From contig CAWJYM010000004.1 of the NCBI GenBank assembly GCA_963847125.1, positions 2,851,436 through 2,915,435 on the forward strand: a stretch of DNA of 64,000 nucleotides. The letters run 5' to 3'. Made by a program: the position numbers and the translations under genes. This document shows, in pieces, positions 1 through 64,000 of this stretch. Origin of the DNA: an uncultured Acidobacteriota bacterium (GTDB lineage Bacteria > Acidobacteriota > Vicinamibacteria > Vicinamibacterales > 2-12-FULL-66-21). Position 1 is the first letter of the stretch. Every line of letters starts with the position of its first letter. The notes beneath the pieces were generated by a model. The model made no database searches and was not told the origin of the DNA. It worked only from the letters and a program-made list of their open reading frames with translations.

Positions 1-378
1 CCGCGCCGTCCGGACCTCGCCGTGGAAGCGCGCCAGACGCGCCGGGTCCATCTCGAGCGACTCCGGAAGAAACTTCAACGCGACCGGCTGCTCGAGCCGC
101 AGATCATCGGCGCGGTACACTTCGCCCATGCCTCCCTGCCCGAGCAGGTTGACGACGCGATACCGGCTGTCGAGGATGGTGCCGGGGGCGAAGCGTCCGT
201 GCCAGACCGCGGTGCCGGATGTGGTCAGCCGCGGTCCGGAGCCGGACGTCCTGGATCGGGACGATGAGTCGCTGAGCCGCGTCTCGTCACTCGACCCGGA
301 GCTCGAGATCGAGGAGCCGCAGGCCGGACAGAATCGGCTCTCGTCCGCGACCGTGGCGCCGCACGAAGGACAGATCAC
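1..378 (-). CDS. Ser/Thr protein kinase, N-terminal part (gene runs off left edge), with N-terminal zinc ribbon
   Basis: Hand translation of the minus strand from GTG at 378 gives VICPSCGATVADESRFCPACG (CxxC..CxxC) and then RYRVVNLLGQGGMGEVYRADDLRLEQPVALKFL (kinase glycine loop plus VAxK Lys). An in-frame TAG lies just upstream of 378. Confidence 0.75.
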   Translation of the reverse strand, partial: MICPSCGATVADESRFCPACGSSISSSGSSDETRLSDSSSRSRTSGSGPRLTTSGTAVWHGRFAPGTILDSRYRVVNLLGQGGMGEVYRADDLRLEQPVALKFLPESLEMDPARLARFHGEVRTAR

Positions 379-408
379 CGGAAGATTCTATATCGGTGCC
401 CTGGGTGC

Positions 409-1505
409 TCAGAGTGCCTGCAGGATGAGATCGGCAACCACGTCAGCGCCGTCGGTGCGGGCAGGCGGCGGCGCCGGCGTCGACAGGACGCGATCGATCG
501 CGGCCCACCAGCGTCCGGCCAGCAAATCCTCCTGACACAGGAACTCGGATCGGACGTAGCGAGGCATCTCACGAACCAGCACGTCGTACTCCCGGAACCG
601 GCCGCGCGAGGTGTACACGATGGCCGCCCCGTTGGCCGCGCATTCGGCGATGATGCCGAAGCCCGGTTTCGTGATGACGACGTCCGCCGCGGCGACCAGG
701 TCCTCATAACGAAAGCCCGCCTCGTACAGCTCTCCGTCCGCGAGGCAGACGACGGCGCTGGAATGGGGGAGGGCAGCCTCGGAGCGCGTCACGGTCGCTT
801 CGGCCACGACAACGGTGCACCGATCCAGGCCATCGACCTGATCGAGGGGCAGCCCGCGAACGCCGAAGCCTCCAAATGACGAGAGGACGAGCGGCCGGTC
901 GAGGGGCACGCCGAGGTGCCGGCGGACGTCCGCGGGGTCGCGACGGCTGTGGCGCGCGATGAGCGGCACGTCCACGATCCGCGCGAAGGGCTCGAAGCCG
1001 CCGCACATTGGAAGCCGCCAGGCGCCGACGCCCCGCGCGTACGCCGCGCGGATGAGATTCAGGAGCCGCGGCGCGTCGGCGATCTCGTCGTACTCCTCGT
1101 AGATCCAGTCCCAGGTAAAGTTCGCGAGCGCGAACGCCGGGACGCCCGCGCGGTCGGCCGCCGCGAACGCGAGCGGCGGCACGTCGCCGACCACGAGCCG
1201 CGCGCCGGAAGCTTCGAGCCCGCGCGCCTCTTCCGCTGCCCGGCGATCGAGCGCCGCGTAGAACGCTGCTGCGCGGCGGATCGACTCGGTCACGTCGATA
1301 CGAAGGCTGTCGATCTGGACGAGCCCGGTGTCGGCCTCGACCGCGTGAACGTCGACCGGCGCGCGCGCGGTCAGATCGAACAGCCAGCGCGGCGCGGCCG
1401 TCCGGACCTGCACCGGGAGGCCCGGCGCTCGCGACGCCAGCGCGTTGATGACTTCGATGTCCCGGGAGGCGTGGCCGAATCCGTGGCCGGAGATGTAGAA
1501 GACGA

Positions 1506-1509
<4 letters not shown>
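409..1509 (-). CDS. GT-B type glycosyltransferase (GT28/UDP-glycosyltransferase-like)
   Basis: 366-aa ORF. N-terminal MIVFYISGHGFGHASRD motif is typical of MurG/MGT-like glycosyltransferases. There is a 4-nt overlap with lon. Confidence 0.6.
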
Positions 1510-3872
<2,363 letters not shown>

Positions 3873-3906
3873 CAGTGTTGAATGTGGATTGCTGAGTGCT
3901 GAATGG
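3873..3906 (-). repeat. Dispersed short repeat family A, copy 1 (core CACTCAGCAATCCACA); fills the whole gap between the M28 stop and the lon start
   Basis: Minus-strand reading CCATTCAGCACTCAGCAATCCACATTCAACACTG matches 45324-45350 at about 22 of 24 positions by eye. Confidence 0.7.
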
Positions 3907-5415
3907 CTACGGCACGAATCGCGGAGGAGAGGGCGCCTCGGACAGCCGCCACGCCGCCTCGAATGTCATTCGCGCGACCCGTGCCAGTTTCCCGAAGTTT
4001 ATCTTGTCCGCATCGTCGTCGGGCGTGTGGTAGTCGGGGTGGAGGCCGGTCGTCAGAAACAGCGCCGGGATTCCCTGTTCGAGGAACGACCAGTGGTCGC
4101 TGCGGCGCACCAGATTGTGGGATCCCCCGTCATAGCTGGTGCGCAGGTCGAAACGCGCTGCTTCGTTGGCGACGCGCACGACCGACGTCAGGTCCGGGCT
4201 GTGCGTATAGCCGAGCAGGTGCAGGACGTTGACGTTGTCCTTCGCCTTCGTTGCCGGGAAGCCGTTGAAGCGCGGGCTCGACGGGTCTGGCACGTCCTCA
4301 TCCCGGCCGACCATGTCGAGGTTGAGGTTCGCGATCGGGCGGCCCGGCGGAGACGGATGCGCCACGAAATGCCGCGAGCCGAACAGCCCGGTTTCTTCGG
4401 CGTTCCAGACGCCGAAGACAAGCGTTCGCGCGGGACGCGCGCCGGCCGCTGCAGCCGACGCGAACGCATCTGCCACTTCCAGGACCGCCGCTACGCCGGA
4501 CGCATCGTCATCCGCGCCATTGAAGACGCCGCGCTGGGGATCGACGCCGTCGTGATCGAGGTGGGCGCCGACAACGACGAGCTCGTCGCGGCGCGCCGGG
4601 TCGGCGCCCGCTATCGCGGCGATGACGTTGCAGGTCTTGACGGGACGCCGGTCGATTTCGGCCGCGAGCGTCAGTCGGCCGCGGCCGGCGAGCGGGCGCA
4701 GCTTGTCGGCCAGGCTTTCCGTCACGTACGCCACCGGTATCGCCGCGATCTCCGCTGGCTGGTAGGAGGGATCGTCGTCGAGCGGCCCCATCTGCCAGGT
4801 ATCGCCGAGTGGTTCCAGCGATGGGGAGACGATGAGCACCCCGACCGCGCCCTTCAGCGTCCACTCGGTCACCGTCCGACGGATCTCGGCGGACCGGCTG
4901 AAACCTGATGCGATCGGGAGGAGGAGGATTCGGCCAGGCGCCTCGCGCGCCTGGAACGTCGCCTCGGCGGTCACGGTCCTGGACGCGGAGATCGTGGATG
5001 GATAGAACTCGTCGCCGGCGGTCCTTCGCAACAGCTCGTGGCCGTCGGCGTCACGCAGCTCGAGCGTGGTGGCGCGGCTGAGCGCCGCGTCAAACAGTCC
5101 GAAATTCTGAAAGTACGCCGCCGATTCCGGCGACTCCCGTTGATCGCCGATCGCGGCGGGGACGCCGGCCCGCCTGAACGCGTCCGCGACGTACTCGGCG
5201 GCGCGCCGGTTGCCGGGCGTCTCGAGGCCGCGTCCGTCCATGTCGTCAGCGGCGAGCACGCGGACGTGCTCGGAGAGATCGCCCTGAGTGATGGTGCGCG
5301 CGGCCCGCTCGACCTCCGGCGACAGCGGGGTGCGGATTGCGGCGGCCGCCGCCGTCGCCGCCGCGACGAGCGCCGCGGCGATCGCCCGCCACCGGAATTG
5401 TTTGAACGCACTCAT
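3907..5415 (-). CDS. Secreted M28-family aminopeptidase with PA-like insert
   Basis: 502 aa. Signal-like N-terminus, VVVGAHLDHDG and WNAEETGLFGS metal-ligand motifs. Confidence 0.8.
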   Translation of the reverse strand: MSAFKQFRWRAIAAALVAAATAAAAAIRTPLSPEVERAARTITQGDLSEHVRVLAADDMDGRGLETPGNRRAAEYVADAFRRAGVPAAIGDQRESPESAAYFQNFGLFDAALSRATTLELRDADGHELLRRTAGDEFYPSTISASRTVTAEATFQAREAPGRILLLPIASGFSRSAEIRRTVTEWTLKGAVGVLIVSPSLEPLGDTWQMGPLDDDPSYQPAEIAAIPVAYVTESLADKLRPLAGRGRLTLAAEIDRRPVKTCNVIAAIAGADPARRDELVVVGAHLDHDGVDPQRGVFNGADDDASGVAAVLEVADAFASAAAAGARPARTLVFGVWNAEETGLFGSRHFVAHPSPPGRPIANLNLDMVGRDEDVPDPSSPRFNGFPATKAKDNVNVLHLLGYTHSPDLTSVVRVANEAARFDLRTSYDGGSHNLVRRSDHWSFLEQGIPALFLTTGLHPDYHTPDDDADKINFGKLARVARMTFEAAWRLSEAPSPPRFVP

Positions 5416-5445
5416 CGTAGGTGGCGCAGCCCTCTCTAGCAGTCC

Positions 5446-5468
5446 GTAGCGCAGCCCTTCAGGGCTGC
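5446..5468 (-). repeat. REP-like hairpin GCAGCCC-TGAA-GGGCTGC followed by GCTAC, about 45 nt 3' of the methyltransferase stop
   Basis: A 7-bp stem with tetraloop is visible. The same 22-23 nt unit recurs at 15846-15867 and, inverted, at 15911-15933. Confidence 0.75.
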
Positions 5469-5512
5469 TTCTGAGTCTATCGCAGGACTACCTCGTCCGT
5501 GTCTTCGCGCCA

Positions 5513-6244
5513 TCAGTAGATCCACGGCAGGATCTTCCACTTCACTCGGGCCGCGTACCTTCGATACTGGTCGCCAAATGCCTCGACGAGCGAGCGCTCC
5601 TCGAAAGGCACCGCCATTGCAAGGTAAGTGGTGCTGACGATGGCGAACACCAGGCGATCGGTAGTCATCCGCGGTGCGGCGAACACGAACAGGACCCATC
5701 CGAAGTAGACCGGATGCCGAACCCAGCCGTACACGCCCGAGGTCCTCAACGACGAAGCTGGCGTTCCCGTTGCGTTCGGTTTACCCGTCTGCTTGGCCGC
5801 AGCCGATCCGGGAGCACGAAGACCGGCCAGCTCGAACGGGTGAAGCGCCGCGCTCGCAACGAGCGCCAAGACGACTCCCGCGCCCTGCACGAGATGCCAG
5901 CCGATCGCGATCGGCCCGCGGACCTCGTAGAGGACGCCGCCGATTGACTGCCACAACCCGCACGTCGCAAGAAAAAGCAGGCTCGAGATCCAGACGTAGG
6001 TCGACCGCTCCAGCTCTGCCGGAACGAAGCGCATTAGCCATTGCTTTGCGCCGGTTCGGGCCATGATGCTGTGATGAAGAGCGAAGATCGAAAACAGGAG
6101 GAGGTCGATCGTCAGCGCGCGCGGGCCGCCAGCCGGCGCCGGTCGATCGAGGACGATCAGATAGAAGAAGAGAAAGTACAGCAACGAGCCGACGAACAAC
6201 ACGGCGCCGATCCAGGCAAATGCGCGCCTGAGGCTGTTATGCAT
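5513..6244 (-). CDS. Polytopic membrane methyltransferase (ICMT/PEMT superfamily)
   Basis: C-terminal HPVYFGWVLF...PFEERSLVEAFGDQYRRY motif. Start re-called to MHNSLRR (ATG 6244) because the 328-aa ORF N-terminus is Arg/Pro-rich and overlaps the divergent promoter. Confidence 0.65.
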   Translation of the reverse strand: MHNSLRRAFAWIGAVLFVGSLLYFLFFYLIVLDRPAPAGGPRALTIDLLLFSIFALHHSIMARTGAKQWLMRFVPAELERSTYVWISSLLFLATCGLWQSIGGVLYEVRGPIAIGWHLVQGAGVVLALVASAALHPFELAGLRAPGSAAAKQTGKPNATGTPASSLRTSGVYGWVRHPVYFGWVLFVFAAPRMTTDRLVFAIVSTTYLAMAVPFEERSLVEAFGDQYRRYAARVKWKILPWIY

Positions 6245-6278
6245 CGGCTCCGTATTATAGAGTTCGGATAACGGACGT

Positions 6279-7541
6279 ATGCCCACCCCCAGCGTGGCCA
6301 TCACCGGCATCGGCGTTGTGTCGCCTTTTGGCGTCGGCCGCGAATGCTTCTGGAGCGGCCTGCGCGCCGGGCGAAGCGGCGTGCGAGCCATCACCGACTT
6401 CGACGCCTCCATGTTCGCGTGCGGCGTCGCCGCGCCGGTTCCGCTCCTGACGCAGGCGGACATTCCGGCTATCAATGGGAACGGCCACCTCGCGGGCAAC
6501 GCGGACCCCCGGCGCTACTCGCGCACCTCGCTCGTCGCGGTCATCGCCGCCATCGAAGCCTGGAAGGATGCGGGGCTCCGCCAGGCTGAGCCGGGGGCGG
6601 GCGTGATCGTCGGAAGCGGGGCGGGCGGCATCGACGTCGCCGAACGGCAGTACAGGGAGTTCTTCACCGACGGCTGGAAACGGGTCGGTCCGTACGCGAT
6701 TCCCGTGTCGATCGTCGGCATGGTCTCCAGTGAGATCTCGATCGCTCTCGAGTTGCACGGGATCAGCCACGTGCTCTCGACCGGGTGCACGAGCTCGACG
6801 GATGCCATCGGCTACGCGGCGGCGCTCATCCGGTCGGGGGAAGCGGACGTCCTGCTGTCGGGTGGCGCCGACGCCTGCGTGACGCCGGGCATGATCTTCG
6901 GTTTCTCGAAGATGAAAGCGGTCTCGACGCACTACAACCACACGCCCGCGCTCGCGTCGCGTCCATTCGACCGTGGCCGGGACGGGTTCGTCCTCGGCGA
7001 AGGCGCATGGATGATCGTTCTCGAGCGCGAGGACCGCGCCCGTGCCCGCGGCGCGCGCGTCTACGCGACCATCGACGGCTACGCGTCGACGTGCGACGCC
7101 TACCACCGCGTGCAGATGGATCCGGACGGCGAGCAGATCATCCGCGCGATGGCCGGTGCGATCGAGCGCAGCGGCCGCGCGATCGACGAGATCGGCTACG
7201 TCAACTATCACGGCACGTCGACGGTCTTGAACGACGCGGTCGAGTCCCGCTGCGTGCGACGCCTGTTCGGCCCGCGCGCAGACGGATTGCCAGGGTCCTC
7301 GACGAAATCGATGATCGGTCATCCCCAGGGAGCCAGCGGCGCCGCCGGGGTGGTGACGAGCGCGCTTGCGCTGGCGCGCGGGTTCCTGCCGCCGACGATC
7401 AACCAGGTCGAGCCGGATCCCGAGTGCGACCTCGACGTCATCCCCAACCAGGGGCGCGAGGCCGAGCCCGCGGCCGCGCTCTGCAACTGCCTCGGATTCG
7501 GCTCGAAGAACAGCGCCCTCGTGCTGGGACGGTGTGATTGA
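6279..7541 (+). CDS. Beta-ketoacyl synthase, KAS I/II (FabF/FabB) type
   Basis: 420 aa. ITGIGVVSP, active-site STGCTSS, YH and NYHGTST His motifs, KSMIGHPQGASG. Confidence 0.9.
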   Translation: MPTPSVAITGIGVVSPFGVGRECFWSGLRAGRSGVRAITDFDASMFACGVAAPVPLLTQADIPAINGNGHLAGNADPRRYSRTSLVAVIAAIEAWKDAGLRQAEPGAGVIVGSGAGGIDVAERQYREFFTDGWKRVGPYAIPVSIVGMVSSEISIALELHGISHVLSTGCTSSTDAIGYAAALIRSGEADVLLSGGADACVTPGMIFGFSKMKAVSTHYNHTPALASRPFDRGRDGFVLGEGAWMIVLEREDRARARGARVYATIDGYASTCDAYHRVQMDPDGEQIIRAMAGAIERSGRAIDEIGYVNYHGTSTVLNDAVESRCVRRLFGPRADGLPGSSTKSMIGHPQGASGAAGVVTSALALARGFLPPTINQVEPDPECDLDVIPNQGREAEPAAALCNCLGFGSKNSALVLGRCD

Positions 7542-8676
7542 CGTCCTGGTGATCGGAGGCGGTCCGGCCGGCGCAATCGCCGGCGCTCTCCTCGCGCGCC
7601 GAGGCGCTCGCGTGCGCCTGATCGAGCGCGGCGTTTTTCCACGCGACAAGCTGTGCGGCGATACGCTGAATCCCGGCGCTCTGGCGCTGCTCGATCGCCT
7701 GGGGCTCGGAGGCGTGTCATCCGGCGGCCTCGCGGTCCACGGCATGATCGTGACGGGACCCGATGGTGGCCGCGTCCGCGTCGAAGGGCGGTACCCGGAC
7801 GGCACGATCGGGCGCGCGCTCCGCCGCCGCGACCTCGACGCGGCGATTCTCCGCGCCGCGGCGGCGGAAGGCGTTGAGATCGAGGAGGGCGTTGCCGTCA
7901 CGTCGCCGATCGTGTCGGATGGCCGCGTGCGCGGCGTCACGATGCGGGTGCGCGGCGAGGAACGGCGCCTCACGGCGCCGCTGACGATTGCCGCAGACGG
8001 CCGGCGATCGCGGCTGGCGTTCGGGCTTGGCCTCGCTCGACATCCTCGCCGCCCGCGTCGATGGGCGATCGGCGGCTACTACGGCGACGTCACCGGCGTG
8101 GCGGCGTTCGGCGAGATGCACATTCGCCCGCGCGGGTACCTCGGCGTCGCGCCGCTGCCCGACGGACTCGTGAATGCCTGCCTGGTGATCGACTCGCCGC
8201 GAGATCTCTTCGATCCGGCCGACCGGCTGGACGCCGCCGTGCAGGGAGATCCGGCAACTGCCGACCGCTTCGCGGATGCGCGCCGGTGCGGGCCGGTCTC
8301 GGTGCTCGGCCCCCTGGCCGTCGAGTCGCGGACGGCCGGGATGGCCGGATTGCTGCTCGCGGGTGACGCCGCCGGGTTCATCGACCCGATGACCGGTGAC
8401 GGGCTGAGGTTCGCGATTGCGGGCGCGGAGCTGGCGGCGCGCGCGGCGGGGGAGTTTCTCGACGGACGGCTCGCCGATTCGCACCGCGCCCTTACGGAGT
8501 GGCGCCGCGAGCTGTTCGGATCGAAGTGGCGGTTCAACAGATTTCTCCGGACGCTGGTGGCCACGCCGGCCGCGGTGCGGGTGGCGGCCGCCAGCGCGCG
8601 AGTCGTCCCGTCCGCGGTCCGGTTGGCGATCGCGTACGCGGGCGACGTGCCAGAGGCGCCGCACGCGTCTTGTTGA
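7534..8676 (+). CDS. FAD-dependent oxidoreductase, geranylgeranyl-reductase family
   Basis: GTG at 7534 directly precedes the Rossmann motif DVLVIGGGPAGA and then RDKLCGDTLNPG. It overlaps the KAS stop by 8 nt. The ORF-track start at 7366 was rejected. Confidence 0.8.
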   Translation: MIDVLVIGGGPAGAIAGALLARRGARVRLIERGVFPRDKLCGDTLNPGALALLDRLGLGGVSSGGLAVHGMIVTGPDGGRVRVEGRYPDGTIGRALRRRDLDAAILRAAAAEGVEIEEGVAVTSPIVSDGRVRGVTMRVRGEERRLTAPLTIAADGRRSRLAFGLGLARHPRRPRRWAIGGYYGDVTGVAAFGEMHIRPRGYLGVAPLPDGLVNACLVIDSPRDLFDPADRLDAAVQGDPATADRFADARRCGPVSVLGPLAVESRTAGMAGLLLAGDAAGFIDPMTGDGLRFAIAGAELAARAAGEFLDGRLADSHRALTEWRRELFGSKWRFNRFLRTLVATPAAVRVAAASARVVPSAVRLAIAYAGDVPEAPHASC

Positions 8677-8678
8677 AA

Positions 8679-8702
8679 CACGGGGCTCACGGGGCTCACG
8701 GG
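8679..8702 (+). repeat. 9-bp tandem repeat (CACGGGGCT x2.6) starting 3 nt after the oxidoreductase stop
   Basis: Read directly: cacggggct cacggggct cacggg. Confidence 0.85.
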
Positions 8703-8714
8703 AAGAAGAGCCTA

Positions 8715-8956
8715 AAACGCAGAGCACGCAGAGACCGCCGAGGACGCGCAGAAAACGAAGCCGCCGCGACTGGGCGGCGGGAGCCGCGAAGCGGCTCGTC
8801 AGGCGGGGTCGAGCCCTTGGTCGCATGAGCCGCGAGCGAACAGTCCGCTCATGCGCCAAGGGTTCGACGCCGCCTGACGGGCCCGGCTACGCCGGGCCAC
8901 CCGCCGCCCCGGTCGCGGCCACCAGCCGTCTCCGTGTCCTCTGTGCCTCTGTGTTT
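8715..8956. repeat. Nested inverted-repeat / multi-hairpin element (MITE-like or structured RNA)
   Basis: Outer imperfect inverted repeat: aaacgcagagcacgcagagac against gtctccgtgtcctctgtgcctctgtgttt. Inner hairpins at 8761-8780, 8781-8797 and 8880-8898. Central 33-bp-arm palindrome at 8798-8830 / 8847-8878. Confidence 0.6.
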
Positions 8957-8979
8957 GAAAAGCAGCGCGTCCGAGTGCC

Positions 8980-9507
8980 ATGACGACCGACGCATCAACT
9001 GTTCGAATCGCTTTGAGCGCCCTCCTTGTCGCGGTGTTCCTCGTGCTCGAGACGCTACGCTCGCGCGCGAACGAGCGCGCGTTGCGCGCGCGCGGCGCGA
9101 TCGAGCCGGCGGGGGATGTGTACACGGCGATGGCCGCCGCGTACCCGCTCGCGCTCGTCGCGCCCTTCGCGGCCGCGATCCGCGACGGGCCGGCGACGGC
9201 GGCCGTCTGGGCCGCGGGCGTTGTCATGTTTCTCGCGGCCAAGGCGCTGAAGTTCTGGGCGATCCACGCGTTGGGGCCGCGGTGGACGTTCCGCGTGCTG
9301 GTCGTTCCGGGGGAGCGGCTGGTGACGTCAGGCCCGTACCGCTACTTGCGGCACCCGAACTACTTCGCCGTGGCGGGAGAGATTGCCGGCGTCGCGACGA
9401 TGTGCGCGGCGCCGGCGATCGGACTGGCGGCTCTTCTCGGGTTCGGCGCACTGATGTGGCGCCGGATCGCGATCGAGGAGCGCGCCCTTGCGTCGTCTTC
9501 ACGGTAG
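8980..9507 (+). CDS. Isoprenylcysteine carboxyl methyltransferase (ICMT) family membrane protein
   Basis: 175 aa, hydrophobic, with the RYLRHPNYFAVAGE signature. Confidence 0.8.
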   Translation: MTTDASTVRIALSALLVAVFLVLETLRSRANERALRARGAIEPAGDVYTAMAAAYPLALVAPFAAAIRDGPATAAVWAAGVVMFLAAKALKFWAIHALGPRWTFRVLVVPGERLVTSGPYRYLRHPNYFAVAGEIAGVATMCAAPAIGLAALLGFGALMWRRIAIEERALASSSR

Positions 9508-9671
9508 GGGCGGCCTCGACAGCGCGACGCTTCTGATGCTGAGTTTTGCTTCACTGCAGCAATGACGGGTACACCGACGCACGTGCTATAGTCCGGCGCT
9601 GAGGAGGCGATTCTCATCGTTGTGCTGGCCGCGCCACGCCGTGCGGTGCCTCCGACGAACCCCACCTGATA

Positions 9672-11627
9672 GTGACTCCACCCAGCAAAACCCGTCGCGT
9701 CGATCGGCTCGCTCTCGCCGCTGACATTCTCATCGTTGCACTCGTGCTCGCAACCCTGGCCGTGGCCGCGACTGGTGGATTTCGCACCGAGGTCGCCGGC
9801 ATCCGCGTGTCCGCGCGCTCGCCGGACCGTATATTGATCCTGGCGCTGGCGCTCGGACTCGCGCGGCGTTTTTTCGGCCCACGCCGGAACCTGTGGTCGC
9901 ACCTCCTCGCCTGGGGCCGCGGCCCGTTGCCATCGGGCGAGGCCCGGCTCTTTTCAGGGGACGTGACTCAGACGCCGCTGCCGACTCAAAAGGGTCGTAC
10001 TGCCAGTCGTCGTGTGAGCACGCTCGGCGAGCTCGTGGCCGTGACGGTGTTCTGCTCGACGTTAACCGCCGGCGTGACGTGGCCCCAGATCGTTCAGCTG
10101 GATCACGTGCCGGATCTCGGCGATCCGCTGTTCAACGTGTGGCGCGTTTCATGGGTGGCGTATCAACTGCCGCGCGACCCAATCCACATCTTCGACGGCA
10201 ACATCTTCCATCCGGAGGCGCGCACGCTCACGTACTCGGATGCGACGCTGGTCTCGGGGTTGATCGCCTCGCCGCTTATCTGGTTCGGCGTGCATCCTCT
10301 GACCGCCTACATCCTCACGTTCCTCGCCGGCTTCGCCTTGTCGGGTGTTGCGATGTACTACCTCGTTCGCGCGCTGACGGGGTCACGCCCTGCGGCGCTG
10401 GTGTCGGCGGCACTCTTCACCCTGTTGCAGTACCGCTTCGAGCATTACAGCCACCTCGAGCTGCAGATGATCATGGCGCTGCCGCTCGCTCTGTGGGCTC
10501 TACATCGCACACTCGTCCAGGGACGAGTGCGCGACGGCCTGCTCACGGGGGCACTGCTCGCGGTCCAGGCATACTCATCGCTTTACTACGCTCTCTTCGC
10601 GGTCGTCTTCGTCGGTGCGATCGCACTGTGTCTATGGCTCGGTGGTCCACGGCCACGTCGAGCTGCACAAGCGCTTGGCGCGGGTGCCGCGTTGGGGGCG
10701 GTGCTCGTGTCGCCGCTCCTGGTCGCGTACGTGCGGAACAAAGCCATCGTCGGCGAACGTTCGTACGACGCGGTCGAGTTTTACAGCGCCCAAGGTCGCG
10801 ATTACCTCGTTCCACACCACCGTAACGTGCTCTACAGGGACTATCGCACGTGGTTGGGATACTCGAATCCAGAGCGGGAACTGTTTCCTGGTGTGCTACC
10901 GGTCGCGCTCGCAGTGGCCGGAGTCTGGCCGCCGTTGTCGGTCGCGAAGATCGCCTATACCGTCGGCCTGGCTGCCGCGTTCGACGGCTCTCTCGGGGCG
11001 AACGGCATCATGTACCCTCGTTTGTATCGCTTTGTGTCGCCGTTCCGAGGCCTTCGGTCTCCCGCCCGCTTCGCGATCCTCGTGGGATTCAGCTTGATCG
11101 TGTTGGCCGGGTACGCCGTCGCGCGGCTGACCGCAAGGCGGCGACAGGCTACCGCGTGGGCCGTTGCCGGGGCGCTCGTCATGGCTATCGCTGTCGAGGC
11201 GCGCCCTAAACTACAGCTCGAGCCGGTGTGGCGAAACCCGCCACCGATCTACGACGCGATCGGTGCCGACGCCCCGGCGGTACTTTTTGAATGGCCGCTT
11301 CCCACCGATTGGCAGAACTTCTACTTTGACACGCGGTACGAATACTTCTCTGTGTTTCACTGGAACCGCCTCGTCAACGGCAACAGCGGCTTCTCGCCAC
11401 CCTCGTACCTCGAACTCGTTGAACGGATGCGTGGATTCCCGTCGGACGGCGCGCTCGCTTACTTGCGGGGACGAGGGGTGCAGTATCTCGCAGTCCACGG
11501 CAGCTTCGCTCCGCAAGACCGCTACGCGGCTGCCGTTTCCTTCCTCGACGGCCGGTCTGACATACGGCTTGTGCGATCGGCCGCCTGGGAACGGGGAGAG
11601 AGCCGGTTATACAAGCTGGAACAGTGA
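9672..11627 (+). CDS. Large polytopic membrane protein, possibly a GT-C-fold glycosyltransferase
   Basis: 651 aa with many predicted TM helices followed by a soluble C-terminal domain. GTG start with no SD. The function is an inference only. Confidence 0.55.
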   Translation: MTPPSKTRRVDRLALAADILIVALVLATLAVAATGGFRTEVAGIRVSARSPDRILILALALGLARRFFGPRRNLWSHLLAWGRGPLPSGEARLFSGDVTQTPLPTQKGRTASRRVSTLGELVAVTVFCSTLTAGVTWPQIVQLDHVPDLGDPLFNVWRVSWVAYQLPRDPIHIFDGNIFHPEARTLTYSDATLVSGLIASPLIWFGVHPLTAYILTFLAGFALSGVAMYYLVRALTGSRPAALVSAALFTLLQYRFEHYSHLELQMIMALPLALWALHRTLVQGRVRDGLLTGALLAVQAYSSLYYALFAVVFVGAIALCLWLGGPRPRRAAQALGAGAALGAVLVSPLLVAYVRNKAIVGERSYDAVEFYSAQGRDYLVPHHRNVLYRDYRTWLGYSNPERELFPGVLPVALAVAGVWPPLSVAKIAYTVGLAAAFDGSLGANGIMYPRLYRFVSPFRGLRSPARFAILVGFSLIVLAGYAVARLTARRRQATAWAVAGALVMAIAVEARPKLQLEPVWRNPPPIYDAIGADAPAVLFEWPLPTDWQNFYFDTRYEYFSVFHWNRLVNGNSGFSPPSYLELVERMRGFPSDGALAYLRGRGVQYLAVHGSFAPQDRYAAAVSFLDGRSDIRLVRSAAWERGESRLYKLEQ

Positions 11628-12436
11628 GAAACGCTGACCGCCCTGAAGGTGGATACCCTGGATTCAAGGGTTTGTCCGCGCTACGTTTGGCGCGCCTTCG
11701 GTTTCATTGGAACCGGTTTGCAAGACGCGACCCGCTGTGGGCGATTCTCACTGACCCGCACAAGAAGCACGGCGGCTGGGCCCTCGACGAGTTCTTCCAG
11801 ACCGGCGAGGACGAGGTCGCTCGGCTGACAGATCAATTGAAAGGGATCGGCGTCGGCCTTCCCACGGGCCGGGCCCTGGACTTTGGCTGCGGCATCGGCC
11901 GGGTGACGAGCGCGCTCGCCAAACGTTTCGACCAGGTCGTGGGCGTTGACGTCGCGCCGACGATGATTGACCTGGCGCGCAGGCAGAACGCCGACGGGAC
12001 CGGCTGCAGCTTCGTCCTCAACAACAGTCCCGATCTGAGGCAGTTCTCCGACCAGTCATTCGATTTCGTGTACAGCAAGTTGGTTCTGCAGCATATGCAC
12101 CCACAGCTCGCCAAGGGCTACCTTCGCGAACTGCTTCGAGTGCTCAGCCCCACGGGACTGTTCGTTTTTCAATTGCCGACGCCGACCGAGCACCCGGTTG
12201 TAGGCGGCCGACTCAAACGATCGGTTCCCATGCCGCTTGTCGCAATCTACCGAAGAATCAAGAAACTGGTTCTCTTCGGCGTTGAATTCCCCAAGATGGA
12301 GGTCCATGGAATGAGAAAGGACGAAGTCGCCCAGGTCGTTGAGGAGGAGTCGGGGAGTATCATCGACGTGTTGCCCGACCAGAGTCACGGCGACGAAAGC
12401 CGCGGCTTTCTCTACGTTGTCCGCAAGAGGTCATAG
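11624..12436 (+). CDS. Class I SAM-dependent methyltransferase
   Basis: Motif I LDFGCGIGRVT plus VVGVDVAPTMI. There is a 4-nt overlap with the upstream gene. Confidence 0.8.
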   Translation: MRNADRPEGGYPGFKGLSALRLARLRFHWNRFARRDPLWAILTDPHKKHGGWALDEFFQTGEDEVARLTDQLKGIGVGLPTGRALDFGCGIGRVTSALAKRFDQVVGVDVAPTMIDLARRQNADGTGCSFVLNNSPDLRQFSDQSFDFVYSKLVLQHMHPQLAKGYLRELLRVLSPTGLFVFQLPTPTEHPVVGGRLKRSVPMPLVAIYRRIKKLVLFGVEFPKMEVHGMRKDEVAQVVEEESGSIIDVLPDQSHGDESRGFLYVVRKRS

Positions 12437-12523
12437 GTTCGCTTCAGGTAGAACTCGCGGACGTTCGTCCGCATCGGCCGCTCCGCCCGCACCGGCGTCT
12501 AATCCACTGAGCATGAGGCTATA

Positions 12524-15040
12524 ATGCCCAGCAATGCGATGCGCGGGATGCAACGGCTGTTCCCCATCGTGTGCTGCCTGACCGGCATCGCGCCGTCGGC
12601 CGCCCAGTCTGTCCCATCAACCGTCCCACCGTTGTCGTTGCGCGCCGCGGATCGCGCGCTCGCGCACGGCCAGCCGGCAGAGGCGGAGGCCATCGCCAAA
12701 GCGATGCCGGCCGACGACCCGGCGGTCGCCGTCATCCGCGCGCGGATCGCTCTCAGGTCGGGCAAGCTCGACGACGCGGAACGGCTCCTCGCGCCCGTGG
12801 CGGAGGCCGACCCCGCCGGCGAGGCCGCGCTGGAGCTGGGACTGCTCGAGATCGCGCGGGGCCGCCGGCAGGCGGCGGTCGCGCGGCTGATGGCGGTGTT
12901 CGACGCCGGCGCGCGGGGTGATCCGGACGGCGTCGCCCGAGCGGCGCGCGCGACGCGCGCGCTCGGAGACTTTCGACAGGCGAACGCGTTCTACCGTCGG
13001 GCCGCCGCGCTCGGCGACGATCCCGCCGTCGATACCGGCTGGGGGACGCTCTTCCTCGAAAAGTACAACCGCACGGATGCGGCGCGATCCTTCCGCGAGG
13101 CGCTCGCGCTCGACGCCGATTGGGCCCCCGCGCGTGTCGGTCTGGCGCGCGCGCTCACAGAGACCAACCCCAAGGCGGCAGACGAGGAAATCGAGCGTGC
13201 GCTCAAGATCGACCCGCGGCTCGTCGACGCACACCTCTTCGTCGCCGAGCGGGAGCTGGACGAAGGGCGACCTGAAGCGGCTCGGCAGGCGATCGACCGC
13301 GCGCTCGAGATCGATCAGTGGAATCTGCCGGCGCGCGCGCTCGTCGCGGCGATGGCACACCTCGACGGCCGGACCGCGGACTTCGATGCCGAGGTCGCGC
13401 GCGCGTTCGCGATCAATCCGAAGTATGGAGAGATTTTCCGGGTCGCCGGCGACCACGCCGCGCGGCACTACCGCTTCGACGAGGCGGTCGCGCTCGCCCG
13501 CAAGGCGACGGCGCTCGATCCGGACAACAGCCGCGCGCACGCCGACCTCGGCATGCACCTCCTCCGCACGGGCGACGAAGAAGGCGCGCGCAACGCGCTC
13601 GAGCGCTCGTTCCGCGCCGACCCCTACGACGTCATCACCTACAATCTGCTCAGCCTGCTCGACACGCTCGAATCGTTCGTCACGGTCGAAGCCAACAACA
13701 TCCGCCTCCGCCTTCACCCGGACGAGGCGCCGATCCTGCGCGAGTATGCGGTGCCGCTCGCCGAGCGCGCGCTGGCGACGTTGTCGAAGACGTACGGGTT
13801 CTCGCCGCGCGGCCCCGTGCTCATCGAGATCTTTCCGCGGCACGACGACTTCGCCGTGCGGAACGCCGGGCTGCCGGGGATGATCGGCGCGCTCGGCGCG
13901 TGCTTCGGCCGCGTGGTGACGATGGACTCGCCGAAGGCGCGGCCCCCCGGCACCTTCAACTGGCAGGCGACGCTCTGGCACGAGCTGGCGCACGTCATCA
14001 CCCTCCAGCTCTCGAACCAGCGCGTGCCGCGCTGGCTGACCGAGGGCATTTCGGTCTACGAGGAAGGCCGCGCCCGCCCCGAGTGGGGCCGCGACATGGA
14101 GATTCCGTTCGCGCGCGCGCTCGACAAGGGGGAGGTGCTCAAGCTCCGGGATCTGAACGCCGGGTTTACCCGTCCCGACACGATCGCGCTGGCGTATTTC
14201 GAGGCATCCCTCCTCGTCGCGCACATTGCCGGCAAGCACGGCGACGCCGGGCTGGTCCGCCTGCTCCGCGCCTATGGCGACGGACTCGACGACGCGGCCG
14301 CGCTGTCCAAGGCGTTGAACGAGACGATCGACAGCCTGCAGACGTCGTTCTCGCGCGTCATCGACGAGCGCTTCACTCCGATCGCGGTGGCGCTCCGCGA
14401 GCCCGCCGGCTTCGTGCCAGGCGGCGACGCGGAGGCGATGCGCGCCGCCGCGAGCGAACATCCGGGCAGCTATCCGGTTCAACTCGCGTACGGCCGCGCG
14501 TTGATTGCCGGCCAGAAGCCGGCTGAGGCGATCGCGCCTCTCGAGCGCGCCGTGTCACTCGTGCCGATGGCGACCGGCGTCGAGGGCGCCCGATTTCAGC
14601 TCGCCGAAGCGGCGGAAGCCTCCGGCGATCGCGCGCGCGCGATCGCGGAGCTCGAGGCGCTCCTGGCGCACGACCATACCGACGTCGAGGTGCCGCGGAA
14701 GCTGCTGACGCTGGCCGAAGCGACACGCGACGAACCTCGTCTCGCGCTCGCGAGCGAGCGCGTGGCGATGCTCGATCCGTTCGACGCGGCGCCGCATCGC
14801 GTGCTCGGGCGTCTCGCGTTCGATCGGAAGGATGCCGACGGGGCGGTGCGCGAGTTCCGAGCCGCGCTGGCGGCCGGGCCGGTCGATCGCGCCGGCGCCC
14901 ACTGCGATCTCGGCGAGAGCTATTTCCTCGCCGGCAAGCCGGGCGAGGCGAAACGCGAGGCGCTTCTGGCGCTCGAAATCGCGCCGACGTTCGAGCGGGC
15001 ACAGGACTTGCTGCTGAAAACTGTTGAGGTACGGCGATGA
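12524..15040 (+). CDS. Secreted TPR-repeat protein with embedded gluzincin (peptidase MA-like) domain
   Basis: 838 aa with a signal-like N-terminus and TPR-like Ala/Leu/Arg repeats on both sides of WHELAHV....TEGISVYEE (HExxH plus downstream Glu). The start could also be ATG 12539 or 12548. Confidence 0.75.
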   Translation: MPSNAMRGMQRLFPIVCCLTGIAPSAAQSVPSTVPPLSLRAADRALAHGQPAEAEAIAKAMPADDPAVAVIRARIALRSGKLDDAERLLAPVAEADPAGEAALELGLLEIARGRRQAAVARLMAVFDAGARGDPDGVARAARATRALGDFRQANAFYRRAAALGDDPAVDTGWGTLFLEKYNRTDAARSFREALALDADWAPARVGLARALTETNPKAADEEIERALKIDPRLVDAHLFVAERELDEGRPEAARQAIDRALEIDQWNLPARALVAAMAHLDGRTADFDAEVARAFAINPKYGEIFRVAGDHAARHYRFDEAVALARKATALDPDNSRAHADLGMHLLRTGDEEGARNALERSFRADPYDVITYNLLSLLDTLESFVTVEANNIRLRLHPDEAPILREYAVPLAERALATLSKTYGFSPRGPVLIEIFPRHDDFAVRNAGLPGMIGALGACFGRVVTMDSPKARPPGTFNWQATLWHELAHVITLQLSNQRVPRWLTEGISVYEEGRARPEWGRDMEIPFARALDKGEVLKLRDLNAGFTRPDTIALAYFEASLLVAHIAGKHGDAGLVRLLRAYGDGLDDAAALSKALNETIDSLQTSFSRVIDERFTPIAVALREPAGFVPGGDAEAMRAAASEHPGSYPVQLAYGRALIAGQKPAEAIAPLERAVSLVPMATGVEGARFQLAEAAEASGDRARAIAELEALLAHDHTDVEVPRKLLTLAEATRDEPRLALASERVAMLDPFDAAPHRVLGRLAFDRKDADGAVREFRAALAAGPVDRAGAHCDLGESYFLAGKPGEAKREALLALEIAPTFERAQDLLLKTVEVRR

Positions 15041-15846
15041 GCCACCACCGATTTCGCGGATCACGTAGCCACGGATTCCGCGGATTGCACGGATTGGTCT
15101 GCGCCGCGCTGGCGCTGGTGGTTGGGGCCTCGGACGCTTCTGAGACCCCGCAGTCCCAGGAGCGGTTTGCCGGCCTGCAGTGGACCTTCGCGCGGATCAA
15201 ATACGAAGCGCACACGCTGCCGAGGTTCCGCGGCGGTCCCTACGACGAGCCGTGGTCGATCGACTACGACGCCGCCGAGTTGAATCTGTCGCGGCGACTA
15301 CGCACGGTCACGGCCATCCAAGTCGGCGACCCCGTGGTCGTGACGATCGAAGATCCGCAGCTGTGGAGCTATCCGTGGTTGTACGTCGTCGAACCGGGCA
15401 ATATGCGGCTGAAGGAAGCTGAGGTCAAGATCCTCCGCGACTTCCTCCTGCGAGGAGGTACGCTGACCTTCGACGACTTTCACGGTCCGGTCGAGTGGGC
15501 CAACCTGGAGCGCGAGATGAAGCGGGTGTTTCCGAACCGGCCCATCATCGATTTGCCGCCGGACCATCCCGTCTACAACTGTTTCTACAAGATCGATCGG
15601 TACCCGCAAACGCCCGGCCTCGGCTCGTTCCTGATGGGACGCACCTGGGAGAAGGGGGGCTTCGTCGCTCGGCTGCGCGCGATCGAGGACGACACGGGCC
15701 GGGCGATGGTGCTGATCAACTGGAATACCGACATGGGGGACGGCTGGGAGTGGTCGAACGTCGCCGAGTACCCGGGCTACATCAAGTACACGGCCGACGC
15801 GTATCGGATGCAGATTAATGAGATCATCTACTCACTGACGCATTAG
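15037..15846 (+). CDS. DUF4159-family protein
   Basis: 269 aa. WSYPWLYVVEPG...LRDFLLRGGTLTFDDFHG resembles DUF4159 proteins that precede MoxR operons. The first ~50 nt are the repeat at 15046-15097 with low GC3, so the true start may be TTG 15085 or 15094. Confidence 0.7.
   Translation: MSHHRFRGSRSHGFRGLHGLVCAALALVVGASDASETPQSQERFAGLQWTFARIKYEAHTLPRFRGGPYDEPWSIDYDAAELNLSRRLRTVTAIQVGDPVVVTIEDPQLWSYPWLYVVEPGNMRLKEAEVKILRDFLLRGGTLTFDDFHGPVEWANLEREMKRVFPNRPIIDLPPDHPVYNCFYKIDRYPQTPGLGSFLMGRTWEKGGFVARLRAIEDDTGRAMVLINWNTDMGDGWEWSNVAEYPGYIKYTADAYRMQINEIIYSLTH
15046..15097 (+). repeat. Dispersed GGAT-rich repeat family B, copy 1 (CACCGATTTCGCGGATCACG..CCACGGATT..GCGGATT..CACGGATT)
   Basis: Near-identical to 32299-32333 (20 of 21 in the first block by eye). 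Both begin within a few nt after an upstream stop codon, in the same orientation. Confidence 0.75.
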
Positions 15847-15933
15847 CAGCCTGAAGGGCTGCGCTACGGGTGCGAAACAAACGCGCTACGGGTGCCAAAC
15901 AGAGGATTGTGTAGCGCAGCCCTTTAGGGCTGC
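15846..15933. repeat. Composite REP/BIME-like element: hairpin unit, tandem GCGCTACGGGTGC(N)AAACA x2, then an inverted hairpin unit
   Basis: 15846-15867 is gcagcctgaagggctgcgctac. 15861-15873 and 15883-15895 are direct repeats. 15911-15933 is gtagcgcagccctttagggctgc. Confidence 0.8.
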
Positions 15934-15944
15934 CGGGAGATTCG

Positions 15945-16955
15945 ATGGACCAGGTATCGGGGGTGGCGACGGCCGACCGCGTCGCGGAAGGACGCGAGCG
16001 GATCCTGGCGGAGCTGCGCAAGGTCGTCGTCGGCCAGGACGAGGTCATTGAGCAGGTGTTGACGGCGCTCTTTACGGGCGGTCATCTCCTGCTGACCGGC
16101 GTTCCGGGTCTCGCGAAGACGCTCCTCATCAAGACGCTCGCCGAGATCCTCGATCTCAGCTTCAAGCGGATCCAGTTCACGCCCGATCTCATGCCGGCGG
16201 ACATCACGGGCACCGAGATCCTCGACGAGGAGGGGGGCCACCGCGCGCTGCGCTTCGTCAAGGGGCCGATCTTCGCGCAGATCATTCTCGCCGACGAGAT
16301 CAACCGCACGCCGCCGAAGACGCAGGCGGCGTTGCTCGAGGCGATGCAGGAGTACCACGTCACGGCCGCGGGCCGGACCTATCCGCTGGAGCGGCCGTTC
16401 TTCGTGCTCGCGACGCAGAACCCGGTCGAGCTGGAAGGTACGTATCCGCTGCCGGAGGCGCAACTCGATCGCTTCATGTTCAACGTCGTGATGACCTATC
16501 TGTCGGAAGACGACGAGGTCCAGGTCGTCACCGAGACGACGGGTGTGGAAACGCCGGCGCCGGCGCGGGTCCTCAGCGGCAGCGACATCATGGAATTCCA
16601 GCGGCTGGTGCGGCAGGTCGTCGTCGCCGACGAGGTCGCCCGCTACGCCGTGCGTCTCTCGTCCGCGTCCCGGCCCGGCGAGGGCGCGCCCGAGTTCGTG
16701 AACAAGTGGGTGAAGTGGGGGGCCGGCCTGCGCGCGTCGCAGGCGCTCATCCTCGGCAGCAAGGCGCGGGCATTGATGAAGGGCCGCTTTCACGTCTCCG
16801 TGCAGGACATCCGTGCGCTTTCGCATCCGATCCTGCGCCATCGCATCATCCCGAACTTCTACGCTGAGTCCGAGCGCGTGGATTCTGACAAGATCACCGA
16901 TATGCTCCTCGAGCTCGTGCCGCCGCCCAAGAGCGGCCTGGCGGTCGGCGGGTGA
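15945..16955 (+). CDS. MoxR-family AAA+ ATPase
   Basis: 336 aa. Walker A LLTGVPGLAKT, Walker B ILADEINR, ATQNP sensor region. Confidence 0.95.
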   Translation: MDQVSGVATADRVAEGRERILAELRKVVVGQDEVIEQVLTALFTGGHLLLTGVPGLAKTLLIKTLAEILDLSFKRIQFTPDLMPADITGTEILDEEGGHRALRFVKGPIFAQIILADEINRTPPKTQAALLEAMQEYHVTAAGRTYPLERPFFVLATQNPVELEGTYPLPEAQLDRFMFNVVMTYLSEDDEVQVVTETTGVETPAPARVLSGSDIMEFQRLVRQVVVADEVARYAVRLSSASRPGEGAPEFVNKWVKWGAGLRASQALILGSKARALMKGRFHVSVQDIRALSHPILRHRIIPNFYAESERVDSDKITDMLLELVPPPKSGLAVGG

Positions 16956-17854
16956 CCGCCGCGGCCGGGCTCCGCTATCTCGACCCCGCCGTCATCGCGC
17001 GGCTCGGGACGATGGAGTTGCGGGCGCGGACGATCGTCGAGGGCTTCCTCTCCGGCCTGCACAGAAGCCCTTACAAAGGCTTCAGCGTCGAGTTCGCCGA
17101 ATACCGCCAGTACCTTCCGGGCGACGATCTTTCCACGCTCGACTGGAAGGTCTACGCGCGAAGCGATCGCTTCTACGTCAAGAAGTTCGAAGAAGAGACG
17201 AACGTCGACTGCCACATCCTCCTCGACACCAGCGGGTCGATGGGATACGCGTCGAAGGGGGCGGTCACCAAGCTTGCGTACGGATCGTTTCTCGCGGGCG
17301 CGCTGGCCTACCTCATGAACCGTCAGCGGGATGCCGTGGGCTTCATCGCGTTCGACGTCCGGATCATAGAACGGCTTCCCGCGAGCGCGCGACCCGGACA
17401 CCTGCGGGCAGTGCTGCTCGCGCTCGATCGGCTCACCCTCGGGCGGCAGTCCGACGTGTCGCGGCCGCTGCATCAGCTCGCCGACACCATCCTGAAGCGA
17501 AGCATGGCGGTGCTCATCTCGGACCTGCTCGACGAGCCGGAAACGGTCATCCGCGGGCTGAAGCATCTGCGGTTCCGCGGCACCGACGTCATCGTCTTTC
17601 ATGTGCTCGACCGTGACGAGCTGACGTTTCCGTTCGATCGCGCGACGAGGTTCCGCGACCTCGAATCAGAAGCGGAGGTGCTCGCGGTGCCGGCGGTCGT
17701 GCGGGACGATTACCTGAAGGCGGTTCAGGATCTCTGCGCCGTGTACGAACGCGAGCTGCGGCTTGCAGGGATCGACTACGTGCGGCTCGACACGTCCGAG
17801 CCGCTGGATTTCGCGCTCGCGTCGTATCTGTCGTCGCGCGCAAGGCGATTGTGA
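16952..17854 (+). CDS. DUF58 protein (vWA-like, MoxR partner)
   Basis: 300 aa. LDWKVYARSDRFYVKKFEEE and MIDAS-like LLDTSGSMGY. There is a 4-nt overlap with moxR. Confidence 0.9.
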   Translation: MTAAAGLRYLDPAVIARLGTMELRARTIVEGFLSGLHRSPYKGFSVEFAEYRQYLPGDDLSTLDWKVYARSDRFYVKKFEEETNVDCHILLDTSGSMGYASKGAVTKLAYGSFLAGALAYLMNRQRDAVGFIAFDVRIIERLPASARPGHLRAVLLALDRLTLGRQSDVSRPLHQLADTILKRSMAVLISDLLDEPETVIRGLKHLRFRGTDVIVFHVLDRDELTFPFDRATRFRDLESEAEVLAVPAVVRDDYLKAVQDLCAVYERELRLAGIDYVRLDTSEPLDFALASYLSSRARRL

Positions 17855-17867
17855 CCGGGTTCCTGGA

Positions 17868-19718
17868 ATGTTGTCCTTTCTGTACCCCGCGTTTCTGTTA
17901 GGCGCCCTGGCGGCGGCAGTGCCGATCGTCCTGCACTTGATCAGGCGGGAAGCGGCGCCGGAGGTCCGCTTCAGCGCCGTCCGCCTGTTGCGGCGCGCGC
18001 CAACGGAACAGTCTCGCTGGCAGCGGCTCCGCGAATGGCTGCTGCTGGCCGCGCGGGTGGCCGCGGTTCTGCTTCTCGCGCTGGCGTTCGCCCGGCCGTA
18101 TCTCGCGGCGCAGGCAGGGCCAGGGTCCACCGTGACGATCGTCGCGGTGGACACGTCGCTCAGCATGGGCGCGCCAGGCCGCTTCGATCGCGCCCGCGCG
18201 CTCGCGCGAACCGCCGTCGAAGAAGCGCCAGCCGGCTCGTTCGTCGGCCTGCTCAGCTTCGACGATCGTCCGGCGCTGATCGTGGAGCCGATCGCCGAGC
18301 GCGGCACGGTCCTCGCGGCGATCGACGCGCTGCGTCCCGGATACGGCGCGACGCGCTACGGCCCGGCGCTCGCGCGCGCGCAGGACGCGATCCCGGGATC
18401 AGGACGGGTGGTCGTCATCACGGATCTCCAACGCGCCGGGTGGGACAACGCGGAGCGGCCACCGCTGACGGCCGGAGTCGAGGTGCGGGTGGTGGATGCG
18501 GGGGCCGACCGCACGGAGAACCTCGCGGTCGTCGGGGTTCAGCGTTCGCAGGCCGGGGTGATTGCCGTTTTACGCAATACGGGGCCGCGCGAGCGAGAGA
18601 CTCGCGTCCGGTTGTCCGCGGACCGTCGCGATGTGGCGGCCTCCCGGGTGCGCGTGCCCGCCGGCGCAACGATTGATGCGGCCTTCCCCCTGCCGGCCGG
18701 GGCCGCCGCGCTGGCCGTAACAATAGAAGATGCAGGCGGATGGCCCGGCGACGACGTGCGGCACCTGGTCACGGGAATGAGACAGGGCCCCCGCGTCATC
18801 GCAGTAACCGAACGGGCCGGTCAGGGTTTACTCTACTTACAGCGGGCTTTGGCGGCCGCTCCCGACGATTCGCGGTTTCGCGTCGAGAACGTTACCGGCA
18901 CCGGGCTGAGCCGGGCGCTCGAGTCGGGTGACCCGACCGCCGCGGTCGTCGTGGCGAGCGGGCGCGGGTTCGAGCGATCCACCCGCGAGTCGCTGGAGCG
19001 ATACGTTCGAGCGGGCGGAGGGCTTGTCGTTCTCGCCGGGCCGTCAATCGACCCCGAGGCGGCCGCGGCAATAACCGGTTTGGACCGCACGCCGCGCGCG
19101 CGCGGCGGAGAGGGGGACGTCAGGCTCGCGCCGGTCGACACGCGGCATCCGGTGTTTCACGCGTTCGGGCCGGCCGCGGCGGCGCTCGGGGGCGTACGGT
19201 TCACGCGGACCTGGGAGCTCGACGACGAGGGCTGGGACGTCATCGCGCGGTTCACGGACGGGCGCGCCGCGCTCGTCGAGCGGCGGATTGAAGGAGGGCG
19301 GGTGCTGCTGTTCGCATCGGACCTCGACCTTGCGTGGAACGATCTCCCGTTGCACCCGGCCTTCGTGCCGTTCGTGCACGAGACACTTCGCTACGCCGCG
19401 CAGGTCAGGACCGCGCCACTCGAGCTCTTCGTGGCCGACGCGCCGGCCGGCGCGCCCCGCGCGCCCGGCATCGCGGCGCTGGCCGGCGGGCGAACGGTCG
19501 CCGTGAACGTCGATCCGCGGGAGTCGGATCCCGCGCGGATGGATCCGGGAGCGTTCGGGGCTGGCCTCGGCGCGCAGCGGGCATCGAGCGCAGCCGATCG
19601 TGGAGCGGACGTTCGCGAACGGGAGGCGTCGCAGCGGTACTGGCGCTACGGGCTGATGGTGATGCTCGTTGCGCTCGTCTGTGAAGGACTGCTGGCGGGA
19701 GGGTACCGGTTTGCCTGA
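17868..19718 (+). CDS. BatA-like protein: N-terminal double-TM domain plus vWA domain plus C-terminal TM
   Basis: MLSFLYPAFLLGALAAAVPIVLHLIRR (aerotolerance-regulator N-terminal type) and MIDAS VAVDTSLSMG. Start re-called from 17763 to ATG 17868. Confidence 0.85.
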   Translation: MLSFLYPAFLLGALAAAVPIVLHLIRREAAPEVRFSAVRLLRRAPTEQSRWQRLREWLLLAARVAAVLLLALAFARPYLAAQAGPGSTVTIVAVDTSLSMGAPGRFDRARALARTAVEEAPAGSFVGLLSFDDRPALIVEPIAERGTVLAAIDALRPGYGATRYGPALARAQDAIPGSGRVVVITDLQRAGWDNAERPPLTAGVEVRVVDAGADRTENLAVVGVQRSQAGVIAVLRNTGPRERETRVRLSADRRDVAASRVRVPAGATIDAAFPLPAGAAALAVTIEDAGGWPGDDVRHLVTGMRQGPRVIAVTERAGQGLLYLQRALAAAPDDSRFRVENVTGTGLSRALESGDPTAAVVVASGRGFERSTRESLERYVRAGGGLVVLAGPSIDPEAAAAITGLDRTPRARGGEGDVRLAPVDTRHPVFHAFGPAAAALGGVRFTRTWELDDEGWDVIARFTDGRAALVERRIEGGRVLLFASDLDLAWNDLPLHPAFVPFVHETLRYAAQVRTAPLELFVADAPAGAPRAPGIAALAGGRTVAVNVDPRESDPARMDPGAFGAGLGAQRASSAADRGADVREREASQRYWRYGLMVMLVALVCEGLLAGGYRFA

Positions 19719-22700
19719 GGCCATCGGCCGGCTCATCGCGGCGGTGAGGCGTCGCTGGCTCGCGCTCGACGGTCTCGGCGCGCTCGGACGCGCCGCCGGC
19801 GCGACCGCCGTCGCTCTCGCGCTCGCCGTCGCCCTCGATCGATGGCTGCTCCTCGAGGGCTGGTGGCTGTTGGCCGTGGCAGCGGTCACGGCCTTCTGCG
19901 CCCTCGCCGCGATCGTGCTGTCGATCCGCGCGATGCGATGGCCGGACGAGCGAAAGCTGGCCCGGCTGGTGGAAGAGCGGTGTCCCGAGCTCGAGGATCG
20001 ACTCGCGACGGCCGTTGCAGTCCGCGATGCCGGCGGTCTCGCGCCGCTCGTTCTCGAGGATGCCGCCGCGCGCGCGCGCAACGTCGACCCGGCGAGCGTC
20101 GTGACGCCCGCGGCCGTCCGGCACGCCGCCTGGCGCGCGGGTGTGGCGGTCGTGCTCCTCGCGGCCGCGCTTGTCCTCGGCTGGTCTTCAATCGAGAGAG
20201 TCTGGCTGACCGCCTGGCTGCGGGTGTTCCCCGGCGCGCTTCAGGTCGTGGTCGAGCCGGGCGACGCGCGCGTCCGGGCGGGGCAGCCGCTGACGATTCG
20301 CGCGCGGCTGTCTGGCGCGCCGGCGGCGCTGGCGCGCCAGGCACCCATGCTCGTCATCGGACGCGGCGAGGGCGCACGGACGCTGCCCATGGTCTCCGCG
20401 CCGGCCGACGCTGGAAGGTCGCCCGGCCACGCCGCGGATGTCGGCGCGGTCGATCGGACCTTCACGTACTACGTGGCTGCGGCCGGCATCCGCTCGCGCG
20501 ATTACACGATCACCGCGGTCCGTCCGCCGCGGGTCACGCGCATCGACCTGCGGTATCAGTACCCGGCGTTCACCGGCCTCGCGCCGCGCACAGAAACGGA
20601 CGGCGGCGACGTCTATGCTCCCGCGGGCACCCGCGTGCAGCTGAACGTGCGCACCGACCGGCCGGTCGCCTCCGCGGCGCTGACGCTCGGCGAGAACCGC
20701 ACCGTCGATCTCAAGGCCTCGTCCTCCACGAGCGAGCTCGAAGGCGTCATCGTCGTCGATCGGGACGATGCGTACCGCGTGGCGCTGGCGGATGGGGAAG
20801 GGCTGTCGAATCCTGGCGAGACCGAGTATTTCATCCGCATGATGGACGACCGGCCGCCCGACGTGCGGATCCTGCGGCCCGGCGGCGACCGCCAGGCCAC
20901 GCCGCTCGAGGAGGTCCTGGTCGAGGCGCGCGCCGAAGACGACTACCGCATCGGCCGCTTCGATCTCGTGTTCGCGGTGCGCGGCGCCGGCGAGAAGGTC
21001 GTGCCGCTCGGCCGCGGCGGGGCCGCCGTCGAGACCGGACGCCACCTGATGTTCCTCGAGGACCTCGGCGTAAAGCCCGGAGACTTCGTCAGCTACTACG
21101 CGCGCGTGCGAGACGTCGGCCGCGGCGCGCAGGGGCGCGAAGCGCGCAGCGAGATGTTCTTCGTCGAGGTCACGCCGTTCGATCAGGAGTTCAGCCGCGC
21201 CCAGAGCCAGGCGGGCGCGGGCGGGGCAGGCGCCGGCGCGGGGCTCGAAGCCCTGATCGCGGCTCAGAAGGACATCATCAACGCCACCTGGAACCTGGAT
21301 CGCCGGGCGCGCGCGGGACGCTCCGAGCAGGACGTGCGCGCGGTCGGCAAGGCGCAGGCGGAGCTCCGCGGACGCACCGAGAGCATCGCCGCCCGGCTCC
21401 GGTTTGCGACGCGGATGAGCGCCGGGCGCCGGCGGCCGGGCACCACGGCCGCGCCCGAGCAGCCGGACGACCCGATCGGCAAGGCGATCGAGTCGATGAA
21501 GCTCGCGGAAGGCTCGCTCGACAAGCTGAGCACGAGCGAGGCGATGCCGCACGAGATGGCGGCGCTCCACGAGCTCCTGCGCGCCGAGGCCGAGATCCGG
21601 CGGCGGCAGGTCACGCAGCAGATGGCCGGTGGCGGCGGTGGGGGAGGATCCGGACGATCGGGACAGGACCTGTCGGCGCTCTTCGACCGTGAGCTTCAGC
21701 GCCAGCAGCAGACGAACTACGAGAATCGCGATACAGGCGAGCAGCAGCGCCGCGAGGATGAGCCCGAAAGCGACGCGCTCGCGAAAGTGCGGGAGCTGGC
21801 GCGCCGGCAGGACGAGCTGTCGCGCAAGCAGCGCGAGCTGGCGAACGCCAAACTGAACGAAGAGGAGCTGCGGCGACAGCTCGAAAAGCTCACTCGCGAG
21901 CAGACGGAGCTCCGCGAGCAAGCGGAGCGCCTCGATCAGGAGATGAGCCGTTCGCGGCAGGGCCAGAACCAGAACGAGAACCAGCATCAGTCCGGGCAGC
22001 AGGGCCGTTCGCTGCGCGATGCGTCTGATGAGATGCGCGGCGCGACGAGCGATCTTCGCCGGCAGGATCTCGCGGGCGCCAGCGCGCGCGGCGATCGCGC
22101 GGCCGAGCGGCTCAGGGAGCTGGAGCGTCGGATGCGGGGCCGGAATCCCGACCAGCGTCGGCGCGAGCTCGGCGAGCTTCAGGTCGAAGCGCAACAGCTC
22201 GCCGACCTCGAGCGCCGCGTCGCGGACGAGGCGTCACGCCTCGGGCGCGGCACTCCGGATTCCACGACTCGGACCCGCCTGGCGGACGAGCAGGATCGCC
22301 TCGCGGCGCGGGTCGAGTCGCTCGAGAAGCAGCTTCGCGAGATGTCGTCGACGGGACAAGGCGACGAGAAGCAGGCGGCGACGGATGCCGCACGCGAGCT
22401 GTCCCGCCGGAACGTGGGGCGGGGGATGAAGGAGTCGGCCGAGTCGCTGCGATCGGATGCCAAGGAAGGTCAGGCGCCCGACAAGCGCGGCGCAGAGCCC
22501 GGGCAGGCGGAACGGGAGCTGGCGCGCTCGCTCGACCGTGTAGCGGAACGGATGGGCGCGCAGGGAGACGCCGACGGGCGGCGGCTGGCTGACGAGATGG
22601 CCCGCGCGCGAGAAGCGCGCGATCGGTTGAACGACATGGCCCGGCGCCTCGAGCGGCTCGAGCAGGAAGATCGCGCCGCGCGCAGCGGCGAACAGTCATC

Positions 22701-23175
22701 CGGCCAGCAGCAGGGCCGGCAAGGACAACAGCAGGGCTCCGGTCAGCCAGGCGGACAGCAGCAGCAGCAACAGGGCGGTGGCGGCCGCGGCGGCGACCTC
22801 GCCCGGCTGCGCGACGAGTACCAGCGCGAGATCGAGCGCGCGCGCGAGGTGCTGCAGGGATTGCAGCGCTCGGCGCCCGACTCTGGAATGGGCGGCTCCA
22901 CGCCAGAGGAGCACGAGTACAGCATCTCCGCGCCAGGCCGCGAGGCCTTCAAGAACGACTTCAGCAACTGGGAGCGCCTGCGGAAGGACGTCTCGCTCGC
23001 GCTCGAGCGGCGTGAAACGGCCATCGCCGATAAGCTGGCCGGCAAGCGCCGGCAGGACCGGCTCGCGGCCGGCGCCGCCGACGGCGTGCCAGAGGCCTAC
23101 CGGGCGCTCGTCGCCAAGTACTTCGAGTCCCTTGCGCGGTCCGGGCGTGCGCCGGCCGCTCCGAAGCAGCCGTGA
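19669..23175 (+). CDS. Giant membrane-anchored protein, DUF4175-like, with long coiled-coil and low-complexity C-terminal half
   Basis: 1168-aa ORF with TM helices near the N-terminus and a beta-rich middle (YQYPAFTGLAPRTETDGGDVYAPAGTRV). After ~21600 it becomes E/R/Q-rich heptad-like sequence with a poly-G run and Q/G runs. The start is ambiguous (ATG 19669, or TTG 19711 overlapping the upstream stop). Confidence 0.7.
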   Translation: MRSSVKDCWREGTGLPEAIGRLIAAVRRRWLALDGLGALGRAAGATAVALALAVALDRWLLLEGWWLLAVAAVTAFCALAAIVLSIRAMRWPDERKLARLVEERCPELEDRLATAVAVRDAGGLAPLVLEDAAARARNVDPASVVTPAAVRHAAWRAGVAVVLLAAALVLGWSSIERVWLTAWLRVFPGALQVVVEPGDARVRAGQPLTIRARLSGAPAALARQAPMLVIGRGEGARTLPMVSAPADAGRSPGHAADVGAVDRTFTYYVAAAGIRSRDYTITAVRPPRVTRIDLRYQYPAFTGLAPRTETDGGDVYAPAGTRVQLNVRTDRPVASAALTLGENRTVDLKASSSTSELEGVIVVDRDDAYRVALADGEGLSNPGETEYFIRMMDDRPPDVRILRPGGDRQATPLEEVLVEARAEDDYRIGRFDLVFAVRGAGEKVVPLGRGGAAVETGRHLMFLEDLGVKPGDFVSYYARVRDVGRGAQGREARSEMFFVEVTPFDQEFSRAQSQAGAGGAGAGAGLEALIAAQKDIINATWNLDRRARAGRSEQDVRAVGKAQAELRGRTESIAARLRFATRMSAGRRRPGTTAAPEQPDDPIGKAIESMKLAEGSLDKLSTSEAMPHEMAALHELLRAEAEIRRRQVTQQMAGGGGGGGSGRSGQDLSALFDRELQRQQQTNYENRDTGEQQRREDEPESDALAKVRELARRQDELSRKQRELANAKLNEEELRRQLEKLTREQTELREQAERLDQEMSRSRQGQNQNENQHQSGQQGRSLRDASDEMRGATSDLRRQDLAGASARGDRAAERLRELERRMRGRNPDQRRRELGELQVEAQQLADLERRVADEASRLGRGTPDSTTRTRLADEQDRLAARVESLEKQLREMSSTGQGDEKQAATDAARELSRRNVGRGMKESAESLRSDAKEGQAPDKRGAEPGQAERELARSLDRVAERMGAQGDADGRRLADEMARAREARDRLNDMARRLERLEQEDRAARSGEQSSGQQQGRQGQQQGSGQPGGQQQQQQGGGGRGGDLARLRDEYQREIERAREVLQGLQRSAPDSGMGGSTPEEHEYSISAPGREAFKNDFSNWERLRKDVSLALERRETAIADKLAGKRRQDRLAAGAADGVPEAYRALVAKYFESLARSGRAPAAPKQP

Positions 23176-25367
23176 CCCTCGCCGAACCGTGGCCATGGTG
23201 GGCGCTCGTCGCAGCGCTCGCAGCCGTCGCCTTTCTTACCTGGCGCGAATACTCCCGCGCGCGCATCAGCCGCCACCAGCGCGCGACGCTCGCCGCGCTT
23301 CGCGCCGTGACGCTCCTGCTTCTCGTCCTGTTTCTGATGCGTCCCGTCGCCGTGAGCGACGGCGCTCCGCGCGGGACGGTCGTGCCGCTCCTCGTCGACG
23401 TGTCGCGAAGCATGCGCATCGCCGACGCGGGAGGCCGCCCCCGGATCCAGCGCGCACGAGAGGTGGCGGCGCGGCTCGCGCCCGCGCTGGGCCGCGAGTT
23501 CACGGTCGAAACCCTCGGCTTCGGCGAGACGCTGGACCCGCTCGACCCGCAGCGCGCCGAGGCAGCCGCCCCGAGGACCGACCTGTCGGCGGCATTATCG
23601 GCCGTCGCGGATCGCTACCGCGGCCGCGCGCTCGCCGGCATCGTGGTCATCTCTGACGGCGCCGACACAGGAGATGGCGCGGTGCCGGCCGGGATTCCCC
23701 CGATCTACACCATCCCCGTCGGATCGCCGCAGCCCCTTCGCGACCGCGAAGTGGCGGCGTTGACGATTGGAGACGCGCCGCTCTCGGGATCGATCGTCGA
23801 CTTGACCGCGACGGTCGTGAGCCATGGCTTCGACCGAAGCCCGATCGAGATCCGGGTGCTGGAAAACGGCCGGCCCTTTGCTGCGCGCCGCGTCCAGCCC
23901 GCCGCGGACGGCGCTCCGGTTCAGGAGGTCTTCCAGGTGCCGCCGCCGGGCGAGTCCGCGACCATCTATACGGTCGAGATCCCGGCCGCTCCCGACGAGC
24001 TCGTTCCCGAAAACAACACGCGGAGCGTGCTCGTTCCGCCCGCCGGACGCCGGCGGCGTCTGCTCCTCGTCGAGGGGGCGCCCGGCTTCGAGCACAGCTT
24101 TCTGAAGCGCGCCTGGACGGCGGATCCCGGTCTCGAGCTGGACGCCGTCGTCCGCAAGGGACAGAACGAGCGGGGCGAAGACACGTTCTACATCCAGGCC
24201 TCGACCGACCGCGCGCCGTCGCTCGCGAGCGGGTTCCCGGTCGATCGCAAGACGCTCTTCGCTTACGACGGGATCGTGCTCGCGAACGTCGGCGCCGGGT
24301 TCTTCGGCCGCGAGCGCGGCGACCTCGTGGAGGCGTTCGTCGGCGAGCGCGGCGGCGGCCTGCTGGTGCTCGGGGCGCGATCGTTCGCGCCGGGTGGGAT
24401 CGGCGGGACGGCGATCGAATACCTGCTGCCGGTGGTCCTCGGCGGTGCGGCGGGGCGCGACGCCACGCCGGCCGCGACCGGCGCCGGACCCAACCGTGTC
24501 GGCCTGACGGCCGACGGGCGAAGGCACCCGATCCTCCGTCTCGGAACTACTCCTGAGGAGACCGAAAAGCGATGGGCGGCCGCGCCGGCGCTGGCCAGCG
24601 TCGCGACGCTCGGCACGCCGCGTCCGGGCGCGCGTGTCCTCGCCGTCGCCGGCGGGTCGGGCAGCGGCTCTCGTCCGCTGCTCGTCCTGCAGCGCTTCGG
24701 GGAGGGCCGCACCGTGGCGTTTGGCGGCGAAGCGACGTGGCGCTGGAGGATGATGCGCCCGACCGAGGATCGCCTGTACGAGACCTTCTGGCGGCAGACC
24801 GCACGATGGCTGGCGGCATCGTCACCCGACCCGGTGATGGCGGCGGTCACCCGGGGATCGGCGCCGCGGGAAACGGCGATCGTGGATGTCACCGTCCGCG
24901 ACGCCGCGTTCGTGCCGGCGCGCGGCGCTTCCGTGTCGGTGCGCGTGCGCAGACCTGGCGGCCGCGTGGAGGAGCTCGCCGCCGAACCGGTCGATGCCGC
25001 GGCCGCGACCTGGCGGGCGCGGTTCAAGCCGTCGGAGACCGGCGTTCATGTCGTCACGGTCGAGGCCACGCGCGGCGCCGAGCGGGTCGGCATGGCGACG
25101 CGCCACCTGCTGACCGGCGGCGCCGACCTGGAGATGGCCGACCCGCGCGCGAACGAAGCGGTGCTCGCACGCCTCGCGGGGGAAACGGGAGGCGCGCTCG
25201 TGCGCGAGGCAGATATGGATCGGCTCCCCGGCATGATGGCGGCCGCCGCGGATCCCGCGTCGCCGCGCGCGACGCGCGAGCTCTGGCACGGGCCGGTGCC
25301 TATTCTCCTCATCATCGGCCTGCTCTCGGCGGAGTGGATCCTCCGCCGGCGCTGGGGACTGCGATGA
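23172..25367 (+). CDS. Membrane protein with degenerate vWA and GATase1/ThuA-like (DUF1355-like) domains
   Basis: 731 aa with N-terminal TM helices, LLVDVSRSMRI (DxSxS), LLLVEGAPGFEHSFLKRAW, GGGLLVLGARSF and a C-terminal TM. There is a 4-nt GTGA overlap with the upstream gene. Confidence 0.7.
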   Translation: MTLAEPWPWWALVAALAAVAFLTWREYSRARISRHQRATLAALRAVTLLLLVLFLMRPVAVSDGAPRGTVVPLLVDVSRSMRIADAGGRPRIQRAREVAARLAPALGREFTVETLGFGETLDPLDPQRAEAAAPRTDLSAALSAVADRYRGRALAGIVVISDGADTGDGAVPAGIPPIYTIPVGSPQPLRDREVAALTIGDAPLSGSIVDLTATVVSHGFDRSPIEIRVLENGRPFAARRVQPAADGAPVQEVFQVPPPGESATIYTVEIPAAPDELVPENNTRSVLVPPAGRRRRLLLVEGAPGFEHSFLKRAWTADPGLELDAVVRKGQNERGEDTFYIQASTDRAPSLASGFPVDRKTLFAYDGIVLANVGAGFFGRERGDLVEAFVGERGGGLLVLGARSFAPGGIGGTAIEYLLPVVLGGAAGRDATPAATGAGPNRVGLTADGRRHPILRLGTTPEETEKRWAAAPALASVATLGTPRPGARVLAVAGGSGSGSRPLLVLQRFGEGRTVAFGGEATWRWRMMRPTEDRLYETFWRQTARWLAASSPDPVMAAVTRGSAPRETAIVDVTVRDAAFVPARGASVSVRVRRPGGRVEELAAEPVDAAAATWRARFKPSETGVHVVTVEATRGAERVGMATRHLLTGGADLEMADPRANEAVLARLAGETGGALVREADMDRLPGMMAAAADPASPRATRELWHGPVPILLIIGLLSAEWILRRRWGLR

Positions 25368-25406
25368 GGGGCCGCGCTGCGTCTGTCCGGTCGGGTTCTC
25401 GCCCTC

Positions 25407-26369
25407 GTGTGGCTCGCGGCGATCGGGTCCGCGGGCGCGGCCACCGGACCGGAAGCAGACGAACGGTTTGCGCTGGTCGTGTCGGGCGCCAGCGGCGGCG
25501 AGCCGTACGCCGCGCAGCAGGCGAAATGGCGCGCGGCGCTGGCCTCTGCGCTCCGCGAGCACCTCGGGATCGATGCCGGCCGGATCACCGTCCTTGGAGA
25601 GACCGGCGACCCCGGCGGCCCGACCGGTGGCGGGTCGGCGACGGCCGCCGAGCTGCGCCGTGCCTTCACCAGCTACGCCCGGCTGAAGCAGGATGACCTG
25701 CTGCTCGTCGTGCTGATCGGCCACGGCACGGCGGACCCGGAGGAAGCGAAGTTCAACCTCGTGGGGCCTGACCTGTCCGCCGCCGAGTGGCGCGACCTCA
25801 TACGTCCGATTCGCGGGCGCGTGGTGTTCGTCAACACGTCGAGCGCGAGCTTCCCGTTCCTCGAGCGCCTGTCGGGTCCGCGCCGGGTCGTCATCACGGC
25901 CACCGATTCCATCGCGCAGAAGTTCGTGACGGTCTTCCCCGAGTATTTCATTCAGGCGCTCGTCGATCCGGCGGCCGACATCGACAAGAACGGACGCATC
26001 TCGATCTGGGAAGCGTTCAGCGCCGCCAGCCTCGCGGTGCGGCAGCACTACGAGCAGCGCGGGCAGCTGACGACCGAGCGGGCGCTCCTGGATGACAACG
26101 GCGACGGCGTCGGGCGGGAAGCGGCCACGCCGGGAGGCGACGGCTCGCTCGCGAGCCGCCTGTACCTGGATGCGCACGTCGGGCCGGAGGTTGCCACCGA
26201 TCCGGTCCTCGTCGAGCTGCTCCAGCGCCGTGCGGCGCTCGAGGCGGAGGTCGACGAGTTGCGCGCGCGCAAGCCCCTGATGCCGGCCGCCGATTATGCC
26301 GCGGAGTTCGAGCGTCTGATGATCGATCTGGCGCGCGTGTCTCGGGATATTCGCCGCCGAAAGAGCTAG
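25407..26369 (+). CDS. Legumain/caspase-fold (peptidase C13-like) protein with C-terminal coiled coil; predicted nucleophile Cys absent
   Basis: 320 aa. FALVVSG...LLLVVLIGHG (His block) and VVFVNTSSASFPF where C13 proteins carry the D/E-x-C-x-S-G block, then DKNGRISIWEAF. GTG start; the frame is open from 25368. Confidence 0.55.
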   Translation: MWLAAIGSAGAATGPEADERFALVVSGASGGEPYAAQQAKWRAALASALREHLGIDAGRITVLGETGDPGGPTGGGSATAAELRRAFTSYARLKQDDLLLVVLIGHGTADPEEAKFNLVGPDLSAAEWRDLIRPIRGRVVFVNTSSASFPFLERLSGPRRVVITATDSIAQKFVTVFPEYFIQALVDPAADIDKNGRISIWEAFSAASLAVRQHYEQRGQLTTERALLDDNGDGVGREAATPGGDGSLASRLYLDAHVGPEVATDPVLVELLQRRAALEAEVDELRARKPLMPAADYAAEFERLMIDLARVSRDIRRRKS

Positions 26370-27034
26370 GCGTCGAACCACTCGACCCGCCGCCGCTCCG
26401 GGCGGCGGAACAGGAAAATCCCGATGACCCCGGCGGCAAACCCCGCGACGTGCGCCCAGAACGCCACCCCGCCTACGTCCTGCTCGCCCGTGACCCCGAG
26501 CGACCCGACGCCGGACACGAACTGAAGCAGAAACCAGAGGCCGAGGAAGAAGATCGCCGGCACCTCGATCAGCTCGATGAAGAAGAAGATCGGGACGAGC
26601 GTCAGCACGCGCGAATGCGGGAACATGACGAAGTACGCGCCCATCACGCCTGCGATCGCGCCGCTCGCGCCGAGCATCGGGATGCGCGACGCGGGGTTGA
26701 TCCACACCTGCGCCAGCGCCGCGGCGGTGCCGCAGATCACGTAAAAGAGCACGTACCGTCCGTGTCCGACGCGGTCTTCGACGTTGTCGCCGAAGATCCA
26801 CAGAAAGAGCATGTTCCCGAGGAAGTGCATCCAGTCGCCGTGCATGAACATCGATGTCAGCACGGCCGGGAGCGAGAATGCGACGGGGACGAGCGCGTAG
26901 CGGAATACGAACCGCGTGAACTCCGCCTCGCCGAGCGTCTGCTGGTACAGGAAGACCGCCGTGTTGATCAGAATGAAGGCGACCGTGACGACAGGGGTCG
27001 TCCGTGACGGGATGACGTCGCGGATCGGGATCAC
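26366..27034 (-). CDS. Rhomboid-family intramembrane serine protease
   Basis: 222 aa. HGDWMHFLGNMLFLW and GASGAIAGVMGAY motifs. Confidence 0.9.
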   Translation of the reverse strand: MIPIRDVIPSRTTPVVTVAFILINTAVFLYQQTLGEAEFTRFVFRYALVPVAFSLPAVLTSMFMHGDWMHFLGNMLFLWIFGDNVEDRVGHGRYVLFYVICGTAAALAQVWINPASRIPMLGASGAIAGVMGAYFVMFPHSRVLTLVPIFFFIELIEVPAIFFLGLWFLLQFVSGVGSLGVTGEQDVGGVAFWAHVAGFAAGVIGIFLFRRPERRRVEWFDA

Positions 27035-27037
27035 TGT

Positions 27038-28375
27038 TCAGCGACCGGCGGTTTTTCCCACGCCTGGCGCGAACAGGTAGTCCGCAGCCAGGTGCGCGAG
27101 GGCCCGCACGCCGGTCACGAGGGCCCGCTCGTCGACAACGAACCGGGGCGAGTGGTTTGAGGCGGCCTTGCCGATCTGTTCTTTCGGCGTGACGCCGAGC
27201 GCGAGGAAGAGGCCGGGCGAGCGGCGCTGGTAATACGTGAAGTCCTCCGCGCCGGTGATGAGGGCCGATTCGGCCACGGCGCCCGGAGCGACGCGATCGA
27301 GCGTGGGCCGCATGCGCGCGGTGAGCTCCGGATGATTCGCGGTGACGGGATACTGCGGATCGATCCTGACGTCCGCCGTCGCGCCAGCGGAGGCGGCGAT
27401 CGACTCCGCCGTCCGCTTCACGCGCGCGTGAATGTCGGCCTGCGTCCGGTCGTCGAAGGCCCTGATGGTTCCGGTCAACCGTACGCTGTCGGGGATGATG
27501 TTGGATCGTACCCCGCCGTTGAACTGGCCCACCGTCACGATCGCCGGCAGCCTCGTGATGTCGACCTGCCGCGCGACGATCGTTTGCAGCGCCGTCACGA
27601 TTTGCGATCCGATGACGATGGGATCGATGCCGGCCCAGGGCGCCGCGCCATGTGTCTGGCGGCCACGCACGATGATCTCGAAGAGATCCGAGCTGGCGAG
27701 CATCGGCCCGGGGCGGGTCTGAATCTGGCTCGTCTCGATGTTGGCGAACACATGAAGGCCGAACACGGCGTCCACGCGCGGGTTCTCGAGGACGCCCTCC
27801 TTCACCATCAGTTCCGCGCCGGCCGGCCGCTCATCCCGGGGCGCTCCTTCCTCGGCCGGCTGAAAGATGAACTTCACCGATCCCGCCAGCTTGTCTTTGA
27901 CCGACGTGAGGACCTTCGCCGCCCCGAGAGCGATCGCCATGTGGGCATCGTGCCCGCACGCGTGCATCACGCCCACCGGCTGTCCCTCGTACTCGCCGAC
28001 CGCCTTGCTCGCGAACGGCAGATCGCTTTCCTCGCGCACGGGAAGGCCGTCCATGTCGGCGCGAAGCGCGACGACCGGTCCCGGCCTGCCGCCCTTCAAG
28101 AGGGCCACCACGCCGGTTTTCGCGACGTTGGTCTGGGGCTCGAGGCCGAAGCTGCGCAGCCGCGCCGCGATGTATTTCGCGGTCTCGACTTCGCGATTGG
28201 ACAGCTCGGGATGCGCGTGGAGATGCCGCCGCCAGGCGATCACTTCCGGCTCGATCGTCGCCGCCAGCCGATCGATCTCGCCCGCGAGCGCGGAAGCCGG
28301 AACGCCGCCGGGCGATCCCTGCGAGCCGGAACCGAGCGTGACGGCAGCGATGAGAGCGATTCGAAAGAGTCCCAT
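27038..28375 (-). CDS. Secreted M20-family amidohydrolase/carboxypeptidase
   Basis: 445 aa with a signal peptide, MHACGHD motif and an M20D-like layout. Confidence 0.88.
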   Translation of the reverse strand: MGLFRIALIAAVTLGSGSQGSPGGVPASALAGEIDRLAATIEPEVIAWRRHLHAHPELSNREVETAKYIAARLRSFGLEPQTNVAKTGVVALLKGGRPGPVVALRADMDGLPVREESDLPFASKAVGEYEGQPVGVMHACGHDAHMAIALGAAKVLTSVKDKLAGSVKFIFQPAEEGAPRDERPAGAELMVKEGVLENPRVDAVFGLHVFANIETSQIQTRPGPMLASSDLFEIIVRGRQTHGAAPWAGIDPIVIGSQIVTALQTIVARQVDITRLPAIVTVGQFNGGVRSNIIPDSVRLTGTIRAFDDRTQADIHARVKRTAESIAASAGATADVRIDPQYPVTANHPELTARMRPTLDRVAPGAVAESALITGAEDFTYYQRRSPGLFLALGVTPKEQIGKAASNHSPRFVVDERALVTGVRALAHLAADYLFAPGVGKTAGR

Positions 28376-28384
28376 GGGACGGGC

Positions 28385-28392
28385 AGTATACT
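28385..28392. promoter_or_regulatory. 8-bp palindrome AGTATACT giving a TATACT -10-like hexamer on both strands between divergent start codons
   Basis: The M20-phoD intergenic gap is only 23 bp. The hexamer ends 6 nt before the phoD ATG and 9 nt before the M20 ATG. Confidence 0.3.
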
Positions 28393-28398
28393 CGGGCC

Positions 28399-29994
28399 AT
28401 GCGCATTTCGCGGCGTCACTTTCTCGTCAGCACCGCGGCCGCAGGGGCCACGCCGCTTGTCCGCCTCGAGGCGCAAACCTCGACATCCCGCCGCGTGTTC
28501 CGCCACGGCGTGGCGAGCGGCGATCCGTTGACCGACGGCGTGATCCTGTGGACGCGCGTGACGGCGCCGGCGCAGGCATCGCCTGAGGTGTCGTGGGAGA
28601 TGTCCCGCACCGCGAGCTTCACGCGCGTCGTCGCGCGCGGGATGACGAGTACCGGCGCATGGCGCGATTTCACCGTGAAGATCGATGCGGGCGGCCTGGC
28701 GCCCGGGACGACGTACTATTACCGGTTCCGCACGCTCGGCGAGCAGTCGCCGGTCGGGCGTACGCGGACGCTGCCCGCCCCGGGCGTCCGGCGAATCCGG
28801 CTGGCGCTGGCCTCATGTTCGAATCTGCCATACGGCTACTTCAACGTGTACAGGCGCATCGCCGACCGGGCGGATCTGGATGCCGTCCTCCATCTCGGCG
28901 ACTACATTTACGAGTTTCCGAACGGCCGATACGGCGACGGCACGGCGCTCGGCCGCGTGCCGGCGCCGGACCGGGAGATCGTCGCGCTCGCCGACTACCG
29001 GGTGCGATACGCGCAGTACCGATCGGACCCGGACCTCCAGGAGGTCCACCGCCAGCATCCGTTCATCGTCGTGTGGGACGACCACGAGATCGCGAACAAC
29101 GCGTGGCGTGACGGCGCCGAGAACCACAATCCCGAGAAGGGTGAAGGGGAATACGCCCCGCGGCGCGCCGCGGCCGTCCAGTCCTATCTCGAATGGATGC
29201 CGATCCGCGAAGATCGATCGACGCGGCAGCCTCGCATCTATCGATCCTTCGCGTTCGGCGATCTGGCGGATCTGATCATGCTCGACACTCGGCTCGTGGA
29301 TCGCGACGAACAGGCGGCGACGCGCGAGGAGATCGCGGTCGTCGACGACCCCAGACGATCGCTGCTCGGTCGCGCGCAGGAAGAGTGGCTCTTCGCGGAG
29401 CTGGCGTCGTCCAGGCGCGCCAACGTGACGTGGCAGCTCCTCGGCCAGCAGGTCGTGTTCGCCCCGAACAGCCTGCCCGGTGCGACGTCAGGCAACATTG
29501 ATTCGTGGGACGGCTACCGACCCGGCCGCCAGCGCGTCATCGATGCCATCGTTGCCCAACGGCTTCAGAACGTCGTCGTGCTGACCGGGGACGTCCACAG
29601 CTCGTGGGGTTACGACGTGGCGCAGAACCCCTGGGACGACTACGATCCCGGGACCGGCCGTGGGGCGCTCGCGGTCGAAGTCGTCACGCCTGCGGTCTCG
29701 TCGCCGAGCGGCTTCGCGAACGAAGGGGGCGCGGAGCGGATGGAGGCCGCCCGAAAGGCGCGTCCGCACCTGCGGTACCTCGAGGGGCTTCACCGCGGGT
29801 ACGTCGTCCTGGACATCACGCGCGAGCGTGCGCAGGCCGACTGGTACTACGTGCCGACCGTCAACGCGCGCACACGTCTCGAGGAATTCGGACAAGGACT
29901 TCTCACTGAAGCCGGCAGGCCGCATCTCGTCGAGGCGTCGAGCCCGGCGCCCGCCCGTTCCGCAGCGGACGGACCGGCGCCTCCGGACGCTTGA
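28399..29994 (+). CDS. phoD: Alkaline phosphatase D (PhoD family), Tat-exported
   Basis: 531 aa. Twin-arginine MRISRRHFLVSTAAAGA, FRHGVASGDP, LHLGDYIYE, WDDHE motifs. Confidence 0.9.
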   Translation: MRISRRHFLVSTAAAGATPLVRLEAQTSTSRRVFRHGVASGDPLTDGVILWTRVTAPAQASPEVSWEMSRTASFTRVVARGMTSTGAWRDFTVKIDAGGLAPGTTYYYRFRTLGEQSPVGRTRTLPAPGVRRIRLALASCSNLPYGYFNVYRRIADRADLDAVLHLGDYIYEFPNGRYGDGTALGRVPAPDREIVALADYRVRYAQYRSDPDLQEVHRQHPFIVVWDDHEIANNAWRDGAENHNPEKGEGEYAPRRAAAVQSYLEWMPIREDRSTRQPRIYRSFAFGDLADLIMLDTRLVDRDEQAATREEIAVVDDPRRSLLGRAQEEWLFAELASSRRANVTWQLLGQQVVFAPNSLPGATSGNIDSWDGYRPGRQRVIDAIVAQRLQNVVVLTGDVHSSWGYDVAQNPWDDYDPGTGRGALAVEVVTPAVSSPSGFANEGGAERMEAARKARPHLRYLEGLHRGYVVLDITRERAQADWYYVPTVNARTRLEEFGQGLLTEAGRPHLVEASSPAPARSAADGPAPPDA

Positions 29995-30020
29995 CTTCCT
30001 GCCGTTATACTGACGCCCGC

Positions 30021-32297
30021 ATGGCTCCCCCGCGTCGGATTGCGACGGCATGCCTCACGACAGGCCTCCTGCTGGCCCTCGGTCTGCCCGTCGCGGGTCT
30101 CATCGCATCGGACGCTCCATCCCTGACCGTCAAGTTCATCGACCAGACACAGGACCGTCCCGTGCTCGACGGCGTGATCGACGACGCCGTGTGGAGCGAC
30201 GTCGTGCCGTACGACACCTTCACGCAGCAGGAGCCAATCGAAGGGGCCCCCGCGACCGAGCGGACGGAGGTCCGTCTGCTGTTGTCGCGCGACACGCTCT
30301 ACATCGGCGTCATCTGCTTCGACAGCGAGCCGGGCCAGATCGTGTTCACGCAGAGCCGGCGCGATGCGGACCTCAACGACACCGACTCGATCCAGGTCGT
30401 GCTCGACACGTTCAACGACAACCAGAACGGCTTCGTGTTCGGCACGAACCCGGCGGGCCTCGAGTACGACGGGCAGGTCGCGGGCGAGGGCCTGACCGGC
30501 GGCTTTCAGCGCCAGGCGGGAGGGCAGGGGTCGCAGCGGGGGCAGATCAGCGGCTTCAACCCGAACTGGGACGGCGACTGGGCCGTCCGCTCACGCGTCA
30601 CCGCTCGCGGCTGGGAGACCGAGCTGGCGATTCCGCTCAAGACGCTGCGCTACATCCCCGGCCCGGACAAGACCTGGGGGTTCAACGTGATGCGGAACCT
30701 GCGGCGGCGGAACGAGCAGTCGTTCCTGGCGCCGATCCCGCGCGGATCCAACCTGCACCGCGTATCGCTCGCGGCCGATCTGAACGGGCTGACGCTGCCG
30801 TCGCGGCGCGACCTCAAGTTCGTGCCGTACGTGGCGGGTCACGCGCTGAAGGACTTCACGCTGAGCGACGATCAGGTCGATCGCGGCGTCAACGTCGGCC
30901 TCGACGCGAAGTGGGGGATCACGCCGACGCTGACCGCGGACTTCACCGTCAACACCGACTTCGCGCAGGTCGAGGCGGACGACCAGCAGATCAACCTGAC
31001 GCGATTCCCGGTGTTCTTCCCCGAAAAGCGGCCGTTCTTCCTCGAGAACGCGGGAGTCTTCCAGTTCGGCAACCCGCAACAGGTGGATATTTTCTTTTCG
31101 CGCCGGATCGGCCTGTCTGACACCGGCCTTCCCATCGATATTTTCGGCGGCGCGCGCCTGACGGGGAAGGCCGGCGGCTACAACGTCGGGCTGCTCGACA
31201 TCCAGACCGAGGAGACGTTCGATCCCGTCACCGGACGCCAGATCGCTCCAGCCAACAACTTCGCCGTCGGCCGCGTGCAGCGCGAGGTCGGACGCTCGAA
31301 CTTCGGCGCCATCTTCGTCAACCGGCAGGCGACGAGCGACGCGGTGGCGACCGGGGACTGGAACCGCACGTACGGGCTCGACGCGGCGTGGCAAGTGAGC
31401 GGCAACGGAAAGGTGTTCGCGTTCGTCGCGCGGACCGATACTCCGGGCGAGGTCGGGTCGGACTACGCCGCGCGGGCGTTCTACACCTATACGAATCCGA
31501 CCTGGCAGGGGCACCTCGGCCTCGCGCGCGTGGGCGACCGGTTCAACCCGGAGGTCGGTTTCCTCTCACGGCGGGGATATCGACCGGAAGCGCGCATCGC
31601 CTGGAACTCCCCCAAACCGAAGGGCCTGCCGGCGATTCGACGGTTCTTCCCGCACCTCACGTACAGCGGGACGTTCCTGCTGGATGGCGTCCGCGACACG
31701 ACGTCGCTCCATCTGCATGTTCTCGATGCGCAGTTGGAGAACGGCGGACGTTTCGGGTATTCGGTCGACTTCAACGAGGATCACCCGCTGAGCGCGTTCG
31801 AGATCTTCTCGCAGCCTGGCAAGCCGCCGGTCGTGATCGCTCCGGGTCTGTACGACTGGTGGTACGGATCGGCGACCTTCGACAGCAACCCGAGCGCCCC
31901 CTGGTTCTTCAACGTCCGGTTCACCCACGGCGGGTTCTACGACGGCTCCAGCCATGCGTGGGAGACCAACTGGGGCGCGAGGGCGGGGGACAAACTGCGG
32001 GCGACGGTCGGCTATAACCGCACCGACGTCGATCTGCCGGGCGGGTCGTTCTCGACAGTGCTGCTCCCGGTACGTGTGGCGTGGTCGTTCAGCCCGCAGA
32101 CAACCATCCAGGCGCTCGTGCAGTACAACAGCCAGGCGGCGATCGTGTCGTCGAACATCCGCTTCGCGATGCTCGACCGGAGCGGGACGGGCTTCTTCGT
32201 CGTCTACAACGATCGGCGCGATACGCTGGAGTTCGTGCCCGAAACCCTTCTCGGCCGCTCGCTCACGGTCAAGTACACGAGGTTGTTCGATTTCTGA
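30021..32297 (+). CDS. CBM9-like / DUF5916 outer-membrane-type protein
   Basis: DGVIDDAVWSDV...FTQQEPIEGAPATERTEVRLLLSRDTLYIGVICFD followed by a long beta-rich region. Start moved from the TTG at 29991 to ATG 30021 (MAPPRRIATACLTTGLLLAL signal). Confidence 0.7.
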   Translation: MAPPRRIATACLTTGLLLALGLPVAGLIASDAPSLTVKFIDQTQDRPVLDGVIDDAVWSDVVPYDTFTQQEPIEGAPATERTEVRLLLSRDTLYIGVICFDSEPGQIVFTQSRRDADLNDTDSIQVVLDTFNDNQNGFVFGTNPAGLEYDGQVAGEGLTGGFQRQAGGQGSQRGQISGFNPNWDGDWAVRSRVTARGWETELAIPLKTLRYIPGPDKTWGFNVMRNLRRRNEQSFLAPIPRGSNLHRVSLAADLNGLTLPSRRDLKFVPYVAGHALKDFTLSDDQVDRGVNVGLDAKWGITPTLTADFTVNTDFAQVEADDQQINLTRFPVFFPEKRPFFLENAGVFQFGNPQQVDIFFSRRIGLSDTGLPIDIFGGARLTGKAGGYNVGLLDIQTEETFDPVTGRQIAPANNFAVGRVQREVGRSNFGAIFVNRQATSDAVATGDWNRTYGLDAAWQVSGNGKVFAFVARTDTPGEVGSDYAARAFYTYTNPTWQGHLGLARVGDRFNPEVGFLSRRGYRPEARIAWNSPKPKGLPAIRRFFPHLTYSGTFLLDGVRDTTSLHLHVLDAQLENGGRFGYSVDFNEDHPLSAFEIFSQPGKPPVVIAPGLYDWWYGSATFDSNPSAPWFFNVRFTHGGFYDGSSHAWETNWGARAGDKLRATVGYNRTDVDLPGGSFSTVLLPVRVAWSFSPQTTIQALVQYNSQAAIVSSNIRFAMLDRSGTGFFVVYNDRRDTLEFVPETLLGRSLTVKYTRLFDF

Positions 32298-32298
32298 C

Positions 32299-32333
32299 CA
32301 CGGATTTCGCGGATCACGACGGGCCACGGATTA
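32299..32333 (+). repeat. Dispersed GGAT-rich repeat family B, copy 2; fills the 33-nt gap between two convergent stops
   Basis: cacggatttcgcggatcacgacgggccacggatta. Its last 3 nt (tta) are the TAA stop of the minus-strand PP2C gene. Confidence 0.75.
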
Positions 32334-33632
32334 GGCGGCCGGCTGGGTCCCGCTCCTGCACCTTGCCACAATCAACGTGATGTCGTCGCCCTGTTCCTGA
32401 GGGCTGAACCGCCGGACTTCGTCGAGAACTGCGGCGACAAGATCGTTCGGACTCAGGCCGCGATGCGTCTGCAGCGTCTCGATCAGCCGGTCCTCGCCGA
32501 ACTCCTCCTCTCCGGCGTTGAACGCCTCGGTGATCCCGTCAGTGTACATCGCGAGGAGATCGCCCGGAGCCAGTCGGCGCTCGACGGTACGGCACTCCCA
32601 ATTCGTGAAGAGGCCCAGCACGGCCGCCGTCGCCTCGAGGCGTTCGACGCCGCCATCGAGTCGAAGAAGAAGGGCTGGCAGGTGTCCGCAGTTCGCGTAG
32701 CGCAAGCCTCCGGTTCTATCGTCGAATTCCGAATAGAAAAACGTCGCGTACGCGTTGTCCGCCGTATTCTCGTAGAAGAGCCGGTTCATCTGCTGAAGGA
32801 GCCGCTCGGGCTGCTCTACCGCCGTCGCGCACAGGCTGCGCAGATTTGCCTGAAGGGTGGCCATCAGCAGCGCGGCAGGCATTCCCTTTCCGGCGATGTC
32901 GCCGATGACGAGTCCCAGTCGCTCGCGCCCGAGGTCCAGGAAGTCGTAATAGTCGCCACCCACGCGCCGCGTTTGCACGCAGGCCCCCGCGTATTCCAGC
33001 GCCCGCATCGCGGGCAGCCGCTGAGGAAAGAGCCGGGCCTGCACCTGCATGGCGATTTCCAGTTCGTGCGCCGCGCGGCGCTCGGCCTCCAGCTTTTCGG
33101 CGGCGGCGCGGCGCTGCGCTTCAACCGCGCGGCTGACCTCGTCGAAACTGACCAGCGCAAAGGAGTTGTGATCGACATCCTCGAAACGCACGAACACACC
33201 GCCCCAGGCCGGCTGATCGCGTTCGGATGTCACTGCCGCCGCGGTCGAGTCGTCATGTGGCAGGCCCGCCTGTTCATAGATGACGCGACGAAGACGTGGT
33301 GTGCTCCGAAAGCGGACGCCGCGTCTGCGCCATTCGCGATACGTCGCAGGCAGGTCCTCTGTCACGAAGACGACCTGGGTCGGGCGGCCGATCAGCCGGC
33401 ATTGCGGAGAGTCGGGATCGGGCTGAATGAGCGTGAGCAGCGCCGTGCCATCGGGCGGAGCGACCGCCAGCAACCGCTGACCAGATTCCACGCGCGCGTC
33501 AAACGCGATCCGAAATCCCAGCGCATCCTGATAGAACTGGAGGCTTCGCTCCTGGTCTCTGACGTAGACGTTCACCGCGTGAATACGGAGGAAGGGATCC
33601 GGCATCGGCTCAGCATCGAACGTCGTCCCCAT
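32331..33632 (-). CDS. VOC (glyoxalase-fold) domain fused to PP2C/SpoIIE-type phosphatase
   Basis: 433 aa. N-terminal IHAVNVYVRDQERSLQFYQDALGF, a coiled-coil linker, then GGDYYDF...GDIAGKGMPAALLMA...MYTDGITEA. Confidence 0.85.
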   Translation of the reverse strand: MGTTFDAEPMPDPFLRIHAVNVYVRDQERSLQFYQDALGFRIAFDARVESGQRLLAVAPPDGTALLTLIQPDPDSPQCRLIGRPTQVVFVTEDLPATYREWRRRGVRFRSTPRLRRVIYEQAGLPHDDSTAAAVTSERDQPAWGGVFVRFEDVDHNSFALVSFDEVSRAVEAQRRAAAEKLEAERRAAHELEIAMQVQARLFPQRLPAMRALEYAGACVQTRRVGGDYYDFLDLGRERLGLVIGDIAGKGMPAALLMATLQANLRSLCATAVEQPERLLQQMNRLFYENTADNAYATFFYSEFDDRTGGLRYANCGHLPALLLRLDGGVERLEATAAVLGLFTNWECRTVERRLAPGDLLAMYTDGITEAFNAGEEEFGEDRLIETLQTHRGLSPNDLVAAVLDEVRRFSPQEQGDDITLIVARCRSGTQPAA

Positions 33633-33770
33633 GAGCCCGATTATAGGGATAGTACGGCATCGGGGCCCGCTCGCGCATGCCCCGCGCGCGCGGTGCTATC
33701 GTTGACGCGCGCGTGCCGCACGTGAGCGGCAGGGGCGTCAGCCAGCGGAATACGAGAGGAGCTCGCCAAC

Positions 33771-34226
33771 ATGGTTCCCCGCTCACTTCGGGATCCGGTG
33801 GGCCGACAATCAATACTTGACCGACTCGCCCGGCTCACTCCGGAGCACTCTCGGCGGTGGGGCCGGATGCAACCCGCCCAGCTCTTGCCGCACTTGGCTG
33901 GCGGGCTGCGTATGGCGCTGGGTGAACTGACACCGCAAGGGTCGCCTCCCGGTGCGGTCCGTGCGGCGATTTGGCGGTACCTTGCCATTCACCGTTTGCC
34001 ATGGCCCGAAGGGAAGATCCAATCGCCACCGGGTGCATTCAGCACTCCGAGTCTCGGCTGGGAGCGGGATCGAGAGCTCGTTGTCGAACTGATCGAGCGC
34101 TTCGCCACAGCACCGCCCGACAAGCTGGGACTCGTCCATCCGATGTTTGGGCGGATGAGGCCACGCGACTGGGACGTCTTGCAATACCGGCACCTCGATC
34201 ATCACCTACGGCAGTTCGGGTTTTAA
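33771..34226 (+). CDS. DinB-superfamily protein (DUF1569-like)
   Basis: 151 aa. RWGRM...LPHL...HLDHHLRQFGF C-terminus is typical of DUF1569. Confidence 0.55.
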   Translation: MVPRSLRDPVGRQSILDRLARLTPEHSRRWGRMQPAQLLPHLAGGLRMALGELTPQGSPPGAVRAAIWRYLAIHRLPWPEGKIQSPPGAFSTPSLGWERDRELVVELIERFATAPPDKLGLVHPMFGRMRPRDWDVLQYRHLDHHLRQFGF

Positions 34227-34320
34227 GTATGGACGTGTCCGGCTGCGAAGTAGAACAGAGGCAGGGCCGCGGCCGTCGATCCGGTCGCGGTCCTGCGCCA
34301 AGGCTGAGCGTTGCCTCGCA

Positions 34321-35961
34321 CTATTTCGGGTTGATCTGGTAGATCCGCAGCGTCCCGCTCACTTCGTTCGAGACCATGAGGAGCGGCTCACCGCTTGGGC
34401 TCGAGTCGGCCGGGATGAACCGCGCCGCCTCGGGACCGAGGTCTCCGGCTGCCTCCGTTCCAGGCGCCGCCGAGAAGTTGCGTGTGTTGATGTATTGCAC
34501 GAGCCTCGGGGATCTCGGGTCGTCCAGCTCGAACACGACGATTCCTCCGACGCGCTCGAGCATGACGAAGAGGTAGAGACGACCGAAGACACGCGCCACG
34601 GTCACCCCTTCGGGCTCGGGCCCCTTGTCATCGCTTCGATCGTCGCGCGTGTTGTTGGCGTTGCTGGCGTTGAAGTTCGCCGGGAACGCCGCCGCCGTCA
34701 GCTGTTCGAGCATGTCGCCGCTGTCGAAGACGAGGCGCCCGCGCTCAGACCAAATCGAAAACGACCGCGCGCCGAAAGAGTACAGCTCGTCGTAGTCGCC
34801 GTCGTCGTCTACGTCCCCGTCGAAGCTCGTCACCTTCAGCCTGCCGATTCCAGCCGGACGGCTCCGAATCGTCGCCGCATCGGGAAACGCGACCGGATCG
34901 AGAACGATGTCCTCGATCTCGACGCTTTCTTCGCCGGCGTCATTCAGTCCGGAGTACTCCCGAACGTCGCCTTCATTGGCTGTGACGAGGTACGTATCGC
35001 CTTTGTGCTTGAACGAAGCGATTGCATCCGGCTGGTACATCCCACGGATGGGCCACTGTTTGATGGCGATCGCGCCATCGTCGCGGCCGCCGTCCAGGCC
35101 TCGGCCCACGCGTGAGTGGTTCTTGAACCCCAGGCCGACCAGCTTCGTGACCTCCTTCTTCTTCAGGTCGACGACCGCGAGTGCGTTGTTCTCCTGCAGC
35201 GTGACCCAGGCGGTCCCGGAGTCGCGTGACACGGCGATGTACTCGGGCTCGAGGTCCTGAGCCACGGTGGCGCCCGGACCATAGATCCGAATCGAGCTGT
35301 CGAGCGGACAATTGTTGAACGCGCCGAAGCCGGCGGTCGTCACATCGGAATCACGCAGCCGATGGACGCCCCTGCGGAGGTTGATGATGCTGACGCTGCC
35401 CTCCGGGTCGAACGTGTAGTCGTCGGTCGGCTGGCCCTCGTTGGCGGTCAGCACGAGCTTGCCGTTCGGCGTGAAGGTCAGCATGTCCGGCAAAGCGCCC
35501 ACGGTGACCTGGCTCAGCAGTCTGCCGTCTGCGTCGAAGAAGAGTACTTTTCCGGGCGCCGTATCGTCTTCACCCTGAGGCACGGCGACGGCAACGACTC
35601 CGTCATGCACAGCGACGCTCGTCGCGTGGGCGTCCGCGCCCCACGGTGTCAGATCGATGCTGAACGCGAACACCGGGCGCGCCGGATCGGTGAGATCGAC
35701 GACGTCCAGCTTCGGCTGCTCGGCAAACGTCATGAAGGCGCGATGGCTGTCGGGATCGTAGGCGCTGATCTCGACCGCACCTTCATCGAAGAATCCAGAC
35801 TGGTAGACGCCGAGGGAAGTCAGCTCGATCGACTTCTGCCCGCCTCGATCGCGGTCGTCGCCCATCCCGAGCACCGCCAGCACCGCCACGCTTGCCGCCA
35901 CACCTCGAACCGTTCTGCGCATGTGTGTCCTCCGGCCGGCCCAACCGGGCAGGCGCCGCAA
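34321..35961 (-). CDS. Secreted beta-propeller-like protein (choice-of-anchor I / phytase-like esterase family)
   Basis: 546 aa with a signal peptide and a SFDGDVDDDGDYDELYSFGARSFSIW motif. The start may be the second Met (35922). Confidence 0.5.
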   Translation of the reverse strand: MRRLPGWAGRRTHMRRTVRGVAASVAVLAVLGMGDDRDRGGQKSIELTSLGVYQSGFFDEGAVEISAYDPDSHRAFMTFAEQPKLDVVDLTDPARPVFAFSIDLTPWGADAHATSVAVHDGVVAVAVPQGEDDTAPGKVLFFDADGRLLSQVTVGALPDMLTFTPNGKLVLTANEGQPTDDYTFDPEGSVSIINLRRGVHRLRDSDVTTAGFGAFNNCPLDSSIRIYGPGATVAQDLEPEYIAVSRDSGTAWVTLQENNALAVVDLKKKEVTKLVGLGFKNHSRVGRGLDGGRDDGAIAIKQWPIRGMYQPDAIASFKHKGDTYLVTANEGDVREYSGLNDAGEESVEIEDIVLDPVAFPDAATIRSRPAGIGRLKVTSFDGDVDDDGDYDELYSFGARSFSIWSERGRLVFDSGDMLEQLTAAAFPANFNASNANNTRDDRSDDKGPEPEGVTVARVFGRLYLFVMLERVGGIVVFELDDPRSPRLVQYINTRNFSAAPGTEAAGDLGPEAARFIPADSSPSGEPLLMVSNEVSGTLRIYQINPK

Positions 35962-36081
35962 CGTGTACCAGTGGCCTGCGACAGGCGTGCAACGACTCGG
36001 TCACGAACCTGCGACGGCCGAGCCTTGGGGTGGCATGGTTGACAGTTCTGTCGGGTCGCTAGGGCGTATAATCGAAAGACG

Positions 36082-36381
36082 ATGACGGGCTCTTCAGGTC
36101 CGCGGCATGTGCTGCAGGCCCGCGCGGTCGCGCTGGCTATCGGCCTGTACGCGCTGGTGCTGGCAGCCGCGCCCGCGTTCCACCACGACCTCGCCTGTCA
36201 CCTCAAGTCACCCACGCATTGCACGACCTGCCTGGTCAGCGTCACGGCCCCCCGCGCGAATGGATCCACGAGCCTCGTGGCCGCCGACCTGCAGGATGCC
36301 GGCTTCCTCGGCGTGGATGTCGTCGGCTCGCCGGAGCGGTTCTCCTTCGCGCCCCGGCTCGGACGTTCTCCTCCCGCGTAG
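36082..36381 (+). CDS. Small membrane-anchored Cys/His-rich protein (DUF2946-like architecture)
   Basis: 99 aa with one N-terminal TM helix and then APAFHHDLACHLKSPTHCTTCL. TATAAT at 36067-36072 lies 9 nt upstream of the ATG. Confidence 0.45.
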   Translation: MTGSSGPRHVLQARAVALAIGLYALVLAAAPAFHHDLACHLKSPTHCTTCLVSVTAPRANGSTSLVAADLQDAGFLGVDVVGSPERFSFAPRLGRSPPA

Positions 36382-36491
36382 ACCCTTTTCCCTCCACTTA
36401 TGTGTCTGGTCCGGCTCGAGTCGGGCCGGTCGGCGTTTGCGGCTCTGATCGCGCGTGATGGCGCGATCCATCCGCGCGTACAAGGGGGTCT

Positions 36492-38759
36492 ATGTCGGCT
36501 ATTTACTTGTTGTCGGTCGCGTTATCGCTGGCGCCGCAGGCCACGGCGCTGTCCACTCAGGGTGTCATCCGCGGCACCGTCTCGCTGCGGCAGAACGACG
36601 ACCCGGTTCACGGGGCAACTGTACTGGTCACCGAGTTGCGGCGAACCGCAACCACCGACGTGACCGGGCAGTATGAGATCACGAACGTTCCGCCCGGCAC
36701 CTACACCGTGCTCGCGCAGCGCGAGCACCTGACAACCGAGCGGCAGCAGGTTACCGTCGCCGAGGGCCAACCGGTGACGGCGAACTTTACGCTTGCCATC
36801 TCCGGCATTCACGAAGAGATCACCGTTACGGCAAACCCGACAGGCGAGACGACGACGTTCGAGGCGTTCAATGCGATCAGTTCACTCGACTCTGTCGAGC
36901 TCACACAGAACAGAGGTGCGACGCTCGCCGATGCCGTCGAGTCGTTGCCTGGAGTCTCGAAGCGCACGTTCGGACCCGGGAGCGCGCGGCCGATCATTCG
37001 GGGGTTCGATGGTGATCGTGTGTTGATAGCCCAGGACGGTGTTCGGACCGGCGATCTGTCGAGTCAGTCAGGCGATCACGGTGTTTCGATCGACCCTGCG
37101 GGGCTACAACGGCTCGAGGTCGTCAAGGGACCCGCGACGCTGCTATACGGCAGCAACGCCATCGGCGGCGTCGTCAACGCGATTACACCGCAGGAGACGT
37201 TCCGATCGAACCCGTTCAAGGGCGTGCTCGGTCAGGTCAGCTTCGACGCGGGGTCGGCCAATACACAGGCCGGCGGGGCGGGGAACGTGCAGGTCGGGCG
37301 CGGTCCGTGGCTCGTGTGGGCAGGCGGCAGCGCGCGACGCTCCGGCGACTACGACACACCCGAAGGAACGATCGAGAACTCAGCGGCGCGGCTCGCGAAC
37401 GGATCGGGTGGGTTCGGCTGGACCGGCAATCGCGGATTCCTCAGTGCCGGCCTAACGGCCGAGGACAGTCGCTACGGCATTCCATTCGCTGGGCAGTTCG
37501 AAGCGATGGAATTGGGGATCCCGCTCGAGGACGCCCCGGATATCGACATCGACATGACGCGTCAGGACTATCGCTTCGACGGCGGTGTCCGCAATCTCGA
37601 CGGCCTGATCCGAGGGTTCCGCGCCTCGTTGAACTACGTCAACTATCAGCACACCGAAATCGAGGTCGAGGATGGCGAGGACATCCCGGCGACGGTGTTC
37701 GACAACGAGTTGTTCATTTATCGCGCGGAAGCGGAGCAGGCGGCCCGGGGCCGGCTTTCAGGTCGCTTCGGCATCTGGGGTCAGACCCGCGACTACGTCA
37801 CGACAGGCGCCGAGGCGCTCGCTCCTCCGACAACCCAGAACGCCTTTGCGGCCTTCGCCTACGAAGAGCTCAACTTCGGCCGGTGGCGTCTGCAGTTCGG
37901 AGGACGCGTCGAGCACAACAGCTACACGCCTGACCCGCGTCCCGAAGCCGAAGAGGAGGAAGGTGCAGAAGAGGAAGCCCCTCCCGAGGTGCGCGATCGG
38001 TCCTTCACCGGATTCTCGGGTTCCGTGGGTCTGCACACCGATATCGGTTCAACCGGCGCGTTCATCGTCAATCTGACCCGGTCCAGCCGGGCCCCGGCGC
38101 TCGAGGAGCTGTACAACTTCGGGCCGCACATCGGGAATCTCGCCTTCGAGATTGGCAATCCGGATCTAGAGATGGAGTCATCAATCGGTCTCGACGTGGC
38201 GCTGCGCCGCCGCAGCGGTCCAGTGCACGGCGAGCTGAGCGCATTCGTCTACGACATCAGCAACTTCGTGTTTCTCAGCTTCACCGACGAAATCGCTGAC
38301 GGGCTCCGTGTTGCGCCTTTCCTGCAAGGCGACAGCCGCTTCTTCGGCGTGGACGGGGACGTCGGGTTCGAGTTGGGCCGGGGCGCGCACCTTAACGTGG
38401 GCCTGGGCTACGTGCGGGCGACACTGAGAGACACGGACGAAGCACTGCCGCGCATCCCACCGTTCCACGGCAGCGTCGACCTGGAGATTCCGTGGAAGCA
38501 ACTGACCTTCAAGCCCGAGCTCGTGTGGGCAGCGGATCAGGATCGTACGTTCCGCGAGGAGACTCCGACCTCCCGTTATGCTCTTTTCAACGTCGGCGCG
38601 ACCTGGCTCGCCTCGACGGGACACGCGACGCACGTCGTAGCGATCAAAGCTTACAACCTCTTCGACACGACCTACCGCCTGCACACGTCACTCATCAAAG
38701 ATCTGGCGCCCGAAATCGGACGCGGCATCAAAGTGGCGTACTCGGTGCGGTTCTTCTGA
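36492..38759 (+). CDS. TonB-dependent receptor with N-terminal carboxypeptidase-regulatory-like domain
   Basis: 755 aa. GVIRGTV...TGQYEITNVPPGTYTV, plug region (PIIRGFDGDRVLIAQDG), C-terminal ...KVAYSVRFF. Confidence 0.9.
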   Translation: MSAIYLLSVALSLAPQATALSTQGVIRGTVSLRQNDDPVHGATVLVTELRRTATTDVTGQYEITNVPPGTYTVLAQREHLTTERQQVTVAEGQPVTANFTLAISGIHEEITVTANPTGETTTFEAFNAISSLDSVELTQNRGATLADAVESLPGVSKRTFGPGSARPIIRGFDGDRVLIAQDGVRTGDLSSQSGDHGVSIDPAGLQRLEVVKGPATLLYGSNAIGGVVNAITPQETFRSNPFKGVLGQVSFDAGSANTQAGGAGNVQVGRGPWLVWAGGSARRSGDYDTPEGTIENSAARLANGSGGFGWTGNRGFLSAGLTAEDSRYGIPFAGQFEAMELGIPLEDAPDIDIDMTRQDYRFDGGVRNLDGLIRGFRASLNYVNYQHTEIEVEDGEDIPATVFDNELFIYRAEAEQAARGRLSGRFGIWGQTRDYVTTGAEALAPPTTQNAFAAFAYEELNFGRWRLQFGGRVEHNSYTPDPRPEAEEEEGAEEEAPPEVRDRSFTGFSGSVGLHTDIGSTGAFIVNLTRSSRAPALEELYNFGPHIGNLAFEIGNPDLEMESSIGLDVALRRRSGPVHGELSAFVYDISNFVFLSFTDEIADGLRVAPFLQGDSRFFGVDGDVGFELGRGAHLNVGLGYVRATLRDTDEALPRIPPFHGSVDLEIPWKQLTFKPELVWAADQDRTFREETPTSRYALFNVGATWLASTGHATHVVAIKAYNLFDTTYRLHTSLIKDLAPEIGRGIKVAYSVRFF

Positions 38760-38782
38760 CGCGACGCAACGGGAGGATTCGC

Positions 38783-40120
38783 ATGACACGCGCTGCGGTA
38801 CTCACCCTGACGCTGGGTCTGATCGTGACGTCGGCGGCGGCGCAAACGCCTCCGGCGTCGGCCAGCGCCGAGGCGCTGAAAGCGGAACTCGCTCAACTGC
38901 GCCAGGAGTTCGACGCGATGCGGGGCGAGTACGGCGCGCGGATGGCGGCGATCGAAGCGAAGATCGCCACCATCGAGAGAGGCGGGGCCGCTGCCCAGGC
39001 GGCCCCGCCGCCACCCGTCCCGCCGTTGCCCGCGACAACGCCGGCAACCCCGTCGGCGACTGCACCAACCGAAGTCCAGGTACCCGCAGGGGCGGCGGGT
39101 GCGGGCGGGCCAACCGGCGCGTTGCCGGTCTATGGCTCCACGACCGCACTGTCCAAGATCTTCAACCCCGACATTGCGGTCATCGGCAACTTCATCGGCG
39201 CCGCGGGAAAGAACGAGATCGACGACCGCCCGGCGCTTGCGCTGGATGAGGCAGAGGCCTCCTTTCAGGCCATCGTCGACCCGTACGCCCGGGCCGATTT
39301 CTTCATGGCGTTCGGCCAGGAAGGGGTCGAAATCGAGGAAGGGTTCATCACGTTTCCCACGCTGCCCGGAGGCTTCCTCGCGAAAGTCGGAAAGCTGAAG
39401 GCGCAGTTCGGCAAGGAGAACACGTTCCACGCGCACCAGCGGATCTGGCCCGATCAGACGCTGATGCAGGCCAACCTGCTCGGCGGAGAAGAGGGGATCG
39501 CTGACGCGGGCGTCTCGGTCTCGCGGCTGCTCCTCAACCCCTGGTTCTTTCTCGAAGCGACCGGTGAAGTGTATCGAGGGGACTCGGCGGTGTTCACGAG
39601 CTTCGGGCGCGACGACCTGTCGTATGTCGGCCGCCTGCGCGGCTACGGCGACATCAGCGAGTCTGCCAACCTCGATCTCGGGACGTCGTTTGCCTGGGGG
39701 CGGAACGAGCTCGGTGAGGATGCGAGCACGCGGCTCATCGGTGTCGATGCGACCTTCCGCTGGCGGCCGTTGAGGCGCGCGATCTATCGGCGTCTCCTCG
39801 CGCGGACCGAGGTGATGTGGAGCCGCGCGTCCGGCCTCGAGGATGATGCGAGCGCCACGTCGTTCGGATGGTACGTCGGCGGGGAATACCAGCTCGCCCG
39901 CCGCTGGTTCGCAGGCGCACGGCTCGATTATTCGGAGCGCGCGTTCGATCCGTCGCTCGCCGACAAAGGCGGATCGCTTCTGCTGACGTTCTGGCCGAGC
40001 GAGTTCAGCCAGCTTCGCGGGCAGTACCGGCGCACCCGTTATGCCGAGAACGTCACCGCGAACGAGCTCCTGTTCCAGGTGCAGTTTTCTATCGGCGCCC
40101 ACGGGGCGCATGTCTTTTAA
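38783..40120 (+). CDS. Putative outer-membrane beta-barrel porin with N-terminal coiled coil and Pro-rich linker
   Basis: ATG 38783 is preceded by GGGAGGA. Signal MTRAAVLTLTLGLIVTSAAAQ, heptad segment AEALKAELAQLRQEFDAMRGEY, alternating beta-strand pattern and a terminal ...GAHGAHVF. Confidence 0.6.
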   Translation: MTRAAVLTLTLGLIVTSAAAQTPPASASAEALKAELAQLRQEFDAMRGEYGARMAAIEAKIATIERGGAAAQAAPPPPVPPLPATTPATPSATAPTEVQVPAGAAGAGGPTGALPVYGSTTALSKIFNPDIAVIGNFIGAAGKNEIDDRPALALDEAEASFQAIVDPYARADFFMAFGQEGVEIEEGFITFPTLPGGFLAKVGKLKAQFGKENTFHAHQRIWPDQTLMQANLLGGEEGIADAGVSVSRLLLNPWFFLEATGEVYRGDSAVFTSFGRDDLSYVGRLRGYGDISESANLDLGTSFAWGRNELGEDASTRLIGVDATFRWRPLRRAIYRRLLARTEVMWSRASGLEDDASATSFGWYVGGEYQLARRWFAGARLDYSERAFDPSLADKGGSLLLTFWPSEFSQLRGQYRRTRYAENVTANELLFQVQFSIGAHGAHVF

Positions 40121-40125
40121 ATCCT

Positions 40126-41058
40126 ATGGATCTCAAAACACTGTCTCGTCTCGCGGCCGCGTTGCTGTTCCTCACTACTGCTGGCGAGGCCTCGGCTGCC
40201 GTCAAGGTCATCGCCACGACGGAGGACCTCGCGTCGCTCGTGCGTGAGGTCGGCGGCGACCGCGTGACTATCGAGGCGCTCGCGCGCGGCTACCAGGATC
40301 CGCACTTCGTCGAGGCGAAGCCCAGCTTCATCCTCAAGCTCCATGGCGCCGATTTGCTCGTCGTCGTCGGCCTCGAGCTGGAACAGGCGTGGCTGCCGCC
40401 GCTCATCACGCAGAGCAGGAACTCGAAGATTCAACCGGGGGCTCCCGGCTACCTCGACGCGTCGGCGGGCTCGGCGATCCTCGACATTCCCACCGGACAA
40501 ATCACGCGTGCGATGGGCGACGTCCACCCGCGCGGCAACCCCCACTACTGGCTCGGTCCGCAAAACGGCCGGCACATCGCGCAGGCGCTCCAGAAAAAGC
40601 TGTCGGAGCTGGCGCCGAACGACGCCGGTTACTTTGCGCAACGGTACGCCGACTTCGACCGCAGGCTGGCCGAGGCGCAGAAGCGGTGGGACTCGATGAT
40701 GGCGCCCTACCGCGGGCTCAAGGTGGTCACCTACCATCGTTCGTGGTCGAACCTCATTGCGGCGTTCGGCATAGAGGTCGTCGGCTACGTCGAGCCGAGG
40801 CCGGGCATCCCGCCGTCCCCCTCTCACACCCTGACGCTGATGCAGGAGATGAAGCGGCAGAACATCAAGCTCGTTCTGGTGGAGCCTTACTTCGACCTGA
40901 AGACGCCGAACGCCATCGCGCGCGACACCGGCGCGAAGGTCGTCGTGCTGACCCCGTCGGTCGGCGGCGTGCCGGAGGTCAAAACGTACTTCGATCTCTT
41001 TGACTACAACCTGCGCAAGTTGATTGAGGCTATCAAAGAGACAGGGGCACGCGTCTAG
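40126..41058 (+). CDS. Metal (Zn/Mn-type) ABC transporter substrate-binding protein, ZnuA/cluster A-I family
   Basis: 310 aa from ATG 40126. Signal peptide, VIATTEDLASLVREVGGDRV, DPHFVEAKPS, GNPHYW motifs. Confidence 0.88.
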   Translation: MDLKTLSRLAAALLFLTTAGEASAAVKVIATTEDLASLVREVGGDRVTIEALARGYQDPHFVEAKPSFILKLHGADLLVVVGLELEQAWLPPLITQSRNSKIQPGAPGYLDASAGSAILDIPTGQITRAMGDVHPRGNPHYWLGPQNGRHIAQALQKKLSELAPNDAGYFAQRYADFDRRLAEAQKRWDSMMAPYRGLKVVTYHRSWSNLIAAFGIEVVGYVEPRPGIPPSPSHTLTLMQEMKRQNIKLVLVEPYFDLKTPNAIARDTGAKVVVLTPSVGGVPEVKTYFDLFDYNLRKLIEAIKETGARV

Positions 41059-41891
41059 TGGAGGTCTGGACCGTCCTGCAGTTCCTGGCGGCGCCCTTCG
41101 TGGCGAGCCTGATACTGACGGGAATCCACGCCTACCTCGGCGTCCACGTCGTCGAGCGCGGCGTCATCTTCGTGGACCTCTCGCTCGCCCAGATCGCGGC
41201 GCTCGGAGGAACGATCGCGCTGCTGCTGCCGGCCAGCGGCGGCGATCCGCACGCGCCGATCGTCTACTGGGTCAGCCTCGGCTTCACCTTCATCGGCGCG
41301 GCGATCTTCTCCCTGGTCCGCACGCGGCGCGCGCGCATCCCGCAGGAAGCGATCATCGGGATCGCGTACGCGGTGGCGTCCGCCGCCGCCATCCTCGCGA
41401 TGAGCAAGTCGACGTCGCAGGCCGAGCATCTGAAGGACATGCTCGTCGGCAACATCATCGCCGTGTCCTGGACCGAAGTCGTGCATACTGCCATGCTCTA
41501 CGGGGGGATCGGGTTGTTCCATTATGTGTTTCGCGAGAAATTCCTGGCGATCTCGATGGATCCGCAGCGAGCGGAGGCGGACGGCGTGTCGATCCGCCTG
41601 TGGGACTTTCTCTTCTACGCCTCGTTCGGTTTCGTCGTGACCTCGTCGGTCGCCATCGCCGGCGTCCTGCTCGTGTTCTGCTACTTGATCGTGCCGTCGG
41701 TCGCGGCAATGTTGTATGCGGATCGGATCGGCGCCCGGCTCGCCATAGGGTGGACGATGGGAACGATCGTGTCGGCGCTCGGCGTCTATCTGTCGCTCTG
41801 GCTTGACCTTCCGACCGGGGCGACGATCGTGTGCACGTTCGGCCTGGTCCTGGTGGTGATGGCGGCCGTCAGGCCGATGTTCGCGCGATGA
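41058..41891 (+). CDS. Metal ABC transporter permease, ZnuB family
   Basis: 277 aa, polytopic, ABC-3 type sequence. Its start shares 1 nt with the ZnuA-like stop. Confidence 0.88.
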
Positions 41892-42109
41892 TCTGTCGAT
41901 CGTGCGGCACAGAAATCGCCGACAAAGCCATCGTCTGCTACCGCTGCGGCGCGGCAACGACCGACCCGGTCCGGCAGCCCCCTGCCGGACCCTCGAAGTG
42001 GGAAGCGGAGCCGGCGCGCCGCCGCCGCCCGCTCATTCCCTGGCTCATCCTCCTGGTGCTCATTCTCATTGGGTTGTTAGTCGCGTTCGGATTGAATCCA
42101 GCACCCTGA
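41888..42109 (+). CDS. Zinc-ribbon protein with C-terminal TM helix
   Basis: [21 protein letters not shown] (CxxC..CxxC) then [25 protein letters not shown] overlap with the permease stop. Confidence 0.6.
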
Positions 42110-42152
42110 GCACCCTGAGCACCCTGGGCACCTTGAGCACCTTGAGCACCTA
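42101..42152 (+). repeat. 9-bp tandem repeat array (GCACCCTGA/GCACCTTGA x5.8)
   Basis: gcaccctga gcaccctga gcaccctgg gcaccttga gcaccttga gcaccta. The first unit contains the zinc-ribbon gene's stop codon. Confidence 0.9.
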
Positions 42153-42164
42153 AGGTTAAACTTC

Positions 42165-43779
42165 ATGCACATGCCAGACGCCCGTCTGGAAGTCACCGAC
42201 GCCCTCGGGCGGCGCATGGTCCCGCTCGACAAGGGCCTGTTTTCCATGGGCCGCCGCGAGACGAACGACCTCCGCCTCGCCGGATCCGAAGTATCTCGGG
42301 ACCATGCGGAGATCCTCGTCGAAGGGGACCGTTTCCTCATCCGGGACAAGAACTCCCGGTACGGGACGTTCGTCAACGGCGAGACCGTCGCCGAGGGGCC
42401 GCTGGCCCACGGGGACCGGATCCGCCTGGGCCGAAGCGGCGGCGCCGAGCTGGTCTTCCTGCTCGCCGATGGGCCTCCGCAGACCGACCGCGCAACCACA
42501 ACGGCCATCGGCGATCTGCGGCAGGTGGCCGCGCTGCTCGAAGGCCTGCGCGCGCTGGGGTCCGGACGCGTCCTCGACGATGTGCTCGCGCTCGTGCTCG
42601 ATTCGGCGCTGGAAGTGGGGGGCGGCGAGCGCGGGTTCATCATGCTGGCGAGCCCGACCGACGAGCTCGAGTTCAAGCTCGCCCGCGGCCGCGGGCGGAT
42701 GACCCTGTCAGGCAGTACGTTCGAGACCAGCCGGAAGATCCCCGAAGAAGTGTTCCGAACGGGGGAGCCTCGCATCGTCGCCGACCTGCTCGACGGCGAC
42801 CTGGCGAACGTTCACATGGGCACGGTCGCGCTCGGTATCCGCAACGTTCTCTGCGTGCCGCTGCGTCTCGTCCGATACCTGGACAAGGCGGAGCAGGCGG
42901 GCGAGGAAAAGCGGATCGGCGTCCTGTATCTGGACAGCCGCGAGAAAGGCACCCTGCTTTCCGGGTCCACGCGGGGCGCCCTCGAGACGCTGGCGACCGA
43001 GGCGGCCGTGGCGATCGAAAATGCCCGGCTCTACCGCGAGACGCTCGAAAAAGCGCGGCTGGAACAGGAAATGCGAATCGCGGCCGAGATCCAGCAGGCG
43101 CTGCTCCCGCGCGCGGCGCATGCCGGCGGCTTCTACCGCGCCGCGTCGGCGTCGCTGCCGTGCCGCTCGATCGGTGGCGACTTCTTCGACTACGTCGATC
43201 TGCCGGACGGTTCGTTCGGCTTCGCGCTCGGCGACGTCGCCGGCAAGGGCCCCCCGGCGGCGCTGCTGAGCGCGCTCCTGCAGGGGATCTTCGCCGCGCA
43301 GGCGGCGTCGGACTTGACGCCGGCCACGACAATCGTCCGCGTGAACACCGCGCTCTTCAGGCGCGGCATCGAGAATCGCTTCGTGACGCTGATGTACGGC
43401 AAGCTCAGGCCCGACGGCACGTTGACGTATTGCAACGCCGGCCACAACCCGCCGCTCATCGTCAGCAAGTCGGGCGTGCGCCGGCTCGAGACCGGCGGGC
43501 CGATCGTCGGTCTGTTCGAGCAGGTCCCCTTCGATGAGGAGACGGTCGGGATCGTCGCCGGACGAGTGTCTCGTGATCTACAGCGACGGCATCTCGGAGG
43601 CGCTTAACGTGGGCGGGGACGAGTACGGCGAGTCGCGGATTGTGGACTCGGTTCGCAAGGTTCTCGGGCGCGAGCCGCAGACGATTCTGGAACAGCTCTT
43701 CGCGAGCGTTCGCGACTTCTCGAAGGGCGCTCCTCAGGGTGACGACATCACCGGCATGATCGTCACCTTCAACCGATAG
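42165..43779 (+). pseudogene. FHA-GAF-PP2C(SpoIIE) phosphatase interrupted by a frameshift near 43557-43561
   Basis: ORF 42165-43607 carries FHA, GAF and the first PP2C motifs (GGDFFDY, GDVAGKGPPAALL). The ORF from 43534 continues the domain in the +1 frame (DECLVIYSDGISEA...GDDITGMIV). Confidence 0.8.
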
Positions 43780-43818
43780 CCTGACGATCTGGCGATCGCG
43801 TCATCGAGCCATCGCCTC

Positions 43819-44163
43819 ATGGGATCGGATCATCCGGCCATCGACGATCGGGTCAGGCATCGACCTGTCGGGCGCCGCCTGCTCCTGATCGTCTGGATCG
43901 GACTCGGCGTTGTCGTCTGGAACGGCGTGTTCGACCTGCTGATGACGCGCGGCGTGAAGGAGTACCTGTATCGCCAGGCGGCGCACGAGCTGGGCCGGGG
44001 CGAGCGCGTCACGATGCGTGAGATCATGGACGAGACAATGACCGACGCCGCGGTCAAGGCTTCCATCTGGGCTGTCCTCGTCGCCGGCGCTGGAATCCTC
44101 ACGGTGATAGTGTGCACCCGCTCATCTACGACTGGAACGGCGAGTCAAAACCCGCGGCGCTGA
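43819..44163 (+). CDS. Small two-TM membrane protein, hypothetical
   Basis: 114 aa with high GC3 until ~44110 and two hydrophobic helices. The tail overlaps the next gene. Confidence 0.45.
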   Translation: MGSDHPAIDDRVRHRPVGRRLLLIVWIGLGVVVWNGVFDLLMTRGVKEYLYRQAAHELGRGERVTMREIMDETMTDAAVKASIWAVLVAGAGILTVIVCTRSSTTGTASQNPRR

Positions 44164-45350
44164 AGCCGCGCGTGCTTCTCGACGACGAGACGCTGCGCGA
44201 CGGGCTGCAGTCCCCGTCGGTCACGGCACCGTCGATTGAGCAGAAGCTGAAGATCCTCCATCTCATGGAGGATCTCGGCATCGACACCGCGGACATCGGT
44301 CTTCCGGGTGCCGGCGCGCACGTGGTCCGGGACGTCGAGCGGCTGGCGCGTGAAATCGCCGGCGGGATGCGGATCCAGGCCAACTGCGCGGCGCGAACCG
44401 TCATCGGCGACATCGAGCCCATCGCCGCGGTCTCGCAGAAGGTCGGCCTGTCGATCGAGTGCTGCGCCTTCATCGGGTCGAGCCCGATCCGCCAGTATGC
44501 GGAAGGCTGGACCGTGGACGATCTGCAGCGCAGAACGGAAGAAGCGATCCGGTTTGCCGTCGGCCAGGGACTGCGGGTGATGTACGTCACCGAGGATACG
44601 ACCCGCGCCGATCCCGACACGCTGCGCCGGCTGTACTCGACCGCCATCCGTTCGGGCGCGTCACGACTGTGCGTGTCGGACACGGTCGGCCACGCCACGC
44701 CCACGGGCGCGGCCGCGGTCGTGCGGTTCATCGCCGGCGTCGCGCGGGAGTGCGGATCGGATGCGGGCATCGACTGGCACGGTCACCGCGACCGCGACCT
44801 CGCCGTCATGAACACGATTGCCGCGATCGACGCGGGAGCGACGCGCGTGCACGGCACCGCGCTCGGCATCGGCGAGCGCGTCGGCAACACGCCGATGGAC
44901 CTGTTGCTCGTCAACCTCGTGCTGATGGGCTACCTCGAGCGCGATCTGACCCGGCTCGGGGAGTACACGGCGGCCGTCGCCGAATCGTGCGGAGTGGCGA
45001 TGCCGCCGAACTATCCGGTGCTGGGTCGTGATGCCTTTCGAACGGCGACCGGCGTCCACGCCGCTGCGGTCATCAAGGCCTTCCGGAAAAATGACCCGCA
45101 GCTCGCCGATGCGGTGTATTCGGCCATTCCCGCGCGCCTCGTCGGCCGCGAGCAGGAAATCGAGGTCGGTCCCATGTCGGGCCGCTCGAACGTGATTTAC
45201 TGGTTGGAGAAGCGGGGTCTGACGCCGAGCGAAGAGGTCGTCGACCGCATCTTCACCCGTGCAAAAGGTTCGTCGACGGTTCTCACCGAAGAAGAAATAC
45301 GCTCACTGCTGAATGACACTCAGCATTCCACACTCAGCAATCCACAATGA
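44112..45350 (+). CDS. HMGL-like Claisen-condensing enzyme (2-isopropylmalate/homocitrate/citramalate synthase family), short form without LeuA regulatory domain
   Basis: 412 aa. DETLRDGLQSP, SDTVGHATP, WHGHRDRDLA motifs. GTG start is uncertain. The last ~14 codons lie in repeat family A and have low GC3. Confidence 0.85.
   Translation: MHPLIYDWNGESKPAALKPRVLLDDETLRDGLQSPSVTAPSIEQKLKILHLMEDLGIDTADIGLPGAGAHVVRDVERLAREIAGGMRIQANCAARTVIGDIEPIAAVSQKVGLSIECCAFIGSSPIRQYAEGWTVDDLQRRTEEAIRFAVGQGLRVMYVTEDTTRADPDTLRRLYSTAIRSGASRLCVSDTVGHATPTGAAAVVRFIAGVARECGSDAGIDWHGHRDRDLAVMNTIAAIDAGATRVHGTALGIGERVGNTPMDLLLVNLVLMGYLERDLTRLGEYTAAVAESCGVAMPPNYPVLGRDAFRTATGVHAAAVIKAFRKNDPQLADAVYSAIPARLVGREQEIEVGPMSGRSNVIYWLEKRGLTPSEEVVDRIFTRAKGSSTVLTEEEIRSLLNDTQHSTLSNPQ
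45309..45350 (+). repeat. Dispersed short repeat family A, copy 2 (with partial internal duplication)
   Basis: ctgaatgacactcagcattccacactcagcaatccacaatga. It supplies the C-terminus and stop codon of the upstream ORF. Confidence 0.7.
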
Positions 45351-45351
45351 T

Positions 45352-46638
45352 CTACCGTCGTTTTTCCCTCGGAATGTACGTCCTCGGTCCATTTCCCGTG
45401 TAGATTTGCCGCGGCCGCGCGATCTTCTGCTCCGGGTCGAGCAGCATCTCCTCCCACTGCGCAATCCATCCGGCCGTCCGCGGGATCGCGAACAACACGG
45501 GAAACATGTCCACGGGGAAGCCCATCGCCTGATAGATGAGGCCTGAATAGAAGTCGACGTTCGGATACAGCTTGCGGGTGACGAAGTACTCGTCCTGGAG
45601 GGCGATCCGCTCCAGCTCGAGAGCGATTTCGAGCAGAGGGTTCTTGCCCGTCACGGTGAACACGAGATCGGCAATCCGCTTGATGATTTTCGCGCGCGGG
45701 TCGTACGACTTGTACACGCGGTGGCCGAACCCCATCAACCGCCCGTCGCCGCCCTTCACGCGCTTGATGAAGGCCGGGACGTTCTGGATCGAGCCGATCT
45801 CCTGCAGCATGCGCAGGACCGCCTCGTTCGCGCCGCCGTGCAGGGGCCCATAGAGCGCGGCTGCCGCGCCGGCGAGCGCCGAGTACGGATCGACGTGCGA
45901 GCTGCCGATGCCGCGCATCGCGTGCGTCGAGCAGTTCTGCTCGTGATCGGCGTGGAGGATGAAGAGCACGTCGAGCGCACGCTCGAGGACGGGGTTCGGC
46001 TGATACTTGATCTCCGTCATCTTGAACAGCATGTTCAGGAAGTTGCCGGAGAAGCTCAGATCGTTGTCCGGAAGGACGTAGGGCCGTCCGATGCTGTGCC
46101 GGAACGCGTAGGCGGCGATGCTGGGCACCTTCGCGATGAGCCGCACCATCTGCACCCGGCGCGACTCGGCTGAGAAAATCTCCTTGGCGTCCGGATAGAA
46201 GGTCGAGAGCGCGCCGACGGTGCTCAGGAAGATCCCCATCGGGTGCGCGTCGTACTGGAAGCCCTCCATGAACTTCTTGATGTTCTCGTGGAGCATCGTG
46301 TGGAGCGTGACTTCCTTGATCCACGCGTGGATGTCGGTCGTCGTCGGCAGCTCGCCGAACAGAATGAGGTAGGCGGTCTCGAGGAAGTCGCTCTGTTCGG
46401 CCAGCTGCTCGATCGGGTAGCCGCGGTAGAGCAGCACCCCCTTGTCGCCGTCGATATAGGTGATCTGGCTGCGGCAGGCGGCGGTGTTCTGGAAAGCGGG
46501 ATCGTAGGTGATCAGCCCGAAGTCCTCCGGCGCCGTCTTGATCTGGCGGAGGTCCATCGCGCGAATCGCGCCATCCTGAATCGGAATCTCGTAGGTCTTG
46601 CCGGTGCGGTTGTCCTTGATCGCCAGCGTGTCAGTCAT
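45352..46638 (-). CDS. gltA: Citrate synthase
   Basis: 428 aa. GFGHRVYKSYDPRA, ILHADHEQN motifs. Confidence 0.97.
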   Translation of the reverse strand: MTDTLAIKDNRTGKTYEIPIQDGAIRAMDLRQIKTAPEDFGLITYDPAFQNTAACRSQITYIDGDKGVLLYRGYPIEQLAEQSDFLETAYLILFGELPTTTDIHAWIKEVTLHTMLHENIKKFMEGFQYDAHPMGIFLSTVGALSTFYPDAKEIFSAESRRVQMVRLIAKVPSIAAYAFRHSIGRPYVLPDNDLSFSGNFLNMLFKMTEIKYQPNPVLERALDVLFILHADHEQNCSTHAMRGIGSSHVDPYSALAGAAAALYGPLHGGANEAVLRMLQEIGSIQNVPAFIKRVKGGDGRLMGFGHRVYKSYDPRAKIIKRIADLVFTVTGKNPLLEIALELERIALQDEYFVTRKLYPNVDFYSGLIYQAMGFPVDMFPVLFAIPRTAGWIAQWEEMLLDPEQKIARPRQIYTGNGPRTYIPREKRR

Positions 46639-46656
46639 GTCTCAGGTGCCTGCAGC

Positions 46657-46854
46657 CTAGTCCCCGGGTTTTCCGGTCTCGTCATCCCGGGTCGAGTCGT
46701 CGTCGGGAGGGAGCGGCTCGCCTGCGACGCGATAGTCGCCGGACAGCCACTTGCCTAAGTCGGCCAGGCGACAGCGCTCGCTGCAGAACGGCCGCCACGC
46801 GGGGTCCGCGGGGGCGCGCCTGCAGTGGACGCAGACCAGCTCGGCCACACCCAA
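46657..46854 (-). CDS. yacG: DNA gyrase inhibitor YacG-type zinc finger protein
   Basis: 65 aa. CVHCRR...FCSERCRLADLGKWLSGDYRV. Confidence 0.8.
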   Translation of the reverse strand: MGVAELVCVHCRRAPADPAWRPFCSERCRLADLGKWLSGDYRVAGEPLPPDDDSTRDDETGKPGD

Positions 46855-46865
46855 GATTCTATTTC

Positions 46866-46925
46866 ACTGCCGGTGCACAGGGTGCACTGGGGTGCCCTGG
46901 GCTGCACTCCGGTGCCGGTGCACGG
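46866..46925 (-). repeat. ~9-bp periodic GCACC-type repeat array immediately 3' of the phoU stop (sense = minus strand)
   Basis: Plus strand reads ggtgcacag ggtgcactg ggtgccctg ggctgcactcc ggtgcc ggtgcacgg. It has the same GCACC core as 42101-42152 when read in the sense of the upstream gene. Confidence 0.8.
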
Positions 46926-47603
46926 CTACGGTCTGTCGTCGATGGCCTGATGCCGGACGTCTTTCGCGGACACCATGAAGATGACATCTTCGGCGATGTT
47001 CGTGGCGTGGTCGCCGATGCGCTCGAGGTGCCGGGAGACGAGGATCAGATCGAGGCCGGGCTCGATCGTCGCGTGGTCCTGCAGCATGTAGGTGAGCAGC
47101 TCGCGGAAGACCTGTGTTTTGAGTCCGTCCAGCCGATCGTCGCGGTCGAGCACGGCCTGTGCCAGCGCCGGGTCGCGGCGCACGAACGCGTCCAGGGCGT
47201 CGCGGAGCATCGTCTGGGCGATCGTCGCCATCTGCGGGATGTCGATGAGCGGCTTCACCGGCGCATGCTTCAGATAGCGCCGGGCCGCCTCGGCGATGTT
47301 CACGGCCAGGTCGCCGATCCGCTCGAGGTCGGTGTTGATCTTGATGGCCGAGACGATCATCCGCAGGTCGGTCGCGACCGGCTGGTGGAGCGCGACCAGC
47401 GTGAAGCCGCGCTGATCGATCTCGATGTGCAGGCGGTTCAGCGGGTCGTCACCCGCCAGGACGTCCTCGACGAGGTCGGCGTCCCGCTCGACGAGCGCCT
47501 GCACCGAGAGCCGGACGCGCTCCTCGGCGAGGCCGCCCATCTCGAGCAGCCGCGCCTTGAGGGCGTCGAGCTCTTCGTGGAAGTGTGGGGTTGCTCGTTC
47601 CAT
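46926..47603 (-). CDS. phoU: Phosphate signalling complex protein PhoU
   Basis: 225 aa. Two PhoU repeats with ERIGD motifs. Confidence 0.95.
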   Translation of the reverse strand: MERATPHFHEELDALKARLLEMGGLAEERVRLSVQALVERDADLVEDVLAGDDPLNRLHIEIDQRGFTLVALHQPVATDLRMIVSAIKINTDLERIGDLAVNIAEAARRYLKHAPVKPLIDIPQMATIAQTMLRDALDAFVRRDPALAQAVLDRDDRLDGLKTQVFRELLTYMLQDHATIEPGLDLILVSRHLERIGDHATNIAEDVIFMVSAKDVRHQAIDDRP

Positions 47604-47606
47604 AGG

Positions 47607-48368
47607 TTAACCAAACCGCCCGGTCACGTAGTCCTCGGTCAGTTTTTCGGCCGGCGCGGTGAAGATCTTTCGCGTTTCGTCGTACTCGACCATCCGTCCC
47701 AACCAGAAGAATGCGGTGAAGTCCGACACGCGCGCCGCCTGCTGCATGTTGTGGGTGACGATGACGATGGTGTACTTGTCCTTGAGCTGGTAGATCAGCT
47801 CTTCGATGCGCTGCGTGGCGATCGGGTCGAGCGCCGAGGCAGGCTCGTCCATCAGCACGATGTCCGGCTTGATCGCGAGGGCGCGCGCGATGCAGAGCCG
47901 CTGCTGCTGCCCCCCCGAGAGCGACAGCGCGGGCTCGTGCAGCCGGTCTTTGACCTCGTCCCAGAGCGCCGCGGCCTTCAGACTCTCCTCCACGCGATGC
48001 GACAGATCGGTGCGCCCGTTCGCGATGCGGTTGATTTTGAGCCCGTACGCGACGTTTTCGAAGATCGATTTCGGGAACGGGTTGGACTTCTGGAACACCA
48101 TCCCCACCCGGCGGCGCAGCGCGACCACGTCGACCGATGGGGCGTAGATGTCCTGGCCGTCTATTTTGATCGATCCCTCGAGCCGCGTGTCCGGGATGAG
48201 GTCGTTCATCCGGTTCAGCGTCCGGAGAAACGTGCTCTTGCCGCAGCCCGACGGGCCGATGAAGGCGGTCACGACGTGCGGTCGGATCGCGACCCGGATG
48301 TCGTGGAGCGCGCGCTTCGTGCCGTAGTAGAAGTTGACGCCGTCCGCGGCGATCTTCACCTCGGTCAT
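47607..48368 (-). CDS. pstB: Phosphate ABC transporter ATP-binding protein
   Basis: 253 aa. [23 protein letters not shown]. Confidence 0.97.
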
Positions 48369-49210
48369 GCGTTCCGCCGTCTCTGAAACCGATCGCGGAT
48401 GAGGATGGCCGCGCCGTTCATCAGGACCAGCATCACCAGGAGCACGAGAATGCCGGCCGCCGCGTTTTCAGCGAAGCCCGCCTGTGGTCGGGACACCCAG
48501 TTGAAGATCTGAATCGGAAGGACCGTAAAGGGCGACCAGGGAGACTCAGGAACGAAACGGATGTAGGCGACGGCGCCGACGATGATGAGCGGCGCCGTCT
48601 CGCCGATCGCGCGGGAGAGCGCCAGAATGATTCCCGTCAGAATGCCCGGGAGCGCCGCGGGCAGGACCTGGTGCTGCGTCGTCTGCCACTGGGTCGCGCC
48701 GAGCGCGTACGAACCCTCACGCAGCGACTTCGGCACCGCGCGCAGCGCTTCGCGTGTCGCGAGGATCACGACCGGCAGGACGAGCAGGGCGAGCGTGGCC
48801 GCGCCCGCGACCACGCTCCGCCCGAGGGCCAGCGCGCGGACGAACAGCCCCAGCCCGAGCAGGCCGTAGACGATCGACGGCACGCCCGCCAGGTTCGCGA
48901 TGTTGATCTCGATGATCCGGCCGAATCGCCCTCGCGCTCCGTACTCTTCGAGGTAGACCGCCGCCGCAACGCCGACCGGGACCGCCATGAGCGCCGTCAG
49001 CACAATCACGTAGAACGTACCGATAATCGCGGGCAGAATCCCGGCCGCTGCCGCAAAGCGCGACGGATAGCTGGTGAGGAACTCCCAGGACAGACGGGGG
49101 GCGCCGTCAAGGATCACATCGAGAAGCAGGGCCGCGAGCGCCGCCAGAGCCGCCAGCAGGCCCAGCAGGCCCAGCACGGCGAACGCACGATCGGCGAGAT
49201 AGCGGTTCAC
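48365..49210 (-). CDS. pstA: Phosphate ABC transporter permease PstA
   Basis: Start re-called to GTG 49210 ([14 protein letters not shown]...), which forms a GTGA overlap with the pstC stop. The upstream part of the 494-aa ORF is Arg-rich shadow. Confidence 0.92.
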
Positions 49211-50088
49211 ACGTATTCCTCGCGGAAGCGCTCCCGCAGCCAGTTGCTGAAGAGGTTCAACGCGAACGTCGAGAGGAAGAGCAACATCCCGACGGCGAAG
49301 ATCGTGCGGTACTCGAGCGTGCCGGCCGGTGTGTCCCCCATGCTGACCTGCACAATATAGGCGGTCATCGTCTCGATCGGTACCAGCGGGTTCGCCGTCA
49401 GCCGCGGCTGCTGGCCGGCCGCGATGGCGACAATCATCGTTTCGCCGATCGCGCGGGAGACCGCGAGGATCGCGGCCGCCGAAATCCCGGAAAACGCCGC
49501 CGGAACCACGACCAGGAGCGACGTCTGAAGCCTCGTCGCCCCGAGCGCGAACGCCCCCTCGCGAAGCCCGTTCGGCACGGACCCAAGGGCATCCTCGCTG
49601 AGCGACGAGACGAGGGGCAGGATCATGATGCCCATCACGATGCCGGGGCCCAGCGCGTTGAAGCCGGCGAGGCCCGGGATGAAGCGCTGCAGGAGCGGCG
49701 TGACGAAGAGCAACGCGAAGTAGCCGTACACGACGGTCGGCACACCGGCAAGGATCTCGAGGATCGGCTTGACCGCGCGCCGGACGCCCGGCCTGGCGTA
49801 CTCGGCCAGATAAATCGCCACGAGCAGCCCGCCCGGGAGCGCCACGCACATTGCAATAGTCGACACGACGATCGTGCCGGTGACCAGGGGCAAGACGCCG
49901 AAATGCTGGTCGGCGAACAGCGGCGTCCAGACGGTTCCGAACAGGAATTCCATGATCGGGATCTCGCGCAGGAAGGCGAGCGTCTCGGTCAGGAGGACCG
50001 CGATGATCCCGGCGGTGACAATGATCGACAGTGCGGCTGACAGGAACAGCGCGCGCTCGATGACGCGCTCGAGAAGCGACCGGGTCAT
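49207..50088 (-). CDS. pstC: Phosphate ABC transporter permease PstC
   Basis: 293 aa, typical PstC sequence. Confidence 0.93.
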
Positions 50089-50096
50089 ACCGGTCC

Positions 50097-51116
50097 CTAC
50101 GGCTGCGCCGGCTGAGCGAGCAGCGATTCGAGGGACTGACCCGGCTTCGCGCCCGCGTACATCGTGCCCTTCGTCCCGGCCTTGTACCGGTCGCGTACGA
50201 GCTGTTCCTCTCGATCGTTGAGCGGCACGTACCCGACCTCTTTCGCCAGCCCGTGCCCCTTTTCCATGAAGAAATCGACGAAGGCCTTGACCTCGGGACG
50301 AGCGAACGCCTTCGTGCTCACGTAGATGAACAACGGCCGGGACAGCGGACGGTAAGTTCCGCCGCGAACGGACTCCTGCGACGGCACGATGGGACCGTCG
50401 CCGTTGTCCGGCTTTCCATCGTCGACAGGCACGACCTTCAGCCGATCTTTATTCTGCTCGTAGTAGGCCAGGCCGAAGTACCCGAGCGCCAGCTCGTCGC
50501 CGGCGATTCCCTGCACCAGCACGTTGTCATCCTCGCTCGACGTGTAGTCTCCACGGCTTTGTTTCGCCTTGCCGACGATGACTTCGGTGAAGTAGTCGAA
50601 CGTGCCCGAGTCCACGCCTGCGCCGAAGAGGTGAATCTCCCGGTCGGGCCAGCCGTCGCGGACGTGGCTCCAGTGCGTGACCTTGCTCGCCGCCGCCGGC
50701 TCCCAGAGCTTCTTCAGCTCGGCGACCGTCATCGACTGGACCCAGGTGTTCTTCGGATTGACCACGACCACCAGACCGTCGTATGCGACCGGCAGCTCGA
50801 TGAACTCCACTCCGCTTTTGGCGCACGCGTCAATCTCGGTGGCGCTCACGGGCCGAGAGGCGTCCGAGATGTCCGTCTCACCGCTGCAGAATTTCTGGAA
50901 CCCGCCACCCGTTCCCGAGCTGCCCACGGTGACCCGCGCGTCGCTGTTGGCCTTCTGAAACTCCTCGGCGACCGCCTCTGTGATCGGGAAGACCGTGCTC
51001 GATCCGTCGACCTTGACGACTGCCGGCGCCGCCGTCGGCTCAGACCCGCCGCCTCCGCAGGCGGCGAAGGCAAGGATGACGGGCACACACAGAGCGAGAC
51101 GCAGGATGCGTGTCAT
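50097..51116 (-). CDS. pstS: Phosphate-binding lipoprotein PstS
   Basis: 339 aa. Lipobox LAFAAC, GSSTVFP, SGTGGGF motifs. Confidence 0.93.
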
Positions 51117-51137
51117 GAGGGCGACACTATCGCCCGC

Positions 51138-51176
51138 AGATTACGCACTCATTTCACATCTGTTAAATCCGTGTAA
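51138..51176 (-). promoter_or_regulatory. Candidate pstS promoter with Pho-box-like direct repeats
   Basis: Minus strand reads TTACAC ggat TTAACA gatg TGAAAT gagtgcg TAATCT. That gives hexamer repeats at a 10-bp period and a TTAACA-17nt-TAATCT arrangement ending ~21 nt before the ATG. Confidence 0.5.
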
Positions 51177-51191
51177 CCGGATCGGGCGGTC

Positions 51192-51938
51192 CTATATGGG
51201 CCGGGAATCGCTCTCGGCGAGGAACTCCCCGATCTGACGCCGCAGCTCTTCCTGAATCGCCTCCACCTTGCGCTTGGCGTCGAGGAGCCGGAACCCGAAC
51301 TCATCAGCCATCGAGTTGTACTCGCGCAGCAGCGAGCGCTGGTACGCGCGGAAGCTGTCGTGGATGTCGTCGGCCAGCTTCAGATCCATTCCGGATTCCC
51401 AGAAATTCATCCCTCGGGATTCCAGCACGCGGCGGATCAGCGTGCGCTCGTCGATCTTCAGATAGAAGACGAGGTGCGGAGCGATCGCGAAGCCGTACAG
51501 ATTCCGCGTCCAGGTGCGATCGATTCCCCGGACCTGGGCGCGTGCGAGCGCGGTGAAAATATAGCGGTCGGCGAGCACGATGAAGCCGGCCTTGAGTGCG
51601 GGGATGACTTCCTTTTCGAGCCGGTCGGCGAAGTCGGTGGCGTACAGCAGCGCGAAGGTCAGCTTGTTGAGGGTGTTGCTGGACTTGGCCAGCTCGATGG
51701 TCGGCTGCATGAGCGTCGAACGGGTCCAGCCGGTCTCGATGACCCCGTAGCCCTGGACTTCGAGCCACTCCCGCAGCAGGCGAATCTGAGTCGAGCGCCC
51801 GACCCCGTCGGTCCCTTCGATCGCGATGATCTTCCCGGGATAGCCGTCGATGGGCAGGTACGGGATGCCGTACCCGTAGTAGTGGCCGGGTCGGACCCCC
51901 GCATTCGCGCCGTTTTCATGAGGAGTCAAGTCGGTCAT
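51192..51938 (-). CDS. Divergent thymidylate-kinase-fold protein B (P-loop Lys replaced by Arg)
   Basis: 248 aa from ATG 51938. IAIEGTDGVGRSTQ, LADRYIFTALA, C-terminal FWESGMDL...FRAYQRSLLREY extension. Confidence 0.7.
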   Translation of the reverse strand: MTDLTPHENGANAGVRPGHYYGYGIPYLPIDGYPGKIIAIEGTDGVGRSTQIRLLREWLEVQGYGVIETGWTRSTLMQPTIELAKSSNTLNKLTFALLYATDFADRLEKEVIPALKAGFIVLADRYIFTALARAQVRGIDRTWTRNLYGFAIAPHLVFYLKIDERTLIRRVLESRGMNFWESGMDLKLADDIHDSFRAYQRSLLREYNSMADEFGFRLLDAKRKVEAIQEELRRQIGEFLAESDSRPI

Positions 51939-52651
51939 CGGGCCTCCGTCGTCTCCATCGGCTCCGCTTCGGCCTGTTCCTCCGGCGCGCCGGCGAGGTG
52001 CCGCGTGACGAGCTTGCGGAACGCGCGCTGCTGTTCGGTGATGCTGCTCCTCGCGTCGATGACGTCGAGGCCGAACTCCTCGACGAGCCGGTCGTACTCC
52101 TCGAGCACGCGCCCCTGGAAGATCCGAAAGCTCTCGATGGGGCTCGTGCTCCAGCCCATGTCCATTCCAGCCTCGTAGAACTTCAGCTTCACGCGGCGCG
52201 CCATGAGCCGATCCACGGACACTTCGATCGGCACCCTGAAATAGACTGCCAGATCCGGCCGGACCGCAAAACTGTACAGCTCGCGCACCCATCGGTTGTC
52301 GACCCCGCGCGTCGCGTCGCGCGCGAACGCCGTGTAGGCGTACCGATCGGCGAGCACGATCATGCCGGCCTTGAGCGGCGGGATGATGTTGTAGAGCAGA
52401 CGGTCGGCGAAGTCCGTGGCGTGCAGCAGGCTGAACGTCATCGGCGTCAACGCGTTCTTTTTCTTACCGGCCTTGGTTGCGGCCTTCACGAGCGCGGACG
52501 AGTTCCATTCCGTGACGAACACGCGGTGACCGGCGGCGCTCAGCCACTTCGCGAGCAGGCCGAGCTGCGTTGTTTTTCCCGACCCGTCGATGCCCTCGAC
52601 GACGAACAGCTTTCCGGGATACGCGTGTGGTGCGAGGAGAGTGTTTAGCAT
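51935..52651 (-). CDS. Divergent thymidylate-kinase-fold protein A (canonical P-loop)
   Basis: 238 aa from ATG 52651. VVEGIDGSGKTTQ, LADRYAYTAFA, FYEAGMDM...FRIFQGRVLEEY. ATGA overlap with protein B. Confidence 0.75.
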   Translation of the reverse strand: MLNTLLAPHAYPGKLFVVEGIDGSGKTTQLGLLAKWLSAAGHRVFVTEWNSSALVKAATKAGKKKNALTPMTFSLLHATDFADRLLYNIIPPLKAGMIVLADRYAYTAFARDATRGVDNRWVRELYSFAVRPDLAVYFRVPIEVSVDRLMARRVKLKFYEAGMDMGWSTSPIESFRIFQGRVLEEYDRLVEEFGLDVIDARSSITEQQRAFRKLVTRHLAGAPEEQAEAEPMETTEAR

Positions 52652-54200
52652 GGCGGACGCGTTCCTTGCCCTTCTGAGACGTGACGTCGAACTTGATTGG
52701 CTTGCCGAGCGCATCGGCGAGCGGTTGCGTGTGTCGCTCGGCCGCCCACAATTCGAGCTCCGCGTCGCCGCTGGCGCGCAGGCGGATGACGAGGCCGTCC
52801 TTTTTTTCGCGCAAGTGGAGGGAGCTGATCGTCTGGGAATGGCTGCGGTCCAGCCCCTCCGCGAGCCGGACGATCCCTGCGAGCAGCTTCACGGTGCGCC
52901 GGAGCCCGCTCGAGAGGGCGCCGTAGCCCTCGTGCGACTTCTTGGGCTCGCCACGCCGGTGGTACCGCGCGACGAGGCCGATGACCTCGATTTCCTCCGG
53001 TTCGAAGCCTCGAAGATCGCCGTTCTTGATCAGATAGAAGGAATGCCGGTGGTGGCGCTCGTAGCTGATGTGCTCGCCGATATCGTGCAGCAGCGCGGCG
53101 TACTCGAGCCATTCCCGCTCGCGGTCGGTCAGGCGGTGCAGATGCCGTGTCTGATCGAACACCGACAGCGCCAGCCGCGCGACCTGCTTGGGGTGATCGG
53201 ACCAATAGTTACAGCGCTCTCCCAGTTCGACCACGCTGCGGCGCCGGACGTCGGGGTAGCGCTCGACCTTCTTGATGTGCGCCGCGTTCTTTCGGATGTA
53301 GTTGAGGACCAGCCCCTCTCGGAGCGCGAGGTCGCAGAGCGTCAACTCCTCCGCGCCCAGCCGCCGCAGGATCGTGTCGACCAGCACGACGCCCGCGACC
53401 GAAAGGTCCGCCCGGCGCGGGTCGAGACCCGGAAGCCGCAGCCGGCGGTCCAGGTCCATGCTCGTCAATCGCTCGCGAAGCCGATGGATGGCCTTTGCGC
53501 TCACGCGCAGATTGCGGACGTCGGCCGATGGCTTGGCATCGGCCGCCAATGCGCCGAGGCTGAGGATCGTGCCGCTCGTGCCGATGACGCGGTCGAAGCC
53601 GCGCGAGGCGATCTCGTCGAGATAGTCGCCCGCCTCGCGATTGATGTGCTTGATCAGTTTCCGCCCGTCGCGATTCGACAGCGGATCGCTTTTGACGAAC
53701 CGCTCCGTGAGCCGGATGACGCCCATCTTGAAGCTGCGCGCGAGCTGCGGCCGTCCCGCGCCCCCAAGCGTCACCTCGACGCTGCCGCCGCCGATGTCGA
53801 TCACCACTCCGGAGTTGTTCTTGAGATCGACGCCATACGCCGCCGCCTGATGGATAAGGCGCGCCTCCTCGGTTCCGGAAATGACCCGGACGTGGATGCC
53901 CGTCTGACGCGCGACCGTCGCGATGAACTCGCCGCCGTTTTCCGCCTCGCGCACGGCGCTCGTGGCCGACGCGACGATCTCGTCGACTTTGTGCGACTCG
54001 GCCAGCCGGCGATACTTCGCAAGGACCTGGAGCGCCGCCGACATCGCGGTGTCAGTCAGGTGCCCGCTGTCGAGGCCGCCGGCGCCGAGCCGGACCATGT
54101 CCTTTTCGCGGTCGATGACCTCGAACGAGAGGTCAGGGTGGACCTGCACGACGATCATGTGGACCGAGTTGGTGCCGATGTCTATGGCAGCGATGCGCAT
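52464..54200 (-). CDS. ppx: Exopolyphosphatase / guanosine pentaphosphate phosphohydrolase (Ppx/GppA) with HD domain
   Basis: 578 aa. IDIGTNSVHM, DIGGGSVE, LHDIGEHISY. The last ~62 codons are Arg-rich and overlap the next gene by 188 nt. Confidence 0.9.
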   Translation of the reverse strand: MRIAAIDIGTNSVHMIVVQVHPDLSFEVIDREKDMVRLGAGGLDSGHLTDTAMSAALQVLAKYRRLAESHKVDEIVASATSAVREAENGGEFIATVARQTGIHVRVISGTEEARLIHQAAAYGVDLKNNSGVVIDIGGGSVEVTLGGAGRPQLARSFKMGVIRLTERFVKSDPLSNRDGRKLIKHINREAGDYLDEIASRGFDRVIGTSGTILSLGALAADAKPSADVRNLRVSAKAIHRLRERLTSMDLDRRLRLPGLDPRRADLSVAGVVLVDTILRRLGAEELTLCDLALREGLVLNYIRKNAAHIKKVERYPDVRRRSVVELGERCNYWSDHPKQVARLALSVFDQTRHLHRLTDREREWLEYAALLHDIGEHISYERHHRHSFYLIKNGDLRGFEPEEIEVIGLVARYHRRGEPKKSHEGYGALSSGLRRTVKLLAGIVRLAEGLDRSHSQTISSLHLREKKDGLVIRLRASGDAELELWAAERHTQPLADALGKPIKFDVTSQKGKERVRHAKHSPRTTRVSRKAVRRRGHRRVGKNNAARPAREVAERRRSPRVRHGMELVRAREGRNQGR

Positions 54201-54276
54201 GGGGTTTGCAGGCCCGACGGGACCAAAGTGAGGCTATACTGTCGGCTTTGGCGCGCGGTCCCGGAGGCTCCCAGCT

Positions 54277-54295
54277 GTGTAACAGGCGTGTAACA
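54277..54295 (-). promoter_or_regulatory. Direct repeat GTGTAACA-N3-GTGTAACA (minus strand TGTTACAC x2, 11-bp period) in the ppx/CHAD divergent region
   Basis: Read directly. It resembles the TTACAC repeats upstream of pstS. Confidence 0.4.
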
Positions 54296-54330
54296 CGCCC
54301 CCGGACGGCCCTTCGTTTGCCAATCCTAGC

Positions 54331-55272
54331 ATGAAGGCGGCCAGCCCATCGGTCACGCTGCTGCAACGGCGGGCGCGCGCCCTGATTGACGCGCTCCCTG
54401 GTGCAATCGCCGGAGATGCGGCGGCGCTACATCGCGCGCGCGTCGCCTCCAGGCGGCTCCGCGAGGCGCTTCCCGTCGCCGGTGCCGGCGCCTCCGGCGG
54501 TGCGCAGCGCAAAGTGCGGAAGCTTGCCCGCCGCCTCACGCGTGCGTTGGGCACCGTTCGCGAGTTGGACGTCACGCTGCAAATCCTCGAGGAACGGGCC
54601 GAGGCCGACGACGGGCACGGGTCGGCGATCGATCGGGCGCGCGGCATGGTGCGGGTCGAGCGCGAACGGCGTCGCGCCGACATGCTCAAACGGCTGTCTC
54701 GCATCAATCCCGACAAGCTGCAGCGACGGCTCGCCTCGTTCACCGCGGAGGTCGCGGCCGCCGAGAGCGATCCGTGGCGGCGCGCGCTGGCGGCGCGGCT
54801 CGCGCACCGCGCGCGCCGGTTGCACCAGGCGATCGGGCGCGCCGGAGCGATCTACGTTCCGTTTCGTCTCCACGCGGTACGCATCTCCGCCAAGCAACTG
54901 CGCTACACGCTCGAGCTCGCCGTGGAGGCCGGGTTGTCGGACGTCAGACCGCACGTGAGTACCGTGAAACGGGCGCAGACGACCCTGGGCCGCCTGCAGG
55001 ATCTGCAGGTGGTGCTGAGGCAGGTGGATGCTGCGTCTGCGGAGCCCGGACTCGAGCCGGCGGCGCGAGCGGGCCTCGCGCGCCTCGCTCAGACGATCGA
55101 AGAGGACTCACGTCGCGCGCACGGACGCTATCTACGTTGGGCGTCCCGGCTTTCGGCGGTCTGCGCGACGACGCGGCGCCAGATTGTGCCGTCGCTGGCC
55201 GCCGCAGGACGCCAGCGCGCGCTCCTGATGAAGGGACCGAAGCGGCCCGCGTTCCAGAAGAGGCACGCCTGA
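54331..55272 (+). CDS. CHAD domain protein (polyphosphate-granule associated family)
   Basis: 313 aa, helical, with repeated H..R...RRLR-type motifs (LHRARVASRRLREAL, HAVRISAKQLRYTLE). Confidence 0.8.
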   Translation: MKAASPSVTLLQRRARALIDALPGAIAGDAAALHRARVASRRLREALPVAGAGASGGAQRKVRKLARRLTRALGTVRELDVTLQILEERAEADDGHGSAIDRARGMVRVERERRRADMLKRLSRINPDKLQRRLASFTAEVAAAESDPWRRALAARLAHRARRLHQAIGRAGAIYVPFRLHAVRISAKQLRYTLELAVEAGLSDVRPHVSTVKRAQTTLGRLQDLQVVLRQVDAASAEPGLEPAARAGLARLAQTIEEDSRRAHGRYLRWASRLSAVCATTRRQIVPSLAAAGRQRALLMKGPKRPAFQKRHA

Positions 55273-55775
55273 TGGCGGACGTCGAGCTCTACCTGATTCG
55301 TCACGGACTGGCCGCCGAGCGCGGTGACGCCTTTCCCGACGACGCCAAGCGGCCGCTCACGAGCAGGGGCATCGCCCGCCTGCGCAAGGAAGCGCGGGCG
55401 CTCGCGAAGCTCGGCGTGTCGTTCGATCAAATCGTGACCAGCCCGCTCGTCCGCGCACGCCAGACCGCGGATGTCTTCGCCCAAACGCTCAACCCCCATC
55501 CGCCGCTTGCGATCTCCGATGCGCTGGCGCCGGGCGGGACGTCGGTCGCCGTCATCGAAGACCTGGGTCGGTTCGAGCGCCGCGCGCGTGTCGCGCTCGT
55601 CGGCCACGAACCGAACATGGGGGAGCTGGCGGCGCGACTCCTCGGGACGCGCCGCGCGATCGAATTCAAGAAGGGCGCGATCTGCCGCATCGACGTCGCC
55701 GCGCTTCCGCCGACGCGTCCGGGGCAGCTCCGGTGGTTCGCGACACCAAAACTGTTGCGACTGATCACGAAGTAG
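55272..55775 (+). CDS. sixA: Phosphohistidine phosphatase SixA
   Basis: 167 aa. LYLIRHG catalytic motif, TSPLVRARQTA, LVGHEPNM. The start shares 1 nt with the CHAD stop (TGATG). Confidence 0.85.
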   Translation: MADVELYLIRHGLAAERGDAFPDDAKRPLTSRGIARLRKEARALAKLGVSFDQIVTSPLVRARQTADVFAQTLNPHPPLAISDALAPGGTSVAVIEDLGRFERRARVALVGHEPNMGELAARLLGTRRAIEFKKGAICRIDVAALPPTRPGQLRWFATPKLLRLITK

Positions 55776-55907
55776 CCCTCTCGTACCGCAAGTCGTCCCG
55801 ACGAGTGTCCACCGCTCCCAATCCCGCACATAAGTAAACCCCAGCAGGATCGGTCTCGTCTAACGCCCCAGAGGACGCGATGACGGGCTCGGACGGGAGG
55901 ACTTGTC

Positions 55908-56444
55908 ATGCCCCCGATCGCGGTCCTGACGGCGGTCGTCGTTGTTGCGGCGTTCGCCACACCTCCGACAGGAGCGGCGCCGCTCGCTGCGGCCGGACGC
56001 GGCGATCGATCGCCGTCGCGTCATGTGCGCTCCACGCAGCCGCGCACCGAGCAGCTGCTCGACATCGGCGCGAGCCGGTCGCCGACCTTCGCCAGCCTCC
56101 GCGCGACGCTCGAAGCCACCGACGTGATTGTGTACGTGCAGACGGTTACCCACCTGAAACCGACCCTGGACGGCCGGTTGATATTTCTCTCCAGTACCGG
56201 AAAACACCGCTATCTCCGCATCGATGTGCGGGGCTCGCTGCCGACCAACGATCTGCTGTCTGCGATTGCCCACGAGCTGCAGCATGCCGTGGAGATCGCC
56301 GGGTCGGTGGACGTCCGCGATTCGAGGTCGCTGTTGACCTTCTACGCACGGATCGGTGTCGACCGGGGCGCGCGCACGGGCTTCGACACCGATGCGGCGC
56401 GACAGACCGGGGCGCGGGTGAAATCCGAGCTTCTGGGAGCCTGA
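55908..56444 (+). CDS. Secreted hypothetical protein with HExxH motif
   Basis: 178 aa. GGGAGGA SD 6 nt upstream, a signal-like N-terminus, AIAHELQHAVE. Confidence 0.5.
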   Translation: MPPIAVLTAVVVVAAFATPPTGAAPLAAAGRGDRSPSRHVRSTQPRTEQLLDIGASRSPTFASLRATLEATDVIVYVQTVTHLKPTLDGRLIFLSSTGKHRYLRIDVRGSLPTNDLLSAIAHELQHAVEIAGSVDVRDSRSLLTFYARIGVDRGARTGFDTDAARQTGARVKSELLGA

Positions 56445-56452
56445 GGAGTCGT

Positions 56453-57724
56453 CTACACGATAGTCCCGGCTGGAATCGTCGCGGCTTTGGGAACGATGAC
56501 GATGCCGTCCCGGATGTAGTACCCGTCCCCATCCGCGCGGTCGATCCCCTGGGCGTTTGTCAGGCGCGCGCCGTCGCCGATCCGCGCGTTCTTGTCGACC
56601 ACGACACGATCCAGGACCACGTCGCGGCCGATCCCGAGCGGTGTTTCGACGAGTCGGGCATCGTCTGGGTCTTCGTAGATGTCGGCGCCGAGAAGCACGG
56701 AGCGTGTGATGCTCGCGCCGCGCCGGACGACGGTCCGGATGCCCACCACCGACGTGCCGACCGTGCACAACTCGAGCGAGCACCCGTCGCAGACGATCGC
56801 CGAGTCGACGCGGGAGTCGATGAAACGCGAGCCGGGGAGGAAGCGCTGGTGCGTGTAGATCGGCGCCTGCGGATGGAAGAAACGGAACGGCGCGTCGGGG
56901 CGTGTGAGCATGATGTTCGCCTCGTAGAAGGAAGCGATCGTGCCGACGTCCGCCCAGTAGCCGCGGAACAGGTAGGCGTGAACCCGGTGGGTGGAGAGCG
57001 CCGCAGGAATGACTTCCTTGCCGAAGTCGACTCCGGGCTTCGTCAGAATGTCGAGGAGCGCGTCGCGGGAGAAGACGTACAACCCCATCGACGCGACGAA
57101 CGGTTTGCCCGAGGTCCTGGGTGCGAACGCCGAGCCGGACGGCACGCTCTGGCCGAGCGCGGCGAGGCGGTCCCGGTCCGGCTTTTCCTCGAAGCCGACG
57201 ATGTGCCCCTCGCGGTCGAAGCGAAAGATGCCCATTCCGGTGGCATCCGCGGGACCGACCGCCTGCGCGGCGATCGTGATGTCCGCTCCCGTCTCGATGT
57301 GCGTTTCGACCATCTCGCAGAAGTCCATCCGGTAGAGATGATCGCCCGCGAGAATCAAATAGTACTCGGCGTCGAGCCCCGTAAAATGGCGCGCCGCCTG
57401 GCGGACGGCGTCGGCGGTTCCCTGAAACCAGTCTGCATTGTCGGGCGTTTGTTCGGCCGCAAGGACCTCGACGAAGCCACCAGAGAAGGAATCGAGCCGG
57501 TAGGTCTGCGCGACGTGCCGGTTGAGCGACGCCGAGTTGAACTGCGTCAGCACGAAGATCCGCTTCAGTCCCGCGTGCAGACAATTGCTGATCGGAACGT
57601 CGATCAGGCGGTACTGGCCGCCGATCGGCACGGCGGGCTTCGATCGCATGTGCGTGAGCGGAAACAGCCGGGTGCCTCGGCCCCCGCCCAGGATGATCGT
57701 GAGGACGTCACGCATGTCCGGCAT
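56453..57724 (-). CDS. glgC: Glucose-1-phosphate adenylyltransferase
   Basis: 423 aa. [14 protein letters not shown], left-handed beta-helix C-terminus. Confidence 0.95.
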
Positions 57725-57823
57725 TGTACCGTTCTGGTACGAGTGACCGGTGAGGCCACTACCTGGTGACGAGGCCGTATCTATCGATGGATATGGCAGT
57801 TGCCCTTAAACGTCGAGTGAGTG

Positions 57824-57840
57824 TTTACACAGTATTTACA
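57824..57840 (+). promoter_or_regulatory. Direct repeat TTTACA-N5-TTTACA (11-bp period), Pho-box-like
   Basis: gtgTTTACAcagtaTTTACAgcag, in an AT-richer stretch ~45 nt upstream of ATG 57885. Confidence 0.4.
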
Positions 57841-57884
57841 GCAGACCCAGAACCCAATCGTGTACAAACGCCGTCTACTTGGGT

Positions 57885-58118
57885 ATGAGCCGAAACGGAG
57901 TGTTGCGCATGTTTTCACGACAGCTCACGCACGCCGGTCACGTCCGCCGGTTTCTGGTCAACGAGGCCGGAGCCTCCGGGTGGGAGGTGCGTGAGGAGCG
58001 AGACAGCCGGACCGTGCACCACGTGTGGTGCAGCGACTGGCACCGCGTCGAGCGCAAGCTGATCGATTTCGACCGCAGGATTGCCGAGCTCGAACGCGAA
58101 GGATGGGTGAGCGCGTAG
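57885..58118 (+). CDS. Small conserved-looking hypothetical protein
   Basis: 77 aa (79 if TTG 57879 is used) with high GC3 throughout. GWEVREERD...DWHRVERKLIDFDRRIAELEREGW. Confidence 0.45.
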   Translation: MSRNGVLRMFSRQLTHAGHVRRFLVNEAGASGWEVREERDSRTVHHVWCSDWHRVERKLIDFDRRIAELEREGWVSA

Positions 58119-58131
58119 GGTCGCCCCGGCC

Positions 58132-58839
<708 letters not shown>

Positions 58840-58966
58840 GTGTTTGGAAAGGCTATCGCCAGAGGGTTTCCGCAGCGTGTCGGACAGGTTACGAGGGGGT
58901 TAAACCGACGGTAATGACGAGGAGGCGGCGGCGGCACGCTGTCGCCGCCTCCCGCATCTCGAAATC

Positions 58967-61900
58967 TCAGAACACGAAGCGTGCGCCGAACTGCATGACC
59001 CTCGGCCCGCCCACCGAGTCGGTGATCTTGCCGAAGTCGGTGCCGGGGTCGCCGATGACGTTGTTGGGCACCGCGTAATTCACCCAATCGAAGACGTTGA
59101 AGATGTCCCACCGCAGCTCGAGCGATCGCGCCCCGAGATTGAACGTCTTCGCGATCATCAGGTCGAGACGCTTCTGATAGTTCGCCCGCAGCGCATTACG
59201 GCCGAGGTTGCCGAACCCCAGATTGTCAGGATAGCCGCCCGCGAGCGTCTGCGGCGAGCACAGGACCGACGCGTTGAACGCCTGCTCCGTCGGATCTGCT
59301 CCTTCCTGCTGCAGCTCATCGAGCGTGCCGCAAAGGCTCGGACGGCCGAACCCGAGCCGATAGAGACCGCCGGAGCCGAGGCGCACGCTGGTGTAGTTGG
59401 CCGCCGTCGACGTCTCGGGTTCCGCGGCGACGATCGAGTACGGAACTCCGGACTGGACCTGGCCGTATCCAGACAGCCTGAAGCCCGCCGGAAGATTCCA
59501 CACGAAGCTGCCGGCGAAGCGGTGCGTCCTGTCGAAATCCGACAGCGCGTAGCTGCTGTCGGGATTGCGGTTGTCTCCCTGAATCACGAACCCGGTATTA
59601 GGCACATCCGGCTTGCCTCCGCCCGCCGTGCTTCCCGGATCCACCGAGTTTTCATCCTTTGACTCGGACAGCGTATAAGCGGCGTTGATCTGGAAGTTGT
59701 TCGACAGCCGTTTCGTGACTGAGGTCTGGAAGGCGTTGTACTGCGAGCGCCCTTTCGACTGCAGCAGGACCGCCTCCGGAATGTTGAAGCCGAGGATCGG
59801 TCCGCGCGCCTCGAACCCGATGACGGCCCCTGCCGCGTTGGCTAGGTTGTGGTCGAGCATGCCGCCCAGCGTGCTATTCGGGAAGCCGAAGGCCCGGCCG
59901 ACCCCGCGCGCCTTCTCTGTCGATCCGGCGTTGAGCGGACCGTTGGGGCTGCCGGCCGCCAGATAGGCGGCGTTGAACCGGCCGAAGATGTAGTCCGGCG
60001 TCGCGGGGTCGTTCAGATCGTAGCCCTGGTTGAAGGCGACGGCCTGCAACAGGTCGGTACCCTTGCTGCCGATGTAGCGCCCCTCGACGACCCAGGAGTC
60101 CCCGAACTCGCGCTGGAAGCCGACGTTGTACTGGTGGTAGTACGGCGTCTTCATGTCGCGATCGATCGCGCGGAACTCGAACGTCTCGGCGATGTTGCCG
60201 CGGAAGGGCTGCCCCGTGGCGGGGTCGATCGGGTTGAGCGTGCCGTCGGCGCCGCGGATGACTGCCGTGCCATCGCGAATCTGGTAGGTGCCGTTGGCGC
60301 CAGCGGTCCGCACGATCCGGTTGGGCAAGTATCCAGAAAATGGGAAGTTCGGATCCTGCTGGGAGTACGCCGAGGCGAACGGCACGGCGCGGTCTGGAAA
60401 GGTGACCTCGACCTCCCGCAGGAACGGATAGTTGCTGAAGACGGTGTTGATGAACGCGGCTGAGGGGCGGTCGTAGTAGATCCCGTAGCCGCCGCGGATG
60501 ACGAGCTTCCCGTCCTCAGCTGGCGTCCACGCGAATCCGAGCCGCGGCGCGACGTTGTTGAGGTCGTAGCCGTTGAGGGTGTGCTTGTTGTCCGCTTGGG
60601 TCGTGACCGCGAGGGTCTGGTCGATCGCGTTGAAGCCCGTCGTGGAGACGTTGTTCGGCACGACGAATCCCGCGACCGGGTTCTCGGTGTTGCTGATGGC
60701 CGCGAAGTCGACGTTCCCGATCCGTCCATCCTTCTCCCACGGCCACCCGAAGAACTCGTATCGCACGCCGAGGTTCAGCGTGAGCCTCGAGCTCAGCTTC
60801 CAGTCATCGGCGACGAAGAGGTGAAAGTCCTGAAAGCGGAACTGTTTGCTCGTGATCCCGAACTGCGTGTCTCCCTCGCGAGCGAGGCCTCGCAGGAACA
60901 TCGTGAAATTCTCGAACTTCTCGAACTCCGTCGCCTGCTCCTCGGGAAGGCTCGTGTCGAACATGTTGAACTTGTACTCGCCGCCGAAGCGCAGCGTGTG
61001 CGCCCCTCGCGTCCAGGTCATCGTCTGGCCGGCGCTGTAGATCCACTGCTCGCGCTGGTTGAACGAGTCGTTGGGCCCGCCGAAGGAAAACCGCTCGAGG
61101 ATCGATCCGGGGTTCCCCACGTAGTGGCCGAGCCGCCGGGTCGCATCGCTGTCGTCGAAGAAGGTCGCCGGATTCGGGATGCCGACCGACGCGTTGGTGA
61201 TGCTGAGGAACGGGTCATCGAGCCGGCGGTTGTTGTCGAGGAAGAAAACCCCGAACCGCGACTCGCCGATCGTGGACGCGGACCAGATCTGGGTATCCGA
61301 GAGGGCGAAGACCCGCGCCCGGTCGGCGCGGCGCAGCGTATGAGGCGACGCCAGGCTGAACGGATCGGGGAAGGAGTCGAGCGCCGGGAAGTCGGAATAG
61401 AAAAACGTGCCGCTCAGCCGATTGTTGTCGGTAAGCTGCGCATCGAGCTTCAAGTTGACCTGATCCTGCTGGTACTCCGACGGCTGGACGTTCCGCTGAC
61501 GCATCCACGGATTTCCGCCGACCGATAACGTCGAGCCGGATCCCGCGTTGGCGTCGCGAAGCGTCTGGCCCGTCGGCCCAACGATGAGCGCCGCGTTGGC
61601 GGCCGGCGCCGGGATGAGGAAATCACCGGTGACCGGGTTCCGCAAGTTGAGCAACGCCATCGCGACGTCCGAGATGCAGGCGCGGTCGGACGGGGACGAG
61701 CACTGGGCCTTGGGAATCGACGTGAGGATCCCCGGGTTGAGAGCCGCGAAGGCGTTGAGGACGCTCTGCTTCGACGTTCTGTCCGCGATCAAGCCGAGCG
61801 CCTGCGGCAGAACCGTGATGCTGCTGGCCGTCGGCACGAACCCGGTCTCGGCCTGCGTGCGCTGGTAGCCGCCGAAGAAAAACACCTTGTTCCTGCGGAG

Positions 61901-62803
61901 CGGCCCGCCAATCACGAAACCGCCTTCGTTGCGCCGAGCCTTGGGCTTGTCGATCCCGTCCTTCTCGAAGAAGAAATCGTTCGAGTTCAGCCCCTCGTGC
62001 TGCCCCGAGTAATACAGGGATCCCCGGTAGTCGTTCGTTCCGCTCTTGGTGACCAGCTGGAAGTTGCCGCCACCCGAGCGGCCCGTGGAGGCGTCGTACA
62101 GGCTCGTCTGAAGCTTGACCTCCTGGAGCGTCTCCGACGCCGGCGAGATGTTGTCGTTGAGCGAGCCCTCGTTGTTCGTGACGTTGGTCACGTCGATCCC
62201 GTTGAAGAACAGGCTCGTGCTGGTCGTTCGCGTGCCGTTGACCGACGGGGAAATATTGCCCGTGCCGTTCACGAGCACGGGCGGGAGGTCCGAGCTCACG
62301 CCAGCCTCCGCCGACAGCAGATGGGTGAAGCTGCCCGTGCCGGTCGGGATCTGCACCAGGTCGGCCGACGAGAGTTGACGGTAGGTCGTCGGCGTGCTGT
62401 GTTCGAGGAGCTGCACGCCGCCGCTCACGGTGATCACCTCCGCCACGCCGCCGACCTCGAGCGTCGCCGGCACGCCCCGGCTGACGGCGGCCTCGACGTC
62501 AACGGCTTCGCGCGATACTTTTTTGAACCCAGCAAGCTCGAACGACACCGTGTAGCGACCGACCGGCAGGACCTGCACCGCCCAGGCACCCTCAGCGTCG
62601 CTCGTCGTCGTCCGCGTGAGCCCCGTGGCGGGGTTGAGCGCCGTCACCGTGACGCCGGGCAGCACCGCTCCGCTCGAATCTCTGACAACCCCAGACAACG
62701 AACCCGTTGAACTCGCCTGCGCGAACAGGGACGTAGGGCCAACGAGGGCCAGTTCCCCGACAATCGCAAGGATGATCGCAAGCCGGATGCGTGTCACTTT
62801 CAT
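58967..62803 (-). CDS. Giant TonB-dependent-receptor-like outer membrane protein with carboxypeptidase-regulatory-like N-domain
   Basis: ~1278 aa from MKVTRIRLAIILAI. SGVVRDSSGAVLPGVTVTALNPATGLTRTTTSDAEGAW, C-terminal ...MQFGARFVF. Confidence 0.85.
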   Translation of the reverse strand: MKVTRIRLAIILAIVGELALVGPTSLFAQASSTGSLSGVVRDSSGAVLPGVTVTALNPATGLTRTTTSDAEGAWAVQVLPVGRYTVSFELAGFKKVSREAVDVEAAVSRGVPATLEVGGVAEVITVSGGVQLLEHSTPTTYRQLSSADLVQIPTGTGSFTHLLSAEAGVSSDLPPVLVNGTGNISPSVNGTRTTSTSLFFNGIDVTNVTNNEGSLNDNISPASETLQEVKLQTSLYDASTGRSGGGNFQLVTKSGTNDYRGSLYYSGQHEGLNSNDFFFEKDGIDKPKARRNEGGFVIGGPLRRNKVFFFGGYQRTQAETGFVPTASSITVLPQALGLIADRTSKQSVLNAFAALNPGILTSIPKAQCSSPSDRACISDVAMALLNLRNPVTGDFLIPAPAANAALIVGPTGQTLRDANAGSGSTLSVGGNPWMRQRNVQPSEYQQDQVNLKLDAQLTDNNRLSGTFFYSDFPALDSFPDPFSLASPHTLRRADRARVFALSDTQIWSASTIGESRFGVFFLDNNRRLDDPFLSITNASVGIPNPATFFDDSDATRRLGHYVGNPGSILERFSFGGPNDSFNQREQWIYSAGQTMTWTRGAHTLRFGGEYKFNMFDTSLPEEQATEFEKFENFTMFLRGLAREGDTQFGITSKQFRFQDFHLFVADDWKLSSRLTLNLGVRYEFFGWPWEKDGRIGNVDFAAISNTENPVAGFVVPNNVSTTGFNAIDQTLAVTTQADNKHTLNGYDLNNVAPRLGFAWTPAEDGKLVIRGGYGIYYDRPSAAFINTVFSNYPFLREVEVTFPDRAVPFASAYSQQDPNFPFSGYLPNRIVRTAGANGTYQIRDGTAVIRGADGTLNPIDPATGQPFRGNIAETFEFRAIDRDMKTPYYHQYNVGFQREFGDSWVVEGRYIGSKGTDLLQAVAFNQGYDLNDPATPDYIFGRFNAAYLAAGSPNGPLNAGSTEKARGVGRAFGFPNSTLGGMLDHNLANAAGAVIGFEARGPILGFNIPEAVLLQSKGRSQYNAFQTSVTKRLSNNFQINAAYTLSESKDENSVDPGSTAGGGKPDVPNTGFVIQGDNRNPDSSYALSDFDRTHRFAGSFVWNLPAGFRLSGYGQVQSGVPYSIVAAEPETSTAANYTSVRLGSGGLYRLGFGRPSLCGTLDELQQEGADPTEQAFNASVLCSPQTLAGGYPDNLGFGNLGRNALRANYQKRLDLMIAKTFNLGARSLELRWDIFNVFDWVNYAVPNNVIGDPGTDFGKITDSVGGPRVMQFGARFVF

Positions 62804-63011
62804 TGGTCTCCTCAGGCAGTACACGGGCGTCCGCATGACGCCCGAAACCCTCACACCGTATGCGGCGGCGGTGATCGGGTTGCGACACCTCGGTTACATC
62901 GACGTTAAATCCCAAGGTTCCCTTGGGCGTTTGACCACGTTACAGACGTCGCAGAAGGGTTGCGGTGATGTGACGTTCAGCGCGGCGGGTTCATTCGGAC
63001 AGACGCGGATC

Positions 63012-63527
63012 CTACTTCAGCTGGCGCTCTTCTCGCAGCTGGCCGATCTCGTCGAGCTTTCGCTTCAGCGTGAGCTTGTCGAGCAAGTCGAGGCGCAGGC
63101 TCGTGAAAATCTTGAGCCGCGCATCGAGCTCGACGAACGCGGTGTAGAACGCGCGGGCCTTTGCCTCGTCCGTGCCCTGGACGGCCGCAGGATCCTGGAT
63201 CCCCCAATGTGCCGTGATCGGCTGGCCTGGCCACACCGGGCAGACTTCCTGCGCGGCGGTATCGCACACGGTGAACACGAAATCGAGCGGAGGCGCATCC
63301 GGTGTCGCGAACTCGTCCCAGCTCTTGCTTCGCGCGTTCTGGCTCGGGATTCGATTGCGACGCAGTAAATCGAGCGCGAGAGGGTGCACTTCACCTTTCG
63401 GGTGACTGCCCGCACTGAACGCCTGAAAGCGTCCGCGGCCCCAGACGTTCAAGAGGGCCTCCGCCATGATGCTGCGCGCCGAGTTGCCAGTGCAGAGAAA
63501 CAGAACGTTGAAGCGGCGTTCGGCCAT
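63012..63527 (-). CDS. arsC: Arsenate reductase, LMW-PTP (thioredoxin-coupled) type
   Basis: FNVLFLCTGNSARS P-loop. ATG 63527 is preceded by AAGGAG 6 nt upstream. Confidence 0.85.
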   Translation of the reverse strand: MAERRFNVLFLCTGNSARSIMAEALLNVWGRGRFQAFSAGSHPKGEVHPLALDLLRRNRIPSQNARSKSWDEFATPDAPPLDFVFTVCDTAAQEVCPVWPGQPITAHWGIQDPAAVQGTDEAKARAFYTAFVELDARLKIFTSLRLDLLDKLTLKRKLDEIGQLREERQLK

Positions 63528-63625
63528 TGTGAACTCCTTGCCAGTCACCTATGCGGATTACACCAACTTGGTAGGCGCGGTCAACATGGGTTGGCGAGTC
63601 CATGCGCGACAGAAACAACAGACGC

Positions 63626-63655
63626 TTGACAAATCAGGGACGGCAGGACTATAGT
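63626..63655 (+). promoter_or_regulatory. Sigma-70-like promoter TTGACA-18nt-TATAGT for the MarR-type gene
   Basis: Read directly. The -10 hexamer ends 14 nt before ATG 63670. Confidence 0.55.
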
Positions 63656-63669
63656 TGTCACTACCAACT

Positions 63670-64000
63670 ATGGGCCGAACATCAACCACAAGGGCGGAGC
63701 CCAGACAGTCGGCGCTGGATCGCGATGCGGTCGCGTTACAAGCGGCCGTCGCCGACCTCGTCCGCGTCTACCAGTTTCGCGACCGCGACCGCATCTGTTG
63801 CCACGACGTGTCCGTGACGCAGTGCTACGCGCTGGAGACCCTTGTCGACCAGGGGCCAATGCGCCTCAGCGCGCTGGCGGGGCAGCTGTTTCTGGACAAA
63901 AGCACGACCAGCCGGGTCGTCAGCACGCTGGTCCGCAAGGGATACGTCGAGCAACGCGCGGATGCGAAGGACGGTCGAGCGACGACCTTGACCGCCACGC
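63670..64000 (+). CDS. MarR-family winged-helix transcriptional regulator (partial, runs off right edge)
   Basis: Hand translation: MGRTSTTRAEPRQSALDRDAVALQ...VSVTQCYALETLVDQGPMRLSALAGQLFLDKSTTSRVVSTLVRKGYVEQRAD. Confidence 0.75.
   Translation, partial: MGRTSTTRAEPRQSALDRDAVALQAAVADLVRVYQFRDRDRICCHDVSVTQCYALETLVDQGPMRLSALAGQLFLDKSTTSRVVSTLVRKGYVEQRADAKDGRATTLTAT

Follow-up and report, generated by a model that had tools for sequence, protein, structure and literature searches.

We propose that a ketosynthase (KAS), an FAD flavoprotein and an ICMT-type membrane methyltransferase (MT2) encoded in a Vicinamibacterales (Acidobacteriota) genome together form an analogue, with a ketosynthase at its core, of the bacterial phenolic-lipid operons srsABC and hidABC, which use a type III PKS; we assign this reading a probability of about 0.6. 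The cassette is real, widespread and uncharacterised. Whereas a type III PKS performs the condensation in srsABC and hidABC, here a KAS occupies the condensing-enzyme slot beside the same methyltransferase and flavoprotein families.

The stretch of DNA analysed (the window) is 64 kb long, and its positions 5513-9507 hold four genes. MT1 (5513-6244, minus strand) encodes a 243-aa polytopic membrane methyltransferase whose likely start is the ATG at 6244 rather than the first TTG of the open reading frame at 6499. Its gene is transcribed away from KAS (6279-7541, plus strand; 420 aa), and a scan for the sigma-70 consensus detected nothing promoter-like in the 34-bp spacer that separates them (6245-6278). 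L003 and L004, both relatives, have a spacer of 29 bp. The flavoprotein gene (7534-8676, plus strand; 380 aa) has a GTG start that overlaps the end of KAS (stop codon 7539-7541) by 8 nt, as the earlier note had described, and JGI gene calls in relatives 92-95% identical show the same overlap. MT2 (8980-9507, plus strand; 175 aa) matches Pfam ICMT with 80.9 bits. The two methyltransferases of the ICMT superfamily that had been noted, one divergent and one downstream, are thus both present, but MT1 is better described as MddA-like than as a plain ICMT. The earlier note had also reported no ACP, KR or DH nearby and no type III PKS, and this holds for the whole 64 kb: Pfam scans of the 44 predicted genes detected no ACP, KR, DH, FabH or type III PKS, no fab gene other than KAS was found, and tblastn of the window with E. 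coli AcpP gave no match. Neither a chain-length factor nor a cyclase is present in the window.

The gap between the flavoprotein gene and MT2 is 303 bp, compared with about 20-160 bp in the relatives L003-L005, and contains a 157-nt palindromic insertion (8763-8919) that is absent from close relatives. This nested palindrome, with inverted repeats I1-I4, is predicted to form a multibranch hairpin with an RNA fold energy of -141 kcal/mol (z = -11.7); it has no Rfam match and no second copy in the window or among 169 loci. It probably plays no role in the pathway and could be a terminator, an attenuator or the scar of a repeat element. Downstream of MT2 lies a gene for a 651-aa polytopic membrane protein (9672-11627, plus strand) with weak PMT_2/GT-C similarity (Pfam PMT_2 22.1 bits, under the cutoff). 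A homolog is found downstream in only 10 of 75 GTDB loci, and a weak Mannosyl_trans2 protein stands in its place in L001 and L002; the gene is a neighbour and no conserved part of the cassette. The class I SAM methyltransferase gene that overlaps it by 4 nt (11624-12436, plus strand; 270 aa, Pfam Methyltransf_11 77.7 bits) is absent at the matching position in L001, L003 and the other relatives. Its product had no PRK06202 match, the best NCBIfam model being CpaM (62.9 bits), and it is genome-specific and outside the methyltransferase family of the cassette.

By sequence, KAS is a divergent rather than canonical FabF and falls in a clade of its own, marked by changed motifs. It matches the Pfam ketoacyl-synt N domain (2e-44) and C domain (5.5e-31), and its Cys170 (6786-6788), His311 (7209-7211) and His348 (7320-7322) align with the FabF triad, so the Cys-His-His triad is intact as previously noted. 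The closest PDB structure is T. thermophilus FabF (1j3n, 315 bits), with similarity over the full length, and the less stringent subfamily model PRK07314 accepts KAS (417 bits; cutoff 387). On the FabF equivalog model TIGR03150 it scores 427.4 bits and so falls 66 bits short of the cutoff (493.75); a representative of canonical FabF with 44% identity to KAS reaches 647 bits. KAS, a member of what we call the 'HRV' clade, has DAYHRV (7095-7112) where FabF has DAYH(I/M)T(A/N)P; GHPQGA (7317-7334), in the segment after the second catalytic His, instead of GH(T/L)LGA; and GFGSKN (7494-7511) instead of GFGGHN. The earlier note had suggested a phylogenetic placement; an alignment and an NJ tree both set the KAS clade apart from canonical FabF. 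NCBI labels the close relatives of KAS only as 'family protein'.

The KAS clade stands beside a flavoprotein of the same family in four unrelated contexts, found in Vicinamibacterales, Pyrinomonadaceae and two other lineages, and a SAM methyltransferase is adjacent in three of the four. The order in Vicinamibacterales is KAS-FAD-ICMT; KAS is directly upstream of the flavoprotein gene in 68 of 73 GTDB loci, and MT2 lies at most 440 bp downstream of it in 58 of 75 loci and anywhere downstream in 67. Pyrinomonadaceae, including a 5.7-Mb genome, have the order Band_7, KAS, class I methyltransferase, FAD. Two further loci (L087 and L088) have KAS, class I methyltransferase and FAD, and on another contig (P0346) KAS is followed by a class I methyltransferase. 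In the fourth context (L086) the order is KAS, B12/radical-SAM protein, FAD, YceI, and the model nearest to its B12/radical-SAM protein is TIGR04072 ('lipid biosynthesis B12-binding/radical SAM protein'; 326 bits against a cutoff of 360). Since the methyltransferase may be of the ICMT type or class I, and a B12/radical-SAM protein takes its slot in L086, the chemistry may differ between lineages. Conservation within the order is weak evidence by itself because synteny extends all the way from Lon to BatA throughout Vicinamibacterales. KAS and MT2 were jointly lost in L043, L061 and L019 while the flanks remain, and the flavoprotein was kept without KAS in four genomes.

In other loci, from metagenomes, the partner families also stand beside type III PKS genes. 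The order in L110 and L156 is type III PKS, ICMT, FAD, which is that of srsABC, and in L136 it is type III PKS, PRK06202-like methyltransferase, FAD. MT2 is 38-39% identical over its full length to the ICMTs of L110 and L156 (82-87 bits), compared with just 15.6 bits for the archetypal ICMT 4a2n, and belongs to the ICMT subfamily found with type III PKS genes, in an SrsB-like position. The L136 methyltransferase is 29-38% identical to the KAS-linked ones (62-100 bits), a closeness that matches most comparisons among the KAS-linked ones themselves, and NF004851 is the best match for it and for the KAS-linked PRK06202-like methyltransferases. The top BLAST match of the L136 flavoprotein is the KAS-linked flavoprotein of L085, although flavoprotein identities are only about 28-35% pairwise and the clade uniting KAS-linked and PKS-linked members is poorly resolved, with 33% NJ bootstrap. 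A second, more canonical FabF-like KAS occurs in L091 and L103 with the same methyltransferase and flavoprotein pair and an SRPBCC polyketide-cyclase-like protein, and a KAS-SRPBCC fusion was also found. Since members of both partner families also neighbour type III PKS genes, KAS appears to take the place of the condensing enzyme in a cassette of the phenolic-lipid type. The earlier suggestion of such a slot in an uncharacterised pathway is therefore strengthened by the shared families, the recurrence in four contexts and the failed FabF equivalog model. Of the four genes whose co-occurrence the earlier note had proposed to check, KAS, the flavoprotein and a methyltransferase recur together beyond the order, but MT1 does not.

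The flavoprotein has a fold shared by GGRs, halogenases and group-A monooxygenases. It matches Pfam FAD_binding_3 (72.6 bits), and its best match is the geranylgeranyl reductase (GGR) superfamily model TIGR02032, at 144.6 bits just below the cutoff of 158.8; other matches are the monooxygenase QhpG (89.7 bits) and MenJ (85.3 bits). Its motifs are GxGxxG, FPRDKLCGD (residues 35-43) and GDAAGFIDP (277-285), and it has GYLGVAPLP in place of the halogenase motif WxWxIP. It also contains K-x-C-G, a motif of GGRs. A Foldseek search with the AlphaFold2 model (pLDDT 87.3) ranked the halogenases FasV, CndH, Bmp2, CmlS and PltA on top, followed by the GGR 3oz2 and 3nix. The flavoproteins linked to type III PKS likewise have the GGR superfamily as best HMM and the K-x-C-G motif, so that C=C reduction cannot be diagnosed from either feature. 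The flavoprotein partner in srsABC has been described as a monooxygenase (PMC6669644). The earlier assignment to the GGR family agrees with the best match, but this is a sub-threshold match to a superfamily and the label 'geranylgeranyl-reductase-like' may be misleading.

KAS might instead be the housekeeping KAS II (FabF) of Vicinamibacterales, with unrelated neighbours held in place by phylogenetic inertia. The intact triad, the full-length similarity to FabF structures, the PRK07314 score and the synteny of the neighbourhood would all be expected, and KAS is 68-82% identical across the GTDB loci of the order (as much as 97% in its nearest relatives from metagenomes), a housekeeping-like rate equal to that of Lon. 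We nevertheless regard this as improbable in view of the equivalog shortfall, the altered motifs flanking the active site and the lack of KAS at the locus in four Vicinamibacterales genomes. Moreover, its nearest relatives outside the order adjoin a flavoprotein and, in most cases, a methyltransferase, although their surroundings are otherwise unrelated; not one of them is beside acpP, fabG or fabD. Somewhat more plausible, but still unlikely, is a cassette that modifies ordinary fatty acyl or isoprenoid chains without a polyketide head group: in one version KAS would elongate a special acyl-ACP, the methyltransferase would attach methyl or methylene, and reduction of a C=C bond by the GGR-like flavoprotein would give a branched or saturated membrane lipid. 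Tuberculostearic-acid synthesis, which uses a methyltransferase and an FAD reductase, and saturation by MenJ or GGR would offer analogies. The GGR best match, the K-x-C-G motif, the MenJ match and the TIGR04072-like protein with the polyisoprenoid-binding YceI in L086 are consistent with it. It is disfavoured by the type III PKS loci, where the same families adjoin enzymes with aromatic products and the flavoproteins share both GGR features, and by the SRPBCC cyclase-like partners in L091 and L103. ICMT-type enzymes methylate oxygen or sulfur and are not known to act as C-methylases, which also speaks against it.

A ladderane-like or aryl-polyene-like type II FAS/PKS cluster is already disfavoured, and we give it very little probability. 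Anammox ladderane clusters combine divergent FabF paralogues with radical-SAM and flavin enzymes (PMC2649909), and the L086 protein resembles TIGR04072, but a radical-SAM gene occurs in only one examined lineage. The window contains no radical-SAM enzyme, ACP, dehydratase, ketoreductase or second KS/CLF, and ladderane flavoproteins are PF01593 amine-oxidase/phytoene-desaturase types (PMC2649909) rather than FAD_binding_3. A separate question is whether MT1 acts independently of the KAS cassette, which it would adjoin only by chance, as a thiol S-methyltransferase of the MddA type for the detoxification of H2S and methanethiol to dimethylsulfide, which we consider a serious possibility at somewhat below even odds. 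MT1 scores 30.7 bits on Pfam ICMT, and its best NCBIfam model is the methanethiol S-methyltransferase MddA, of whose 238 profile positions the match spans 37-234 and thus nearly all, although at 161.5 bits it is well under the equivalog cutoff of 270. MddA is abundant among soil bacteria (PMC11445057). MT1 is absent from L001, where KAS-FAD-ICMT is kept, and from the outgroup cassettes (L085, L086 and L087), and it persists in L019 after the loss of KAS and MT2. Its independence is countered by its loss along with KAS and MT2 in L043 and L061 and by the divergent pairing with KAS, 29-34 bp apart, in 68 of 73 GTDB Vicinamibacterales loci (38-57% identity; up to 75-80% in the closest, L003-L005). 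As judged from these loci, MT1 is linked to the cassette only within Vicinamibacterales as a lineage-specific addition, which may either supply a second methylation or work separately as a thiol methyltransferase.

In the ketosynthase-based route that we infer, KAS would depend on the housekeeping fatty-acid synthase for its fatty acyl thioester and malonyl units, since no carrier protein is encoded nearby. At least one decarboxylative Claisen condensation would then equip a long alkyl chain with a head group of beta-keto or polyketide type. Stand-alone KAS I/II enzymes normally perform a single condensation on ACP-bound substrates and the window has no chain-length factor, ACP or cyclase, so ring formation by KAS is speculative. 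The membrane-embedded MT2 would O-methylate an enol, phenol or carboxyl oxygen of the lipophilic product, and the flavoprotein would hydroxylate or reduce it. The result would be a methylated, oxygenated amphiphilic lipid of the alkylresorcinol, alkylpyrone or alkylquinone type that is retained in the membrane. The association of a divergent fatty-acid-type KAS of an abundant soil acidobacterium with the partner pair of type III PKS suggests an undescribed route to tailored membrane lipids.

Gene prediction with Pfam and NCBIfam scans bore out the four-gene set that an earlier note on this DNA had proposed. MT1 (5513–6244, minus strand), a 243-aa membrane protein whose best curated match is MddA, is divergent from KAS (6279–7541, plus strand), a 420-aa beta-ketoacyl synthase with both the N and C Pfam domains. 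KAS is followed by a 380-aa FAD_binding_3 flavoprotein (7534–8676, plus strand) and by MT2 (8980–9507, plus strand), a 175-aa ICMT-family protein (Pfam, 80.9 bits). The GTG start of the flavoprotein gene overlaps the KAS stop by 8 nt as the note had described, and the overlap recurs in JGI gene calls (92–95% identical relatives). The G+C content of the window is about 67%. The closest matches of KAS are from MAGs named Vicinamibacterales, Acidobacteriota subdivision 6, and an exact-sequence look-up found no record of its sequence.

The note had also stated that no ACP, KR or DH is nearby, and this held for all 44 predicted genes of the 64-kb window, among which Pfam detected no ACP, ketoreductase, dehydratase, FabH/FabD or type III PKS. 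There is no Chal_sti_synt protein among these genes, and the KAS II-like gene fills that position. An AcpP-like gene was not found in the window by tblastn with an E. coli AcpP query; Pfam, tblastn and context listings returned no fab or ACP genes in the window or in the comparison loci. When the window was searched for a minimal type II PKS, a single KS gene was found without a chain-length factor (CLF) or a PP-binding protein.

KAS has the two-domain thiolase fold. Its Cys-His-His triad (Cys170, His311, His348), read as intact in the note, aligned with that of FabF structures and was kept among its relatives. Lys343 and Phe407 were kept beside the triad in an alignment with the T. thermophilus and B. 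subtilis FabF structures and 11 relatives. On the FabF equivalog model TIGR03150, KAS scored 427.4 bits against a cutoff of 493.75, while a canonical FabF from Eremiobacterota (P0333), 44% identical to KAS, scored 647.3 bits. The nearest stand-alone neighbors (P0256, P0257, P0263, P0302 and P0308) were likewise below the threshold at 364–449 bits. A search of 1.84 billion representative proteins with KAS was dominated by giant multi-KS PKS proteins and yielded only about 25 usable stand-alone entries; outgroups were reached through 50%-identity representatives and cluster look-ups. In this search, the representative of the Vicinamibacterales themselves was 69% identical to the window KAS and the next best was at most 51% identical.

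The note had raised the prospect that KAS clusters with housekeeping FabF. Instead, the alignment and a neighbor-joining (NJ) tree placed it in a distinct clade that is sub-threshold on TIGR03150. This clade, here called HRV for its DAYHRV motif, consists of the window KAS, the Vicinamibacterales representative, a Pyrinomonadaceae cluster, P0257 from locus L086, P0263, P0302 from locus L087, and P0346. Its members have in common GCTSS(T)DA where canonical FabF has SACA(T/S)G, CDAYHRV for DAYH(I/M)T(A/N)P, GHPQGA(S)G for GH(T/L)LGAAG and GFGSKNSA for GFGGHN, with slight variants in P0302 and P0346. The window KAS reads DAYHRVQM, GHPQGASG and GFGSKN, while the canonical P0333 and P0366 retain the FabF forms. 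At least two of the altered segments are what we take to be the substrate-gating loops of FabF. NCBI names members of the clade 'beta-ketoacyl-ACP synthase family protein' rather than FabF, and they are otherwise annotated generically as 3-oxoacyl-ACP synthase II, which makes the clade look like primary metabolism. It is very abundant in metagenomes, with at least 8000 candidates in each of two protein searches (E ≤ 1e-30 and E ≤ 1e-60). In six loci from long-read 'MFD' MAGs (L008, L013, L017, L029, L033 and L075), the KAS gene is split over two frames, most likely by assembly frameshifts and not because these are pseudogenes.

The flavoprotein scored 144.6 bits on TIGR02032 (geranylgeranyl reductase family), marginally below the cutoff of 158.8, and its second-best curated match is the monooxygenase QhpG. 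It carries the FAD Rossmann motif GGGPAG and FPRDKLCGD (residues 35–43) with a K-x-C-G motif, which occurs in PKS-linked homologs as well and is therefore not diagnostic for geranylgeranyl reductase (GGR). An AlphaFold2 model (pLDDT 87) was closest to phenol/pyrrole halogenases (FasV, CndH, Bmp2, CmlS and PltA), followed by GGR 3oz2 and 3nix, and the fold search did not discriminate among reductase, monooxygenase and halogenase. With GGR/MenJ and the variant-B halogenases the protein shares the group-A fold and the GxGxxG, K-x-C-G and GDAAxFxDP motifs. It differs from GGR/MenJ in its score below the TIGR02032 cutoff and the lack of an isoprenoid pathway context. It differs from the variant-B halogenases in lacking WxWxIP and FPRxHIGES: GYLGVAPLP stands against GWLWYIPL of FasV, and FPRDKLCGD against FPRYHIGES. 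In an NJ tree, the KAS-, PKS- and YceI-linked flavoproteins grouped apart from the others with a node bootstrap of only 33%, which weakly suggests that the KAS- and PKS-linked proteins may be kin.

A sister group of the flavoprotein pairs with a YceI-like polyisoprenoid-binding protein with no condensing enzyme nearby (L149, L154, L165 and L169; also L158 and L168). These YceI-paired flavoproteins have an IDK(A/P)CGEG motif and group at 100% bootstrap with the type III PKS-linked proteins of L110 and L156. The stretch 12660–14812 of L086 groups with the YceI-paired loci, although in L086 the flavoprotein and YceI stand together with KAS and a radical-SAM protein. An Aminotran_3 gene lies upstream in L086 by Pfam; its L154 counterpart of 463 aa is aminotransferase-like by eye.

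The two membrane methyltransferases are assigned by their Pfam superfamily domain only, since on the isoprenylcysteine O-methyltransferase equivalog NF040696 (cutoff 160) MT2 reached 46.1 bits and MT1 37.6. MT1 has weak Pfam matches to ICMT, DUF1295 and PEMT in its C-terminal part only. It scored 161.5 bits on the MddA model NF045656, below the cutoff of 270, with nearly the whole profile covered. MT1 resembles MddA in this full-length profile similarity and in its membrane ICMT-superfamily architecture (PMC11445057), but differs in its sub-cutoff score and in the tight pairing of its gene with a ketosynthase gene. Its linkage to the cassette of KAS, flavoprotein and MT2 is limited to Vicinamibacterales, and it is missing in one relative within the order (L001) where KAS, flavoprotein and ICMT form a tight operon. 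MT1 may add a second methylation to the tailoring, or it may act independently as a thiol methyltransferase of the MddA type (PMC11445057). MT2 matched the archetypal ICMT structure 4a2n with 15.6 bits only, and it is 38–39% identical over its full length (82–87 bits) to the ICMTs of two type III PKS loci, L110 and L156, which occupy the place of SrsB.

The 303-bp gap between the flavoprotein gene and MT2 contains a 157-nt nested palindrome (8763–8919), one arm pair of which is 28 nt long and 89% complementary. Its predicted RNA fold energy is −141 kcal/mol (z = −11.7). It matched nothing in Rfam, and further copies were found neither in the window nor in 169 comparison loci. Since the gap is only about 20–160 bp in close relatives, the palindrome is an insertion confined to this genome, and MT2 may therefore be transcriptionally uncoupled here.

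The conservation of the cassette was examined in a GTDB scan with a flavoprotein alignment, which returned 80 loci, all from Vicinamibacterales, and reached no other phyla. By tblastn with the window proteins against these loci, KAS lay directly upstream of the flavoprotein in 68 of 73 loci and MT1 was divergent in 68 of 73. MT2 was within 440 bp downstream in 58 of 75 and anywhere downstream in 67 of 75. The note had made its reading depend on co-conservation of the four genes; outside the order this holds for three of them, MT1 being linked within Vicinamibacterales only. Conservation within the order alone proves little because the whole region is syntenic, running from Lon and an M28 peptidase through the cassette to a TPR-peptidase, DUF4159, MoxR, DUF58 and BatA. 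The losses are more telling: KAS, MT1 and MT2 are all gone from L043 and L061, where the flavoprotein and the flanks remain, and L019 lacks KAS and MT2. These losses indicate that KAS is dispensable at this locus and tends to vanish with MT2.

The genes immediately downstream, encoding a GT-C-like protein and a class I methyltransferase (9672–12436), were considered as cassette members and rejected because they are not conserved; a homolog of the GT-C-like gene (9672–11627) was downstream in 10 of 75 loci. The class I SAM methyltransferase gene (11624–12436; Methyltransf_11, best NCBIfam match CpaM) overlaps the GT-C-like gene stop by 4 nt, and none of the relatives examined has it in this place. 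The G+C content of 0.64 at 10–12 kb, lower than in the surroundings, suggests that it was acquired recently. Further downstream is an array resembling an aerotolerance operon (15037–26369) with DUF4159, a MoxR AAA_3 ATPase, DUF58, BatA/VWA, a 1168-aa DUF4175-like protein and a 731-aa GATase1-like protein. It is syntenic across Vicinamibacterales, and the stretch at 18–26 kb has 72–73% G+C, clearly above the window mean. A PhoD phosphatase (28399–29994) and a phosphate-regulation cluster (46926–54200: PhoU, a PstB-like ABC ATPase, a permease, a phosphate-binding protein and Ppx/GppA, then a CHAD protein) are unrelated to the cassette.

Outside the order, HRV-clade KAS genes were found in other surroundings. 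In Pyrinomonadaceae-type loci (L085 and L174–L176, including a 5.7-Mb genome), the gene order is ATP synthase, VanZ, Band_7, KAS, a class I methyltransferase, a FAD_binding_3 flavoprotein and a TonB-like receptor. L086 (69% G+C) has KAS, a B12-binding radical-SAM protein, the flavoprotein and YceI. In L087 and L088 (73% G+C), KAS and a class I methyltransferase are followed by a flavoprotein of 323 aa, overlooked by Pfam, which carries the same FPRxKVCGE motif; on the contig of P0346, KAS is followed by a class I methyltransferase. The outgroup flavoproteins are 30–32% identical to that of the window and belong to one family with it. A SAM methyltransferase goes with KAS in three of four contexts, the middle gene of L086 being the B12/radical-SAM protein. 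Because the flanks differ completely between lineages, KAS, the flavoprotein and, in three of the four contexts, the SAM methyltransferase form a module held together by selection. A search for fusions of KAS with the flavoprotein or the methyltransferase found none.

In L086, the gene between those for KAS and the flavoprotein (11269–12663) encodes the B12-binding radical-SAM protein, which is best matched by TIGR04072 (326 bits; cutoff 360), described as 'lipid biosynthesis B12-binding/radical SAM protein', a family presumably defined from ladderane-type lipid clusters. A ladderane-like cluster was rejected for the window, which has no radical-SAM, ACP or dehydratase genes and whose flavoprotein is of the wrong family.

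A neighboring clade of FabF-like KAS, 45–48% identical to the window KAS (P0323, P0361, P0377, P0266, P0297 and P0326; loci L170–L173), is joined to signaling or lipid-binding domains in the fusions PocR-GGDEF-KAS, PilZ-KAS and KAS-SRPBCC, which do not occur with the cassette. HisKA_7TM histidine kinases and response regulators are the neighbors of the KAS-SRPBCC fusion and of the P0326 KAS, itself adjoined by an SRPBCC gene. There are hints here that ketosynthases of this neighboring clade might produce or detect a lipid signal linked to c-di-GMP.

When metagenomes were scanned with a diverse flavoprotein alignment, 80 loci were obtained and screened with a tblastn panel and Pfam; most held generic GGR- or halogenase-like proteins. 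One locus, L136, contains a type III PKS, a class I methyltransferase and a flavoprotein. Two others, L110 and L156, contain a type III PKS, an ICMT and a flavoprotein. Their order matches the published one of srsABC, in which an isoprenylcysteine carboxyl methyltransferase stands between a type III PKS and a monooxygenase (PMC6669644). In L091 and L103, the same methyltransferase and flavoprotein families occur together with a FabF-like KAS of more canonical type and an SRPBCC protein that resembles polyketide cyclases. The L136 methyltransferase is 29–38% identical (62–100 bits) to the KAS-linked ones, about as close as these are to one another, and the otherwise little-known NF004851/PRK06202 is the best model for both (106–154 bits). 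The PKS-linked flavoproteins resemble that of the window in having TIGR02032 as best HMM and a K-x-C-G motif, and by BLAST the L136 flavoprotein is most similar to its KAS-linked counterpart in L085. These methyltransferase, MT2, flavoprotein and BLAST comparisons tie these loci to the KAS cassettes.

The window cassette resembles srsABC of Streptomyces griseus in joining a condensing enzyme to an ICMT-family membrane methyltransferase and a FAD flavoprotein, a likeness drawn from the L110 and L156 proteins (the MT2 match, TIGR02032 and K-x-C-G) and from the published description (PMC6669644). It differs in its condensing enzyme, a KAS II-like protein of about 420 aa with a thiolase fold and Cys-His-His rather than a type III PKS, and in gene order, KAS-FAD-MT instead of PKS-MT-FAD. 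Operons of the srsABC type make alkylresorcinols, alkylquinones and related phenolic lipids. A second likeness is to hidABC (hierridin, picocyanobacteria) and a Planctomycetota operon with the order methyltransferase, FAD oxidoreductase, type III PKS; in both, a class I methyltransferase and a FAD oxidoreductase accompany the condensing enzyme; HidC takes an acyl-ACP starter (PMC8086630, PMC10896814). Similarly, the Pyrinomonadaceae, L087, L091 and L103 cassettes carry a PRK06202-like class I methyltransferase of the family found beside the L136 type III PKS, and a lipid/isoprenoid-binding protein is present in one planctomycete-like variant, much as YceI is in L086. The window differs in having an ICMT-type instead of a class I methyltransferase and no type III PKS, and the link of the cassette to hidABC is through L136, an uncharacterized metagenomic type III PKS locus. 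Literature searches returned no KAS II-type enzyme in an srs/hid-like cassette, and nothing relevant on Vicinamibacter lipid clusters or brGDGT methyltransferases.

The simplest reading is that the condensing enzyme was non-orthologously displaced while the tailoring pair of methyltransferase and flavoprotein was kept. The partner of the pair would be a type III PKS in the known systems, an HRV-clade KAS, or another FabF-like KAS together with SRPBCC. The HRV-clade pairing is seen in the window and in three further contexts, of which one has a radical-SAM protein where the methyltransferase would be. If KAS were simply the housekeeping FabF of Vicinamibacterales, its FabF-like fold, length, catalytic triad and Lys and Phe positions would be expected, and T. 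thermophilus FabF is indeed its best PDB match (315 bits, with an identity of about 45–50% by eye). The TIGR03150 score, the altered DAYHRV, GHPQGA and GFGSKN motifs and the natural losses all argue against it, however, as do the outgroups: KAS has no acpP or fab linkage in the window or the comparison loci, and four genomic contexts that are otherwise unrelated join it to tailoring enzymes. We regard this explanation as improbable. Somewhat less improbable, though still unlikely, is that the cassette modifies acyl or isoprenoid chains by a methyltransferase-plus-reductase logic. The GGR-like features of the flavoprotein and the radical-SAM and YceI genes of L086 fit this explanation, but it leaves the sharing of the pair with type III PKS loci unexplained.

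We propose, tentatively and with a probability of roughly 0.3, that FabF-type KAS of the HRV clade, which is abundant in Vicinamibacterales and Pyrinomonadaceae, displaced the type III PKS as the scaffold-forming enzyme of phenolic-lipid cassettes. The comparisons establish the gene content, the catalytic residues, the clade to which KAS belongs and its recurrent linkage, while the substrates, number of condensations, cyclisation and product of the cassette are what we infer by analogy with the characterized systems. KAS may take fatty acyl and malonyl thioesters from primary fatty acid synthesis (FAS) to form a beta-keto or polyketide head group. The product would be hydroxylated or reduced by the flavoprotein and O-methylated by MT2 inside the membrane.

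Vicinamibacterales and Pyrinomonadaceae are among the most abundant soil bacteria, and to our knowledge their lipids and small molecules are largely undescribed. Phenolic and quinone-like lipids influence how rigid membranes are, how well cells tolerate antibiotics, the envelopes of cysts or dormant cells and possibly respiration. If KAS nucleates a tailored lipid pathway, it would represent a new enzymatic route to such lipids and widen the range of reactions catalyzed by KAS I/II enzymes. If the displacement is true, stand-alone KAS II-like enzymes that borrow carrier proteins would make an alkyl-polyketide head group with neither a chain-length factor nor an ACP of their own, and soil Acidobacteria would contain the methylated, oxygenated products as unrecognized membrane lipids or quinone-like compounds.

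Follow-up and report, generated by a model that had tools for sequence, protein, structure and literature searches.

A cysteine-free protein with a predicted legumain-like (C13) fold at the end of a MoxR/VWA gene cluster of Acidobacteriota: a probable pseudopeptidase

The last gene of a MoxR-containing cluster in the 64,000-nt stretch of Acidobacteriota DNA analysed here (the window) encodes a protein without a single cysteine. Its best explanation, which we regard as probable though well short of certain, is that of a secreted member of a large branch of peptidase family C13 that has no curated model. On much the same footing we favour the view that the protein is a periplasmic, Cys-less C13 pseudopeptidase serving as a binding or scaffold subunit of a MoxR/VWA envelope cluster. 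The two parts of this proposal differ in strength: we consider it highly likely that the window protein carries out neither Cys-type nor Ser-type proteolysis, while for the specific assignment of a scaffold role and of its partners the chances are about even. Pseudopeptidases of clan CD are already known. What is new is a large bacterial C13 branch lacking a model, its fixed place in a MoxR/VWA cluster, and the apparently repeated loss of the nucleophile with retention of the operon slot.

The gene, its 5′ end and the signal peptide

The C13-like gene corresponds to the open reading frame at positions 25,407 to 26,369 of the + strand, which gives a 320-AA product as called from the GTG at 25407, at a locus with a GC content of about 73%. 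More than 4,349 homologues were found, all annotated as 'hypothetical', the majority belonging to Vicinamibacterales or other Acidobacteriota, and in an exhaustive profile search 3,452 clusters at 50% identity matched the family profile at E ≤ 1e-3. Comparison with three orthologues gave dN/dS values of 0.09–0.34. By these three lines of evidence the reading frame is a genuine gene under purifying selection and not a chance frame of a 73% GC genome. One homologue (P0002) is 95% identical to the window product. All sequence strings quoted in the first-pass annotation could be located in the frame, namely FALVVSG (AA 21–27), LLLVVLIGHG (AA 98–107), VVFVNTSSASFPF (AA 139–151), DKNGRISIWEAF (AA 193–204) and LVELLQRRAALEAEVDELRARK (AA 268–289). 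Between positions 17000 and 30000 the real genes are overlapped on both strands by spurious frames of 100–660 AA, such as the 659-AA frame at 24822–26801 (−); these frames are not genes but a product of the GC content of roughly 70%.

The GTG at 25407 is probably not the true start. Three orthologues begin at an ATGA or GTGA overlap with the stop codon of the upstream gene, and the probable true 5′ end of the window gene lies at 25364–25406 (+), where the ATG at 25364 overlaps the upstream TGA (ATGA) in the same manner. This ATG is offset by 1 nt from the C13-like reading frame. Deletion of one G from the GGGG run at 25368–25371 yields MRAALRLSGRVLALVWLAAIGSAGAA, a canonical signal peptide; an error in sequencing the homopolymer is the probable cause, and a real frameshift the alternative. 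Another possible start is the CTG at 25377, in frame and with GAGGGG before it. Homologues carry N-terminal signal peptides in the alignment, by which the segment MWLAAIGSAGAA at 25407–25442 (+) was recognized as the remnant of the hydrophobic region of such a peptide. Cleavage is predicted after AGAA, and the remnant contains no lipobox Cys. These features point to a secreted, periplasmic protein. The export of the window copy itself is uncertain, because its 5′ end is frameshifted relative to that of the orthologues.

Family assignment and anatomy of the predicted fold

The window protein scores below every curated model. Searched as a single sequence, it had no match in Pfam, including Peptidase_C13 at E ≤ 0.1, and none of 23 close relatives matched Peptidase_C13 in Pfam at E ≤ 1; Pfam Peptidase_C14 was matched neither by the window protein nor by its close relatives. 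Among the NCBIfam models there was a faint match to caspase_w_EACC1 (13 bits vs. a cut-off of 140), and phmmer against the PDB returned only noise for the single sequence. With a 100-member family profile, the best PDB match was the structure of the metacaspase AtMC4 (6w8r, E = 1e-7). This match spans the N-terminal part of the fold (the 'p20' region) and ends shortly after the His, with the GHG motif of the family on the catalytic His. Alignment of the family with human legumain by hhalign gave E = 5e-5, the legumain sequence having been verified against PDB legumain chains beforehand. In the profile-profile comparison that the first-pass annotation had proposed, H106 of the GHG motif is aligned with the catalytic His of both enzymes, His148 of legumain and His86 of AtMC4.

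A second homology search, seeded with P0226, an unusual member of the family, recovered a sister clade whose members P0189, P0248 and P0226 pass Pfam Peptidase_C13 (PF01650) with 27.9, 31.0 and 23.1 bits, respectively, at a cut-off of 22.8. The sister clade and the window clade align by hhalign with E = 7e-115 and without gaps around the nucleophile loop; by this profile comparison the two are unambiguous homologues. An AlphaFold model computed from a 100-sequence alignment reached a pLDDT of 93.2 and a pTM of 0.86, and replaced a mediocre first model (pLDDT 69) built from 23 close homologues. Foldseek placed legumain, GPI8 (PIGK), MALT1 and metacaspases at the top of the PDB matches of the model, with a probability of 1.0 and E-values down to 8e-9; against prolegumains about 379 columns were aligned, but at an rmsd of about 21 Å. 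The order of strands and helices in the model fits clan CD, with a six-stranded sheet, the His after β3 and the nucleophile position after β4. The predicted fold is that of the caspase-hemoglobinase clan (CD), and it is C13-like. The C13/caspase fold initially read from the bare sequence is borne out by the presence of legumain and GPI8 among the best structural matches of the predicted model, and the C13-like layout by the sister-clade members that pass Peptidase_C13. The family, which at 50% identity comprises more than 3,400 clusters, is missed by current Pfam and NCBIfam models or left as 'hypothetical'.

The first core element is strand β1 (FALVVSG; 25467–25487, +), placed by the DSSP strand E20–26 and by hhalign vs. 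legumain, and followed by loop L1. Strand β3 with the His block LLLVVLIGHG lies at 25698–25727 (+); its H106 (25722–25724) is invariant, being His in 323 out of 323 aligned sequences. Strand β4 and the former nucleophile loop VVFVNTSSASFPF occupy 25821–25859 (+), with S146 at 25842–25844, A147 at 25845–25847 and S148 at 25848–25850. Downstream, a 12-residue EF-hand-like loop, DIDKNGRISIWE (AA 191–202; 25977–26012, +), forms a predicted Ca2+ site. It reads D191-x-D-x-N-G-x-I-x-x-x-E202 and lies, in the model, between helices 177–189 and 200–217. Of the 323 sequences, 319 conform to the pattern D-x-[DNS]-x-[DNS]-x-x-[ILVM]-x-x-x-[ED], and the Pfam EF-hand_5 match to the loop is not significant (E = 0.45–0.86). 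Judging by these motif matches, the protein probably binds Ca2+. The last core strand, T-E-R/H-A-L-L, and the acidic loop DDNGDG that follows it were placed by conservation (AA 223–236; 26073–26114, +); the DxDxDG-like pattern of this loop is present in 237/323 sequences.

The C-terminal part (26202–26363, +) is modelled with pLDDT > 90 as an antiparallel hairpin of two helices, AA 266–287 and 294–319, with heptad-spaced hydrophobic residues and the near-invariant positions L271, L285, Y297, E302, L308 and A309. The C-terminal coiled coil claimed from the sequence is in this general sense correct, as a heptad-patterned two-helix hairpin in the model. Near-invariant residues also make up the loops of the cleft: GHG, FNLxGPD, N143, S148, TAT and E/Q171.

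Comparison with the C13 enzymes legumain and GPI8 shows the same fold, the GHG block with the catalytic His, 40–41 residues between the His and the nucleophile loop, an x-S-G turn that follows the nucleophile, the ATT/TAT strand and the T-x-H last strand, the latter seen by inspection as T-S-H-V-M-Q in legumain vs. T-E-R/H-A-L-L in the window protein. Unlike legumain, the window protein has no catalytic Cys and, in the model, apparently only a two-helix hairpin where legumain carries the C-terminal LSAM prodomain that caps its active site. Asn42, the triad residue of legumain, and Arg44 and His45, its S1-pocket residues for Asn/Asp specificity, are not conserved either: hhalign sets them against P33, A35 and A36, in variable columns. 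Also unlike legumain and GPI8, the window protein carries the additional EF-hand-like and DxDxDG-like loops, is bacterial and, as it appears, periplasmic, and is embedded in a MoxR cluster. With the metacaspases (C14B) it shares the profile match to AtMC4, including the catalytic His, but it lacks a Pfam Peptidase_C14 match, and its secondary-structure order and motifs follow C13. Metacaspases are listed as Ca2+-dependent in Table 2 of a review of the clan (PMC4357240), in which the term pseudopeptidase occurs once.

The MoxR/VWA gene cluster and its relatives

The C13-like gene is preceded by seven co-directional genes on the + strand. The first of them in the window encodes a TPR and Peptidase_MA_2 protein with an intact HELAH motif (12524–15040), and it is followed by genes for DUF4159 (15037–15846), the MoxR AAA_3 ATPase (15945–16955), DUF58 (16952–17854), a BatA-N and VWA protein (17763–19718), a DUF4175-like protein of 1168 AA (19669–23175) and, immediately upstream of the C13-like gene, a GATase1_like membrane protein of 731 AA (23172–25367). 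As had been noted at first sight, the C13-like gene is the terminal one of the co-directional cluster containing the MoxR gene. Its stop codon is overlapped by 4 nt by a convergent rhomboid protease gene (26366–27034, −). A rhomboid gene lies next downstream in 22 of the 76 related loci; among Vicinamibacterales-like genomes the two genes are thus a conserved pair.

Synteny was compared across 84 related loci, mostly from classes of Acidobacteriota and from Gemmatimonadota. At least one other cluster gene accompanies the C13-like gene in 82 of the 84 loci, and the GATase1-like gene is immediately upstream in 65 of 74 informative ones. The TPR/MA_2 gene is the next gene downstream in 27 of 76 loci and the next gene upstream in 5 of 74, and the gene order in related loci is a cyclic permutation of that in the window. 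In the predicted proteins P0130 and P0132 the TPR/MA_2 part is fused N-terminally to the C13-like domain; both are metagenome gene calls and possibly frameshift artefacts. In several loci the C13-like frame is connected with the upstream gene by a long stretch free of stop codons; these cases were not accepted as fusions, being a high-GC artefact.

The GATase1-like protein contains no cysteine and therefore lacks the nucleophile of class I glutamine amidotransferases; judging from its sequence, it looks like a second pseudo-enzyme beside the first. DUF4159 has been placed by Pfam, on structural grounds, in the class I glutaminase clan (PMC4702930). In some genomes DUF4159 occurs twice, flanking the module of GATase1-like, C13-like and TPR/MA_2 genes (for example at 6883–7626 and 13677–14498 of locus L089).

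With the Bat (Bacteroides aerotolerance)-type operons the cluster shares the MoxR AAA_3 ATPase, DUF58, and the BatA N-terminal double-TM domain with VWA; unlike them, it adds the DUF4159, DUF4175-like 1168-AA, GATase1-like, TPR/HExxH and C13-like proteins. MoxR-DUF58-BatA/VWA clusters are widespread, and the titles and abstracts found on Bat-type operons tie them to envelope or stress phenotypes with no defined mechanism. One large version of the cluster, that of Acidobacteriota and Gemmatimonadota, carries a legumain-like subunit together with the GATase1-like protein and the TPR/HExxH metallopeptidase. In this respect it resembles the setting of GPI8, in that a C13-like protein is one subunit encoded with several membrane proteins. 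PADLOC matched none of the eight cluster proteins to the anti-phage MoxR-VWA ternary system or to another defence system; the window MoxR scored weakly against the bpMoxR model (35 bits), vs. 215 bits for AAA_3. Our literature search found no paper that treats the C13-like family or reports a C13 component in MoxR operons.

The lost nucleophile and the proposed role of the protein

The first-pass annotation had pointed out that the nucleophile block has no Cys, and this extends to the whole protein. It had also proposed that the Cys is replaced by Ser, and that proposal found no robust support in this form. Gapless alignments with distant profiles do set the catalytic Cys of legumain (Cys189) and that of AtMC4 on S146. 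The corresponding loop of the sister clade, though, reads T-[PNS]-C-S-G, and its Cys falls on A147 in a gapless alignment with the window protein. Against legumain, the sister-clade Cys comes to lie on Cys189 with a one-residue deletion before S-G. We deem the closer alignment more reliable, and on it the nucleophile position of the window protein would be Ala. S146, taken as the Cys equivalent from motif matching and the distant profiles, was dropped once the Cys-bearing sister clade had surfaced. Across the aligned sequences, position 147 is A, S, G, V or C. Position 146 is S in 241, A in 68, G in 14, P in 13 and E in 12, which means that S146 is substituted in about 30% of sequences, and the residue differs even among relatives that are more than 58% identical.

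The history of the Cys was reconstructed on a neighbour-joining tree of 323 full-length sequences with a midpoint root, the sampling being biased by the two seed queries. Fitch parsimony on this tree requires at least 8 changes between Cys and non-Cys, and the window protein belongs to a uniform Cys-less clade of 204 sequences. The related C13 and C14 proteins outside the family have the Cys, so the Cys-less state would be the derived one, and the sampled family appears to have gone through at least about 8 losses of the Cys. The sister clade with Cys comprises P0226, P0189, P0289, P0358 and relatives (loci L003, L004 and L089), which keep the His too; within it several replacements of the Cys by Ala or Ser have taken place. 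P0327, named 'C13 family peptidase' by NCBI, is itself devoid of Cys, as are P0365 and P0332, two presumed Cys-bearing examples that were discarded for this reason. The Cys-bearing P0189, P0289 and P0358 sit in exactly the same operon slot as the Cys-less forms, which would make the two forms natural active/inactive pairs. In the clan-CD pseudopeptidase TbMCA4 the catalytic Cys is substituted by Ser; the window family differs from it in that the Cys-homologous residue is Ala, Ser or Gly and not a fixed Ser.

With Ala147 at the Cys position and the counterparts of Asn42, Arg44 and His45 lost, the window protein most likely does not cleave peptide bonds. The cleft loops, the EF-hand-like loop, the DxDxDG-like loop and the C-terminal hairpin are almost invariant all the same, and it is this conservation that argues for a binding or scaffold role. 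We propose that the C13-like protein would work as a Ca2+-dependent binding or scaffold subunit, whose former substrate cleft may bind a peptide segment or a partner protein; likely partners would be the GATase1-like membrane protein and the TPR/HExxH metallopeptidase of the same cluster. As the nucleophile has been lost many times while the operon slot was retained, the essential job of the C13 domain in the MoxR/VWA machine may be binding, not cutting. Between the two readings offered by the first-pass annotation, a pseudo-protease used as a scaffold and a Ser-nucleophile variant, our results favour the former and speak against the latter.

A dead C13 domain could also act as a regulatory, inhibitor-like decoy: it would bind to the substrate or the active site of its target, the TPR/HExxH metallopeptidase or else a paralogue with Cys, and mask it. 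Active relatives are regulated in this way by pseudo-caspases, cFLIP among them, and the tight adjacency, sometimes fusion, of the C13-like gene with the TPR/Peptidase_MA_2 gene, as well as the HELAH retained by the window metallopeptidase, would suit this arrangement. Neither the window cluster nor the syntenic loci contain a Cys-bearing paralogue, however: there is one C13-like gene per cluster, and Cys-bearing and Cys-less forms alternate in the same slot without co-occurring. The present results do not separate regulation from scaffolding as such, and we regard the decoy as unlikely, if the best placed of the alternatives.

Somewhat less probable still is a Ser-nucleophile hydrolase or transpeptidase of clan CD, with S148 (or S146) and H106 as a Ser/His dyad. 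In favour of it, H106 is invariant and S148 is found in 346 of roughly 350 aligned sequences, 1–2 residues away from where the nucleophile canonically sits; the cleft loops show conservation, purifying selection acts on the gene, and the distant profiles place S146 on the catalytic Cys. Against S146 speak its exchange for Ala, Gly, Pro or Glu even among close relatives and the Ala at the position homologous to Cys. As for S148, the S-G pair is just as invariant in the Cys-bearing clade, where it follows the Cys directly, and it corresponds to the S-G of C-E-S-G in legumain and of C-H-S-G in metacaspase, so the conservation of this Ser predates the loss of Cys. In the model S148 stands at the N-terminus of helix 149–155, where its probable role would be that of a structural N-cap. 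S148 was downgraded as a replacement nucleophile on account of its invariance beside the Cys in Cys-bearing members. Checking orthologues for a conserved Ser, as had been suggested, thus yields one that is not conserved (S146) and one whose invariance is shared with the Cys-bearing clade (S148). Clan CD is not known to include a serine-dependent enzyme.

More broadly, the family might be active without Cys, with His106 and either Ser148 or a further conserved residue of the cleft forming a centre that is of serine type or activates water, for Ca2+-gated processing or transpeptidation of envelope proteins of the MoxR/VWA machine. The His kept in all 323 sequences and the conserved cleft loops would also be expected of an active enzyme with a different nucleophile. 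We give this reading very little credence; if true, it would make the family the first non-cysteine peptidase of the caspase/legumain clan. The least probable account is that the window gene is a decaying, functionless pseudogene copy, as its missing nucleophile and its conserved ATGA-coupled start, here out of frame, might suggest, but the frame of 320 codons is uninterrupted, its product shares 95% identity with P0002, dN/dS is 0.09–0.34, the Cys-less state is common to more than 200 sampled sequences of one clade whose motifs are near-invariant, and a single-base homopolymer error in GGGG is the simpler account of the frameshift.

Across the family, positions 167, 171 and 225 (25905–25907, 25917–25919 and 26079–26081) change together, as K/R167-E171-H225 in 167 sequences and as D167-Q171-R225 in 105 sequences, the window protein included. 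Such a pattern would fit a contact with swapped charges close to the former active site.

Follow-up and report, generated by a model that had tools for sequence, protein, structure and literature searches.

A tandem pair of thymidylate-kinase-fold genes between ppx and pstSCAB-phoU in a soil acidobacterium as probable subunits of a family-3 polyphosphate kinase

The closest described system to the gene pair considered here is PPK3, the family-3 polyphosphate kinase from the archaeon Sulfolobus acidocaldarius (Hofmann et al., JBC 2026; PMC12995831). In this enzyme Saci_2019 is the catalytic subunit (cPPK3) and Saci_2020 is inactive but activating (rPPK3), and the two assemble into an α2β2 enzyme that makes ATP reversibly from polyP and ADP, ADP being the preferred acceptor (PMC12995831). 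Neither protein has dTMPK activity, which was found in the separate paralogue Saci_0893, and the inactivity of rPPK3 has been ascribed to a replaced catalytic Arg in the DRX motif (PMC12995831). The archaeal operon has the order SixA-PPX-cPPK3-rPPK3-CHAD, bacterial PPK3 operons have been predicted with PPX, SixA, CHAD, PstC and PstS as neighbours, and the family has been presented as mainly archaeal and present in "a few" bacteria (PMC12995831). Acidobacteriota are listed among the bacterial homologues in the preprint.

The window, by which we mean the whole 64-kb stretch of DNA that was analysed, comes from the MAG CAVRXL01 (isolate MFD06229.bin.1.246), an acidobacterium of the order Vicinamibacterales. 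Its phosphate locus contains the following features, with the two genes of interest called A and B:

46926-47603, minus strand: phoU, above the NCBIfam cut-off
47607-48368, minus strand: pstB, above the NCBIfam cut-off
about 48365-49250, minus strand: pstA, above the NCBIfam cut-off
49207-50088, minus strand: pstC, above the NCBIfam cut-off
50097-51116, minus strand: pstS, above the NCBIfam cut-off
51161..51177, no strand: Pho-box-like direct repeat TGTTAAATCCGTGTAAC with an 11-bp period, in the 75-nt gap between B and pstS
51192..51938, minus strand: gene B, predicted regulatory subunit rPPK3, 248 aa
51935..52651, minus strand: gene A, predicted catalytic subunit cPPK3, 238 aa
52464..54200, minus strand: ppx, exopolyphosphatase (Ppx-GppA plus domain III; Pfam E 2e-61 and 6e-28)
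54278..54295, no strand: Pho-box-like direct repeat TGTAACAGGCGTGTAAC, in the divergent intergenic region between ppx and the CHAD gene
54331..55272, plus strand: gene for a CHAD-domain protein of the polyP-granule-associated family (PF05235, E 1.3e-29)
55272..55775, plus strand: sixA, phosphohistidine phosphatase (TIGR00249, 92.7 bits against a cut-off of 74.5)

The stop codon of A and the start codon of B overlap as cgATGAcc, the two products share 42% identity over 211 aa (E 5e-62) and both match PF02223, Thymidylate_kin (A, E 2e-23; B, E 1.5e-23), which bears out the first-pass annotation in its description of two translationally coupled paralogues with a Tmk fold. Against TIGR00041, with its cut-off of 83.25 bits, A scored 83.3 and B 82.9. 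Concerning the start sites, close homologues are 238 aa long for A and 249-259 aa for B, with a query coverage of 98-100%. In A we found the P-loop GIDGSGKTT (Walker A GSGK26TT), VTEWNSS, a Lys-rich G62-KKK-N66, LADRYAYT (D-R103-Y) and a basic LID. The corresponding motifs of B are the P-loop GTDGVGRST (GVGR48ST), IETGWTRS and LADRYIFT, in which DRY is kept (R125), and B is without the Lys-rich patch of A. The contrast between GSGKTT and GVGRST that had been pointed out earlier is thus present in the translations, and the alignment agrees with the earlier remark that both proteins lack the canonical dTMP loop, TREPGG being replaced by VTEWNSS in A and by IETGWTRS in B. The shared F[YW]E[AS]GMD... 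element had been taken for a C-terminal extension, but in the alignment it is internal, about 11 residues inserted behind the LID region and common to the whole PPK3 family. At its N terminus B is additionally extended by about 30 residues, which carry a YYGYGI motif and are predicted with low confidence (the AF2 model of B has a pLDDT of 84, with residues 1-22 below 50).

Both genes are on the minus strand, flanked by ppx and pstSCAB-phoU, and CHAD and sixA are divergent and upstream. The Pfam and NCBIfam matches of the neighbours confirm the location that had been proposed. The first gene of the ppx-A-B unit is ppx. It had been placed directly before the pair without a gap, and the adjacency holds, but the genes do more than abut: the ppx frame has no stop before the ATG of A, and its final 188 nt overlap A in another frame, to 52464, where they add an Arg-rich tail of some 62 aa to the ppx product. 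A programmed frameshift or a Ppx-cPPK3 fusion was considered for this overlap and set aside for lack of support. Stops are sparse (3.9 per kb) in the ppx frame where it crosses A, and chance would be expected to leave 113-263 nt open; the length of the tail also differs between lineages. The Ppx-cPPK3 'fusions' found in databases (P0025, P0071, P0079 and P0108) look like gene calls with frameshift errors from long-read assemblies. On the other side of ppx, sixA overlaps the stop codon of the divergent CHAD gene by 1 nt, and directly downstream of B stands the pst-phoU block (46926..51116, minus strand), which was searched with Pfam too.

The Pho-box-like motif, of the form TGTWAM-N5-TGTWAM, occurs at 3 sites in the 64-kb window, against 0 expected, and a PhoB-like regulator is encoded at 58132-58839. 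In 37 of 76 related loci a motif of the TGTTAAATCCGTGTAAC type follows B at a distance of no more than 300 nt and precedes pstB or pstS; the exact TGTAACAGGCGTGTAAC motif is kept in only 4 of the 76. In a scan of 46.5-56 kb we found no sigma-70-like promoter, and no terminator-like site between B and pstS. The window holds no other Tmk-like ORF, and neither PPK1 nor PPK2 was seen among the 10 candidate ORFs scanned in it, a set that leaves out three ORFs of 321-346 aa.

Identity to Saci_2019 is 50.5% for protein A, and Saci_2020 is matched at 32% by B and at 25% by A. In a simple NJ test on pairs defined by operon position, A was placed in the gene-1 (cPPK3) clade, which holds the first genes of all the pairs tested, in 180 of 200 bootstraps, and all PPK3 sequences were monophyletic against two canonical Tmk outgroups (198/200). 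The same test placed B in the gene-2 (rPPK3) clade with Saci_2020 and Msed in 119 of 200 bootstraps and never (0/200) in the alternative position. This clade, which includes the Sulfolobales rPPK3s, thus has a bootstrap of only 60%, and in a larger tree the long Sulfolobales branches grouped with neither clade. Strict clade tests on an 84-sequence tree gave low support (28/100 and 18/100), since representatives in it were fragments or chimeras. Apparent A-B chimeras (P0001, P0010, P0020 and P0391) were discarded as assembly or ORF artefacts with out-of-frame stretches or internal deletions. Fusion proteins in the databases carry Ppx-GppA domain III in one chain with a cPPK3 domain and an r-type domain that is degenerate, and fusions of c and r domains are also found.

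Conserved pairing and a conserved ppx/CHAD neighbourhood were looked for in relatives and found in 80 Vicinamibacterales loci. The order SixA(-) CHAD(-), then PPX, A and B, was seen in all 80 loci examined, as far as the contigs extend to cover it, and in most of these loci A and B overlap at their junction. The CHAD gene adjoins PPX in the related loci as well, and the adjacency of ppx, CHAD, sixA and pstSCAB-phoU is also kept there. The c-type gene came first and the r-type gene second in every one of these loci (80/80) and in 6 distant operons. A relative is encoded in at least 502 species-level genomes, and there are thousands of protein clusters at 90% identity.

It is very likely that A and B are the two subunits of a family-3 polyphosphate kinase that is co-expressed with the exopolyphosphatase PPX. 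The present analysis establishes how the two genes are built, their orthology, the conservation of their motifs and their synteny. Activity, lack of dTMPK activity and α2β2 assembly have been demonstrated for S. acidocaldarius alone. From the identity of about 50% to the archaeal enzyme we infer PPK3 activity in this bacterium, and the same chemistry, the same assembly and an inactive B would be expected here. Indirect support for such an enzyme comes from the natural c-r and c-r-Ppx_III fusions and from the coupled translation. The suggestion in the first-pass annotation of an active/degenerate heteromeric pair gains support by analogy with the archaeal counterparts, in which Saci_2019 is catalytic and Saci_2020 inactive and activating within an α2β2 complex. 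Likewise, a polyP-linked phosphotransfer rather than a dTMP kinase, as had been proposed, appears probable from the archaeal activity, the 50.5% identity, the clades and the neighbourhood.

In A the ATP-site residues are intact and the dTMP-binding residues are lost, and R111, R115 and R148 are conserved. The combination of TEWNSS with the KKK patch is common to A and the archaeal cPPK3s and missing in B and the other r-types. At the sequence level, the c-type-specific basic columns (K35, K56, K64, K65 and K157) hold K or R in 63-89% of c-type proteins versus 2-8% of r-type proteins, and the mean net charge is +3.4 for the c-type, to which A belongs, versus -1.7 for the r-type of B. In the mechanism that we propose, A would bind ATP/ADP at its intact Walker-A GSGK26TT with the help of R103 and the LID arginines, and its TEWNSS and Lys-rich surface (K56, K63-K65 and K157), at the place where dTMP would sit, could suit the end of a polyP chain. 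The reaction would be a reversible transfer of the terminal phosphate, polyP(n) + ADP <-> polyP(n-1) + ATP. B, having Arg for the Walker-A Lys, no Lys-rich patch and a net acidic charge, is predicted to be non-catalytic, and its role would be to dimerise and to activate A within an α2β2 complex. The overlapping stop and start codons would couple the translation of A and B, and the pst-phoU operon with its Pho-box-like operator directly after the pair may tie the enzyme to the phosphate supply.

The pair could also be a PPK3 in which B, unlike the second subunit of SaPPK3, binds nucleotide or polyP, either sensing it allosterically or serving as an additional, slower active site, and we regard this as unlikely. 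The change of the Walker-A Lys of B to Arg was seen in 72 of the 72 Vicinamibacterales copies with a readable motif, and given this conservation the P-loop Arg is no chance feature; DRY is likewise kept in the Vicinamibacterales copies wherever the motif can be read. Both GxGR[ST]T and DRY are strictly conserved in the r-types of bacteria and Nitrososphaera. R125, R133, R137 and R170 of B are conserved in at least 92% of r-types, the r-specific R73 is found in 92%, and across Vicinamibacterales B is about as conserved as A (73-85% versus 77-87% identity). As B keeps DRY, R133, R137 and the LID residue R170, it may retain nucleotide binding or some activity. However, exchange of the Walker-A Lys for Arg generally abolishes phosphotransfer in P-loop enzymes, and B also lacks the Lys patch of the c-type. 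In the fusion proteins the P-loop of the r-domain is degenerate in several ways, and this varied decay suggests that catalysis is dispensable in those proteins. Furthermore, the archaeal counterpart Saci_2020 is inactive (PMC12995831).

The class assignment of B itself rests on other marks than the published one. According to the alignment, the DRX Arg is replaced (DGY) only in the Sulfolobales rPPK3s, and B fails this mark of rPPK3; its place among the r-types accordingly follows from phylogeny, gene order and the loss of the basic patch. Outside Sulfolobales the r-type mark is a Walker A of the form GxGR[ST]T, which the rPPK3 of M. sedula also has.

That A and B are ordinary dTMP kinases, either duplicated housekeeping enzymes or a heterodimeric dTMPK, is highly improbable. 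Both proteins match PF02223 and have a dTMPK-like fold, A just reaches the TIGR00041 cut-off, and JGI and NCBI label the homologues 'dTMP kinase'. On the other hand, TREPGG is replaced in both proteins, the Walker-A Lys of B is Arg, the linkage with ppx, CHAD and sixA is kept across the 80 loci and in archaea, and Saci_2019 and Saci_2020 were assayed without dTMPK activity, unlike Saci_0893 (PMC12995831). A nucleotide kinase pair unrelated to polyP, acting for example on guanosine polyphosphates together with a GppA-type phosphatase or on another NMP/NDP, is scarcely credible: the substrate pocket is unlike that of dTMPK and the Ppx/GppA-family neighbour scores below the specific exopolyphosphatase cut-offs and matches the GppA model too, but the best match of this neighbour is the exopolyphosphatase model TIGR03706, the context of CHAD (a polyP-granule protein), pst and phoU points to phosphate and polyP, and the archaeal counterpart worked on polyP directly, with a preference for ADP (PMC12995831). 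A kinase of a defence system was also considered and rejected, as PADLOC gave only weak generic matches for A and B (PDC-M51B, E 5e-8 and 2e-9; VakA, E 4e-5 and 3e-4) and no defence genes are nearby.

With PPK3 as the preferred reading of the pair, this enzyme seems to be fixed in the phosphate locus of Vicinamibacterales and highly conserved there; the order is among the most abundant of soil bacteria. Correcting the routine annotation as dTMP kinase would change how polyP and phosphate cycling is read from soil metagenomes. In addition, mesophilic enzymes could become available for ATP-regeneration work, and the conserved Lys-to-Arg change in the P-loop of the second subunit offers a specific handle on the regulatory mechanism. 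More tentatively, and with considerable doubt, PPK3 might be the main polyP kinase of Vicinamibacterales in place of PPK1 and PPK2 and be wired to the Pho regulon, with B as a nucleotide- or polyP-sensing site and not a dead scaffold. If B is such a site, the published explanation of rPPK3 inactivity by loss of the DRX Arg would be limited to Sulfolobales.

Compared with known systems, the pair resembles PPK2 (PF03976) in that both are P-loop kinases, PPK2 phosphorylating nucleotides with polyP, and the class II PPK2 enzymes combine an inactive and an active domain in one enzyme, analogous to r and c (PMC12995831). PPK2 differs from PPK3 by its N-terminal helix, its distal helix bundle and the swapped ADP and polyP sites (PMC12995831). 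Neither A nor B matched PF03976 at E <= 0.01, and the 50 best PDB structures that Foldseek matched to the model of B were all thymidylate-kinase entries, with no PPK2 among them. Membership in PPK2 was rejected on this lack of a profile match for both proteins and of a fold match for B; the link to PPK2 that had been raised earlier stands at the general level of P-loop kinases and goes no further, the fold being dTMPK-like. With canonical Tmk (PF02223, TIGR00041) the pair shares the fold, Walker A, the DRY/DRX motif and the LID arginines. It differs in the replaced TREPGG, in the insertion after the LID and in an identity of only about 23-28%, as measured with an E. coli reference sequence.

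The best solved relative of both proteins is ST1543 (STK_15430) of Sulfurisphaera tokodaii (PDB 2plr, 4nzy, 4rzx and 5h70). As PDB sequence match (2plr/5h70) it gave E 3e-56 with A and E 1e-43 with B, compared with about 1e-14 for canonical Tmks, and it was the best Foldseek match to the predicted model of B (TM 0.91 normalised to the target, rmsd 2.0 Å), followed by canonical Tmks. ST1543 was deposited as a thymidylate kinase and is 37-38% identical to B; being of the cPPK3 type, it is a good model for A and only a paralogue of B.

The likeness is closest to SaPPK3 (Saci_2019/Saci_2020). In both systems tandem dTMPK-fold paralogues directly follow ppx in a cluster with SixA and CHAD, A shares TEWNSS, the AKKK patch, DRY and the basic LID with Saci_2019, and the second subunit is degenerate and without the basic patch. 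B, however, keeps the DRX Arg and has the Walker-A Lys changed to Arg, whereas Saci_2020 has DGY and a Walker-A Lys, and the N-terminal extension of B (YYGxGI) is present also in Nitrososphaera and other bacterial r-types but not in Sulfolobales. CHAD and sixA are divergent here and co-directional in Sulfolobus, pstSCAB-phoU directly follows the pair, and the host is a mesophilic soil acidobacterium, for which the enzyme is predicted. The type of system represented by PPK3 is already known, and the locus described here adds another member to it, not a new kind of system.

On sequence grounds, the A-B system belongs, as a bacterial representative, to PPK3, a family of polyphosphate kinases recently described by Hofmann et al. 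(JBC 2026, PMC12995831; preprint 10.1101/2024.08.28.610084). According to that description, S. acidocaldarius has a heteromeric polyphosphate kinase, encoded in the operon SixA-PPX-Saci_2019-Saci_2020-CHAD, of which Saci_2019 is the catalytic subunit (cPPK3) and Saci_2020 (rPPK3) is inactive alone, yet increases activity, the complex being α2β2 (PMC12995831). The reaction is reversible with the direction from polyP and ADP to ATP favoured, and dTMP is reported to be phosphorylated by neither protein, but by a third paralogue, Saci_0893 (PMC12995831). The corresponding pair in the window consists of

51935..52651, minus strand: gene A, predicted cPPK3, 238 aa, with GSGKTT, VTEWNSS and LADRYAYT
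51192..51938, minus strand: gene B, predicted rPPK3, 248 aa, with GVGRST, IETGWTRS and LADRYIFT

The first-pass annotation had recognised a tandem pair of Tmk-type genes joined by an ATGA overlap, and the gene coordinates, the Pfam matches (Thymidylate_kin, E ~1e-23 for A and B alike) and the 42% identity between the two proteins bear this out. The start sites are consistent with those of close homologues (238 aa for A, 249-259 aa for B). The neighbourhood is also as first given, with ppx (Ppx-GppA domain and domain III) upstream and pstS, pstC, pstA, pstB and phoU downstream; a CHAD-domain gene and sixA lie divergently upstream of ppx-A-B. No other Tmk-like ORF was found in the 64-kb window, and none of the 10 window ORFs scanned, a set leaving aside three ORFs of 321-346 aa, matched PPK1 or PPK2.

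An ordinary dTMP kinase is a rival reading that draws on the Pfam matches and on the scores against the dTMP-kinase equivalog TIGR00041, which are 83.3 bits for A and 82.9 for B around a cut-off of 83.25. However, the alignment confirmed that neither protein has the canonical TREPGG dTMP loop, and that A has GSGKTT and B GVGRST, as noticed earlier. The closest solved structure for both is ST1543/STK_15430 of Sulfurisphaera tokodaii (PDB 2plr, 5h70; E 3e-56 for A and 1e-43 for B), a homologue of cPPK3 (PMC12995831), whereas canonical thymidylate kinases trail far behind (E ~1e-14 for A and B against PDB). An AlphaFold2 model of B (mean pLDDT 84) superposes best on ST1543 (target-normalised TM 0.91, rmsd 2.0 Å) with canonical Tmks next, and no PPK2 structure was among its top 50 fold matches.

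The same tandem pair was present in all comparison loci, which came from S. acidocaldarius, M. sedula, Nitrososphaera and three distant bacteria. The first gene was the best match of A in every operon compared (50.5% identity to Saci_2019), and B found its best matches in the second position of the bacterial operons (46-47% identity, full length), with 50% identity over 131 aa to a partial Nitrososphaera second gene; Saci_2020 is 32% identical to B versus 25% to A. In a neighbour-joining tree with pairs labelled by operon position only, every first gene, A and Saci_2019 among them, fell into one group in 180/200 bootstraps and every second gene, with B, Saci_2020 and Msed, into another in 119/200; the Sulfolobales second genes were placed with the first genes in 0/200. 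All PPK3 sequences were separated from two canonical Tmk outgroups, an E. coli Tmk sequence and a partial T. thermophilus sequence, in 198/200. Orthology with PPK3 and the published archaeal pair thus support the earlier proposal of an active/degenerate heteromeric pair linked to polyP rather than to dTMP phosphorylation.

The PPK3 clade of the dTMPK superfamily is described as largely bacterial, with bacterial operons predicted beside PPX, SixA, CHAD, PstC and PstS (PMC12995831), and Acidobacteriota are named among the homologues (preprint 10.1101/2024.08.28.610084). We found a relative encoded by at least 502 species-representative genomes, and one contig (CAVRXL010000012.1, uncultured Acidobacteriota MAG) is 99% identical to the window over gene A. 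Protein searches with A and B each gave at least 8000 candidates at E <= 1e-10 (90%-identity clusters), and 304 clusters matched B at E <= 1e-30 (50% clustering). The phrase "a few bacteria" understates the bacterial spread of PPK3. The suggested co-occurrence with ppx, CHAD and pst held in relatives: the order SixA(-) CHAD(-) / PPX A B was kept in 80/80 best loci as far as their contigs extend, usually followed by pstB-phoU or pstSCAB-phoU, and in most of them A and B overlap by 4-35 nt. Nearly all of these loci are labelled Vicinamibacterales, Vicinamibacteria or Acidobacteriota. One, L049 (CAZOAZ010000080.1, "uncultured Bifidobacterium sp."), has a complete SixA/CHAD/PPX/A/B/pstB/phoU locus of Vicinamibacterales type with a gene A 78% identical to that of the window; this MAG contig has probably been binned or labelled wrongly.

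Instead of merely adjoining A without a gap, as had been thought, the ppx frame has no stop before the ATG of A and extends 188 nt into it (window 52464-52651, minus strand). PPX thereby gains a variable Arg-rich tail, here ~62 aa, with 23 K/R among the last 63 residues. A similar overrun of variable length (104-263 nt) occurs in ~75/80 Vicinamibacterales loci. Since the frame has no stop before the ATG and 3.9 stops per kb inside A, the overrun is as long as chance predicts, and we saw no evidence of selection on the tail or of a frameshift fusing PPX to A. Five database proteins resembling A-B or PPX-A fusions (P0001, P0010, P0020, P0079, P0391) were rejected: they show internal deletions or Arg/Pro-rich segments that are out of frame, and are most likely metagenome-assembly indel errors. 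Natural fusions support the view that c, r and PPX work together physically: in P0244 (460 aa) a cPPK3 domain and a degenerate r-domain share one chain with no HD part, and P0256, P0285, P0303 and P0386 (621-696 aa) carry a cPPK3 domain, a second Tmk-like domain whose P-loop is degenerate and, at the C-terminus, a Ppx-GppA domain III/HD. Seven longer proteins (P0323, P0331, P0344, P0359, P0363, P0368, P0372; 915-2575 aa) have an internal c-type PPK3-like domain (EGLDGSGKST ... ADRW/DRY).

Three promoter-type intergenic sites in the 64-kb window, and no others, carry TGTWAM-N5-TGTWAM, a direct repeat whose period of 11 bp is typical of Pho boxes, versus none expected by chance; these and a possible regulator gene are

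51161-51177: Pho-box-like repeat between B and pstS
54278-54295: Pho-box-like repeat in the ppx/CHAD divergent intergenic region
57824-57840: Pho-box-like repeat upstream of glgC
58132-58839: PhoB-like response regulator gene (best NCBIfam match PhoB, under the cut-off)

Of the 71 exact copies in related loci, 37 follow B at no more than 300 nt, immediately ahead of pstB or pstS, and 11 are upstream of glgC, which suggests that glycogen synthesis is under the same regulator. An exact box upstream of ppx was present in only 4/76 related loci, and Pho control of ppx-A-B itself is therefore weakly supported. No terminator-like site was found between B and pstS. A PhoD-like phosphatase gene (28354-29994, plus strand) and a gene for a "choice-of-anchor I" domain protein (34321-36000, minus strand) are ~16-23 kb from the locus, and the region may hold further phosphate-scavenging genes. 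Between 18 and 26 kb the G+C content is higher (~0.73), and this part contains a 1170-aa ORF (19663-23175, plus strand) with coding-like codon bias (GC3 0.87) and no Pfam match at E <= 1e-5.

The c-type sequences (A, Saci_2019, ST1543, Msed, Nitrososphaera and distant bacteria) share Walker A GSGK[ST][ST], TEWNSS, a Lys-rich [AG]KK[KR] patch, DRY and a basic LID. K35, K56, K64, K65 and K157 (A numbering) are basic in c-type but not r-type proteins, and A-type proteins average a net charge of +3.4 versus -1.7 for B-type, which fits the positively charged polyP cleft that is described as a conserved feature of cPPK3 absent from rPPK3 (PMC12995831). The F[YW]E[AS]GMD motif, earlier taken for a shared C-terminal extension, is in the alignment an insertion behind the LID region carried family-wide. 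The Lys-to-Arg P-loop of B was confirmed; Arg replaces the Walker-A Lys (GxGR[ST]T) in all but one of 48 r-type sequences compared and in 72/72 readable Vicinamibacterales B genes, so it is a family-wide mark of the second subunit and not a local oddity. B also conserves R133, R137, the LID R170 and the r-specific R73.

In the published system the inactivity of rPPK3 is ascribed to the lost DRX arginine (PMC12995831). In contrast, B keeps DRY, as do 46/48 r-type sequences compared, including those of Nitrososphaera and distant bacteria, and DGY is confined to Sulfolobales sequences. DGY is found in both the M. sedula rPPK3 (L084:4624-5256) and Saci_2020 (L081:5621-6253); the former has an Arg-type P-loop, GSGRT, like the bacterial r-subunits, and the latter a Lys P-loop, SSGKT, making the characterised Saci_2020 atypical at the P-loop. 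To the published PPK3 system our analysis adds its scale in Vicinamibacterales, a corrected signature for the second, regulatory subunit, the link to Pho boxes and the fusion architectures.
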